In this document: positions 1-64,000 of the stretch, piece by piece
Numbering within the stretch: the first letter of the stretch is position 1
Layout of the letters: each line of letters opens with the position of its first letter
Assembly: GCA_002633005.1 (NCBI GenBank)
Contig: NMRA01000084.1
Coordinates: forward strand, 524,030 to 588,029
Direction: 5' to 3'
Length of the DNA: 64,000 bases
DNA from: Phoronis australis
Taxonomy: Eukaryota; Animalia; Phoronida
Notes under the pieces: generated by a model
What the model was told of the DNA's origin: nothing
Database searches by the model: none
The model's input: only the letters and a program-made list of their open reading frames with translations
Position numbers and translations under genes: made by a program

Positions 1-639
1 GACACGACGGAGGAATTTCAACGAGATATGTGTACGTGTTAACATACATTCTCTTACAAACCAGGAGCGAGTGCTTGTAGTGCAGTGAATGCGCACATTT
101 TTTATTTGTATTTCGAATGAGGATTTCAGTCAGCCTTTCCAAGGATCGCCAATATCATTTCGCCATTATCTACATGCCACTTAATAAAAGTTCACATAAC
201 GCGTTACAAAATCCTGGCATTCAAAGGTTTTGCGTTCAGTCTGTTCACTTAAATTCCCAATTTTCTTTGAAGTAATCCTGGAAAACGAATCTGGGACCAC
301 TTATCTTTCTTTATCGGTCCAAAATTTAAACACCAGCTCTTAGTCTAAATAAAACAAAAAACAACTGGATAATTCGTAACGTGCATTTTAAAATATTGTC
401 TGTAAATAGCGTTCGGTTCATGGGAACAATTAACTTAATTTCCAAAACACTCTGAAAATAGAATATAACAATATCGACTGCCAGTGACGAGTATTGGGTT
501 AATCAAAGTGAAAAAACATACAGTGTATAATTACAAAACGGATATTTTATAGTTAAAGATTTATTTGCAAACTATTCACTGTCTTGTTGCCACGTAACGT
601 ATAATGTTGTTTCCCACTTAAAATGATCGAGTACGCCAA

Positions 640-2310
640 CAAACTTGTTTAATTTTGGACGGTTCTGAATTATCTCATAGATCACATTTGAATTTAATTG
701 ACCAATTTGCGACATTTTCTGGTTTAATTGAATATCGAGAAAACAAGATGTGTCTGGATTGGTTCATAAAAGATTCTGACGAAAAACTTTGTGTCAATGG
801 AAACCTGTTATGGACTAATAAACCTATCATGTTTTTGGGAATTAAATTCTCCACTGATTGTTATACAATGCCAGATATTAACTATAGTGGCAGGCTTTTG
901 GAAATTAAGAAAATGGTGGGCTCTTGGTCAAGAAGAATTTTTACTGTTTTAGGTAAAACAACCTTGGTTAAGACAGTTTTGTTGCCACGATTGTTCATTT
1001 GCTTTAACCCTTCACTAGCCCCTCCACTGACATGATTCAAGAATTAGAGCGGGTTTTTTGACTTCATTTGGAATGGGAAGAATGACAGAGTTAGCCGAAA
1101 TAAAATTGTACAAAATCAGGATAGTGGTGGTCTAAAAAATGGTTCATGTTTGTTTTCTTTTTGTTAAGTCTTTGAAAATATCGTGGCTTCGTAAACTATT
1201 CACCTCAAATACCACACGTGACCTTGCAGAGGTAGTTTTGGGTTGTAAAGTTGATAACTTTTTTTTAAAAATAGAGGAAGCTTTCCTTAAAAAATCGCTG
1301 AAAGAACCGACGATCTGTTCTGGAAGGAAGTTTAAGCGATGTTGAACTCTTTTTTCAAATGTGTGACAAAAATGAAAATATTCACTCTCCCCTGTGGTAT
1401 AATTCAAAGATTAAAGTCGGTAGAAAATGTATTTTCTACAAGACCTGGTATAAAATGGATGTCTATCGTGTGTGCGATTTGTGTAATGCTGAAGGTTCTT
1501 TTATGTCATACGAAAAACTTTGTAACAGTTATAACTTTCAACCTTCAATACTAGAATTTCAACTTTTGCAGCGTACATGGGTCTTAAGAATAGACTAGAC
1601 ATTATCTTTTTCCCAAATTTTCCATGTTATTTTAATAAAAATTTGCATAATAAATCACAAGCGGTAACTATTTATGACACCATAGTACACACACTTCTGA
1701 CATCTTGTAAATATAAAAACAAGTGGTCATCTGAGATAGATATAAGCGTTATGATGTAAATTTTAGTGACTCTTGATACATGGTGGAGAAAAGTAAATAA
1801 ACTCGCGTTCAATTGTACAAAAGATACAAAATTGCGTTGGTTTCAATTCTGCTTAATTCACAGAATATTGCCAACGAATAATTATTTGCATAAAATCAAA
1901 ATAAAACAACAAGTGATTTATGCTCTTTCTGTGGTGAACACCTTGAAACTTTTCTCCATCTGTTTTGGGAATGTCGCCTTGTCTCCAGTTTTTGGCTCCT
2001 GTTTGCTGAATGGTTCAAACAGACGTAAATTATCGTGTGCACAAAATAACAGTGTTTTTGGGTTTTTTGGAAAACGAAAAATTGTAACATTAATCTATTG
2101 ATTAATCTAGCAGAATTACATATTTAGCCACCAAAAGTTTGTTAAAAAGTCTCATAATTTTCACATGTTCGTAAACTTTATTAAATTACATCCTGAAGAA
2201 AATACGGTACTTTTTGATTAATGATTTAATGTTATTCTTTGTAAATGATGTATTCTGTATTGTTTTATGTGACTTCTAATTATCATGCTAGAGCAAAATA
2301 AAAATATTAA
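640..2310 (+). mobile_element. Degenerate, 5'-truncated non-LTR retrotransposon (L1/Tx1-like ORF2, 3' half)
   Basis: Frameshifted ORF pieces match L1/Tx1 ORF2 motifs: FLGIKF...WSRRIFTVLGKTTLVKTVLLPRL; DFIWNGKNDRV...QDSGGL; TKDTKLRWFQFCLIHRILPTN. A zinc-finger-like CSFCGEHLETFLHLFWEC starts at ~1921. An A-rich end lies near 2295-2310. Confidence 0.85.
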
Positions 2311-2944
2311 AAATTTTTCTCCCACTCCTTAGTAATTCCCAATATGTTTGTAATGCCATATCTAAATATTTGAATACTTACAATTAGAACTACTTACATA
2401 TATATAGTTCTATGTATATTACTTTCATCTACCAACTGTCTTCAACTCAGATATAATGCTTCGCGATTTCTGGGTTTGTCATTATTTCCGTTGTATCTTC
2501 TGTGTATTCTTCAAATATATACATGTATACCACCTTGAAAAAAGTTCCAAAGTTTTTTCCTATGATTATCGATTGCTAAATTGACCGAAATGTTGTTTCA
2601 AGTGTTTCAACCAATAAACATGTGAGTTGCATACTGATGTAAAGGTTTTTATTAATAAACAACAATATTGTTCAAATAACAGAAAAAGGCAACGCAGTGA
2701 ACAGTAAAACATGATGACTAAAGATATTTAGATTTTAAATTGCAGAATATATGATGTCATGTAAGTTACAGTGCATTAAGCAAAAATAATCTGACGAAAG
2801 CTTTTCCTCGTCATGACGGCTAGTTCTGTAAACAGAGAAAAATAATTTGTAATAACTGTTCTCGGGGATTCTAATTACAAAACGGCTTGGTCACATTACT
2901 AACTTCCCTGTTAATTCATCTCATTCTCAGTCATGAGTGAAGAC

Positions 2945-3111
2945 CAGTGCCGTAGTGGTAAAATTAGAGGTAAGTAGGCGCCCAAAGCCCACCGTATTAC
3001 CATGCAGTTGAGCACTGAACGTACATGTAGCTAAGGTGCATTGGCGCTACGTTCAAATGCCAGAAGGTGGTTGGCTGCGCACAGGTGCGCCTATGCCCCA
3101 ATACAGCACTG
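2945..3111. mobile_element. hAT-type MITE family A, copy 1
   Basis: TIRs cagtgccgtagtgg / ccaatacagcactg with a perfect 8-bp TSD gtgaagac (2937-2944, 3112-3119). Three more copies occur in the window. Confidence 0.88.
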
Positions 3112-3838
3112 GTGAAGACTACTATGACGATGAATTTTTTTTCTACTAGCCGTCATGACGGGGTATTGCGAGTCATCTTGTTTGAATACTTTTTGCTTTT
3201 ACTTTACCTGAAATGTACATACACATGCGACCAATGTTGGATTCAAATTCAAATTATCTTGAATACCTGCAAGACTTTTATATTAAGGACATTGCGAGGT
3301 TGTTAGCATGGAAACTGTCAAACATTGAAGATAGTGGGGACATAATGGCGAGATGGGGTGCAATTTTCAATTTCCCGGTTTAAATTTGGGTCGCTTTGTC
3401 ACCATTTGGATAGAAATTTAGCGTGTTATTTGAGAAAAAATGGGATGGGTCGCAAAATCCCTGTTTTTGCTTAATATAGGTTTCTGTAGGATAATAGTGT
3501 GCGCGGTATGAATATCAAAGAGAGCTTAAAGCGTAAACAAATTTAGATACCTCGGAAATCGGACAGTATCAAATTTCATTTACAGTAGATGTTTTCCAGG
3601 CAAGGGATCAACTTTTAACCCTCAGCTATGGGGGCGATTTTTTTCTTGCCTCAACTTCGGTTGCATTTTGTGTTATGGCCAGCTCGCTTCAAATTTGAAA
3701 GACCTCCTACCCTGTAAAAGACGACGCTCTCTGTTGCGTTTTTTTTAATTTCCGTATATGTTGTAATGCCGTGACAGCCGATAAGGAAGACAAGTATTGT
3801 CTCGTAAAACTATACAATATGCAGAACGGCAAGCCACG

Positions 3839-3954
3839 CATGGGCGGTGCAGCCCACCCTCCCCCTGTGGTGCACCGCCCATAGACCATGGTCGGTTCAG
3901 CACTGAAAAAAGTGGGGGATAGAGCTCCCAGCACCCTATGGTGCACCGCCCGTA
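3839..3954. mobile_element. Small MITE family B (CATGGGCGG termini)
   Basis: Inverted ends catgggcggtgca ... tgcaccgcccgta. Homologous, in reverse orientation, to 29496-29640. Confidence 0.65.
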
Positions 3955-4709
3955 TGACTACCTGTGAAGGGCTGATGGGGTCATATAGTACCATCTGTTC
4001 GTTTCAAAAAGCCCGGTTATTTCATTGTTTCAATAGAGGGCTCTGCAAGTTTGTAGATTTTTTTAACCTTTCTACATGTATGCGATTTCGTACCACAATA
4101 TTCTATCGATTTTTCTCCACTGGCGATGACGAATGTTCTGACTGAAGATCTACGAAAAATCGTCTATTACAGCATTCAATTTGCAGTTAATATCGTACAG
4201 CTGTTACGATTAGGTGAATTGTTTAGAATGATGAAACCTGAGTGTCGATGACTATTTGCCGTTAGTTGAGCGTGTGTGCCAAATGAAATACATGTTTTTT
4301 ACAGTAGCTCTTTGGTGTGTTCTATCTTGCTCGGAAACCAAGTCTGAAGACTGATCAGATTAAGAAAATATTATTCCAGGCAATTTTTTTGGCAAAAATG
4401 CTGCGCCCAATTTTCACCTATTCCTTAATATAAAGTAACCTGGAATATTATTAACTGTTGTGATCAGACTCCTGGAAGTTTGCGAACAATATGGTCGTCT
4501 AAACCAATGAGCACGGTGATAGTCGTGGGTTGTTCTATCAAGATTCAGGCTATGCACTTAAATCGGTTTGCAAATTGCGATTGGAGATATGATGGTGATG
4601 CCTCAATCATAATCGCGTACGCTGCGTAACATAATTATTGTAAGCCCTATATTCATGTACACAAAGGATTGCGCATCATCGAACCAGCTGCTGATGAGTT
4701 AAAGACCTG

Positions 4710-5090
4710 GGCCCGGTCTCCAATCTTTTTACTCGAAATGGAACTCGAAATTAGGTTTGGCATTTTCTACTCTACTTTTGGGCGAACTCAAGATAAGTGT
4801 CTATCATTCTATGCTCGAGTACAAAATAACTTACGTAGATAATTTATTGCCCTTAGTTCACAGTTTGTAAACCCAATATTAAAGCCATAAGTTCGAGTTT
4901 TTACTCGTGTTTGCAGCACGAATATAAGGGTCTTCAAGGGCAAACTTGAACTAAAAACTCTTATGCATAAACTATAATGTCTTCGAGCACAGTCTGATAA
5001 CCAATTATCTTAAGTTCGCACAAAAGAAGCAGAGAAATTGCCAAAAATAGTTTCGAGTTCGTTTCAAGGACAAAGATTAGAGACCGGGCC
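4710..5090. mobile_element. PIF/Harbinger-type MITE
   Basis: TIRs ggcccggtctccaatcttt / aaagattagagaccgggcc, with imperfect inverted similarity extending ~100 bp. 3-bp CTG TSD on both sides. Confidence 0.8.
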
Positions 5091-5296
5091 CTGGTCGCAC
5101 GCGTTCAACCTTTATTAAATGGTTAGAGAATGTTATAAGGATCCAAGAAGTACCTACCCCATAACTAATACACATTCCGTACTCGAAAAAAGTTTAAACT
5201 TTAATGAACGCGCCACTCACGATTCGCACCCAAAGAACCACCGCCATTTTGAACTTGCCGCGAACCCGGAAGTACAATTCATTCAGGAACCCAGGC

Positions 5297-6102
5297 NNNN
5301 NNNNNNNNNNNNNNNNNNNNNNNNNNNNNNNNNNNNNNNNNNNNNNNNNNNNNNNNNNNNNNNNNNNNNNNNNNNNNNNNNNNNNNNNNNNNNNNNNNNN
5401 NNNNNNNNNNNNNNNNNNNNNNNNNNNNNNNNNNNNNNNNNNNNNNNNNNNNNNNNNNNNNNNNNNNNNNNNNNNNNNNNNNNNNNNNNNNNNNNNNNNN
5501 NNNNNNNNNNNNNNNNNNNNNNNNNNNNNNNNNNNNNNNNNNNNNNNNNNNNNNNNNNNNNNNNNNNNNNNNNNNNNNNNNNNNNNNNNNNNNNNNNNNN
5601 NNNNNNNNNNNNNNNNNNNNNNNNNNNNNNNNNNNNNNNNNNNNNNNNNNNNNNNNNNNNNNNNNNNNNNNNNNNNNNNNNNNNNNNNNNNNNNNNNNNN
5701 NNNNNNNNNNNNNNNNNNNNNNNNNNNNNNNNNNNNNNNNNNNNNNNNNNNNNNNNNNNNNNNNNNNNNNNNNNNNNNNNNNNNNNNNNNNNNNNNNNNN
5801 NNNNNNNNNNNNNNNNNNNNNNNNNNNNNNNNNNNNNNNNNNNNNNNNNNNNNNNNNNNNNNNNNNNNNNNNNNNNNNNNNNNNNNNNNNNNNNNNNNNN
5901 NNNNNNNNNNNNNNNNNNNNNNNNNNNNNNNNNNNNNNNNNNNNNNNNNNNNNNNNNNNNNNNNNNNNNNNNNNNNNNNNNNNNNNNNNNNNNNNNNNNN
6001 NNNNNNNNNNNNNNNNNNNNNNNNNNNNNNNNNNNNNNNNNNNNNNNNNNNNNNNNNNNNNNNNNNNNNNNNNNNNNNNNNNNNNNNNNNNNNNNNNNNN
6101 NN
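5297..6102. other. Assembly gap (run of N)
   Basis: 806 n characters. Confidence 1.
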
Positions 6103-8851
6103 GTCCAGATTTTTCTCGTTGCGGGGTGCGATCTAGCGCAGATTTTGACTTAATCTGCGGTTAATCCCGACTCCGAGTCCACAGGAACTTAAGAATCTTA
6201 GGAAAGGCTATTTGGGAGGATTAAAGGTAATTTGAGTCGAAACTATTTTTACTCAAGAATTCAAGTTGTCCTATCGACGATCGCGAAGCAGCGACGCATC
6301 AGTCGGCAAGTTTTCGCCCTGGGATTTCAGCACATTTTTTTAAAAAGATCGTAATTTAACAACAGAGTTTGATAGCAATGCACCACAGTTTTGTAGCTAG
6401 TCTGTCATAGGTTCCACATACGTCACAGCGCGTAAATTTGATGAATCCTAGCTTCCGATTTCACCCGTTTCGGAGACCAGGTTTTAACTGCCGTAGGCTA
6501 CAAAAAGAGTCCCCCTGGGCGCTTCTTAGAGCGAATACGGTAGCCCTAATAGATGGTGACATCAGTGCACGAAACGATGATTTTTATTTAAATTAGCAGC
6601 AAGTTTGTGGTGACTGGCGCCAATGGCCAGGTGACCGAACTTCGGGCTTGGCGAGTAGATTTTCTGGCTCCGGCACTCGCCCAGCTGGCGAGCAGGGTTT
6701 TTCAAGACTAAAAGCCTGGGTATATCCCTGACTTCCACACTTTTTCAAAACAGGGAAAACTACTAAGGAATGGCGGAGGAGGGTAAAAGTCTAGTTGCCG
6801 TAAGTATTGGTATGTTTTTGGTGATCGATTCAACATCAGACAACTTGATATTTGGTAACGTTGATAAGTCTTTTGACCACAACACCTTGCAGGACGATGC
6901 CATGTTTGTCAAGGCGCCTCGTTTTCGATCAACACGACAGCAGCGCCCCGCGTTCGTGAAAGTGGTGAATACAGCTTTGCGCCAAGGCTACCCTGAGGCC
7001 TAACTGGTCGCTGGCCACAGCGCTCGCTCAAACGAGGTTTATTTAGAACTTGGGTACAGGTACTTCTGGCGAACTGCGCAATGTTGTTGGCTTTCAGCAG
7101 ATATTTGCCCAGACTTTGTATGAGCGCACCAAGCCTAAAAGAATGGGGGGCTGGAATTTTTGGGAATGTCTATCTTTTACTATAAGATCCACTGGGTATG
7201 TTCAGAGCTATGAATTGCAGACGCTAAATTTTGGTACTTCCTGTCTTCTAGTGGAGTATTGTCTCATTTTCTACTTTTTTCTGAATTCGTGCTTCTCTGA
7301 GTGAGGCAGACCTTTTTCCAGTTCTCCAAATAGGGAGCCACTTCGAGCACATAAGTATGACAAGTTCAATACAAAATGTTATCATTTTTTTATTCATTAA
7401 CTCAAAATGATTCAAAATTTTAACATAATAAGTAACTTAATACGCACAATACTTAACAACATTTAGCATTACAAACACTATTCAACAGCAACAGTTTCCA
7501 TGATATGAGAGTGAACATACATGTAACTATCACCATAGTGACGAATAGTGTTTCCTTACACCAGAATTTGACAAGCATGATAAAAAATATGAAGTTGCAA
7601 GGAACAACAATTAGAGGCTTGAAGCTTCACAATCCAACATAGCGTATTTCTCAAATCAAGATTATTCATATTGTTGACTTGATAACCTGAATTAAGAAGC
7701 AATAAGTTACAAAACATGACTTGAAAGCAATTGAGACTTAAAATTTTTAAAAAAATATTAATCATTTTGTGACACCGAATCAAGTCTTGAACAGCAGTTG
7801 ACAGTCAAACAAAAAACCATTTCAAAATTATTTCAACTATCTCTTTTGCTTAATTCGAATATATCTTATATTTTTGCACAAAAACACGAAAATTAAACAC
7901 AGATTCGTTTTTGTAGAAACGTTTGTCAAAATGTAAACGTTAAATCTTCACAAATTGCAAAGTAGCCAATTGAACATGCCTTTCAGTTTAGCAAAAGTCG
8001 CCATGTTGTCGGTGACGCCAGAAATGAGACGAAGTCCAACGGGAATTGTGAGGACATTCATCACTTAATGAGTAACAACTGCGAGGCTGAAATTTGGTGA
8101 ACAATGTTGAATCGTGCAGAATAATAAGTAAAGATATGTCTAACTAAATTTCATCGTAATTTTTTGACGAAAACAGTTTACACAAAGTTTTTAACTCATA
8201 ACTTATCCCGCTGTCCTCCAATATGGCCGACGCGATCCAAACAAAGTGACCCAAATTTGGCCACAAAACTTGTAAAATTAATTTACAGTGCTTGCCCCGA
8301 TTTTGATACTTTTTCGATTTTTACTGAGTAGAATGCACTTCCTTTTCGATGATAGCAAAGTACTTTTTCAAAACGAGAAAAAAAATCAAAACGAAAAAGA
8401 ATTGGTTCGACCCATATTGGTTCCTAGGTTCGACCGGCCTACGTAAGGAACTAAACACCAATGATATTTTAATATACTAACTACGCGTAACATTGCAAAA
8501 AAATCAATGACCTCTAACTACAAACTATAAATAAACTACAATGCAAACAAATCACGGGATATTACTAATAAAACAAAATAGTGACGACTTTTCGAGCAAG
8601 CGACAGCACATTCAGTTACAAGGAAAAATGGCGGCGTTCAGGAAAAGTTCCTGAACTGGTGAGCCGGAAATGTGGGTACGGAAATAACCGATGACAGCCG
8701 GTAATTATACGCTCACAGAGAATGGTCAAATACTGTTAAAATCTCTTTTGGCAAGAAAGGCGAAAAGAATATAAAGAAAGGGTGTCGAAAATAAGATTTC
8801 ATGTAGTAAGTATTTTCGGATACTGGAACCACATGGGCATTTTGAGACCAG

Positions 8852-9099
8852 GGGCCCGTTCCAACAAAACTGACTTAGCTAAGACAAATCTTAAGTTTTT
8901 GTAAACTTTAAAATAAAAGTTAAATTTGTCTCAAAACCAATTCAAGAAAGAGATCTTAAGTTTGTTTTAAGTGTTTGACATAAGTTTTGTCTTAATTTTG
9001 ACTTACTTGCCTAATGTGGAAGTTTCAAAGTTTGGAAGTTAAGACAAATCTTAAACTTAAGTCAAAAATGAACTTAAGTCAGTTTCTTGGAACAGGCCC
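8852..9099. mobile_element. PIF/Harbinger-type MITE
   Basis: TIRs gggcccgttccaacaaaactgactta / taagtcagtttcttggaacaggccc, a CAG TSD on both sides, and internal ttaagacaaatcttaa repeats. Confidence 0.8.
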
Positions 9100-10630
9100 C
9101 AGATCTTTAAACGGTAGCAACGCAAACGTTTTCGCAGAACTTGACGGCGGGTACTGAAAAGTTGTTACCTTTTCCCATCCCCGATTTGTGCATACATAAA
9201 TACGAATGAGCATTTGAATGTCAGAAAGCAAAAAGTTTAACAAAACGGAGGACGTCTCGAAAATGAACTTCATGCGGTGCAAATTTTGCGTAACTTTAAT
9301 AATTTGGAAATGTCACTTGTCTGAAGTGTGTGTAAAATTCAACTACATAAATAACACTCATTAAATTTAGAAGTTTTCATTGCAGAGTATTTAGTTCATT
9401 TTGTTGGAAATTGCAAAATCTGTTGTTCTGTGTGTGCGACTACAGATATGATAGACACTCGTTGGCGATAGGCATTTTTAAAAACATTTATTTCGCGTTT
9501 CATCCTAATTTCGGTAAAATATAATATCAAAATAAACAAAAGTCACTAGCGGTCTACTTTTTGGGTCCGGAAATCGGCCGTATTTTAATGAGGAAGCTGG
9601 TAATTTATTAAACCACCCGCTACACATCCTCTGTTTGTTTGGACGAAACCAGGCATCCAAGAAAATTTACAAATGTTTAATTCTTCGTGGTTGTCTGACA
9701 GTTCATTGCGGATTACCGAAGCCCCTGGAAGCGGAATCTTAATCAGCAATTAATTTGTGAAATGAAAGGTGCCTCAACCAAATGAATTGGCTATTGATCA
9801 TTTGTTCCTATTTGAATAGCTGACTACCTGCGCCATACTGAAATTCTCTGTTCCGCCAGACGACGATCGCGTCTTTCAAATTGGTGGACAGGCGTTCAGC
9901 GTCAGCTACAGATCCCTTGTAATACGGACGGGAGGTTTCAATCAAGTGGTATAAACGGTAATTTAACACCTTTCCTGCTAACATAATGCCGGCCAATTTT
10001 CAGATATGCGGTGGGATATAATAATGGCTTACAGAAAAATGCAAACCTGGCGAAATGACAATGGATGAACACATAGCACCCTATACATTTTTCACTACGA
10101 AAAAAGAATTCGCCAAAACTGAGTAGGGATCAAGCGGAAGTCGCTTTCTCTTCTTCATTACTCTAGAGACCGCTAATATGAAAAGTAGCTTGTTGACAAT
10201 TATGCCATTGACACATATCGGACAATGCTCGTCCGATCCCGACGACTTTGTTCAGTCAGCCTGGCCATGGCTTGATCAACCGATAGCGGACTCAAGCTGT
10301 TCGTTGATTGCTGACGCAGTCACCCGTTCGGTGCTTAACTGATCTCTCGATAATAGTCCAATTGTACGCCAGTATGGCCTAGCTTTTATGTAACTTTTAC
10401 ATAAAGCGAGGTCTAGAATTAGTTTTAGGTCCATTATTGAGGATATGCCACGCATCCTGATACATAACGCCTAGGGCACGCTGTCTTGTGACCGCGGAAC
10501 CCAAGCATCTATTGTTTCCGAGACCTTTGGTCTCTGTCGTAGATAAGCATCTGCTCTTACGCAGTAAGACTATTATGGTCGGAGCTCGCTGTGTATTACT
10601 TTGTTGCACGACTGTTCACTGAACGTGACC

Positions 10631-10763
10631 ATGGGTCCGTGGGTGCACAGATTGGTTACTTTTCTGGTCGGTGCTCTAGGGATGGCGGTCTTGAGTGTTG
10701 TGGCCGCCTTCAATGTTTATTCCAACGCCCTGAAGACGAGATTTAACTACACTCAATCGGAAG
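10631..10763 (+). CDS. MFS transporter exon 1 (MGPWVHRLVTFLVG...YTQSE)
   Basis: accATGg Kozak context, first TM helix, donor aag|gtgagt. Confidence 0.85.
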
Positions 10764-13700
10764 GTGAGTCGAGTACCTTAAAATTTTCAGCAATAAGGCC
10801 GATAGTGGAATTGAGACTTTGGCTGAGGCGATTTTTATAATCGCATTAGCGGGTATAGTTAGCTAATTTCCAGCAGGTCATTTAGACTTGTCCAAAAGAC
10901 TATGTACTTTATTCGCTGTTTAGTCAAACCGTGTCGCGGCCGTCATGAGCTTGACCGAAAGGTCTTTGTTTTTCGTTCTTTTCAACGGCATATGCCGTGT
11001 ATTTCAACTGTTGTGTATAACGTTACTTCCAAAAACACTTGACTGACAAATGCATAGTGCTTGGTTGTGCAGCTGAGCATTGTACACACAACGCTGCTAT
11101 CAACGTACATGTACTAGGTACCTGCAGGAATAGAATGATTACATGATTATGTAGGTCAGAGTTCACATTTGTACCGAGGATATGTACTCGAGACGATTGA
11201 TTATAAGGTCCAGTTATACAGGTGTTTCACAAGCTGAAACGTTATTCTCCGTACCTAAGACAAAAAATATGTCAGTATGCATGCGCGCACCCAGCCTTTA
11301 ATATGGAGGGCTCGAATTTCCGACGATGTGGACCTTTTACCTACAAATGAAAGCCGAAGGATTAAAAAAACGGGATACCACGTCCAGAACTGGGAATTGT
11401 GCGTTTGCGCCTTCTTAGTGGACTTTTTGTCTCGTTTTCTCGGACTTTTTGTTTCTCTGAGGCGGACTTTTTTGTCCACTTCACCAAATGGGGGGCTCTT
11501 TCGAGCCCCCCCCCCCTGGGTGCGCGCAAGGTATGGACTTGACAAGTTACGTTCGTGACATGCTTGCGCTATTTCATTACGGCGTTCTCCCGTTCAGCGA
11601 CTTTACCAGACATGAGGGTTGGCTCCTTCGTTAACTGCCCAGCCGTGACAGTCTTCTGTTCTGAATGACAACATGCAAGCCAAAAATCTCCAAGGCTTCA
11701 AATGGTTACCGAAACCTAGCAGAACTACTTTTGACACCAGGTAGAGGTTTTTATCAACAATAATGAATACTACGATGGTAACCGAGGTGTCGTGTTTTCT
11801 TCGTTTGTTAATAATCATTTTATCGGCGTTGAGACTTGACCATGAAAGGTTTAACTTCCAGCAAGCATTATTACTCCGAGAAGTCGAGGAGCACCCGAGC
11901 TGGTTTATTCAGTAAAGCCGTTCCACCCGCCCTTTTTATAAGAATGACGTGCTGCTTTTGAGGGTCACTCGTTCTGGATTTACCCAAAAAAACGTACGCA
12001 TCACCGAGGAACGGATCTCAGAGTCAGCAAGTTCGGCGTAGCTGACCCTATGAGCGTGAATGCCTGGATTTTAACGTCTACAGGTTAACAATTACACATC
12101 TCCACGCTTTGGAGTTATCAGGCATACTGCGCGCGAAAATCGGCACATGCAGGAACCATGTGACCTTAGCCGCGTTTGTGATAATGATTTATTGCGTGTA
12201 AGAATATAAAACTAACCCGTGAGTCGTAATATCTTTATTAAAATAGCATATATTGCTAAAAACAACTTATTGGATCAAATACAACAATTATCTATCTGTG
12301 TCATGGATGTAAGTGTTTTGAAACGTATGGTGGTTGTACCCTATTACCGACCGCGCCGTATGAACGTAGTCAAACTCACTCTGTTGGTAATACGTTCGGA
12401 CAGAATACATGTGGATTGCATTAACTTCCGTTGTAGTTGGACGATTTTGGTGATACAAAACCTTAACATGATCAGCATCTGACGAGGAAATTAGAAATGC
12501 TATTGGTTTATGTTGAAATATGTTATAACTTAACTTTTATTGTTAACAACACAGCCCAGTCAAGCTAGAAACGATCTGATCCGAGATTTGGACAAATATC
12601 GAACAAAAAAGAGCTGGCCCTCCAACCATGACAGAATTGACTTAATCAGTCGCGTAAGATACTGGCTACAGGAATCATTTTCTCACCTTGTTATTGGGCT
12701 ATAGAATGGAACAAGCTGAGCTCAACTGAAAAAAACGCCGTAATGTGTTATTTTTTGCGACATCTTCAAGCCGTGAGGACTGAGGTTCGCCGAAGCAGTA
12801 TTTGCTCAGAAATTCCTTTTGCTAACATTAACATATTAAAAACTTATAACGAAGCAAAACCAATTCCGATAATTTGTTGTGACATGCATGCACACTTGTG
12901 GAAGAAGAAAAGTTGCTAAAGAGTTGGTGGTGCTCCATTTCATGGCGTTGAAAGCCGATCGATCCACAAACTTAATACCAGAATAACGATTGAACGGCAA
13001 TTCTCTAACACTTGTAATTGATTTTATTTACTCGGGAAAGAGTGTAGTTTTTAATGACATTAGTTTTTGAGAGATTGTGTTTGGCCAGTTTTTACACATT
13101 TCAATGCAAACCTTTACAATTGTATACCTCTGTACATGCACCAATACTCCAGCTATATTGGCTATGCCGACAATGCCAAAAGCGGTGACGTCACTGACGA
13201 CAAGCACTTCAACAGACGCGATGCATACAGACAAGACTATTGACTTTACTGCTGCAGACACCAACAACGGCGTTGACAACGACAACGCCATCGCATTCAT
13301 TGCTAGAATCGCTTTCCTCCCCATCACCGTCACTTTTGCAACCAATTTCATTATTGTCATCATCATAAAACATTGATCACGAAATTGCTTAAGGACTGAA
13401 AGCTGGCACAACGTGTTCAATCGCCAATAAAACAAAGCATGGTCACTCAAAACATTTGCAGTAGTCAGAAAATCATGAATAATTTGAGAACTGTCATTCG
13501 AGATTTGTACACACACCCACTTCTAAACGATCTCTAGTAGGACAAGGGAATGCGAAGAGAAAATCGAAAATAGCCTCCACAGCGCCATCTTTTGTCCCGT
13601 CAGCCAAAACGCAACAATTTTCGGGGGAGAGTTCAGAAGTTAAGTATTGTATGCAAACGCCAAAAAATGCGCGAATGATTGGGAAACGCGAAACGGCTGC

Positions 13701-16700
13701 TAAATGTCACTATCGGACCACATACAATAGAACTCGAGAACGATAAGTCATTAGCAAAAACGGATGCCATTGCTTGTAGCCCTTGACGAGACCAATGGAC
13801 AGATACGCCACCATCCGCACACGTATAGGTATATTTTGTGGCTGGAGAACCTGGTGAAAACGCACAGAAAATAATGCGTTCCAGTCGCATTAGCGTTACT
13901 ACCCGTGAAAATTTTTGAAAACTAAGTCGATGGAAAACTTTTTGAAACTTCAAAGAAAAAGTTGAGTTTTCGAAATGAAAATAGAGTCGTGTGACCAGGG
14001 CCTTAAACTAACAATAACAGTCAACCGCGCGATACAACTGGGTTCGCTAATGCCTAGTCGGCAGTCGATTGTTGGGAATTACATCGCTGTTTTGTGACGT
14101 TCTATCACATATTTATGCCGTGGATCGAACTTTTCTTCTTGATTGACGACTGGCTCATGTCCGCTGAACCCCACCCCCCCGATTCTTGTCTTAATTCTTT
14201 GCCGAGCATGTTTCGTGCAACGGGAAGTGAAAATGTTATTGAGTCTCGGAGTGTCGACTATAAACATCTCAAACACGAAAAACACCTGAATTAGTTTTTC
14301 AAATTTAGTTATTACAACTAATTTTAAAGCTGTTTCTGACTCAGGACTTGAAAGCTAGCACGGGTCCGTAACCTTGATGTCAGCTGTGACCTCTACAACA
14401 TCTGAAGCTTGCACGCGTGCACTTTTGCAGAGTCACCGCTTGCAACCCAAGTGGAGCGCTGCGTGGTCACTGGTCGTCTGCGCACTAAAGTTCTAACAAA
14501 CTAACAAGACCGCAGGAAGGCACGGGTCTATTACTCAGCATTTTTTTAAATTTAATTGTGAATGATTAATCTGAGGGCAACAGAACCTTTGTTGGGATCA
14601 TCCGCTTTATGATGCTTTTACCGTCATTTGGCGACGTGACGATAAAGCTCTTTGAAAAGTGCTACGCGTTCCGAGTACGTGTGTCGTATGGGGACTTAGA
14701 TCACGAGGTAAGGCTAACCGCTTATGTCGTTTGTCTGTCGTAATAAGCGCCCATGTGCGGTTAACCCCCCACTCTGGATTTCTTGAAATTTCACGTTTAA
14801 GCGCCCATGTCTGGTGAACCGCCCACCCCCGATTTTTGGGTTTGCCAATTTAACCTCACAGGGCGTTAACCCGAAAGTTTACGTTCTGCAGTTGGCGGCG
14901 CCGTCTGCCGCTGATTTGCTAACGGCTAAATCCCAATCAAGGTCCATATTCGAGAGTTGGGTGCGTTACGGTCTAAAATAAGTTCTTTGGTCATTTACCA
15001 AATGCCAACTGAATCTTATTATGCAAAGGGTTATTTAGTTGCGCAAATTAAAAAAGAATCATCAAAATCGGACAATGTTTGAGAAATTTATGCTCGTTTT
15101 TGTCTATGAAATTCATGCATTTTTAGCGTTACGAGTGGCCATTTTAAAAATAGCAATTTCAACTGTCAAGAGTAGAAAAGAAATTTATTTTATCAAGCAA
15201 GCAATTGTTTAGATATGACTGGGAATGACTTGAGTCACTTTCAGAGTCAATTAGATGAAGTTGTGCTTAATCATTAGGTAGGGTTCATCATAAAACAGGC
15301 ACTCGTTACGAAATTTGTAAATTCTGTGTTTCTAAACCTCACGTACTGTAAAGAAGGTTAAAAACTAAAGTTCACACTCAGTATCAAAAAGAACTACAAA
15401 ATATGTCAGCCTAGGCAACACAACAAATTATTCAATATCTAAACAAACCAAATGTTTGGATATTGAATGGATTCTGCTATGTTGAAAACGGGCCAAAAAG
15501 GCTTACAAAATGTAGTGTACGTAACGTATCCGTAACACAAATGGTCATTGCAAATGAAATTGCCTTTTAAATAACAACATGGTGCTTATTATCACCAAAG
15601 AAAAATAAATGGCCATACAACATTATGTCATCATGTGATGCAGAAACAGTGATGTAGTGTACGTACCCCCATGTCTACAAATGCCATAATATTAAAATAT
15701 CACTTGGTAAGTGAGCAACATCGGTCATGGACAATTTCCTTCCTTAAAAATGTTAGGTTAAAAGAGTGTTTATTGCAAATACATTTGTTTTGAGTGAAAT
15801 ATTAGCATTTGTGTAGTGTACGTACCCCCATATTTTAACATGTGCCTGTTTTCAAAGAATTACAGACAGATATGCACATGACTGCATGCTGTAGTTTTTA
15901 TTTGCTCTCTTTGAATTTTGGTAAATGAACTAAGTCTCAGTAAATTCTAATTATTTTTATAAACTTGAAAAGTCATTGAAATGTAGTGTACGTACCCCTT
16001 TGTAGTGTATGTACCTTCAATCTCTGTGCTATAAAGTATTGCCCACAAGAATTTTTGCACACTACTGTTCTCATGTACAATACTGATATTTCCAAAATGA
16101 ATACTGTCTGACAATAAAAAAACAATTGAAATTATGAAATTTGTGGACAATAAAATGCCACACAGGACTTGGCTAGTACTGAATATCCTAGAAGACGCGT
16201 CATGTGACAACTGATGTTGCTGAGGCAGGTTTATCTCTCAAGGCAACTTCAACTTGCAACAAACCAACAAGTAGGGACAGCACAAAACTCGAGACCATCC
16301 CATACACTTGTACCTTTAGTCAAAATTTGACGTTGATTGGCTGTGTGTAGTGTACGTACCCCACAACCAGTACCATGGAGCACTGGGCCTAGCATTGCTT
16401 TAACTATTTTGACCAACTGGTGAAAGTATTTAATCAAAAACTTATTAAATTGACAGCTACCTTATGAATTTTTGAATGGTAGAAGTGGGTTGTGACCACA
16501 AGTTGGAGTGTACGTACCCTTTTGTACAACTGCGATGCATTAGGCTATAAAAAAATATTCTGTGGTTCTTGTGCAAAAATATTTTAGATTACAAACCTGG
16601 AATGATGGTACTTTAAAACAACCCAGCTTTTACAGTAATATGACAAGCTTCATTTTTCACCAAAAGTGGCCGCCGAATATAGACCTTGACTGTGATTTGG

Positions 16701-19700
16701 CCGTAAGCATTGCAGACCTATCGATTATTTTTATCAGAACATTTCTAGTCTGTTGGAAAAATGCTGTCCTGTTCTGTAACTGTGACTGGGCACACGAGTT
16801 TTGATAAAACGGGCTCTTGCGACAGAAGCTACATTAATTTTAAATATATTTGCTGGCAACAATTACATGTACTGTCTATCAGTGGTTGGATTAGTCGTTT
16901 GCCAAACAAGATGAGACGAATAATTACATTGCATCGCTCTCATGTTTCATCACTCTTATGTTTCAGTCGAATTGTTTGCCTCCCTTGGCGTCGTGGGTCA
17001 GTTCTTTGGAATACCAGCCAGTATGCTATANCCCCCCCTGGGTGCGCGCAAGGTATGGACAAGTTACGTTCGTGACATGCTTACGCTATTTCATTACGGC
17101 GTTCTCCCGTTCAGCGACTTTACCAGACATGAGGGTTGGCTCCTTCGTTAACTGCCCAGCACAGTCTTCTGTCCTGAATGACAACATGCAAGCTAAAAAT
17201 CTCCAAGGCTTCAAATGGTTACCGAAACCTAGCAGAACTACTTTTGACACCAGGTAGAGGTTTTTATCAACAATAATAAATAAACGATGGTAATCGAGGT
17301 GTCGTGTTTTCTTCGTTTGTTAATAATCATTTGATCGGCGTTGCGACTTGACCATGAAAGATTTAACTTCCAGCAAGCATTATTACTCCGAGAAGTCGAG
17401 GAGCACCCGAGCTGGTTTATTCAGTAAAGCCGTTCCACCCGCCCTTTTTATAAGAATGACGTGCTGCTTTTGAGGGTCACTCGTTCTGGATTTACCCAAA
17501 AAACGTACGCATCACCGAGGAACGGATCTCAGAGTCAGCAAGTTCGGCTGACCCTATGAGCGTGAACGCCTGGATTTTAACGTCTACAGGTTAACAATTA
17601 CACATCTCCACGCTTTGGAGTTATCAGGCATACTGCGCGCGAAAATCGGCACATGCAGGAACCATGTGACCTTAGCCGCGTTTGTGATAATGATTTATTG
17701 CGCGTAAGAATATAAAACTAACCCGTGAGTCGTAATATCTTTATTAAAATAGCATATATTGCTAAAAACAACTTATTGGATCAAATACAAGAATTATCTA
17801 TCTGTACTGTCATGGATGTAAGTGTTATGAAACGTATGGTGGTTGTACCCTATTACCGACCGCGCCGTATGAACGCAGTCAAACTCACTCTGTTGGTAAT
17901 ACGTTCGGACAGAATAGATTGCATTAACTTCCGTTGTAGTTGGACGATTTTGGTGATACAAAACCTAAACATGATCAGCATCTGACGAGGAAATTAGAAA
18001 TGCTATTGGTTTATGTTGAAATATGTTATAACTTAACTTTTATTTTTAACAACACAGCCCAGTCAAGCTAGAAACGATCTGATCCGAGATTTGAACAATT
18101 ATCGAACAAAAAAGAGCTGGCCCCCCAACCATGACAGAATTGACTTAATCAGTCGCGTAATATACTGGCTACAGGAATCATTCTCTCACCTTGTCATTGG
18201 GCTATAGAATGGAACAAGCTGAGCTCAACTGAAAAAAAACGCCGTAATGTGTTATTTTTTGCGACATCTTCAAGCCGTGAGGACTGAGGTTCGCCGAAGC
18301 AGTATTTGCTCAGAAATTCCGTTTGCTAACATTAACATATTAAAAACTTATAACGAAGCAAAACCAATTCCGATAATTTGTTGTGACATGTATGCACACT
18401 TGTGGAAGAAGAAAAGTTGCTAAAGAGTTGGTGGTGCTCCATTTCATGGCGTTGAAAGCCGATCGATCCACAAACTTAATACCAGAATAACGATTGAACG
18501 GCAATTCTCTAACACTTGTAATTGATTTTATTTACTCGGGAAAGAGTGTAGTTTTTAATGACATTAGTTTTTGAGAGATCGTGTTTGGCCAGTTTTTACA
18601 CATTTCAATGCAAAGCTTTACAATTGTATACCTCTGTACATGCACCAATACTCCAGTTATATTGGCTATGCCGACAATGCCAAAAACGGTGACGTCACTG
18701 ACGACAAGCACTTCAACAGACGCGATGCATACAGACAAGACTATTGACCTTACTGCTGCAGACACCAACAACGGCGTTGACAACGACAACGCCATCGCAT
18801 TCATTGCTAGAATCGCTTTCCTCCCCATCACCGTCACTTTTGCAACCAATTTCATTATTTTCATCATCATAAAACATTGATGACGAAATTGCTTAAGGAC
18901 TGAAAGTTGGCACAACGTGTTCAATCGCCAATAAAACAAAGCATGGTCACTCAAAACATTTGCAGTAGTCAGAAAATCATGAATAATTTGAGAACTGTCA
19001 TTCGAGATTTGTACACACACACCTACTTCTAAACGATCTCTAGTAGGACAAGGGAATGCGAAGAGAAAATCGAAAATAGCCTCCACAGCGCCATCTTTTG
19101 TCCCGTCAGCCAAAACGCAACAATTTTCAGGGGAGAGTTCAGAAGTTAAGTATTGTATGCAAACGCCAAAAAATGTGCGAATGATTGGGAACTTGATGCT
19201 ATTTCCGAAATGCAAACGGCTGCTAAATGTCACTATCGGACCACATACAATAGAACTCGAGAACGATAAGTCATTAGCAAAAACGAATGGCATTGCTTGT
19301 AGCCCTTGACGAGACCAATGGACAGATACGCCACAATCCGCACACGTATAGGTATATTTTGTGGCTGGAGAACCTGGTGAAAACGCACAGAAAATAATGC
19401 GTTCCAGTCGCATTAGCGTTACTACCCGTGATAGCACTGAGAGAATTTTTTGAAAACTATGTCGACGGAAAACTTTTTGAAACTTCAAAGAAAAAGTTGA
19501 GTTTTCGAAATGAAAATGGAGTCGTGTGGCCAGGGCCTTAAACTAACAATAACAGTCAACCGCGATACAACTGGGTTCGCTAATGGCTAGTCGGCAGTCG
19601 ATTGTTGGGAATTACATCGCTGTTTTGTTACGTTATATCACATATTTATGCCGTGGATCGAACTTTTCTTCTTGATTGACGACTGGCTCATGTCCGCTTA

Positions 19701-22700
19701 ACCCCCACCCCCGATTCTTGTCTTAATTCTTTGCCGAGCATGTCTCGCGCAACGGGAAGTGAAAATGTTATTGAGTCCCGGAGTGTCGACTATAAACATC
19801 TCAAACACGAAAAACACCTGAATTAAGTTTTTCAAATACTGATATTTCCAAAATGAATACTGTCTGACAAAAAACAATTGAAATTATGAAATTTGTGGAC
19901 AATAAAATGCCACACAGGACTTGGTTAGTACTGAAAATCCTAGAAGACACGTCATGTGACAACTGATGTTGCTGAGGCAGGTTCTATATCTCAAGGCAAC
20001 TTCAACTAACAACAAACCAACAAGTAGGGACAGCACAAAACTCGAGACCATCCCATACACTTGTACCTTTAGTCAAAATTTGACGTTGATTGACTGTGTG
20101 TAGTGTACGTACCCCCCAACCAGTACCATTTTTTACTGTTTACTAGTGGAACACTGGGCCTAGCATTGCTTTAACTATTTTGACCAACTGATTAGTGTGT
20201 TGAAAACTAGGCAAATAGCACCAATAAAGTTTTTGAAAAAAGTTACTTGTCATTTTCTTTTTGAAACAATCGTATTGCAAGAGAAGGAAGTTCTCATTAT
20301 ATTGTGTTAAGATATGCAATGTATCACCATCTAGAACAACTTGATCAGCACGGTAATAACTTTTCCTATTTTAATATATGATACTTCTTCAATTTAATCA
20401 AAAACTTAAATTAACAGCTACCTTATGAATTTTTGCATGGTAGAAGTGGGTTGTTACCACAAGTTGTAGTGTACACATACGTACCCTTTTGTACAACTGC
20501 GATGCATTAGGCTATAAAAATTTATTCGGTGGTTCTTGTGCAAAAATATTTTAGATTACAAACCTGGAATGATGGTACTTTAAAACAACCTAGCGTTTAC
20601 AGTAATATGACAAGCTCCATTATTCACCAACAGTGGCCACCCAATATGGACCTTGTTTGTGATTTGGCCGTAAGCATTGCAGACCTATCGATTATTTTTA
20701 TCAGAGCATTGGAAGTCCGGTCGTCGACGCTTTTCTAGTCTGTTGGAAAAATGCTGTCCTGTTCTGAAACTGTGACCGGGCACACGAGTTTTGATAAAAC
20801 GGGCTCTTGCGACAGAAGCTACATTAATTTTAAATATATTTGCTGGCAACAATTACATGTACTGTCGATCAGTGGTTAGATTAGTCGTTTGCTGAACAAG
20901 ATGACACGAATAATTACATTGGATCGCTCTTATGTTTCATCAATCTTATGTTTCAGTCGAATTGTTTGCCTCCCTTGGCGTCGTGGGTCAGTTCTTTGGA
21001 ATACCAGCCAGTATGCTATACCATTCTTACGGACCCAGAGCGACATCTGTCGTCGGACTCGTCATTTCCGTCGGCGGTTTCTTACTGGTTTGGATGGCCG
21101 TAAAACTGAACAATATTTTTAAGATGTACAGTTTCGTTGTGTCTATATTCTTCTTAATTGGAAGTAAGTATTTTATTATTCTCAAGTTCCTATTTTTGCT
21201 TAATTTCTATTATTTTATTCAGAGTGTCATCACATTCGCCTACAAAGGGCCACATAACATAGTCTCTTCGTGTACATAAATGATGTCTTATAACCATGAA
21301 TTTGCATTGATTTGTCGTGAAATACAATCACTAAGCGTTGGCTGCGACATCGCCTTCAATGATATCAAGAGCGACTACATGTGATATTATCTTGAAATTG
21401 AAAATCGAATTGCAAACAGAAACTCAGATAGATGATTAGATAGTATCCATTATTGTCTCCTTTCACACATTCAAACAAACATAAACCGCTTTTTCAGTGT
21501 CTTTACAGACACGTTGGATACTGCAAAACATACCACAAAACTTATGATATGCACAATAAAAAATCAATACAAACCAGTATAGTTTCTTTCTTAATATCGA
21601 GAAGCAGGTCCTGGCAAACGTCTCAAAATTTGACAAGTAGTTAACACTTTGTTCGTCACTAAAAATGCAAAGTTGACATTCAAGCGATTAAAATATCTGA
21701 TCTGAGCTCGAAGTAATCAGTACATTGTATTAAAACATGAAACTCGTCTTCGACTGCCCCACATTGGCACTGGTTACAGAATCTGTCGTCATAACGCAAA
21801 CCACAATAACTCACGGTTCAACCGCTAGAGGGAGGACGAGACCTGAAAGCCGCAGACACTCTTCGTTTCGTACAGTTTACCTTACTTCGGTTGTATGGGT
21901 GAGGTTCAAGAGCAGATTTGAAACCTTGAAGTTCATGTAAAACCCTGAACTTTGTTTCCACTACCAAATTTGATACCCATGCAGATCACGTCAGAACGGT
22001 CTAACCCTGCTCAAACACCACGTGTTCTTTAGCGTCAAAAATAATTTCATTTAAAGAAGATGGACCTACACTGTTTAGAGATTACTCAAGTTCCTACTAA
22101 GTCAATAATCCACACATATGAAACTCCCTTGGTTATCCACGATGCGCATGGCACCAGTTTTCAATGTTCCCAATTCATAGTGCCGCTGCAGTGTTTTCCT
22201 CGTCAATTTGTACCTGCGCCAGTTAATGAGCCTACACTAAAACCGAATTACACCCAAATTCTTCCAGTGATTTGGTTACCGTATGTGAGCGTATTTTGGA
22301 GCATGCGCCTTCTTGCGAAGCTTTGTCTGTGCTCTATATATAAACTATTTGAATAAAAAGACCACATTTTTTAAAAACTTAACGCCAATTCGTCGTGAGA
22401 GTCTATCCGGAGTTGGAAAATGGTGCAACTCCGGATAGCCTGGGAAAAACCACAGTTGTACTGAATCTACACACATGTGATAAACAAGAGAAGTTCTACC
22501 TGCCGCTTCAGCTACAGGTACCATTATCTCTTTTATGACACACAATGTGTGACTGGACACAAAACCTTTTCAAAATACTGTAGATGAACCAGTGGAGCGT
22601 GAGTCCTCACGGCCATTCTACGTTATGCAACAAGCGAGAAAAGCTTTAGTCATTCGTTACAAATCCATAGATGTTGATGTGTTTACAACTATCTACTAAA

Positions 22701-24608
22701 AATCTACAAGAGGTACTCCAAAACACCGAATATGAGACCTGATTCACATACAGTGTATGTAAGGGATGGCCGTCTGAGCTTGTAATTGTGTTTTAGATGC
22801 ATGCGCCTGTTGCGGCTACAGCAAAATTAGAATTAAGAAAGTGCATCGTTTCGCGTATTGGCGCATCTATAGTGGTTGTAATCATCCAAAAATATGTAGG
22901 CCTGAGTAATGATGATAAATTTGGCAATGCTATCCGATCTGAAGTTGATTAATTACGTGTATACTAAATTTTGCTTAAAATTCAGCAACAAATCAAAGTT
23001 TCATTTTACCCTTTTACGGTGTTTTTTAATGGTTTCTTTTCCTGGTTATCATTTTGAGACATATCATTTTGCTGGCTATCTGATTGCCATCAGCCATCGA
23101 AGTTTGTGCTTTTAAGTTTACATTCATGTATTCAGAGACCTAATGAGAGCTGACTACAATATCACAGTACCTATTTTGTCACATGTGAGTGCATTTAGGC
23201 CCACGTGCCTTGATGTGAAGTAATTGATCAGAAAATACAGTACCACAGCAAAGTCTCAAAATCGCATGTGAGCGAAGCTTGACCTGTCCTTAAAACAGTA
23301 GATGGCAATGTGTATTCAGTTTCCATGAAAAAAGATAGATTGGACAAATACGAAGAGCCCAACTTATGTTAAGACCAGCGAATATAGAACGGGTAGCTTC
23401 TCGTGCCTGTGAATAAAACACGGATGCATCTGCCTCCTTATAAAACACTTGTGCAAAAATATTTCTGAAGGAAACGCATTGCTTCGAATATCAGTGCACG
23501 ATGGTAAATGCGCTCACACACAGTAATAACGCACTGACTCTGAAAATAATCAACTAACTTTTTTTCAGTGCATGGCACCGTGTATTCTTACCTAGGATTG
23601 CTTATGGCTAATATGGACAGCTTCACCGACGTCCATCGGGGAAAAGTTGTAGCTGCTCTGAACACGCTGTATCAAGCTCCCTTTTTTCCTTTTATATACA
23701 ATGTGGTGTTTATAGGGAGCGACCGACAGTATCACTCGAATGATAATCTCGAGGGATTTTTCCTCACACTTGTCGTGTGTTTTGGTGTTATTAACCTCCT
23801 TGGGATTATATTTCTTCGTAAGAGTCCACCACAAACCACTACGGTTTCCGTTTTTGAAGCGGCAGCCGAGGATCAGGGAATTTGCAAAACAGAGTTGTCA
23901 CATGACACGTTCGATGATACACGAGAACCTTTATTACATTCTGCAAAGCAAAACAGCGATTTGGCTTTGAACGACGAGGCACCTACGACGAAATCACTCA
24001 GCTCGGTGCTAACAAATTGGTCTTTTCACTTCGCTGCTTGGATACCAGTGTTTTCGTTCGCTGTAAATATTATGTACCTCACAAACATTACATTTGTCCT
24101 CCATTCTCTTGATATGTACCAGCATCAGGTGGTGTTTACCGTCGTCTGCCCTCTCATCGGACTTGTCGTGTCCTTCACGATATGCACACTATCCAGTCGA
24201 TTCACCAACCGCGTGCGTCCATCCGTCGTGACACTAGTTCTCATCATTTTGCAGACGATCAGTCAAGTTTTGCTCATATTCTTTGCGAGCAATTTCCCGC
24301 TCCTACTGGCGTGCTCAATCGTGGAGATAAGTTCGTCTTTAGCAATATTCTCGCTGATTCCAACTATTGTAAGTGCTAACCTCGGAGTGACAGACTTCAA
24401 TCGTGTTTGGGGCTATGTTCTACTCATGACGTCACTTGCTACCTTGGCTCTGTTGAAAAGTTTTGGTGCTATTTATGACAGTTATCTGACCGAAGGAGAG
24501 ACGTTTTGCGCCGGGTCGTATTGTTTCACGTATTGCTTTCTCATGTCCGGTGTTGTGTGTGGTTGCGCCACAGTGTTTAACCTCGGGCTAGTCGAGAAAG
24601 GGTGGTAA
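10631..24608 (+). CDS. Major facilitator superfamily transporter, Nodulin-like/MCH1-type; join(10631..10763,20957..21163,23569..24608), 459 aa
   Basis: Three exons with GT-AG boundaries and matching phase-1 introns give 1380 nt in one frame. About 12 hydrophobic segments. Motifs FNVYSNALKTRFNYTQSE/VELFASLG, YHSYGPR and RGKVVA, plus a C-terminal GAIYD...CAGSYCFTY, are typical of this MFS subfamily. Confidence 0.85.
11280..11530. mobile_element. MITE with 15-bp TIRs and 5-bp TSD in MFS intron 1
   Basis: TIRs catgcgcgcacccag / ctgggtgcgcgcaag. TSD gtatg at 11275-11279 and 11531-11535. Confidence 0.75.
14923..16703. mobile_element. Non-autonomous Harbinger-like DNA transposon, ~1.8 kb
   Basis: ~30-bp TIRs cggctaaatcccaatcaaggtccatattcg / cgaatatagaccttgactgtgatttggccg, flanked by TAA on both sides. 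An internal motif tgtagtgtacgtaccc is repeated about 7 times. Confidence 0.75.
16967..17030 (+). other. Partial duplicate of MFS exon 2, cut at the contig join
   Basis: Identical to 20957-21020 and ends at n17031. Confidence 0.8.
20957..21163 (+). CDS. MFS transporter exon 2 (VELFASLGVVG...IFFLIG)
   Basis: Acceptor tttcag|tc, donor gaa|gtaagt, 207 nt, phase 1/1, hydrophobic helices. Confidence 0.87.
23569..24608 (+). CDS. MFS transporter exon 3 (terminal)
   Basis: Acceptor ttttttttcag| with an upstream ctaac branch-like motif. Long hydrophobic ORF ending in TAA. Candidate polyA signal aataaa at 25342. Confidence 0.92.
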
Positions 24609-24723
24609 TTAAAGCCGTCATAGACCGGCATTCATAAAGTACGAACACATACCGCTAGGCAATTAGTCTGAAACACCTTGTTCCTAAGTTAAATCAGAAA
24701 TGGTTTCTTGGATTGGAAATAAG

Positions 24724-24879
24724 TTGTGCTGTAGTGGTAAAATTAGAGGTAAGTAGACGCCCAAAGCCCATTGCATCACTTTGAGCATTGAATGTAACTT
24801 AAGGTGCGTAGGCGCTACGTTCAAATGCCCAAAGGTGGTTGACTGCGCCTACGTGCGCCTACGCCCCACTACAGCACTG
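24724..24879. mobile_element. hAT-type MITE family A, copy 2 (in the putative MFS 3' UTR)
   Basis: Homologous to 2945-3111. Right TIR ccactacagcactg. Decayed TSD gaaataag/caaattag. Confidence 0.82.
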
Positions 24880-26578
24880 CAAATTAGTAGAAATACGAAC
24901 TTTGGCTCAAATTGTTCCTTAGTCATTATAGGCTTGATTTCTGGGCTTGGAAATTACTGGTAACTGGTTATTTCTTCAGACCAAGCTAAAAATGTTCAGG
25001 TCAAGGAAGCAGACAAGACCTGTTTCAGTTTTCACAATCAAAAGTTGTTTACAGAAATCATGGATTTAAGCTGTCATCCCAAGAAACTGCATGCATTGAA
25101 ACTTCCATTGGTCACAAATACTTATAATGGTCACAAAATTAAGAGTTTGTTGCAACATGACCGTTTTTCCACAACAAATCGCTAGTCTACTTTCTTTTTT
25201 CTTTTATGTATTAACTGTAGATTGAATCTATGTTTATGGATTTTCCACTGTGCCCAAGGACCTGGTTTTAAAAAATGAAGACTTTCGATACATTGTATTT
25301 CATAGCTTTTCCTTGTTTTTACATGGCTGACAGTGATTGCTAATAAAATGTGTATAAGCAGTCGAATTGCCTTTCAACTAACCTGATCTATTACGCTTTC
25401 TCGCTCATAACGTTGCATTCAACAGGTCCCATGCTTCTAATACACGATACCCTCTCTACACTTCATTTTCCACGAACATGAATACAACGGTCACAGGGTT
25501 ACAGCGTCCCGGTCGGTTTCAACGTCCCAGTGGATAACTTCAACAACTTCACATCGAACAGACGCATGTGTATTTAGAGGTAGATCATGCGCGGATTCCC
25601 GCGAATTCATACTGTGCGCAGCGCGTTTTGCACGAGGTTGCGTACTTGGTTCTTTAAACCAACCTATTGGTAGTTCCAAACAATTGCACCGATTACTTCA
25701 AATGACGTTCAGAAAGTGCCTTTCGAGAAAGATTAATTTGAAGTACCTCCGCTAAGCTAACGAAAGAATGTACAGGCGGCTGGTAATGGAGACAGAGACG
25801 TGTCGAACGACATGGTGTCTGCGCAGCGAGTTAGCATGCATTCGCATACACACCACTGATATTGCCTCCCCACTCTCCAACTCAAATTCTTGGACCCCTC
25901 CCCCTGTGATGCATATTAATTGAGATCAGGCTCAACAAGGCTGCTTGTACCGGCTGGTCAATTCAGGCGTCGAGCATCTAAGGACTCGAGCAATGGCTAA
26001 TTACTCCCAGGACCACAAACTACTTCTCAGGAGGAACGAGTTGAGACTATTGTAGATTTAAAGAAACCAAACTTCTTGGACAGTTTTCAAATGTACACGT
26101 GTGCTGAATAAGTGCTTTGTATTCAGAACAACTTACAATACAGTTCACAAAGCCCTGAGCTGTGATAAAATGTTATAAGCTATTCACTGTGAATGATTTA
26201 CATGTATAGTCCAGTTTACAAAGCGCGGAAATACCATTTTCCAAGAATAATGCTGTGAAAAAAACATCATGCAAATACATTTAATAATTATAATATCACG
26301 ACTAACCACGTGGAATTACCAAAATATGTTTCCAATATCAAATGTGGAATGCTTGCACCTTCAGTCAATTTTGTAAACAACTTGTCAAAGCCGGGTGCTT
26401 TTTCGGCACCGGTACCCGAAGTCTAATTCCAACTCAAATTACAAATTATTTTATTTTTTTTATTTTCAAATTCAATACGAAGTAAAGATAAGTGGCTATC
26501 GCTATGTGTTCAAGTACAGCACGATTAACATTAATAGATGTTTAATCCTAGCTTACACTTTGTTAGTCCAATCATTAA

Positions 26579-28354
26579 AGGAGAATGCCACCCAAAAAAC
26601 AACCTATTTTGTATCAATTTAGATCGAGTAGTTCTACTCGATAACTGCACTTTCGGTTGTGTTACCTCACACCTGACGGCAGACGGAGGTGTTTAAATTA
26701 TCTAATGACGTCATTGGTTTCACACGCAGTCAGTTCAGCAGTTCACAACACGGCTTACTGGTGTCAGTTTATTGCTTGAATTCATCGTTTAACACCAATA
26801 AATCACCAAACTTCGACGTAAAACCCTTAAAAATACACCGAGATCTTATACATGTAAAAACGCGTTGTTTTATTTCGATTTTACGGATTTATTGGTGTTT
26901 GGACACACCCCATAGCCTACAAAGTTCGGCAGGCCAATTTAGAAAGGTCCGTAGCAGGAGTTTGGGGTCTGTTCGGAGATAAATTCTTCCGTGAAATACA
27001 GACAAGAGAACCTAGACCTGTGTTGTTTAGTTTTCTAAACACACAAAACGGTTGTTATCCCTGCCAGTTGCTCGGAACCCGATCAGACCCGTCGCGAACG
27101 GACTGACTCGTTACCCTGGCCAGTAACGTGGGTCGGAACCCGATCAGGCCCGTCGCGGCCGCCAGGACTGGCACGAACATAAACCAGCTTGAGTTGGAAA
27201 CTAAACCTCCAGTCACGAAAAGACTATAACAGTCAGTGCTGTAGTGGTAAAAGTAGAGGTAAGTAAGCGCCGAACACCCACCGTATCACCTTGAGCACTG
27301 AACGTAACTTACGGTGCGTAGGAGCTACGTTCAAATTCCAAAAGGTGGTTGGCTGCGCCTGCGTTCGCCTACGCCCAACTATAACACTGATAAGAGTGAG
27401 CTAAAGAAATATAATAAAAATAATTATTATTTACGTGAATTAGCCACCAAAATGAATTGTAGGGGGCTGCGAATTCGGGTTCCCTTCCACAGACCGTCAG
27501 GGAAAAGGTTGTACATTAGCAATGATTTAAGTAATGTATTTGTATTTCTAAATAAAGATTCCCCTAACGTGTGTAGCCATAGCATATAATCCACTAATTG
27601 TTTCACAACAGCTTTCTGTCAGCAAACACTGAATTCTAGTAGCATGCGGTCACACGGCCTCGGTGCCCGGTCAATTACATTTATTGAATGCCTGCATCAA
27701 AAGCCGGTAACGCAGTGGTTTCATAGCTGGCTTATCAACATTTGCACTCACGAATACTGCAAAGGCATTACAAATTGTATCTAATGAGACAGACTTTGTT
27801 TCAGTTTTATATAAGCATTGTTTAGGATGAGAAAAATTCCTTTTGAAACAGAACGCAGAATACATGGCAACTCGCCCGGCGCCAATCCCGACTTAGTCAA
27901 GAGTTCGTCCGACGAAGATTTCACGGGTCGGATTGTTAAGTTTCACAGACTATCAGTTCGAACCGGAATACACTGACCAAGAAATACTAGAGAGGTGCCG
28001 TAAACATGCACAGACAACGGAACGTATGGATAGTTCTTTGGTAAGCCGGAATTCTTCAGAGAAATCACTGTCGACGAAATGCCGGCCACAGACACGGAGA
28101 TGTTTCACGGCCTCATACTTGCTATTAACAGCGTACCTTTCATTCTTTACTAACGCGAGCCACTTCCTAAGCATTTCGGGCTCTCGAGGAAGTCGAAAAA
28201 ACGATATACCCGACGTCGCTGCGTCGTTTCTCACCTTCCTCACAGGTTAACGCGACACCTCTCGAAAAGGTGAGGTCGACCGTATAAGAGGCGATATGGA
28301 TATAAACCGATTAAGACGGTAAAAAAGACTAATTAAATCGGGTGTCATTCTCCT
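26579..28354 (-). mobile_element. Non-autonomous Kolobok-type transposon, copy 1, with THAP remnant
   Basis: TTAA on both flanks. TIRs aggagaatgccaccc / gggtgtcattctcct. The - strand THAP fragment reads GISFFRLPRE..LRKWL..VK...HLRVCGRHFVDSDF. Homologous to 36753-38429. Confidence 0.85.
27234..27389. mobile_element. hAT-type MITE family A, copy 3 (nested in Kolobok copy 1)
   Basis: TIR cagtgctgtagt with TSD ataacagt/ataagagt. Absent from Kolobok copy 2. Confidence 0.85.
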
Positions 28355-28445
28355 TTAAAGTTGTTTACCTATTTTATCTGGAAAATTGCGACTTTTAACT
28401 GTCGAGTTTTTTCACGACTATATTTATAAGCAGGTGCGAATTTAA

Positions 28446-28790
28446 ACTAGAAAGGCTTCTGCATAAAGCATAATATGCTAGAGCCACGGAATTCCTACTA
28501 AGGTGGAACTGAAATGTAAAAAATGAACAGAAATGTAACAAAAATTCAGGATCGAGTTTAGAACTTTGACTCCGGTTATTGACCTCGTGCCCACCAGACT
28601 TTACTTAAGAGTCCACTCTAAGATTGACAAACCACATCTCGTGGTATTGGAGAAATTGCTCCAAATGAAGCGTGGCAAACGTCAAAATTCGGGTATAGTT
28701 ACCGCTACAGGTCTGTCACAGGAATGCATTATTATTGCTATTCATTCCCACTAGACTCCGTGACAGTACACACGTATGCAAAACAAAATA
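28446..28790 (-). mobile_element. Probable Helitron/HINE-like non-autonomous fragment
   Basis: Begins aactagaaag, which is a CTAG-TT 3' end on the - strand like the 55-58 kb array. Contains ttgacc-type core motifs. The 5' end is unclear. Confidence 0.4.
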
Positions 28791-29495
28791 TATATTTGTA
28801 TTAAAATGTAATTAACACTGCGATATTACTGGCCGTATTACGAGAAACAAGACGCATGAATATCCCCGTACAGGTAGTTACTATCGAACCCATGGATTGG
28901 GTGTCTGTTGAAAGCCGCCTCCGTTCCATTGAGCAACTTTCGTGTAAGAGAAACGATGTGATACATGTACAAGACCTCGAAAAATCACGATAGTAAAAGG
29001 CGAATATTTCGCAAATTATAGCTTTTTACCTCGGAAGTCTACAGAAGCAAAATGGCCACCGCTGAAGTGGTAGGAGAGGCCGGAATGCTGACATGGGGGG
29101 AGGATCACGCTTTCCGATTCATAAGCGAAGATTTCTCGTTATTGCAAGTACCTGGCGAGAGTCATGCCTTATGAAAAGGAAACCCCGGTGCCTCTGTATG
29201 TAACACTACCACTTTGAAGAATAGGATGGAATCCTCAACCGATTATGTTACGTTCAAGTTTATTACTGTATCACAGACGCGGAAAAACGCGCTGCAAGAG
29301 CCTTGAAATTAATTCGCAGATAATCTTTTCACGCAGTTTTAAAAATAAAATAGAAAGACCCTTGTCAGACTTCACTAAATTTGGCTGAATTTCTTTCCAG
29401 AAATATCTGACAGCTTAATCAAACTTTTATCGTGATAAAATAGCATTTTGTGGAGCTTGAATCGGAGTTTGATTTGAAATTATTGCACCTAATCG

Positions 29496-29640
29496 CATGG
29501 GCGGCGCACCATAGGGGGGCTGGGGGGCTATAACCCCCACTTTTTTCAGTGCTACGCCACACGTAGTCTATAGGTAGTGCCCCACAAGGGGGCTTAGGGG
29601 TCTTTAGCGCCCCACTTTTTTCAGTGCTGCGCCGCCCATG
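29496..29640. mobile_element. MITE family B with 5-bp TSD
   Basis: Perfect 13-bp TIRs catgggcggcgca / tgcgccgcccatg. TSD aatcg (29491-29495, 29641-29645). Confidence 0.85.
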
Positions 29641-30504
29641 AATCGTGCTTGTATTTGTAACAATATCTGTCGAGATTTTGTCGAGTTCGAAAACGGCTAT
29701 TTATGGGTTGAAACTTTATCCAAGTTGGTTCGAAAAACTGCTAGCGAAAATAGCTTTCATGAAGGGAATATCACACCTACAATGTAACTGTCAACAAAAA
29801 CAGGGACTGGGATTTAATCTTTTTGATAGAAATTAATTTCGAAATTATTTTTAACATTTTCAAGATATGTGTCTGTTGGTGTACATTATGTCTTACGAAT
29901 GCGAGAGTAGTAGTCCAAGTTCGCACTATCTGACCCCTAGATAGGAGCGACAAGCTGGAGTAAAAACTAGAAATTCTAGTTCAGAATCTAGCTTATTGTT
30001 TTGATGCTGAGGTCATTAAGTGCAAAATAGGATTACTCAGTCATGCAAGCGAACTCTGACAAATTGGAGCACGAATAATAGACACTTACATTGAATTGGT
30101 GCTAAAATAGAAATGGAAATGTTAAACAAAATTCGAGATTGATTTGGAGTAATATCAAAGCCCGCGCCTAAGTTTTTGAGAATCCTATGTACGACCTATG
30201 TGAATCAATGTACTCTGGCTACATATTAGTTCATAGAAAGCAAACAAACAAGCAGAGCCCAATTGAAAGAGCTTCAGTGTATGTTACATGCCTTAAGGAG
30301 GCGCTGCTTGAAGAGGAGACGACACCAAGCCAAACCTCACTAGTTGACGATAAATGCAAAACACGAAAATGCAAACATCAAGTGAATGAAAACACTTTTA
30401 TCTCCTTAACCCAACCGACACCCAATCACCGTGACTCAATAAATTCCAATATGTAACACTAAACTCATTGCAGTAGGCCTACAACTGGTCACGTTGGTCA
30501 CATA

Positions 30505-30622
30505 TCATTGGATACAACAATCTTTCTTTTCTTCCGGGTCCGTGGCACCATTATCACCAGCAACCTCGTCTTCGTTTTCATCTGATGGTGGTCCATCGTC
30601 ATCAGTGGCGTCGAAATAAACC
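30505..30622 (-). CDS. Repeat protein exon 11 (VYFDATDDD...EEKKDCCIQ*)
   Basis: Acceptor catttcag|, then an acidic tail, CaaX and TGA. Confidence 0.85.
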
Positions 30623-33600
30623 CTGAAATGAACATTTTGAACATTCTAAGAATCAGGCACGCAGGTGGTTTGGCCAGAAATAAGTCAGGGGGGAAGATCA
30701 TTGTGGTCTTGACTCGAAATTGAACCAGTTGCTTTACAACTTTCATCAGTTAATTTTCGAGTCTAGTCTCTAGTAGCAGTAAAGCCCAAATTATTCCGCC
30801 CAAAAAATCGGGCGACAGTTTTCGCCGATACACCATAGTAAGGCGCAGGGCACGATTGAGATCAACAAGATTCTAACCTGACTCCAGAGCTGGAAAATCC
30901 ATTAAGCTAAATACATGTAAGATACAGCTTGGAGTTTTGTGCAAATTAGGGACCCTTTTCAGTCCTAACAATGGAAAAGAATGTGTGTACATAATGCTGC
31001 GATCTAAATGGTCAGTTAAGTCATCACTCAAAATCCTGGCGATAGATCAATAAGCGGCGCAACTTCAGTGTAGCGAAAAGAACTGAAATCACTGGTAACA
31101 GAGACGTCAATACAAGACTTACCATAAGCAGTCATGCAGGTAGGCTGGTCAACTTTGTTGAATTAGCTAATTGGATAATAAAACGCCATAAAGTTCAATG
31201 CTTGCATGATTGGCAATGTCCCCACTGCACCAAGATGACTTACGGGCGTTAAAATCACCATTTATTAAAATGGAAACATCATAATTATGCCAAATATCAG
31301 AAAATTACTGTTTCCTTTCATCAGAGGCCTGAGATGATGACCTATTCATGTAGAAAATGTCATGGCTTGCAAGAATGGTATGTGATTAACTTTAAGTTTA
31401 ACCTAGCAACTACATCATTTATAACTGATTTGATTTATAATGTTTCAAAACTAAGGGTATTGTTTATATAAACAAGAAGATCTTGACCTTCATTTGTGTG
31501 AAACGCAATAGAGTATTGAGGGATCACACAATCAGGTTTGATTTGCTTAGACAACAAGTAGTCAGTCCCACAGAGGGCAAAAATTTTGTAATTATCATTA
31601 TGAAATAAAATCGTGCAGTTATGAGACCATGGTTTGTGAATAAGATATTAAACACCCCACTGGGTGTCAGAGACCAGAATTTGATTTAACAACACAACAC
31701 AGACTATCAAATCTTGGCAATGCGAAACAGAGGTCAAAGTAGAAATTTATTGGGTACAAACATGAACCTCGTAAGTTGCTATGAAAGTAATCATCCAATA
31801 CCAGCTCTTTCGCAACCAGTTCATCTATACATATATCGCAAAACGATTAAAGGCTGTACGTGTAAAAGCATGCATTTACAGGTAACAAAATTCGACAGCT
31901 TACCTGAGATAAATTTGAAACCACTCCTGTTTAGTCAGGAACCTGTCGCAAGTGTTCACATGTGGTTCTTTGACGTGTTTCAAGACCGGTGCCAGGAGTG
32001 TTTGAACAGAGAGAACACGACAAGCTACAAAATAAAACCTTAAAAACAAATCATCAAAGTTTTAAAATAAAAAATGACTACAATATAAAGTAACCATCTT
32101 CAATATCTTACAAAGCCAGCACATATGCAGTCATCATGCCACGACTTCTCCGAACGTGACACTTTCCATTTTACTTTTCTGTAAACTCAAGATACGTGTT
32201 GATCGTATTCTGTGCTCTGGTATATTATGATTTACGCAAACGAGTGCCACTACTTGGAGCTCGATGATCGACCCACAGATTTTAGCAATGAGCTAATTCG
32301 AGCTACAAACTCAAGTTAAAACATGCGGTTTCTAGTGAAACCCCGACATTACGATTTCAGACTCAAACTCACAGCTCGATTATCTAAGAGTTCGCATAAA
32401 ATTTGAACAAAAACGCAAAACATACGAATTCTATCCGGTGTGGAAAGATGGGAGCGTTTTGGGTCCTGCTCATAATGACGCCAGTTCATGTGTTTTGATG
32501 ACAAATGTACAAATTTACTGCCATGGTTATTTTCAGCAAAAGCGTTAGTCCACTGCAATGTTTTGGTCTAGATGATGTAATTTTCTTCGAAAAGCAAACT
32601 TCAACGATCCTAATGTACGTACATTGATGCCTATTGAACCAGGGCAACGCCTCAACCACGGTCTGCTTCAGCGAGTCGGTCACATACTGTTTCATCGCAG
32701 TCCTTCCTTCCAAGACGGGACTCGGGTAAATGGTCCGTTGTCTAAGGTCGATGCATGGCTGTAACAAACGATGTGTGCATGTGACTGTATTGAGGTAATG
32801 TCTTCTGGACCTTTACGCATGTGTGCATTTGTGACCTGCAATTCACCTTCTTTTCGGATATCAATCGACGTCAGATACACATAGCATTCTGGGTAGAGGT
32901 CATTCCGCACAGCGCCACCAGCGGACGATCAGATTAGATCACTTCATTTTAGTTGTTCACGTATCTAAGTAGGTAGGAACTCCATGCATCATAGATACGT
33001 GTAACACAAAGCATCCATCCAAATTCAACTGTCAGCTTACCGAGCAGACAATTGCCTGAGGTACTCTTTCTGTAATCTGGATTCAAGAACTCGTTACCAA
33101 AATCTTAGCTTTCAGTAAACAGGTCTGCGTTCCTGTAGACCCAAGGCACTCGAACTGGAGAAAAGCTGGTAAGATAGCTTGCTTTCCTTGTAATGTATGA
33201 CGTCATCACACGAATTTTGTTTTTTGCGATTAAGTTTCTTGGGTCTACGGAGTGCATCACGAGTCAATCGGATGAACAAGAGCTACATCCGTTGGGTGAA
33301 AGTTTCCCTCGCAAATTAAATGTACCGAACTTGTCTGTCGCGCTCATCCAAAATTTCAATGACACGCTATGATTGGTTAACTCAGCCCAAGAGGCATATT
33401 AAGTTGTCACAATGTCGACTGGTTTTGTCTAGAATAAGACGCATTGCATTGAGAATCTAATACAACTACATAGACCATCTGTTCAAAAATCAATTTTAGC
33501 GATATATGGGCCTGGCATATTGCAGATCCCAACTGCGGATTTATGTGTTAAGTTAAATTGAATTGCAGTTAGTCGTTCAGATCAATCACTAATGAACGTA

Positions 33601-36600
33601 AAACGCACTGTGGTAGCAGATGAAATAACGCCGTATTTTTTAATGCCACACCATTCAAAATCTAATTAAAAAAGGGAAGACATTTGAGTAACCCGACCCA
33701 TAGGTCCTTAAAGTTGACCCATAGATTTGAGGACATCTTGGTCAACTAACATAGCCACGTTTTTCTAAAATGATCCCTGAATTGCTATGTTCTTGATAAA
33801 AGTAGACTCTGAGATTTCTTTAGAACTACATGTACCCTCCGAAGTAGAGTTGAGCAGAGACTATACACGTCATTACAGGATCTCTTTCCACTTTTGATGA
33901 TAAGCTTGACTACACAAAGATCTAAACTTTGCATCCATAATTTACGATCATCTGATTTTTATATGATTGATAACATGTTTACGTTTAAATGTCAAGCAAC
34001 ACAACTCTGCTGCCTGAAATGCTAGGTGGAAGATGAAATATCAGAACACCATGTGGGTCAGTGATTCACTTACCAAAGCATCAGAAAAGAATGCTGTGGA
34101 GATAAGCCAGTTTCAATTAGTGAAAACTGGCATGGATAACAAAAACACTTGCAAAAGTCCTGAAACAGGCTTGCAAACTTGCTGAGAATGGGAAGCGAAG
34201 TTAAAGAACAGTGTATGTTGCAATGGCCATGTAGACGGCCTAAGTAACGTGTCAGCATTTTCGTTTTCGTACTTTCATACTGCCGTATTATTATTTAACT
34301 GAGTAGGATGGATTATATTGAGAAATGTCATGTTAAGTAGAATTTGGTGTTTCCTTTCCACACGGGAATAGCTCTCCCCGGAAGTGTCTTGAGAGTGTTT
34401 TGAGTGCAGAACGTACATGAACCCGAGTTGATAGGTAGTAATAAATACCTAGAACTTCGAAAAACATTGTGACTATAACTATACAGTTGTCTTAGAACTG
34501 CATTTCTTTCAGTTTCTACGGCTAAAAAAAGTCGGTAACCCAATATTCTTTGCCGTGATAGGGTTCCATTTCCGTTGCCAACAAGAATGTCGAAACCATG
34601 AATGCCTCAAGCAAACGCTTCAGACGTTTTGGGGTTGGGCAATCCCAGAATTGAGAATTTGTTAATGACGCGAGTAAAGATGGCGCAAAACGTGAGTTGA
34701 CAACGGGAATGGAACCGTGTCCCGTTAAGGAATCTTGTGAGGTAGACTCTATGAGAATAAAGTAACGCTTAGTTCTGTTTTTTTTTGGCGAGATAAACAG
34801 GGCAAAATGTAGTTTGTAAGCTACGAATAACTTGTTGCACTCCGATTAATCGAATATAGACAGAATATAGAATATAACAAACAGGCTGCAGGTATTCCTC
34901 ACGGCCGTTTTTAAATGCCACAATCACGGATGCTCATGAAAGCAAAATCTGAAAGCTGATCTCTCTGCATCTATACTCTACGTAACCCAGCATAAAAAGT
35001 CGCCCGAGACCTCAATTGGCTTACATGTAGGCTCATCTCCCATACTTTCATAACGCCATAAACAAACTAGTTTTCCATTGAAATCGTGCATTTTGTCCAA
35101 AGTATGAATATGACAATTTAAAATGTTGCAATATGTTCCCTTGGTTATTTGCTCATTGCTTTTGTTTTGTTTTGGTTAGATAAACAACGCAATTTGTGCA
35201 TTCTGGTGGGAGAACTTGAATGGTGGCCGACGGTCACGCTGAACTATTATGCTGGTAACGAATCTGGCAATGAATGCTGAGTGGCTTTTGTGCCGTGTTG
35301 TTTACCGGCATTGCTCTCAGACTGGTTATATTGTATCATAGTTGCACTTGCAAGCCAGATTCGATTCGTGAAAGTCACGCACCAACATTCCAGCATACAT
35401 GTACTGTAGATCCTTACCACCTGACCGTCGGCATCGATTGTGTGGTGGGCCTCTGATGAAGGCTATTTGACAGAAAAAGTGAACAACATGTTAGGCAAGT
35501 CTCGAATCAAAGAAGTAAATGCATTGTAGATTCATCGACTGTGCGTTTTCTTTGCAAACGGATACAGTTGTCCAGTCAACGAGTGAAAAGGCTGCAAAGA
35601 ACTAACCTGTTCCTCTTGATTAGGCGCTCTGACGTAAGCAATTCTTAAAGATGATATGAATACTTTGTCACTTGGTTTACCATCGACGAATGAAGTCGAG
35701 TGCATGTCGATTTCTGGAACCAACGAAACAAAAACGAGACGTACTGTATGTTCTAAAGTATTTTAAATCACGTGGAACAGCTCATTCCGAGACAAAACTG
35801 TCCATATGATAATACAAGGCGTTTGGTATAAATATCATCTCTGATAAGTGTTTTTTGCGAAAACACCATGATAGCAAGCAGAATTTCAGTATGGTGACGT
35901 TTTTAAATAGCTTCCTCTAAATGAACAATTGTTGTCCTTGCCTTATGAGTGTTTCTATTTCCAGCATTTTAATTAAGCAAACCAACTTATTATTCGAACA
36001 ACTTCTTCATTCTCTCGGAAAGCACGTGAGATGTTGATGGATCACAATGAAATGGTGTGTGTTTGGACCTACGATGGTTAAAATAATTTCAGTGCCACGT
36101 GTTTTCACGTAATGGTGCGTACTTACCCATGGCAATTTTCTTAATCTTTCTTTGAATTGTTTGAATATTCGTAACTCGTACGTCCTGTGAATACACAATT
36201 TTTGTTTATTTCTACAACTTGTATTAAATAAAGAGATCTAGACGGAATCAGTGGATTTGTACAATCAAATATCAACCACTTTGTCGCCGACAAAGTCGTT
36301 GTACGGTACACAGAATTGAAAATGAGGCAATGGATTGTTCTTTTTTCAAGACACATCACCCCCACTCAACAATGCCGAGCAATGCTTTCCACGAGGATCT
36401 TAACAAATACCCGTGACATTCCCTCACTCACATGCACTCAAGTTACGATCGAGCAAACAGGGGCACATGTGACTGAGAATGCACTATATGTATTTGAACT
36501 CGTGATGTCCTAACCAATGCGCTATATACATCTACATCATTGTCACATTAAATTCCTTTTTCTGACAATTTGGACCAGTAATAGGCCTACCAACAACCCA

Positions 36601-39600
36601 CCCGTCGATCCTTGAGCCATGCTTGTCCCTTCGCCATTAGACTAGCGTAGTTTCCATATGTCGCCACTGCCACCTTGCCCAAACCTACTCGTTCACTTCC
36701 GGTTTTGTCTGGAACAAGGTCTTCGAAACCTAAAAATATAACTGTGATTTAAAGGAGCATGCCACCCGAAAAACAACCTAGTTTGTACCAATTTAGATCG
36801 AGTGGTTCTACTCCATAACGACACGTACGGTTGCGTTACCTGACGGCAGACGGAGGTGTTGAAATTATCCAATGACGTCATCGGTTTCACACGCAGTCTG
36901 TTCAGCAGTTCACAACACGGGTTACTGGTGTCAGCTTGTCGCTTGAAGTCATCGTTTAATTAACACCAATAAATCATCAAACTTCGAGGTAAAACCCTTA
37001 AACATACACCGAATTCTTATAAAAACGTGTTGTCTTACGGATTTATTGGTATTTGGACACACCGTAGCCTACAACGGTTCTGCAGGCCAATAAGGTCCGT
37101 AGCAGGAGTTTGGGGTCTGTTCGGAGATAATTTTGAAGTATTTTCCGTAAGATACAGACAGAAGAACCTATTTGAGATCTGTGTTGTTTAGACTTGTGAT
37201 TTTTTGAGTTCTAAACACACTGAAAACGCTTGTTAGCCTGGCCAGTGGCTCGGAGCCCGATCAGGCCCGTCGAGGCCGGCCGGATTGACTCGTTATCCCC
37301 GCCAGTGGCTCGGAAACTGATCAGACATCAGGAACATAAACCAGCCAAAGTTCAGTGGAAACTAAACTTTCAGTCAAGAAAATACTATACTAGTGACCCA
37401 AAGTAATGTGCACCTGATTATGTCGGTGAATTAGCCACGAAACTGCAAATCTACTTACTCGTCGGGGGCCGCGAATTCAGGTTCCGCTTTGGCCACAGCA
37501 CCGTCAGGGCAGAAGTTGTACATTGCCAATCATTATTTGAGTAACGTAAATGTAAATAAAGATTCCCCTAACACCTGGTCGTGTGATGGAAATCAAGTTG
37601 TTTCACAACAGCTTCTGCCAGCAAACACTAAATTAGCATGAGCTCACACGGCCTAGGTGTCCTGTCATTAGTTTTATAGTACCTAAAGCCGGCCGGGTAA
37701 TGCAGTGATTTATTCATTGCTGGCTTCTCAAATTATTTGCACACACAAACACTCCAAAGGCATTACAAATTGCAACTAATAAGACAAACTTTGTTTCAGT
37801 TTTATATAAGTATTGTTTAGGGTGAGAATAATTCATTTTGAAACAGAACGCTCAGTAATAAACGCTAACGATGGCAACTCGCAATCCGCCCGACTTAGGA
37901 CGAACTAGAGCTCATCAGTCCCGACTTCGCAGGTGGATCGTTAACTTTTACAGGCTATCAATTCGAACAGGAATACAGTGATGAAGAAATACTAGAGAGG
38001 CGCTGTGAACAAGCTCAGACAACGTATGGAGTTATTTGGTAAGCCGGCATTCGTCAGGCACTGTCGAGACGTCTGCAGGCCAAAGATACGGAGATGTTTC
38101 ACGGCCTCATACTTGCTATTTACAGCGTACATTTCATTCTTCACTACCATGAGCCACTTCCTAAGCATTTCGGACTCTCGAGGAAGTAAAAAACGATATA
38201 CCCGCTTTCCTCGCAGCTGCTTAGTTCGGACAAGCGGGAACGATGCACCGCAGCATAGCGGCATTCACTCTGCTTATAAACCACTGACGTCGCTAGCTTC
38301 GTTTCTCACCTTCCTCACAGGTTAACGCGACACCTCTTGGAAAGGTATGGTCGACCGTATGCGAGGCGATGTGGATATAGACTGATTAAGACGGCGAAAA
38401 AGACTAATTAAATCGGGTGGCATTCTCCTTTAACCATTGTAGGCAACACCATTGGCAATAGCCTGCGTGTCCTTTTGTAGTTGTTTGGGGAAGGGTAAAA
38501 TTTAATCGGCCATATTGGCTGTTATGATTGACGCCTAAGTTTAAAAAATGAGACTCGTGATTCTGATTGGACGTACGAACTACGGTAAAAGGTGTTTGGT
38601 GAGAGAGCGGCCATCGTGGTTTCGAACGCTGCTCCATCCGTGTTTATGACGAGACACTGGAAACGTCCATGCACGCGCGTTGCATTACCTATTGTTTCGT
38701 TCCTGGGCTCGCCGTGTTCATAGAACACACGCACAGTTGTCAGGTACAGGATGTCATTTCCAAGTTGAAACCAGGCGTTCTGGTCTGGGTCAATGCCCTG
38801 ATCAGTCCAGTAACCACGGTATTTGATGTCGCGCGTCTCTATGGTGATTATTTTTCCTGTTAAATGAGAAACTCGTATAATGAATATCATTTTTAGCGAG
38901 GCATTAACATTATATTTGTTGTCATTTGACATTTAGATTCATCCTAGATGCTAACAAGTACACGAAGGTGTGGTATTGATGTTAAATGTACCCAGGTGCT
39001 AACTATACGCAAAAGAACGACAACTTCCAACAGACTTTATATCAATTTTTATGAAAACCGGAACAGTTAATGAATGATCACCTTCTATAGGATTGCTCTG
39101 TAGCTCAGTGTTAATATCTTGGAGCATGATGACATGAGTTGCAAAGTTGGGGTATTTCTGTTTGCTTGACAACGGATCTGCTTTTGGCAAGAAGTTGACA
39201 TAGCCAAGACGTTGCGGAGGAGCGTCTGGATCTTCTTTGACTCGCACCCAGAGCCTTAAATAAAACGTGACTTCCCATTAGTCGAAAGCTCATTTGTTCG
39301 AAGAATCCCTGTTTCTCCGGCGGCCATCCGGTCCGAGAACCAATCCATCCGAAAATCAACCATTCGTCAAATCACCCGTCTTACCCGGACAGCCCATTTG
39401 CATTGGGCCGAAGGCACATTTGGGTGAACATTTTAGCAATACAAACTTCTGATATTCAAATATGAAATTTTCGGACAAACGGACCTTAGGATTATCCTTC
39501 GGGCAAATGGGTTTTTGGACTATTGTGTTATCGCACTTTTGAACCGTCGAATAAGTGAGTTTTATCGAACAAATGGCCCCTCGGAATGGGCCGAGCATTT

Positions 39601-42600
39601 AGGACAAATGGGATGTCTCACCAATGGCACATTTTCTAACTAATGAACATTCAGACAAATGTAAACAACCAGTACATTACAATTTGCTTGTAGCACAACA
39701 AAGTACTTCTTAAACTGCATTACAATTCGTTTATACAGAGCAGCGTAATTGATCGACAGGTCCACCATGCTTGTAGTCTAGAACGTTGCTGTGCAATGGT
39801 AGTACAATATAATCCAGCACTGTTCTGCACTTAATAGTGTAAAGTGGTGCCATGTAATTAATACTAATTACGGTGAACATCACTTCACGGGCATGATAGA
39901 GCAACGCACCGACAACGTATTGGCGGAAGAAGTACATGTGGGCAGGATGAGGGATGTCCAGCCCTCGCACGTGGTCACGTGATATACGTGACGGCAAGCA
40001 GTACTGGCAAACAGCCAGCCATGGCATGTCGTGCAAAATGATTGCATACTCAATCGACAGAATAAATATTTTCGCGGCCAGAATAAATTGCTACTACATG
40101 TATTTTCATGACATATCGAAAACTGAGATTAAAGTACAGTCATGTAAAATAGGGTGATGGTTAAGAACATGTACAACTTGAGTGTGGACAAGAATTAAGC
40201 CAACCAGGGGCCGGTATCTAAAACTTTACTCAAAATCAAACTCGAGATTATGTTTAAGGTGTTCCATTCTACTTTGGTATGGACTTAAGATAAGTGCCTA
40301 TTTTTCTGTGCTCGGGTGTATTGTAGTTTACGTGGATGAACGTGCTTATCAGACGGGTAACCAAGCGTGACTTTGGACTCCACAGTGGCTTGTGTAGTCC
40401 ATTTAATACTCAGTCACTTAATAATAGAAAAATAGTTTAGTTATAGTAAGAAGAGCGGCAAATATATTTTCGAGTTCGATATCGGGTAAAATCATTGCAC
40501 CACGGGCTTAGGTTTCCCAAACCAATCAGAGTCAAGAAGAGAACAAAAATTATTCGTTTGATTAAACATTGTGGAAAGTTCATCCAAATACTGAGGTGTA
40601 ATTCTGAAAAAATACGGATGCGTTTAAATTTTCATGGGTTCGGGTTTTGACCCACTTTTTAGCAGAACAAGGGTATTTGGAATAAAGATCTGAGTTGTGC
40701 TGTAGATTGTGATTATTCAATTATACAGATCAGCATTTGTGTTGGCTTGCGAACTTATTCAAATAATCAATATATGACTCGGCAACAGGCGCTGTATCTT
40801 TTGAATTTTTCATTTGAGTGTGAAATTAGAAATTTGCTACTGCGGCAATACGCTCGGTACTGTCTTATATTTTTCATTTGATTCTCAAAAGCAACAGATT
40901 TGCAGTGCTTACCCAAAACATGTCCGTCAAATTGAACATCAACATGAGACCACGATATCAAAATGCTTTAAAAATACATTCAATCAATCAGAATTGCTAT
41001 GACCATTATTGCCATCATCGCCCTGGTCTTGATCACAGCCATCATTATTTCTCAGTACCGGCATGACTCCAGAGGCAAAGTGCTTTCAAACAAAGTTATT
41101 ATCCAGGCTGTGCACCTGTTCGTTCCTTATCCACACCAAAAACGTTCATCATTTGCATGACAAACACTACCCTTAAGTAGTCAGTACATCATTTTCATTT
41201 CGGTTGAGGGAAATATGAGAAGCCGGCAGGAGAAATTGCAATCGAAATAAAGCCTTAATTTCCCGTCAGAGAAACGTGCTCTCGTAAAGTGAAATTAGCC
41301 TGCAAAATGATGCACAGAAATAACAGCAATCTGTGCTTTCTATTTCCAGGACAGCATCATTTTTGTGTTAGCTTAACACATTCAATTGAATCTGAAAGTG
41401 TGAATTTAGAGTTTCGAGTACAATGCCGGCTTATTGGTGAGCTTAAGCTCACTAAATATTTTCCATATAGATCGATATACTGTCTGATCGTAACAACTAT
41501 CAATGAAAAGCGACACGTCGTAAGAGCGTCGCACGTCGAATATGTGGCCAGCTGGTCATTCGTCGCACGAACGACGTAAAATCTCGTCGTAGCAAAAAGC
41601 TATTGGTTGCGGTACACTCGATGCTAGTTTGATGAAAATCAGCTTCTGTGAAATGCATGGGTCTGTTTTGATTGGATCTGATGCTGGAAATTGTGAAATT
41701 TTCTTATCTCAGTTATACAGAGGGTAAATGACTCAGCTATGCATGATTCACGAGTTGTTCAGCTATAACACCCACGATTTCTAATGCGTTATTGAATTGC
41801 ACTCCATCAATGATTAAAATCTCAAGTGTGTCTTTCGGTACAGTACATGTAAATGCCTCTGGGTTGAAACCTTTCGAAAAGAACCAGACACTTCTACTGC
41901 CAATAGATTGCAGAAAACGAATCTTATCAGTCCTGTGCGAATTTTTCAGATTTCTGACCATTGCCAACAAATTTGTTTAGTTACCGAAGTTTTTATTGTA
42001 CATTTTAGAGGAAGTGTGCACGCTATTACTGTACGTGTTAGATAGGAATTATTTCTCATTAATTTCCGTACCTTTCTCTGCTGATGAAAAAATCCTCTAA
42101 TTTCATTATGGCACAGATGTGTTAACGAAGACGGTGAGTTTGTATGAAGACGGCGAATTTACAATTAACAATAAACAGAATAAAATGGCGGTGAATTCTT
42201 TTGACGTCCATTTCTGGTTTCTGGAAAGTTTAAATTTCAACAAATGAATTTTTTGCAAAAATGGTATCCCGTTGTCTAAAATGTCACTTTAGTTTTTATG
42301 TCAATCAATCCCGTGCATTTCCTTTCTTTACGTACTTGTTTTTATGAAAATTTACTTGACACATATTTAAAATCCAGTAAATTGTCAACAAATGAGCAAG
42401 GCGAACATCAATTTAGAACACGGGGACGCTTTGCCACCAATTTGGGCATTTTTAATCAGAGACCTCCTGCAGTACTCTCGTCTCAGTACATTTCCGGGAT
42501 CAGACTCCGCGCCTGAGCCTTCTGCATGGTTATATGTTGTCGTGAAAGTACACGAAAAGAATCCCACGGTGACACTCTATCCGGTCGCATTTGGGCTACT

Positions 42601-45600
42601 CGACAGGCTTGCTCTTCAAAGAAACCATAGCGCTTCAGCTGACATTAAGTTTGGAAAGAAGCTTGGATAATCAGGCGTGAAATTGCCCAGTCTAAACATG
42701 GTAGCGCCAATAGTGTTTTTTAAAGTCTCACTGGAAAGTCTTTAAATGGCAAAGTAGAATAGTCCCTAAAAAGCACATGTGGCTTGGTTCCTCAATTTTC
42801 AAAGTCGGACAACAAATGTGACTTTTACATAAAAAATTACAAAGTAGTCCACGGCCAGTATTCTACATTACTAACTCTGCTGGGTGCGCAACATAATGGG
42901 TCAATTCTGAAGGGTAATCAACCAGCAGTTATTAATTGAAGAAAGTCATGTGTCATCGAACAATTCTGGGCATGAGGGCGTGAGCAGTCGCTTGCACTTT
43001 ATACACGGTAATGGCCAACAACTAGACTCTGTTTTGGAGAACGAAAATTTATCGCCCACTGCTACTGTAAATACAAAATTCTCAAGGCATTCCAAGACGA
43101 GTCATCGTCTTCCCAAATTAATCAACAGTACATTTATTAATTTTCTGAAGTCTTAATTTCTTCCAATGGAATAAAAATTAATGAACAACGCAGCTATTGT
43201 CATTTGAGATTACAATTTTGGGACACTCTGTACTTACCACATTTTGGAGGTGGGTAAGAAGTTATATGTGAAATTCAGGTAAAAATACGCCGTAATGACG
43301 ACGATGTACATTGATGGACATAGTTATTTACTCCATTGAGCGTCTGGTTAAGGCCGAGATATAATTTGTGAAATATTGTCAACAGCTTCAAGACGTGTTC
43401 CTACAGACTGGAGAGTCTCTTGCGTCTATGGAACTTGTTTAACGTTGAACTTAACATCACAATGTCCGCCATGGGAAATAGAGCTCGAGTTGATAGCTGT
43501 TGCGAAATTATTTAATCGTCCAGGGAACAGTTATTACCATTTAAATGGGATTCACAGAAACCTGATCTGAACGAGAACGTCGATGTCTTGATGACTTCAA
43601 GCTCTATGCAGAAAATTTTATTAACGAACATTTTTGTGATAACATCTGAAGAAAACGTGATCAAACCAGAGCTCATGTGACCCCGTATCCTCTAAAGCCG
43701 TAATTCTGGTCCCCAGCTAAGACGGCCGTACATGTACTGTAGGCTTTTGCGAAGGCGTTGCTGGTAAGAGCCAAACCATTGCTAGTTTGCTAACTGACAA
43801 AAGTTGAAACACCACCGTCGAAAACCATCTAGATGAGTATTTGCGTATAAGATTTCAGAATACGACCATGTTAGCTATATAGCCTTACTCATACTGCTGT
43901 GCACCAAGCTTAAAACCACAAATCCAGGCGCACAACCTTAATTTGCTCTGGTACCTGTACAGAACGTGAACAATTAAGTGTTGTCGGAAAGAAATTAACT
44001 TGCACTCTACTCTAGGTCAGTGAGGACATACATGTGTATATGTCTTTGGCGAACATTAAAAAAACAGTATGGGTGGCCTGATGTCATTAGCTGTGCATCA
44101 GACGTGTTCAGGCCTCGTGGTAAGGCCCATTGCACAAAACACCTAAGGTAAAGCACGGGAACCCCATTATGGTTCCTCGTGAAAGAAGTTTTCAAGTCTG
44201 CCAGTCTCTTTTAAGAAAACGGACACTAGACGTTTCCATTTGTTGCCATGCACTATATGTTGTAGGCATGTAACAGTGTCATCCAATAGGTTGCTCCTTA
44301 GCCTATACGAAGCTCGACAAGACTCTACCAGGTGTTAAGGGGATTCTACGTCAGTACCACACTTGGGACACACTGGGCTCCCCATATGCCCAGTAATGTG
44401 TCTGTGTCCGGCTAGGTTACAGTGCCCCGTCAAAATGAAAATCTTCTCCCGTATTGCAGGCGACTTTATCCTAGGAAGATGGGGCTCCTTCACACAGCAG
44501 CAAGATAACCTAGGCTTTTCTGGAAGAGGCCACATCACAGGATGAGTGGCCCTCGCCTAGTCCTGACTGCAATCCAATGGATTGGGACTTTCTGAAGGAG
44601 AAAGTTTACTGTGGAATGAGAGGCGGACTGACTGAGCAGGATTCAAAAGACATAGAGAATCCTACACGAATCTCAGGTTTACGACATGGGCAAATCCTCA
44701 TGGAAATTTCTTTACTGAAAAACTCGAGGTGTCTAAAACTTTCAACCACACGACGCAACTTTTGTAAAAACACGCTTGCGCAATGTAAAGTAATTCATTT
44801 ACTTTTTGTTAATAGGCTTATTTTGAGCTTAACAATTGTAAAATGCATTGAACTTTCGTAGCAAATATTCAAGTTAGAATCTAATAAATAGTCTTTGAAG
44901 TTGTAATATTAAAACTTAAAAAATATCTATAAATATGTCAGTAAGGCTTCCCCGCGCGTGAGCACTGAATTGACCTTCAAACAGCACAGCTTTACAGTCT
45001 CGCCGCGTTTCTTGAGTTGAGGCTCGTCTCCGTTTGAATGAACGTGGATATGGAATTCGCCGCCGAAGATGGGTCTGTTTAAGAAATTGTTCGCATGTCC
45101 TTCTGACTGGGAGTACGTACAGTTGCGACACCCGATCTATCAATCATAACCTTGTCACCTCGGAATTCCGGCATTGTTTGGTAGGCGCGCGTTTGGTTGT
45201 TTTAGTGATTTGCAGACGATAAAATGTAAGGCGTATGGATTTCTACTTAATTTGCACTACTTTGTGATTAGCCAGGTGTTATTAACCAGTCGTGTCGTAA
45301 CACATTCCCGCTCATGTGAAAGATGGACATTATGTCAAGAGGGAAAATCTCAATGGAAAAAATACGGAAAAGCATTTCTGGTTGGCAAAAAACGGTTCCG
45401 TTCATTCGTGGAAGACGAGGAAGATGGAGGCCCCATTGACCATAGACTGAAATAAGCGAGCTTTCCTCTGATATTTTATTTTTGACCTGATGTTTGTATT
45501 TTGACAGTACTCGCACAATCGGACACAGATATCTTTGATATTTTGTTAATTTATTGATGATATTCTAAGGTTCATCTAAGAAATTTGAAAAAATCGGTTT

Positions 45601-48600
45601 AACCTGCTGCGAAATTACTTGTCAAAAATGGCTCCCTTTCTGGGACACCTGATATATACGCATGTTTATGTACGTTACGTACGTACTGTGTATGTAGATA
45701 CGTATACATGGATGTATACTTGCATGTACACGTATGTATGTACGTATATAGGTGTATGTACGTGCGTACGTACGTATTATATATGTAGGTAAGTGTGCGT
45801 GCGTGTGTGTGTGCGAACTGTATGTGTGTGTATACATGTAGGTTTGTACGCACGCGTATGTATCTGCTTATCCACGTGTATATGCATGCATGCATACGCC
45901 AGTCGTTGATACTTCACTGGGAATGCAGCGGTGCGTTTTAAAGACACTACTGCGACTGATGTAACCCTCACTGTACTCACAATTCATTTTACACTCTCAT
46001 AAACGACATTCAAAGAACTCTGAGCCAGAAAAATTGAGATAACTGGGGTCTTAATTTGGACTGGGTGTTAGACTGTTCCCTGATGAGTTAAGCTACTCGC
46101 AATTCAATTTGCAAAGCGGCATCTTTAGAAAATGTAAGTAAAATGTCCAAGGGACCGAGGTACTGCAGGGTCCAGTCTGTGTGCCAGCTTGATTGGAACA
46201 CATTAATAGCATCGAAATTGCACCTAACATACCATCTCCAGACTCCCTGTATGCATGTATATTAAAATATGCAGGTACCTATTACATAATTGGGCCTTAG
46301 ATATATCCAGGTATTAGATAAGCAGACACAAACAGGATCACTGCATTCCTGCTAACGTCTGTTTCGAAGGAATTCGACGTTGCTGGCGATCCANACTGTA
46401 CTCACAATTCATTTTACACTCTTATAAACGACATTCAAAGAACTCTGAGCCAGAAAAATTGAGATAACTGGGGTCTTAATTTGGACTAGGTTTTAGAACG
46501 TACCCTGATGAGTTAAGCTACTCGCAATTCAATTTGCAAAGCGGCATCTTTAGAAAATGTAAGTAAAATGTCCAAGGGACCGAGGTACTGCAGGGTCCAG
46601 TCTGTGTGCCAGCTTGATTGGAACACATTAATAGCATCGAAATTGCACCTAACATACCATCTCCAGACTCCCTGTATGCATGTATATTAAAATATGCAGG
46701 TACCTATTACATAATTGGGCCTTAGATATATCCAGGTATTAGATAAGCAGACACAAACAGGATCACTGCATTCCTGCTAACGTCTGTTTCGAAGGAATTC
46801 GACGTTGCTGGCGATCCAGATAGTGAATTTGTCAGTCCTACTAATATACAGCCGGTCATGTCAAAATCCAAGAGCATATATTGCAATCTCACAAAAGTAT
46901 CACTGATCTCTCTTTAGGGAGTTGCCAACTTCAAAATTGAGAATTAAAAAGTTGTTGACATTTTAGTTTGGTATTATTCACTTCAAATTTGACGTGTGAT
47001 AATAAACTGACTAATTAGGTCATTCAAGGTCGTAAAGTAAGCACCACACTCATTGGTTAATATTGGACCAATACACTTTACAGTAGCCAATGAAAAGCAA
47101 GGTTACATAGAGATAACACCATAAAAGCTGCTTATACATCATGCAGCAGATTTGCATCAAGTACTAACTAAAACCAAACAACAGTATGTCAAATTCAGTG
47201 GCAATTTTTTAAAAATGAAAAAGTTGTGGAAAACTAATGCAAATAATACTGGGAACTGCTTCTTCAGAAATATAAACGCTGCTTAAAGAACATACAACAT
47301 AATGAAACGGCTTAAGCAAATACCTTTGTTTTGGTTCACGATAATAGTATCAAAAATACCAATATGGTACCTGTAGCATAACTGCACAAGCCCATGGGTT
47401 ACCATGACAACAAGATATGCATATTCATCACAAGCATTCATGGCAAGGCCCATGGCATTATTATAGCGTGTTTACAATAGAAGCACATGATTGGTTCTTT
47501 TAAATTAGCTTATGGCGTAAAACTTGCATTCTTTACACGATATTGTGTTTTCTGTTGCAAAATGAAGTGCATGGTTTGTTCATATGCAAACAGCATTTTC
47601 TGCAACAAACGTTCCCGGCATATTCTTGCTTTTGTTTTATTGCAGTTTAGCTAGTAGTAATAACTGACTACTGAAATAACTATAAAACAAATTTCCCGAC
47701 ATTGCCGAGCCGCCTGGCCCCTTCTATTGGTGATTGAGAATTGACTGGTTCCCGTGAAAATTTCTCCGACCTCTGCCTGTGCTCGTCGACCACAACTGTA
47801 AGGCCCTGCACCATGAGTCAGATAGTTTAAAGAGTTTCCACTGTGAACCTGAGCCCCAAAAAGAATTCTATTAATACACAGTGCTGTAGTCGTAAAATTA
47901 GAGGCAAGTAAGCGCCCAAAGCCCATAGTATCACTTTGAGCTCTGAACGTAACTTACGGTGCGTAGGCGCTAAATTTAAATGCCAAAAGGTGGTTGGCTG
48001 CGCCTACGTGCGCCTACGTACCACTGCAGCACTTTTAATACATATTAAGAGATTTAATAGCGTTTAGTATACCTGTTGCCATGAAACAAGTCAAAAATTA
48101 AATAATCTATTTTCTGTTATCGGGGCTGTACGTAAAGGGTGGAAGAACGTCTCCGCCGTTGTTGTGTTCACCAGTGCGGTACTAACGAGTTGTGAGGAAA
48201 GTCTGCGGAGAGCTGCCTTTTTCAGACACGAAAAGGTGCGTTTGTGGAGGCTGTAGTAACACCAACTTGATTGAGAACGTCCCTGTGTACAATTTCCTAA
48301 AAACGTGACAGTTGCACAGAAATATCATCGCTTTGTGCGCCGCACGGGAATTTGGAATGCCAACGTAGAACATTTGGTTCAATCGGGAGCCACATTTTGT
48401 TAGGCACATTTCAAGGAGTCGTGTTTCGACAAAACACAAAAGCGGCTTTATGATGAAGGATTCGTCACCTTGTAAGCGTGTTTGCAAAGTTCATAAATAA
48501 CGAGCAAACTGCTTCCATTCTAGGGCGAGTGATGCCAGGCCCTCAACTCCAGCCCAGATCGAATGCTACGACACGTAGCCCTATGCATTGGTTTTTAGAC

Positions 48601-51600
48601 CGTGCTCATCATGGCAGTCATGAATACGAGGGATTCAGGTTTACTGGCAATGGTTATTAAGTGTGTATTTTGTAAATAATAGCCATCCCTTGGTTCAGTT
48701 GACTGGGCAACGCCAGAAATTTGTAACATTCTTGATCCGCTAGGTGACGCTTTGCGCCATGTCCCTAACCAATCATAACAACGCATAGTAAGGTTAAAGG
48801 TCAGGAAGCTTGGGCGCTAGTACCGCGAGCCCGACTGAAGTCTGCAGAGCAATACTTGTCAAGTTTACAATAACAATCTTTGGAATTTCTGGAATTACAC
48901 AGTCTACAGTATGACAGTGCTAGCTGGGTNGAGGGATTCAGGTTTACTGGCAATGGTTATTAAGTGTGTATTTTGTAAATAATAGCCATCCCTTGGTTCA
49001 GTTGACTGGGGCTCACATAGGTCTGCAGCATTTCTCGTGCAGGTGGATCGAGTTCATGTGCCTTCAAAGCCGATGAAAGTTCGCTAACTGAGAAATCGAA
49101 TTCATTGTCTGATTCTTCAAGTTCTTGAGTGCGATGCCCGTATCAACTCTCCTCTGTCTCCATAATAATTATCCAGTTCTCAGTCTAAGTCGTCCTAGTC
49201 TCTGATCTGCTGTGTTCCGCCATTGCAATTGATTGTTAAGTGACCAAACGTCTTCCACCCATTACATCATTTGGCAGGAAACTTGGAAATAACAATTTTT
49301 TTTCAAAAATGAAACATATTCTCGACTGTTTGGTATAAAAATGCTTATTTAGTTAGATTTTATGATATTAATTTCATATTCGCTAACTGAAACCCCAAAA
49401 AATAAGAAAATGCATGTTGGAAACTCTTTAAACCTGACACATCCTTGTCTATTCCAAGAACCCCTGTCTGAGAATACTTGAAGGGTTTGTCAAATTTAAA
49501 CAGCCTGAGGTATAAGTCATCATTACTCTGCACTGCTGCAGGATGGTAAGTTTTTATTTGAATGTATATTGTTTTCTCACCCAGTTCTAGCTTTTGACGA
49601 AGTGAAAGCACAAGCCTATTATTCCAGTCTCGTCGGACATACGTTCAACTGGATATACCAATGACGTGAGCTGAGGTGCCATCAGCAAATTCGTAGTATG
49701 GTAGTATGAGGCACACCAGAGTCATGAGACTAAATAACGAACTACTGAATCGTGTGAATCGACTGTGACAGAGGCTGTTATATCCTAGAGCTTAGTATGA
49801 GTCGATAATATTGAATAAATACCGTTCTATATTAAACATTGTAGTTGAATTATAGCAAGGGTTTGGACATTTTGAATAGAATGCTTATGTACCGGTTAAA
49901 ATAATCACTAATTTTAAAAAATAATCACACCATACATAAATGGTATCCCTGGATAAAGACATACAAGTCACGATGTTGTTCTCTGTGTGAGGCCCAGCTT
50001 CTCATTGGCTAAAATAAACCGTATCAGCCACTCTTTAACAAATGAGAATATAGCTTTCTCAACGACCTAAGCTACTTCATGATGATAAGTGTGTGTGTTG
50101 TTCTATCATGACTTTGGTATCAACATTTCACATTTAAATGATTAATCAAGCTTTGGCCAGCTGACTATCAACATTTTTCAAGTAAGTTGGGGCATTTTTC
50201 TCACGAAGATATAAGTGAAATTAGGGATCGTGTGAATTGCATGAAAACCCCGGTAAAATCAAATATCCTTCACGACTGCACCTGGAATTCAACGTATCGT
50301 AACGGTACCATTTGGTTATGAAAACATATGCACGTGCTTAAGACCATTTTACGCAGATGTTTGGCAGCTGGACATCATTTAAATTAATTCTGATCATGCT
50401 GCAATTGAATGAAGAAACTCACCTAAGCCCAGTGACAAAACATTGCACGCGCTTGCTGTCTTCATTGTAGGTCATAGTCTCGGCCTCGACTTCCTCATCG
50501 TCTGCATCTTGCTTTCGTTCAACAGTTTCACAGTTGATAACTTCCCAGTCCAGATTAACCTTCAGAAACACGTTCGCACGCTCTAGACATTCGCTGTAAA
50601 GTTGAAGATACGAAAGCACGCTTTGACCTTGTTTTTCTACACAAAATGCAAAGACAAAATATATTCTTGCGGTGGTTATGGAGAATTTTTTCGCCTAACA
50701 ATCAGTAGCCTGTGTCCATCTAAAATGTTTGATATTTGTAGGTCACACTTGTGCTCTCTCATTGTGCATCAATAAAATTAGGAAACTAATTGTTTTCTCG
50801 ACTTTCGTTTTACCACAATTTTTGAAAAATACGCTGAATTGCAAATCCCCGAAATTGAAACCCTTTTATTGTAAATTCTAACTCAAGTCAGGGGCGGATC
50901 CAGGATTTTGAGTTGGGGGGCAGGGCATAGGAATAACCAGAATATTGCCTAATGCGCGCAACCAGCCTAAAATGTAGGGATGTAGAGGGTCTCGAACTTT
51001 TGGGTTTGTGGACTAAAAAAAAAAACGGGGTTTGTTCAAGGCCTATGCAAGGAGCATTCGCCCCTCCACGAGCCCCCTGGGTGCTCGAATATGTTAGTCA
51101 GCAATTCGCACCCCGAACTGTCGAATGGAATCTGGGAGAATTTTAATGGGAGGGGGCATGCCCCCCTTGGCACCCCTCTAAATCCGTCACTGCAAGTACT
51201 TTGGAATTAAAACCATAGCTGAAACAAACTCAGCGAATAATTTTAACAAGCTAACCCTGAAATGTGTTGAAAGAGACGCGGAGCCAATATTAATCCAATA
51301 AAAAATCTTGACTAATCGTTTCTGATAATGTGGGAAAAAACATCCAAGGAAGTTTCCAAAACAACATATCCACAGGTGTCAAACTGTCCAGTTAACTTTT
51401 GTGTCCCAATAACGTCTTGGAAGAGCGTGACTTAGCTCACCTTTGGTATCACTGACCCGAAAAAAACAGCAAAGTGAGAGCACTCACACCGACGACAAAG
51501 ATTATTGCGTAATCAATCCAGTTTTGTCGTACCTGGGATTGTGACAACGTTCTCCCTAGCAAATGGCGGCGAGATATCTTGGCTCGTGTAATAGAAAAAA

Positions 51601-52574
51601 ATGGTACCGTCAGTGTTTCGAATCCATGAAGATTTTCTCGGATAAAAGACTACTTATTACCGCAGAGACAAAGCATTCTATATACTTGTATTTACAATAG
51701 TCACAATGTAATCGACATCAAACACATATTTATTGATCTCAAACTAGCTACGCCATAGGCCTAACTGTGCATGCGGGTGATCCGTCAGTTGAAATTAGCA
51801 GCTTGTCTGCAGTGAATATCGTGGCTACTTTGCATATATGTCTTGTTAGACCAATAGGTTTTGGAACTGCGCACACTGCTGCAGAACCTCAAATTGCGGA
51901 GTGTTGTGCATATTTTTAAGCACATATTGCCGCAATAAAATCGAAACTCACTGGGATACAGTCCAGGGCGTTGGTTGGTTCTACGGCACTTACAATAAAA
52001 ATGGAGGAGACGTTAAACGTGCGAAGCCTCTAAGTTACTGTAAAAATCAAACGCAACTTACGCATTGCTCACAATGCTGCATGTTCAATCGTTCCGAGCT
52101 CAGAATCAATATTGTCTGTCATAGGTTTGAAGAAGGGCGTAGCTACACGCAAACGCGCGTGCACGCTAAAAGCCATGTAATCGATAGGAAATGAATAGAA
52201 CACTGCGTGGAATAGTTTTTTATTATTTTTTGGAGCATGGTTTAACTCAAGCAAATCTCACATCATTTCAGATCCAGCAGCCACCGACAATGCACATGCA
52301 ATGTAAGTGCACGGTTCAATGTATATCAGTCATCGTATTTTAGAAATGGTGCCTATATCACTTATATATACATGTACTTCGCGACGGTCTTAACTGAACC
52401 TATGTGACGTAAAAAGCTTTACCTGAAATCCTCGAAGACGGGAGCTTTCATCAGTCCACCTTTTTCTAAACATTTCGGCCAGAAGTCAATGTAGCTGAAT
52501 TTAGGCCCGGGCAGCTTGCTCTCCGAGTCGCAACGATCTCTTCCATCAGCATTGTTTGACTCGTCGTCTGACAT
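30505..52574 (-). CDS. Uncharacterised four-repeat protein with C-terminal CaaX, 458 aa; complement(join(30505..30622,31904..32024,32623..32758,35418..35462,35607..35713,36127..36184,36602..36729,38689..38856,39082..39254,50423..50593,52423..52574))
   Basis: Eleven exons, all GT-AG. Intron phases (2,2,1,1,0,1,0,0,1,2) are mutually consistent, giving 1377 nt with no internal stop. The translation shows four self-similar repeats and ends KKDCCIQ*. Confidence 0.85.
31904..32024 (-). CDS. Repeat protein exon 10 (SCRVLSVQTL...WFQIYLR)
   Basis: Acceptor ttttgtag|, donor cag|gtaagc. Confidence 0.82.
32623..32758 (-). CDS. Repeat protein exon 9 (PCIDLRQRTIYP...EALPWFNRHQ)
   Basis: Acceptor ttgttacag|, donor aat|gtacgt. 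Confidence 0.78.
34530..34748. mobile_element. Old palindromic MITE-like element
   Basis: ~55-bp imperfect inverted arms with core ggttccatttccgttgccaac / gttgacaacgggaatggaacc. Confidence 0.55.
35418..35462 (-). CDS. Repeat protein exon 8, 45-nt symmetric linker (PSSEAHHTIDADGQV)
   Basis: Acceptor ttctgtcaaatag|, donor gtg|gtaagg, phase 0/0. Not required to keep the frame. Confidence 0.5.
35607..35713 (-). CDS. Repeat protein exon 7 (EIDMHSTSF...SSLRIAYVRAPNQEEQ)
   Basis: Acceptor ttccag|, donor cag|gttagt. Confidence 0.82.
36127..36184 (-). CDS. Repeat protein exon 6 (DVRVTNIQTIQRKIKKIAM)
   Basis: Acceptor ttcacag|, donor tgg|gtaagt. Confidence 0.82.
36602..36729 (-). CDS. Repeat protein exon 5 (GFEDLVP...AKGQAWLKDRR)
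   Basis: Acceptor tttttag|, donor cgg|gtgggt. Confidence 0.8.
36753..38429 (-). mobile_element. Non-autonomous Kolobok-type transposon, copy 2, with THAP remnant (in intron 4 of the repeat-protein gene)
   Basis: TTAA flanks. TIRs aggagcatgccacccg / cgggtggcattctcct. The - strand MPLCC...LPRESEMLRKWL...HLRI is the THAP start. Confidence 0.85.
38689..38856 (-). CDS. Repeat protein exon 4 (KIITIETR...VRVFYEHGEPRNETI)
   Basis: Acceptor ttaacag|, donor tag|gtaatg. Confidence 0.87.
39082..39254 (-). CDS. Repeat protein exon 3 (LWVRVKEDP...LGYVNFLP...NPIEG)
   Basis: Acceptor tttatttaag|, donor aag|gtgatc. Confidence 0.85.
40208..40508. mobile_element. Decayed Harbinger-type MITE related to 4710-5090
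   Basis: Starts cag|gggccggtatct. Shares ctcgagatta...tctacttt...cttaagataagtg and the tttcgagttc right arm. Confidence 0.55.
44070..44545 (-). mobile_element. 3' fragment of an I-group (LOA/Nimb-like) non-LTR retrotransposon
   Basis: The - strand reads LTGHCNLAGHRHITGHMGSPVCPKCGTDVESP*HLVESC, the C-terminal CCHC region of RNase-H-containing LINE ORF2, with a premature stop. Confidence 0.75.
45650..45900. repeat. Alternating purine-pyrimidine low-complexity repeat (TA/TG/CG)
   Basis: tacgtacg, tgtatgta and gtgtgtgtgc runs over ~250 bp. Confidence 0.9.
45970..46818. repeat. 424-bp direct duplication across n46394 (probable assembly artefact)
   Basis: 45970-46393 is nearly identical to 46395-46818. 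Confidence 0.85.
47879..48034. mobile_element. hAT-type MITE family A, copy 4
   Basis: TIR cagtgctgtagt with a perfect 8-bp TSD ttaataca. Confidence 0.88.
48225..48420 (+). pseudogene. Decayed THAP-domain fragment of a DNA transposon
   Basis: KRCVCGGCSNTNL...(frameshift)...QFPKNVTVAQKYHRFVRRT matches the THAP C-x4-C-x-N...FP pattern. Confidence 0.6.
50423..50593 (-). CDS. Repeat protein exon 2 (SECLERANVFLK...FVTGLR)
   Basis: Acceptor tttacag|, donor ag|gtgagt. Confidence 0.87.
50889..51192. mobile_element. MITE with 5-bp TSD
   Basis: TIRs caggggcggat / atccgtcactg. TSD caagt at 50884-50888 and 51193-51197. Confidence 0.8.
52423..52574 (-). CDS. Repeat protein exon 1 (MSDDESNN...FSYIDFWPKCLEKGGLMKAPVFEDF)
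   Basis: aaaATG start, donor cag|gtaaag, phase 2 matches exon 2. Confidence 0.8.
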
Positions 52575-53535
52575 TTTCTTTTGTCCTCAAGCAGTTAGCT
52601 CAGATGTCAACAAGCTTGCAGGAGCGATCACTCTCGTTTACGAACGGCGAACCCGGTGCGCTATATTAGCTGATGCACATGTGACAGCTAGAATATAAAT
52701 GACGTTATGCAGAGTTACAGCACATGCCTGTACGTCATCTTATTCCGAAGAGAATATTGTATGATGATACGGAATCTAACCCGGGCAAGCTACTGTACAG
52801 GAAAAAGAGACATTTTAATTTGCACGTTATTTGCTGTTGCCTAAAATGTTCTCAAATAATCCACGTTAACTACTGTTTTGCAAATGGTTGGTTGGTGCAT
52901 GTATGGATTTAAACCTGCATTTCGTCGCGTTTATGTGGCTGAATTATGAAAATGGAATTAGTCCTTTTAATCTCAAATAATCGGTCTCATAAAATGATTC
53001 TTTAAGTGATAGGGTTTTTGTTCTGCCGGCAACGAGACGTCCAAGACTCGAGAAAGCTCTTCAAAGTTCACTAAAATTGGTCAACCTAAAAATTGCGAAT
53101 TCGAAATTTGCGCCTGTACTCATTTCCTGTGATTTTAGTTAGAAACGAAAATGAAATCCTATATTTATAATGGATAATGGAAAGGGAGATGTGAGACCAA
53201 TTATATGCTCTTATTTTATTTTCATTTTAGCCACCTAAACAAGGAAAAATGCAGCTTTAAACTTGTTGCGATATTATTATAGTGGTGACACGCCACCTAT
53301 TGACAACACAGATTTAAGACGCCATCTTGTCTTGCTCGTATTCCCACACATTGTCAGGAAATGGTTCATCAAAGACCACCTGAACTGAATTCTGCTGGAA
53401 ACAAGGTGGGCGATTGCACAAAGTGGCAATTTTCACTTGAACAGTACAAGCTATCCAGTGGCTTTTATGGAAAGGACCCACATTCAGGTGAACACGTCCC
53501 GCACACGGGAGCGTACCATTGCCTGCTGGCTTCTT

Positions 53536-54328
53536 GGTGCCACGGGTTCTATGTGTCCCGTCTTCTATATGCCCCGGGTTCTATGTGTCCCGTTTCATGG
53601 ATTTGGGTTCTATGTTTCCGAGGTTCTATGTGTCCCGGGTTCTATTTGTCCTGGTCGTTAAGGCGCTAAGCGGCGGGATGAGTGTGCACGTTTCAGCTAC
53701 AATCGCCATTTAAGGTCCACATGACAATTTCGATTTTTTTGATCCTCACATAAGACGAACAAATGACCTCATTAACACGGGTTTGCATGCATAATTAGGT
53801 CAAATTTTGGCCCAATAGCATATTAAATTACATGAAGGCCTGCATATCTCAGGAAAGTTGACAGAATCTCACTGAGGATCTTTGGGTCGATTCTTATGTT
53901 CACCAGGGCACCTAATTAATTGCTGACACTTACGAGGTCATTCAAGGTCAGGACCACGCGACAATTTCTCAAAAAACCGCTATCTCTACCTAAAAACGTA
54001 CATAATATCATGGGCGGCGCAGCACTGAATTAAGTGGGGGCTATAGCCCCCAACCCCCGGGCCCCTTTGTTGCACCGCCCATAAACATTTAAAGCACGTG
54101 CAGGCAGTATGTGCTGGTTTCATAAAACATTGCCATATTTGGAACAAATGACCATTTTAGTTGTTCTTTCAAGCCTGATCAAAAGCAAAAAGATTCGGGT
54201 AATCAACTGAATAGTGCTATGGCATTCTGCACAGGGGAACAATCACTAATACCACGAGACACATAGAACCTCGATATACATAAAACGGAACACATGGAAC
54301 CTGGGACATATAGAACCCGGGACACATC
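53536..54328. mobile_element. Element bounded by inverted arrays of a ~17-bp repeat
   Basis: About five gggttctatgtgtccc units at 53543-53650 and their reverse complements (gggacatatagaaccc) at 54255-54327. A family-B MITE is nested at 54009-54083. Confidence 0.6.
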
Positions 54329-54989
54329 AAGACGATCCCTCGCTGTTCAGGGCTGTACGTAGTCTGTAACACCATCTTCCCGTTCAAGCAGCAACGCAGT
54401 TTTTGGGTAAGTTCTACTGTCCATACCACGTACAGGCAATAGAATTTTAGTTTCTCAAGTGACTTTCTTTGTTATCTTGTGATACTTCCGATGGTTACTT
54501 GAAAAACACTGGTAAAAACTTGTGAGTTCAGAGTTCTTAAAGGTGAACTGAAAAACTTTGAATCGTTGATGGTACAATACACGACAATGCAGAGCAAGGA
54601 GGCTACTAAAAATAGGTGACGTCACATTCGTGACCACATCAAAATGGTTCTCGGAGCCAAATAAAGTAAAGCTCAGGCGTTCACCGTCAATAATCAAGTT
54701 AACTGTCTCGTTTGTCTCAGTGTAACGAAGAGACGACTCCAGATTCATTCCATGTACTGTATAGCTGTGGAAATGTGAAAGCTCACAGAAGCCCTATGCA
54801 TTCCCAGCATACGCAACAACTTGATATACATGTACATGTACACTGTAATTAAGTAACGATGAAACACCGACCACACAAGACGTGCTTTCACCGACAAAAA
54901 AGACAAATTCGCCATAATCTGTGCACATGAGGCAGAGAGCCATGATGCTGATTAAAAATACTTTTTAGGCAAGTGCAATATTCACATGA

Positions 54990-57900
54990 TGATGACTGGC
55001 ACGAGGTTAAAACCTGTGATTCTAACCAAGTGGTCATGAAACACGCCGGGTTTTGTGCTCAGTGCAACGTACTATCAGCCAGTCTGTTTTAGCACGCTTC
55101 TGGCAAGATTTAGATCAACCATGTATCTCATTGGTAAACTAGAAAGATTATTATCACGGCGTGACAATAACGGACTCTGCGCGTGCGTATTACTGGAATT
55201 ATTATGGGAAGTTACTGACAGCAACCCGTTTACCAATATGAAAAGGAATTCTTTAAAATTGTAGGAGAAATTACATATTATTTTTTTGATGACCTTTCCA
55301 CTAATTGACCTCTTCCAGTGCATTATGAGCCCCGATGAGGGAGTAATTGTTAACTCGAGTAAAAGTGTGGTTAATGCTAATAATCACAGATGTTTTACTT
55401 TAAGCACTTCAGAATACAAGATGCATGAAGTGGTCAAACTTTCAGAAGAAAAATACACCTAATGACCCCATGTTTGCACTAAATGACCTGAAACTTTGGA
55501 TTCCGATTTGATTTACCTGTGGCAATCACACCTGTCAATTTGAAATGTCTAGCTCAAATTTTTAGTTTGCACCTAATGACCTTTGACCTATTTCACCTGA
55601 TTGGATGACCCGATTACTTAGAAAAGTATTTTTTTAAATTGTCATGTTGACTTATACCTGTGCACCGAATTTGAAAAAGATGGCTTTAAAACTGAAGGAG
55701 TAGCATTTTGAAAATTATATGACCTTTGCATCAAACGACCTCTTCAAGTGCAATATTGAATATGATTATATAACACGTCAAAATTTATATACTGTCAAAA
55801 GTCATATGCTGAATTTAAAGACCGTACCTGCACCCAGTTTGGAGTTATTAAGCCTCAAAGTTGGTCGGAAGAAGAATAAGAAGAATAAGAATAAGAAGAA
55901 TGAGAATAAGAACTAGAAAGATTATTGTCACGGCGTGACAATAACGGACTCTGCGCGTGCGTATTACTGGAATTATTATGGGAAGTTATTGACAGCAACC
56001 CGTTTACCAATATGAAAAGGAATTCTTTAAAATTGTAGGACAAATAACGTATTAATTTTTGATGACCTTTCCCTTAATTGACCTCTTCCGGTGCATTATG
56101 AGCCCCGATGAGGGAATAATTATTAACTCGATTAAAAGTGTGGTTAATGCTACTAATCACAGATGTTTTACTTTAAGCACTTCAGAATACATGATGAATG
56201 AAGTGGTCAAACTTTCAGAAGAAAAATGCACCTAATGACCCCATGGGTGCACCAAATGACCTGAAAATTTAGAATTCAAAATCAATCGCACTTAGTAAAC
56301 AGATACGTAATTCTGAAGTCTCTAGCTCAAAATTTTAGTTTACACTCAATGACCTTTGTCCTATTTTTTTCTGATTGGCTACGCCTATTGCGAAGTAAAG
56401 TAGGTTATTCAATTGGCATGTTGACTTACACCAGTGTGCTGAAATTGAAAAGAATTCCTTGACAAATGTAAGAGATATAACAGTTTGAACGTTACACGAC
56501 CTTTGCACTAATTGACCTTACCCGGTGCATTTTAAGCATCTTTAGGAGAATAATTGCAAAGCCCATGGAAAATGTGTTTAACGCTGAGAATCACAGTTGT
56601 CTAACGGTGGACACATCAGAATACTTGTTGATTGAAAAGGTCAAATTTTCAGAAGAAAAATGCACCTAATGACCCCATGTTTGCACTAAATGACCTGAAA
56701 CTTTGGATTCCTATTTGATTTACCTGTGGCAATCAAACCTGTCAATTTGAAGTGTCTAGCTCAAAATTTTAGTTTGCACCTAATGACCTTTGACCTATTT
56801 CACCTGATTGGATGACCCGATTACTTAGAAAAGTAATTTTTTAAATTGTCATGTTGACATATACCTGTGCACTGAATTTGAAAAAGATAGCTTTAAAACT
56901 GAAGGAGGAGTAGCATTTTGAAAATTATATGACCTTTGCACCAAACGACCTCTTTCGGTGCAATATGGAATATGATTATATAACCAATCAAAATTTATGT
57001 ACTATCAAAACTCATATGCTGAATTTAAAGACCGTACCTGCACCCAATTTGGAGTTATTAAGCCTCAAATTTGGTCGGAAGAAGAATCAGAAGAATAAGA
57101 ATAAGAACTAGAAAGATTATTGTCACGAAGTGACAATAATGGACTCTGCGCGTGCGTATTAAAGGAATTGTTATGGGAAGTTACTGACAGCAACCCCGTT
57201 TACCAATATGAAAAGAAATTCTTTAAAATTGTAGGAGTAATTTCATGTTAATGTTTTGATGACCTTTCCACTAACTGACCTCTTCCNATTATTATGGGAA
57301 GTTACTGACAGCAACCCGTTTACCAATATGAAAAGGAATTCTTTAAAATTGTAGGAGAAATTACATATTATTTTTTTGATGACCTTTCCACTAATTGACC
57401 TCTTCCGGTGCATTATGAGCCCCGATGAGGGAGTAATTATTAACTCGATTAAAAGTGTGGTTAATGCTACTAATCACAGATGTTTTGCTTTAAGCACTTC
57501 AGAATACATGATGAATGAAGTGGTCAAACTTTCAGAAGAGAAATGCACCTAATGGCCCCATGGGTGCACCAAATGACCTGAAAATTTAGAATTCAAACTC
57601 AATCGCACTTAGTAAACAGATACGTAATTTTGAAGTCTCTAGCTCAAAATTTTAGTTTGCACTCAATGACCTTTGTCCTATTTTTTTCTGATTGGCTACG
57701 CCTATTGCGAAGTAAAGTAGGGTATTCAATTGGCATGTTGACTTACACCAGTGTGCTGAAATTGAAAAGAATTCCTTGAAAAACGTAAGAGATATAACAG
57801 TTTGAAAGTTACACGACCTTTGCACTAATTGACCTTACCCGGTGCATTTTAAGCATCTTTAGGAGAATTTTTGCAAAGCCCATGGAAAATGTGTTTAACG

Positions 57901-59065
57901 CTGAGAATCACAGTTGTCTAACGTGGACACATCAGAATACTTGTTGATTGAAAAGGTCAAATTTTCAGAAGAAAAATGCACCTAATGACCCCATGTTTGC
58001 ACTAAATGACCTGAAACTTTGGATTCCTATTTGATTTACCTGTGGCAATCGGACCTGTCAATTTCAAGTGTCTAGCTCAAAATTTTAGTTTGCATCTAAT
58101 GACCTTTGACCTATTTCACCTGATTGGATGACCCAATTACTTAGAAAAGTAATTTTTTAAATTGTCATGTTGACATATACCTGTGCACTGAATTTGAAAA
58201 AGAAAGCTTTAAAACTGAAGGAGGAGTAGCATTTTGAAAATTATATGACCTTTGCACCAAACGACCTCTTTCGGTGCAATATGGAATATGATTATACAAC
58301 CAATCAAAATTTATGTACTGTCAAAACTCATATGCTGAATTTAAAGACCGTACCTGCACCCAATTTGGAGTTATTAAGCCTCAAATTTTGTCGGAAGAAG
58401 AATCAGAAGAATAAGAATAAGAATAAGAATAAAATTGAAGAAAACCCAGGAACAACAGTACTCTGCGCTTACACGCGCAGAGTAACAAGATATCAGTCCA
58501 TGTTTGGCACCGGGCCAAACCACATTTCATGTATTTCCCAACAAATTAGGGCATAAGTGTTTGCTTCAAGTTATTTCAGATGATGTTAGACCCATTTTGA
58601 GAAGAAAGAATGTGTGCGAAAATGAGGCTGATCCCCACAAGTAGAGGTACAGTAGTATTCTTCACCAATTTGACGATATATTCAGCGGAATGGGAAGTTG
58701 TCATTTGACTATGATATAAGAATTGACTCCACTAATGTGAAAGCTCACAGCAAATTGCTACTTTTCTACTTGAGACAGAGCATAAGAGAGCATGCAACAG
58801 GGCGCGGGGTGCTAATGATGGTGATGGGGTGGTAGATTTCCCCCTCCGACTCGGCAAAAAAATTTCACCAGTCAGAAGGCACACTCCATGACCATTGATG
58901 CACAGAAGGCCTTTGATCAGATAGATCTTGACGACAAAAAACATACGCTGTTAACATTTACTATCCTTTTTGGTCGGTAAACTATTTGATAACGATCATG
59001 GAATTAACATCAGCCCCTGAAGCTATCACAAGCGGATAACAGGTGTTCTTCAAGACCTACATAGA
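54990..59065 (+). pseudogene. Highly decayed Ty3/Gypsy pol relic interrupted by the HINE array
   Basis: Protease-like DWHEV...VVMKHAGFCAQCNVLSASLF at ~54993-55135. After the insertion come ILHQFDDIFSGMG (~58657) and RT-like MTIDAQKAFDQIDLDDKKHTLLTFTILFGR*...TSAPE (58888-59030), in canonical order. Confidence 0.6.
55137..58486 (-). mobile_element. Tandem array of a Helentron-associated non-autonomous element (HINE/DINE-1-like)
   Basis: 5' hairpin tactctgcgc-ttacac-gcgcagagta (58459-58484), an (AAGAAT)n microsatellite and ~430-bp core repeats. The subTIR actctgcgcgtg, the stem-loop ttattgtcac-ggc-gtgacaataa and the CTAG-TT end recur at 55137, 55911 and 57106. Confidence 0.8.
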
Positions 59066-60076
59066 CATGTACTAAAATAAACATGATGAGCTATTGTCTG
59101 TGTACGTTAATTTAGACGCCTTTCACATATTGCCGGCTCAGCCGGCAATTCATTGAGGTTCGGGACTCCACCACGAACCCTGTCAAAGTGACGGCAAAAA
59201 GTTCGGACCGAAACGCTGCCTTTGGCGGTGAAGTCCCTGAAACCGCTTATATGCTATCATAAAGCTCCCCTAACTCGTTTCGTTTCTATCGTGGGTGATT
59301 TCTTAAACCCATGAACTTTCCACGAAGGCTTATTTACACATTTCCGGGGTGGTGGGCGGTTCGTGACATCGGCAAATTCCCACACATTGCCAAGGAACAT
59401 TACGTTTTATCATCGCCAATTATTCAGTATGGACTCGAAGTAAACCGAAAGGTCCACGGGTAGTCGAAACGGACCGTGAACATGCAACTTTCGTGTAGTA
59501 AACGTCAGCCTCCACACCACAAAGGGGAAATTACCAGGGACACCTCTTGGAAGGCGCCCCTACAAATTTGGACCCTTAACATGAATGGATATGTAAGAAC
59601 AAAGAGAAGAAAGGACTAGCAATTGATTCCATGACCTGAGCTCCTGTTTCACACAAAATGTATAATTCCACGAAAAAAAGCAATTGATTACATCATTGAA
59701 CCCAGAGACAAACCAGCAATTGATATTAAGCATCGCGTCCCCTTCAGCATGGTACCCGGCGCCAATTCAAAGATTGATGAACAACATAAACACAAAAACA
59801 CATTTGCATTATCCCTTTGAAAAACTGAAAAATGCTCTGGAAAGGCGTGTATATCAAATGTTGTCAGATGTTTGGAAGTAAGGTATCGACTTCAACAACA
59901 CGTAGACAATACAAGCTGCAATGTTATTTTGCACCCGCATATAATATACATATGTTGGTGCATACGATTGCCGTTATCTCTGTCTGAGCGACGGGCATCC
60001 GGGCGTCCGGCGGTTCCAAATGCTGTATACCTTAAGCCCCTTGCAGGATCTTCAAGAAAATTGGTGGGTGGGTTCT

Positions 60077-61158
60077 TGTGTAGCTGGCGAAAGATGAAGA
60101 CGACCTTCGGACGTACATGTATACAACTACCGCTGTGTTCCTAGAGACAATTTAATATATATCCAATTTCTGGACTGTGATCTATCAAGCTCCTTGACAA
60201 ATTTTTACTAAATTTGTCAAATAAGTTTCTATTGAGATGGCGACGACGCTGTCCCAATGTCGGACGAATTCGACGCATTCTGCGCACCCCAATGGCACAG
60301 ATATGTTGCACAATAAGAGAATTTTGAAATCGCACAGTTCCAATGCAGTGATAAATCAAAGTAACAACATTTTCGCATATCTGAAAAAATAGCCTGCTTC
60401 ACAAGACCTGCATTTACGTGACCTCTGCAGGTAAGGCACATCATAGAGAATGTACAGCAACTACTTGCTCAAAATTACAAACACAACATTGTGAGAGTTA
60501 TGAATCTTCACAATGACGGAATCAGTCATTGATTTCAAGTTACTGATGCAGACATGTAACCCTCAAAATCATAAAATGAGATCGAACGTTGAGATGTGTT
60601 TACCAGTCCAGCTGACTTCNTGTGTAGCTGGCGAAAGATGAAGACGACCTTCGGACGTACATGTATACAACTACCGCTGTGTTCCTAGAGACAATTTAAT
60701 ATATATCCAATTTCTGGACTGTGATCTATCAAGCTCCTTGACAAATTTTTACTAAATTTGTCAAATAAGTTTCTATTGAGATGGCGACGACGCTGTCCCA
60801 ATGTCGGACGAGTTCGACGCATTCTGCGCACCCCAATGGCACAGATATGTTGCACAATAAGAGAATTTTGAAATCGCACAGTTCCAATGCAGTGATAAAT
60901 TCAAAGTAAAAACATTTTCGCATATCTGAAAAAATAGCCTGCTTCACAAGACCTGCATTTGCGTGAACTCTGCAGGTAAGGCACGTCATAGAGAATGTAC
61001 AGCAACTACTTGCTCAAAATTACAAACACAACATTGTGAGAGTTATGAATCTTCACAATGACGGAATCAGTCATTTATTTCAAGTTACTGATGCAGACGT
61101 GTAACCCTCAAAGTCATAAAATGAGATCGAACGTTGAGATGTGTTTACCAGTCCAGCT
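60077..61158. repeat. ~540-bp direct duplication across n60620 (probable allelic/assembly artefact)
   Basis: 60077-60619 matches 60621-~61158 with scattered SNPs. Confidence 0.85.
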
Positions 61159-62383
61159 AACCCCCCCCCCCNTATCGCCATATTACTACCCCGGTCAACA
61201 TCGTCGTTGTAACTGAAATTATCCAAATGGCCTTTCCCTAAACCAAACACATCACTGTCGATACTGCCAATAATTCCGAGCGTTTTCCGCGGGGGTACGA
61301 TTACACTTCCAAAAATCCCCTGAGTATGGTCTGCGCTCTGTTTCTCCAAAAATCTGATAATTTACCGCACTCAATAATTCACTGGTAAACCCTTTAACTT
61401 ATCTTTTGTAGTAGCTTGTCACCCATGACTAATTAGTAAATTTTGAATTTGCCAGTCATGTTATCTGTTAATTAACGTTTAATAATTGGACTCCGTCCTA
61501 TAGTGTATTCCGGTCTGTGATGAGCGTAATAGGTGTATTTCAAAGTTGTTTGTGACGGAATGCTGGTGTTTTTAATGAACACAATTTTGGAAAAATGTGA
61601 CACCTTATTGAGCATTCCTCACAAGTTACAATCTTTGGGAAGCCGCTAACAGCGTCGTTTGCTCTGAAATATACGATTTTAGAAATAGCTTATTATTTCC
61701 AATGACTTATTTTTATTAAAGTTACGTAGGCAAGAAATCCGTTTTCGTTCTTCATAAATGGGACACAGTATATTGAAATAGATGGCCCATTCTGAAAGAG
61801 ACCAAAAAGCGGGGCCTCTTATACAGCGTAATTACACAGTAATGTTGGAGCCCCATTTATGAGGCTCGAGAAATGAATTTTTGCTGATGTCATTTTGATA
61901 AGAATAAGTCATTTTGACATAGGCAAGAAATCCATTTTCGATCTTCAAACGAGGGTCTGCCTTGTGTTGATATACGGGGCACCACGTCATAGCGTCCAAC
62001 AAGATGAACCCTCTATTAATATAGTGGGACCCGCTTGAGGGCGGTAAAAAAGCGAGGCCCTTATATTAATACAGTGCCCTACAACAAGTGACCAAAAGCG
62101 GGCCTTTACCTGTATATTAATATAGGTGGCCGCGCTCTTGGTGGTATTCGGACAGTGACCCCTATACTAATGATTAAACAAGACTTAGATGTTTTAATTA
62201 ACTTACAATGCTGCACTTGACTGATTCGCCGGTTCTGCCGGATCGACCGGTTAACGTATGTGATTGGTCATTACGGCGTTTTCCCGTTGCTCCCAACTTG
62301 TTCGATTCTGCAGCCCAACAACAAGTTGGGAAGTTTACACCTGTAGATAATATCTTACACGACTGATTAAATTCTGGCATTCA

Positions 62384-62797
62384 TGGTTGGAGGGCCAGCT
62401 CTCTTTTGTTCGATAATTGCTGTAATCTTCAAAAAGATCGTATTGCCTGACTTGACTGAGCTGTTAAAAATAAAAGCTAAGTTATACCATTTTTCAACAT
62501 AAACCAATAGCATTACTGAAATCCCCGTCTAATTTTGATCATGTTTAGTTTTTGAATCGCCAAAATCGTCCAACTGTAACCGAAGTAATGATAATCTATT
62601 CTTTCTGAATGTACCAATTCGCTCTGTGTTTGACGGTGTTCACACGTGGTCTGTAATAAGCCTGGTAGATAATTGTCCTGCCTGTTGTCATAACAGACAA
62701 AAGACTTCGCTTGGCAGTTAACAAAGAAGCTAGATGTTATCACATGCTCAGAACCCCCTTCATCTGGTATAGTCACTGAACGGGAAAACGCTGTCAC
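62384..62797 (-). repeat. Diverged inverted copy of the repeat in MFS intron 1 (~11575-12632)
   Basis: Contains reverse complements of gagctggccctccaaccatga, aatgctattggtttatgttgaaa, gttggacgattttgg and gcgttctcccgttcag, with an internal deletion. Confidence 0.75.
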
Positions 62798-62973
62798 ATC
62801 TACATGTAGGTGACGACTTCTGGCTTACAGACCAATCACACGATTGGTTTGCCACGTGACCCGTCTTAAGCGGAGAATTCAAGTGCAGCCGATGAGAATG
62901 ATCACAGTGGCCATCTCGACAAAAGCTTCTGTGCAGAAGTAAGTCTTGTCCCATTAGACAATTTAATTATTGG

Positions 62974-63180
62974 CAGTGGCGGATCTACGATTTCAGCAAG
63001 GGGGGGTTAAGATTCCCGCCAAGGTCGAATCCTAGGCGCGTGGCGCCGAGTGGGGGGAGGTCGGCAGGTGGGTTTCCCCTCCCGTGTAAGATATTTTTTT
63101 GGTTTTTGTAGCCAGATAGTGAAATTTCCATGCATCCTGGTAAGTTTCTGGCACGTAACATGTCTCTGGAGTTTTTCTTA
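62974..63180. mobile_element. Left end of a CAGTGGCGGATC-type MITE
   Basis: The terminus resembles the 50889 element. The right end was not found. Confidence 0.45.
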
Positions 63181-63719
63181 AGATAATTAAAAACCCTTCT
63201 CGATTTCGTCACATGAACTTGGCTCATAAGTTTCGTGAAACCATATTGTGCACATCTGGGTATAAGTCACGCCACCAGCAAAAACTTTTGTTGGAACATC
63301 TGCTTACACACACCTTTTGTAGCATACGAAAAGTCGTATACGAAAAAGTGTGGTGTGTATACAGGGGTTTAGACAATTTCCAAATATTCAAGAGCATAAA
63401 TAAGGAGCACCGACCGGGGCGTAAAAACTTGAATATCAGATAATCGCGTAACAGCAGCCTCAAGTTCTTTAAGAACGAAGACCTGTACTGTTAGTCCGGA
63501 AATAAACATGTGTTCTGTCTCGTTACGAGAAAAACTGGCGAATGATGGTGCTCTCAACTCATAGTCTATTATTAAAAGCGAAAATAAATAATTAGTTATC
63601 ACTTTATTAAGCTGAATCACGTTGACAACAATTGAAAAACGTCAAATTTATACGAAACAAATCATCTGAAAACAGTTTCACGAAACCAAAACATCCTGTG
63701 CACAGTGGTGAAAAGATAC

Positions 63720-64000
63720 TCTGGACTAGTTTGCAGAGGGACCAGATGTACACTGAGAGTACGCAAAAAGCTGACCTGGTCCGTCATGAGACCAAGAGTA
63801 CACCTGTGCTTATTATCCGTATAAAAATAGTCGATCTGTCGCGGGACCAAACAGTACTGGCTGAGATAAATAGTTTTACAAAGCACACTTTGGTAAAAAA
63901 AATCACAAGACTAGTTCGCCGAGGGACCAGAAGTACACTGAAACTCAACATTTACACAAATCAAGCTGGCCTGGTCCGTCGCGAGATCTAAAGTGTACTA
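63720..64000. repeat. Degenerate tandem repeat, ~190-bp period, running off the window end
   Basis: gactagtt..agggaccaga.gtacactga at ~63724 and ~63909. aagctg.cctggtccgtc at ~63768 and ~63963. Confidence 0.6.

What the first reader, a model, noticed from the sequence alone, without database searches (positions are those of the whole stretch)
30505..52574. Hidden 11-exon gene encoding an uncharacterised protein of four tandem ~110-aa domains
Seen: short exons scattered over 22 kb splice in phase into 458 aa. The repeats align. R1 is FSYIDFWP..PVFEDFSECLERANVFLK..WEVINCETV..FVTGLRLWV. R2 is LGYVNFLP..PNFATHVIMLQDINTELQ..GKIITIETR..YLTTVRVFY. R3 is IGFEDLVP..ATYGNYASLMAKGQAWLK..VRVTNIQTI..FISSLRIAY. 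R4 is LRQRTIYP..VTDSLKQTVVEALPWFN..CRVLSVQTL..FQIYLRVYF. Each unit has an invariant Pro, an [E/Q]T and a terminal [L/V]R-hydrophobic strand. Inference: a beta-alpha-beta-beta module, four of which could fold into a pseudo-symmetric, possibly oligomeric assembly. I cannot assign a named domain. From memory (unverified), similar sequences exist as unannotated invertebrate proteins and as small single-domain bacterial proteins.
Basis: partly seen in the sequence, partly recalled or inferred. Interest (0 to 1): 0.85.

Follow-up and report, generated by a model that had tools for sequence, protein, structure and literature searches.

The report
Unnamed four-domain protein with lipid-anchor motif
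This is a real, expressed 10-exon animal gene (not 11) whose protein is four copies of a small unnamed domain that scattered bacteria carry as a one-domain protein, ending in a motif predicted to take a lipid anchor, so it likely works as a membrane-tethered ring or scaffold of a family that has no name in the libraries searched.

Summary
The gene is real. RNA reads confirm 8 of its 10 junctions but join exon 7 straight to exon 9 (20 reads plus a contig), so the expressed form has 10 exons and 443 aa. Of the 12 listed coding differences in RNA, 9 are silent. The four repeats have 85-90 aa cores. They belong to an unnamed family: a motif scan found it in 54 of 84 bacterial loci as single-domain proteins. 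A profile of these hits all four repeats, and its unsearched N-half still hits repeat 1 at 28 bits. One animal multi-repeat relative was found (Helobdella). No Pfam, NCBIfam or PDB family covers it. A bacterial member folds confidently (pLDDT 89.6) as strand-helix-strand-strand (SHS2-like), with only weak matches to dodecin, YbjQ, Cse60 and FPM13. Best reading: a prenyl-anchored pseudo-oligomeric scaffold (about 40%). Assembly, lipidation and ligand are untested.

The parts
52575..52687 (-). 5' untranslated leader, at least 113 nt, with an in-frame stop just upstream of the ATG
   Evidence: X1 contig covers 52552-52687; the frame opens at 52586 after a stop
52423..52574 (-). Exon 1: start codon, acidic N-tail, strand 1 and loop of repeat 1
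   Evidence: junction to exon 2 in 12 reads
50423..50593 (-). Exon 2: helix, strand 2, loop and most of strand 3 of repeat 1; ends inside the invariant Arg codon (phase 2)
   Evidence: 12 and 9 junction reads; best ORF of 2909 for the bacterial profile, E 0.0006
39082..39254 (-). Exon 3: end of repeat 1, linker, strand 1 and helix of repeat 2
   Evidence: 9 and 13 junction reads plus contigs
38689..38856 (-). Exon 4: strands 2-3 of repeat 2 and linker
   Evidence: 13 and 17 junction reads
36602..36729 (-). Exon 5: strand 1, loop and helix of repeat 3
   Evidence: 17 and 7 junction reads
36127..36184 (-). Exon 6: strand 2 of repeat 3
   Evidence: 7 reads upstream, 2 reads plus contig downstream
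35607..35713 (-). Exon 7: strand 3 of repeat 3 and linker; spliced directly to the 32623-32758 exon
   Evidence: 20 reads plus X1 contig
35418..35462 (-).
   Evidence: ends; no joints, near-zero sense depth
32623..32758 (-).
   Evidence: 20 and 31 junction reads
31904..32024 (-).
   Evidence: 31 and 26 junction reads
30505..30622 (-). Last coding exon: end of repeat 4, acidic tail, stop
   Evidence: 26 junction reads; X1 contig spans 30454-30621
30505..30519 (-). C-terminal CCIQ plus stop: CaaX/CCaX-type motif (predicted farnesylation, possible palmitoylation)
   Evidence: sequence; none of the 3 differences in the covering RNA contig falls here; motif rule from PMC12493179 and PMC9868626 (passages)
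29104..30504 (-). Likely 3' UTR, at least 1.4 kb; candidate poly(A) signals near 29818 and 29264; contains a repeat near 29500-29640
   Evidence: sense-strand depth and X1 contigs; signals

Best explanation
The gene is a spliced, expressed 10-exon animal gene whose 443-aa protein holds four diverged copies of an unnamed domain of about 88 aa, predicted to fold as strand-helix-strand-strand (SHS2-like), and the protein is likely farnesylated at its CCIQ end and held on the inner face of a membrane, where the four copies would pack edge to edge into a ring-like scaffold. Shown: gene structure, expression, an excess of silent differences, homology of the repeats to a bacterial single-domain family, no signal peptide or transmembrane stretch, and the terminal motif. 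Predicted: the fold, from a bacterial member and carried over by homology. Inferred: the bacterial protein is a homo-oligomer; intragenic duplication fixed four subunits in one chain and let them diverge; the acidic tail spaces the body from the lipid anchor; the conserved Asp/Glu/Thr/Arg/Trp set, best kept in repeat 1, forms a binding site or subunit contact rather than a catalytic centre.
For: Splicing. Selection: 9 of 12 listed coding differences are silent against 21% expected (p about 1e-4), and the 3 replacements fall in the tail or a linker. Homology: a profile of 48 bacterial proteins scores R1 35.9, R3 13.3, R4 12.0 and R2 3.7 bits; of 2000 shuffles 0 reach 12 bits and 8 reach 3.7. 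The N-half, absent from the search motif, scores R1 28.2 bits against a shuffle maximum of 8.3. Duplication: introns 2 and 9 split the same invariant Arg codon in phase 2; Pro9, Thr49 and Arg83 of the family are kept in all four repeats. Fold: pLDDT 89.6, pTM 0.78, strands 2-7, 43-53 and 78-87 around helix 26-40. Weak structural neighbours share this topology: dodecins (Foldseek E 0.7-1.0), Cse60-named phage proteins (E 0.05-0.54), FPM13 (Z 4.0, rmsd 3.9, 59 aligned) and YbjQ 1vr4 (Z 3.6, rmsd 4.4, 69 aligned). Papers (passages read) give these folds as oligomers: YbjQ-type pentamers (PMC4092069), FPM13 double nonamer ring (PMC13028475), and rings of the SHS2-like protein FlgP (PMC12222027). 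Anchor: X = Gln favours farnesyltransferase (PMC12493179); CCaX ends can be prenylated, then palmitoylated (PMC9868626). A comparable end occurs in 13 of 3807 stop-ended frames of the window (0.3%). Highest 19-residue hydropathy is 0.87.
Against: All structural matches are weak and tied with unrelated ribosomal, ACT-domain and capsid proteins (best Z 4.3; no Foldseek PDB hit under E 0.001), so ring formation is an analogy only. The same fold class also has monomers (DUF1471 domains YahO and SssB, RcsF; PMC4092069). The only animal relative found (Helobdella, 561 aa) has no CaaX at its annotated end, though that model looks broken, and 0 of 48 bacterial members end in Cys. So the anchor is unconfirmed by conservation. 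Three of six repeat pairs are not significant on their own, and linkers of 9-13 aa allow free domains. No conserved bacterial gene neighbour points to a partner. The variant list comes from truncated tables.
Confidence: 0.4

Rival explanations
1. Beads on a string: four independently folded SHS2-like domains act as separate protein-binding modules of a membrane-anchored adaptor, with no ring.
For: The repeats have diverged strongly (3 of 6 pairs not significant) and differ in their long loops. Monomeric members of the fold class exist (PMC4092069, passages). Weak hits include SHS2-type domains inside larger proteins, such as GyrI/SbmC and BmrR (Z 3.6). A protein-interaction role for SHS2 modules is recalled; the source paper was not held.
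Against: The bacterial form is a stand-alone one-domain protein with 8 invariant positions among 55 sequences, which suits a self-assembling unit. Most stand-alone relatives by topology are oligomers.
Confidence: 0.27
2. A dodecin- or YbjQ-like soluble store or buffer for a small ligand (flavin, other cofactor or metal), built as a cage from several four-repeat chains; the CCIQ end is incidental.
For: Dodecins recur among Foldseek hits (TM by target 0.45-0.49). The family keeps two invariant Trp and one invariant Arg. Some bacterial copies sit among oxidoreductase and RidA genes.
Against: 0 of 51 members match the dodecin or YbjQ Pfam models at E up to 1. Cys is rare in the family (mean 0.2 per protein) and no Cys or His is among the positions conserved in 70% or more. 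The second Trp is lost in repeats 2-4. A CaaX-like end by chance is about 0.3%.
Confidence: 0.17
3. A small enzyme: the invariant Asp6, Glu48, Thr49 and Arg83 form a catalytic site, perhaps between subunits, kept active in repeat 1 and degenerate in repeats 2-4.
For: These polar residues are invariant in 55 of 55 bacterial sequences and all are kept in repeat 1.
Against: Glu48, Thr49, Arg83, Val84 and Trp85 were fixed or favoured by the search motif, so their invariance is partly selected. No pathway neighbour is conserved, and no enzyme fold matched.
Confidence: 0.12

Closest known systems
SHS2 (strand-helix-strand-strand) module: dodecin, FlgP, Lpp20, FlgT
   Same: Predicted order of three main strands and one helix; dodecins among weak Foldseek hits; FlgP described as SHS2-like and ring-forming (PMC12222027, passages).
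   Different: No sequence match. This family has a long loop after strand 1 and another between strands 2 and 3. It occurs as four tandem copies in a cytosolic-type animal protein with a CaaX-type end.
Sporulation protein Cse60 (Pfam PF10957, Spore_Cse60)
   Same: Best named look-alike: Atlas score 0.80, several Cse60-named phage models in Foldseek, and helix-to-strand-2 alignment by hhalign (E 0.0014, 21 columns).
   Different: hhalign probability only 17%; 0 of 51 members hit PF10957. Cse60 is about 60 aa, lacks both long loops and has an acidic strand-1 motif instead.
YbjQ/UPF0145 and DUF74 pentamers; tandem YbjQ-like domains of C2CD5 (the C2CD5 link is recalled, not from a call)
   Same: Similar topology (1vr4, Z 3.6); pentamers per PMC4092069. 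C2CD5 is a recalled precedent for a eukaryotic membrane-targeted protein with tandem copies of such a domain.
   Different: No member hits a YbjQ model. YbjQ_2 and YbjQ_3 models do not hit the family locus in 3 of 3 genomes tested. No C2 domain here.
FPM13 (Francisella periplasmic metalloprotein, PDB 9ome)
   Same: Beta-alpha-beta-beta monomer; Z 4.0, 59 of 70 residues aligned, rmsd 3.9; builds rings with an inner sheet and outer helices (PMC13028475, passages).
   Different: 10% identity. FPM13 is periplasmic, metal-binding and reported unique to Francisella. The Z score is within the range of unrelated rows.
Helobdella robusta HELRODRAFT_183377 (P0004, uncharacterised)
   Same: Same family: three profile-matched stretches and four repeat-like segments in 561 aa; its first repeat matches R1 at z 8.2.
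   Different: Low-complexity inserts, apparently missing repeat parts, and no CaaX at the annotated end; orthology is not shown.

Membership tests
SHS2-like / dodecin-like fold class | Strand-helix-strand-strand order with one helix across a three-stranded sheet | tested here: met
   Predicted model of bacterial member L045, pLDDT 89.6; carried to the window's repeats by homology only
SHS2-like / dodecin-like fold class | Significant structural match to a solved member | tested here: inconclusive
   Foldseek dodecin E 0.7-1.0; VIA best Z 4.3, tied with unrelated folds
Dodecin | Sequence match to the dodecin Pfam model | tested here: not met
   0 of 51 members of A4 at E up to 1; no PDB sequence hit
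Dodecin | Dodecameric cage that binds flavin | not testable with these tools
YbjQ/UPF0145 and YbjQ-like domains | Sequence match to YbjQ Pfam models | tested here: not met
   0 of 51; YbjQ_2 and YbjQ_3 matches in G001, G002 and G004 lie on other contigs than the family locus
YbjQ/UPF0145 and YbjQ-like domains | Pentameric ring | not tested
   No complex prediction was obtained
Spore_Cse60 (PF10957) | Score over the curated cut-off | tested here: not met
   0 of 51; 0 of 9 exon peptides
Spore_Cse60 (PF10957) | Distant homology by profile or structure | tested here: inconclusive
   hhalign probability 17%, E 0.0014; Atlas 0.80; Foldseek viral E 0.05-0.54
DUF7116 (PF23429) | Score over the curated cut-off of 27 bits | tested here: not met
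   Exon 2 scores 16 bits, E 0.012; 0 of 48 bacterial members match
CaaX/CCaX prenylated proteins | Cys fourth from the end, aliphatic a2, X in Met/Ser/Gln/Ala | tested here: met
   CCIQ-stop, covered by an RNA contig; rule in PMC12493179 (passage)
CaaX/CCaX prenylated proteins | Actual prenylation and membrane location | not testable with these tools
   Needs labelling or fractionation; the one animal relative found lacks the motif at its annotated end

The most novel reading that the evidence does not exclude
An undescribed SHS2-type self-assembling domain family spans at least ten bacterial phyla, possibly giant viruses, and animals. In animals four copies were fused into one chain and given a farnesyl/palmitoyl anchor, making a new membrane-tethered ring or cage scaffold whose ligand can be found through its easily expressed 88-aa bacterial form.
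Probability: 0.25. Interest if true: 0.75.

Novelty: new variant of a known kind. Interest (0 to 1): 0.5.

Why it matters
It defines a domain family missing from Pfam, NCBIfam, PHROGs and the PDB as searched here, shared by scattered bacteria and by animals, and it gives a testable handle: an 88-aa bacterial member with a confident model, and an animal four-copy version with a predicted lipid anchor. If ring formation and prenylation hold, it is a clear case of a bacterial homo-oligomer turned into a single-chain membrane scaffold. The importance is moderate, because the fold class is known, no function or phenotype is linked yet, and only one other animal member was found.

Tried and rejected
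Single-exon searches gave no true relative: 0 hits from 1 candidate; 3 hits, all long repeat proteins of other kinds, rejected. The exon-fragment alignment was poorly aligned and found 0 of 2525 candidates. No hits for exon 2 in genome contigs or plasmids. PDB sequence searches gave only repeat artefacts or E above 0.04. Folding exon 2 alone gave a useless model (pLDDT 55.6). DUF7116 was rejected. Viral contigs: 0 of 62 motif loci hold a member; none by single protein; none in GenBank phages. Metagenome scan: 1 locus from 112 candidates. Gene neighbourhood: 112 flanking ORFs from 61 loci show no family shared beyond close kin. A tree of 61 rows on 89 columns was largely unresolved, with long animal branches, so no donor or direction of transfer is claimed. 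Complex prediction of four copies gave no verdict because the queue was full. A 66-nt in-phase exon-like stretch in intron 2 (about 43889-43954, seen by eye) has zero depth and is skipped by the exon 2-3 reads. No RNA holder was listed by the index itself; three runs came in by species label. Earlier scan findings: none in 4 look-ups. Literature: no paper holds DUF7116, dodecin-like + fold + YbjQ or five member accessions; the library lacks most subscription journals, so a description in print is not excluded.
Full report

2. The repeats. Cores span residues 26-111, 124-211, 221-310 and 324-408. In local alignment against 1000 shuffles, R1-R3, R1-R2 and R3-R4 stand out (z 11.4, 6.2, 3.6) and the other three pairs do not. 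Introns 2 and 9 both split the codon of the terminal-strand Arg in phase 2. That fits duplication inside the gene, though parallel gain at an AG|G site is possible. No other copy of the gene was seen in the window: the best profile hits among 2909 frames were mostly its own exons.

3. The family. Searches with single exons found no true relative. A degenerate motif for strands 2 and 3 was scanned over GTDB genomes and gave 84 loci. Of these, 54 hold a family member at E below 1e-5: 27 Planctomycetota, 7 Bacteroidota, 6 Verrucomicrobiota and 14 from seven other phyla or unassigned; the other 30 have no such hit and are taken as chance matches. The 48 full-length ones are single-domain proteins of 81-106 aa. 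Their profile scores the four repeats at 35.9, 3.7, 13.3 and 12.0 bits; of 2000 shuffles of the protein none reaches 12 and 8 reach 3.7. The N-terminal half was not in the motif, so it is an independent check: it scores repeat 1 at 28.2 bits against a shuffle maximum of 8.3. The gene is patchy: 4 of 150 other Planctomycetota genomes, 0 of 150 Bacteroidota and 2 of 100 cyanobacteria (incomplete genomes included). It is also on 17 plasmid records. Members looked up that carry a name are all called hypothetical or uncharacterised (9 of 10 found). No family in Pfam (51 members), NCBIfam, PHROGs or PDB sequences covers it. The ESM Atlas returns unnamed clusters at 0.92-0.95 and Cse60 at 0.80. A search for longer proteins scored 7995 candidates and returned one: a 561-aa Helobdella protein with three profile-matched stretches and four repeat-like segments. 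That search is insensitive, so the range in animals is open. No neighbour gene is conserved beyond close kin. A tree did not resolve origins.

4. Fold. With 55 bacterial sequences, AlphaFold2 gave a confident model of L045, the member that aligns best to repeat 1 (pLDDT 89.6, pTM 0.78). It has strand 2-7, a loop with a short strand, helix 26-40, strand 43-53, a long loop, and strand 78-87. This is the strand-helix-strand-strand (SHS2) order described for FlgP and dodecin (PMC12222027, passages). Structure searches are weak: no PDB match under E 0.001, dodecins at E 0.7-1.0 behind ribosomal and other unrelated rows; best VIA Z 4.3, FPM13 4.0, YbjQ 3.6, all tied with unrelated folds. Among viral models the best is an uncharacterised Harvfovirus protein (E 0.0025, TM 0.63, 23% identity), followed by several Cse60-named proteins. 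Profile comparison with 13 Cse60 sequences gave 17% probability. So the domain is shaped like the SHS2/dodecin/YbjQ/Cse60 class but is not a member of any of those named families. The window's own protein was not folded whole; exon 2 alone gave a poor model.

5. After an acidic tail the protein ends in CCIQ. Gln at X favours farnesyltransferase (PMC12493179, passage), and CCaX ends such as that of brain Cdc42 are prenylated and then palmitoylated (PMC9868626, passages). Such an end occurs in 0.3% of stop-ended frames of the window. There is no signal peptide-like or transmembrane stretch. Against this, the Helobdella model and all 48 bacterial members lack it.

6. Mechanism. Best reading, about 40%: a farnesyl-anchored cytosolic protein whose four domains pack through edge strands into a pseudo-symmetric ring or ring segment, a fused form of a presumed bacterial homo-oligomer, serving as a scaffold or ligand-binding platform. 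Oligomers are common for this topology: YbjQ-type pentamers (PMC4092069, passages), the FPM13 double ring (PMC13028475, passages) and FlgP rings (PMC12222027). Monomers also exist (PMC4092069). Rivals are independent adaptor domains (27%), a dodecin-like ligand cage (17%) and an enzyme with one live repeat (12%). The oligomer prediction that would separate these could not be obtained, because the queue was full.

7. Novelty and verdict. No paper in the held library names the members or the fold-family combinations searched; most subscription journals are not held, and no supplements were read. The gene is real and corrected to 10 exons, the family is unnamed, the fold class is known, and the function is inferred only. 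Novelty: new variant of a known kind. Interest 0.5.

Noticed in passing
L098:5066-6288 and 6877-7278 (Trichormus plasmid), L099:3160-4382 and 7001-7717, L096:570-1785: In cyanobacteria the single-domain gene sits directly downstream of a CPBP (type II CAAX protease-like) gene and near a RidA gene, sometimes in two copies. Curious beside the animal protein's CaaX end, but it is one clade of plasmid-type modules and was not seen in other phyla.
   Followed up: partly
UniProt A0A3G5A3U9 (fold search): An uncharacterised Harvfovirus protein of 142 aa is the best structural match overall (E 0.0025, TM 0.63, 23% identity) and may be a giant-virus member of the family; its sequence was not fetched.
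   Followed up: no
L100:3980-4210 (Caballeronia plasmid; cluster of 102 sequences): A 76-aa member with a much shorter strand 2-3 loop; it may bridge towards Cse60-sized proteins.
   Followed up: partly
P0004 (Helobdella): Two of its repeats break off at or just after the terminal-strand Arg, where this gene has introns 2 and 9; the public model may miss small exons there (inference).
   Followed up: no
window 10600-24605, + strand: Neighbouring gene for a major facilitator superfamily transporter (last long exon MFS_1 E 5.8e-10), convergent with the four-repeat gene; the upstream pieces are by eye only.
   Followed up: partly
window 11772-14179 and 17284-19712: A segment of about 2.4 kb repeated 5.5 kb apart at 96-99% identity, with a 336-aa open frame on the minus strand in one copy and related inverted pieces near 62300-62600; mobile element or assembly duplication.
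   Followed up: no
window 27956-28358 and 36750-38433 (intron 4): Copies of a THAP-domain element (THAP E 6.9e-10); the intron copy draws 100-300-fold read depth from diverged copies elsewhere in the genome.
   Followed up: partly
window 45970-46694, 55137-58426, 60073-61161: Tandem duplications of 425 nt (intron 2, with an N at the joint), 434/773-nt units and 545 nt; the first may be an assembly artefact.
   Followed up: no
window 622-2098, + strand: Broken frames that look by eye like a LINE retrotransposon remnant; Pfam did not confirm.
   Followed up: partly
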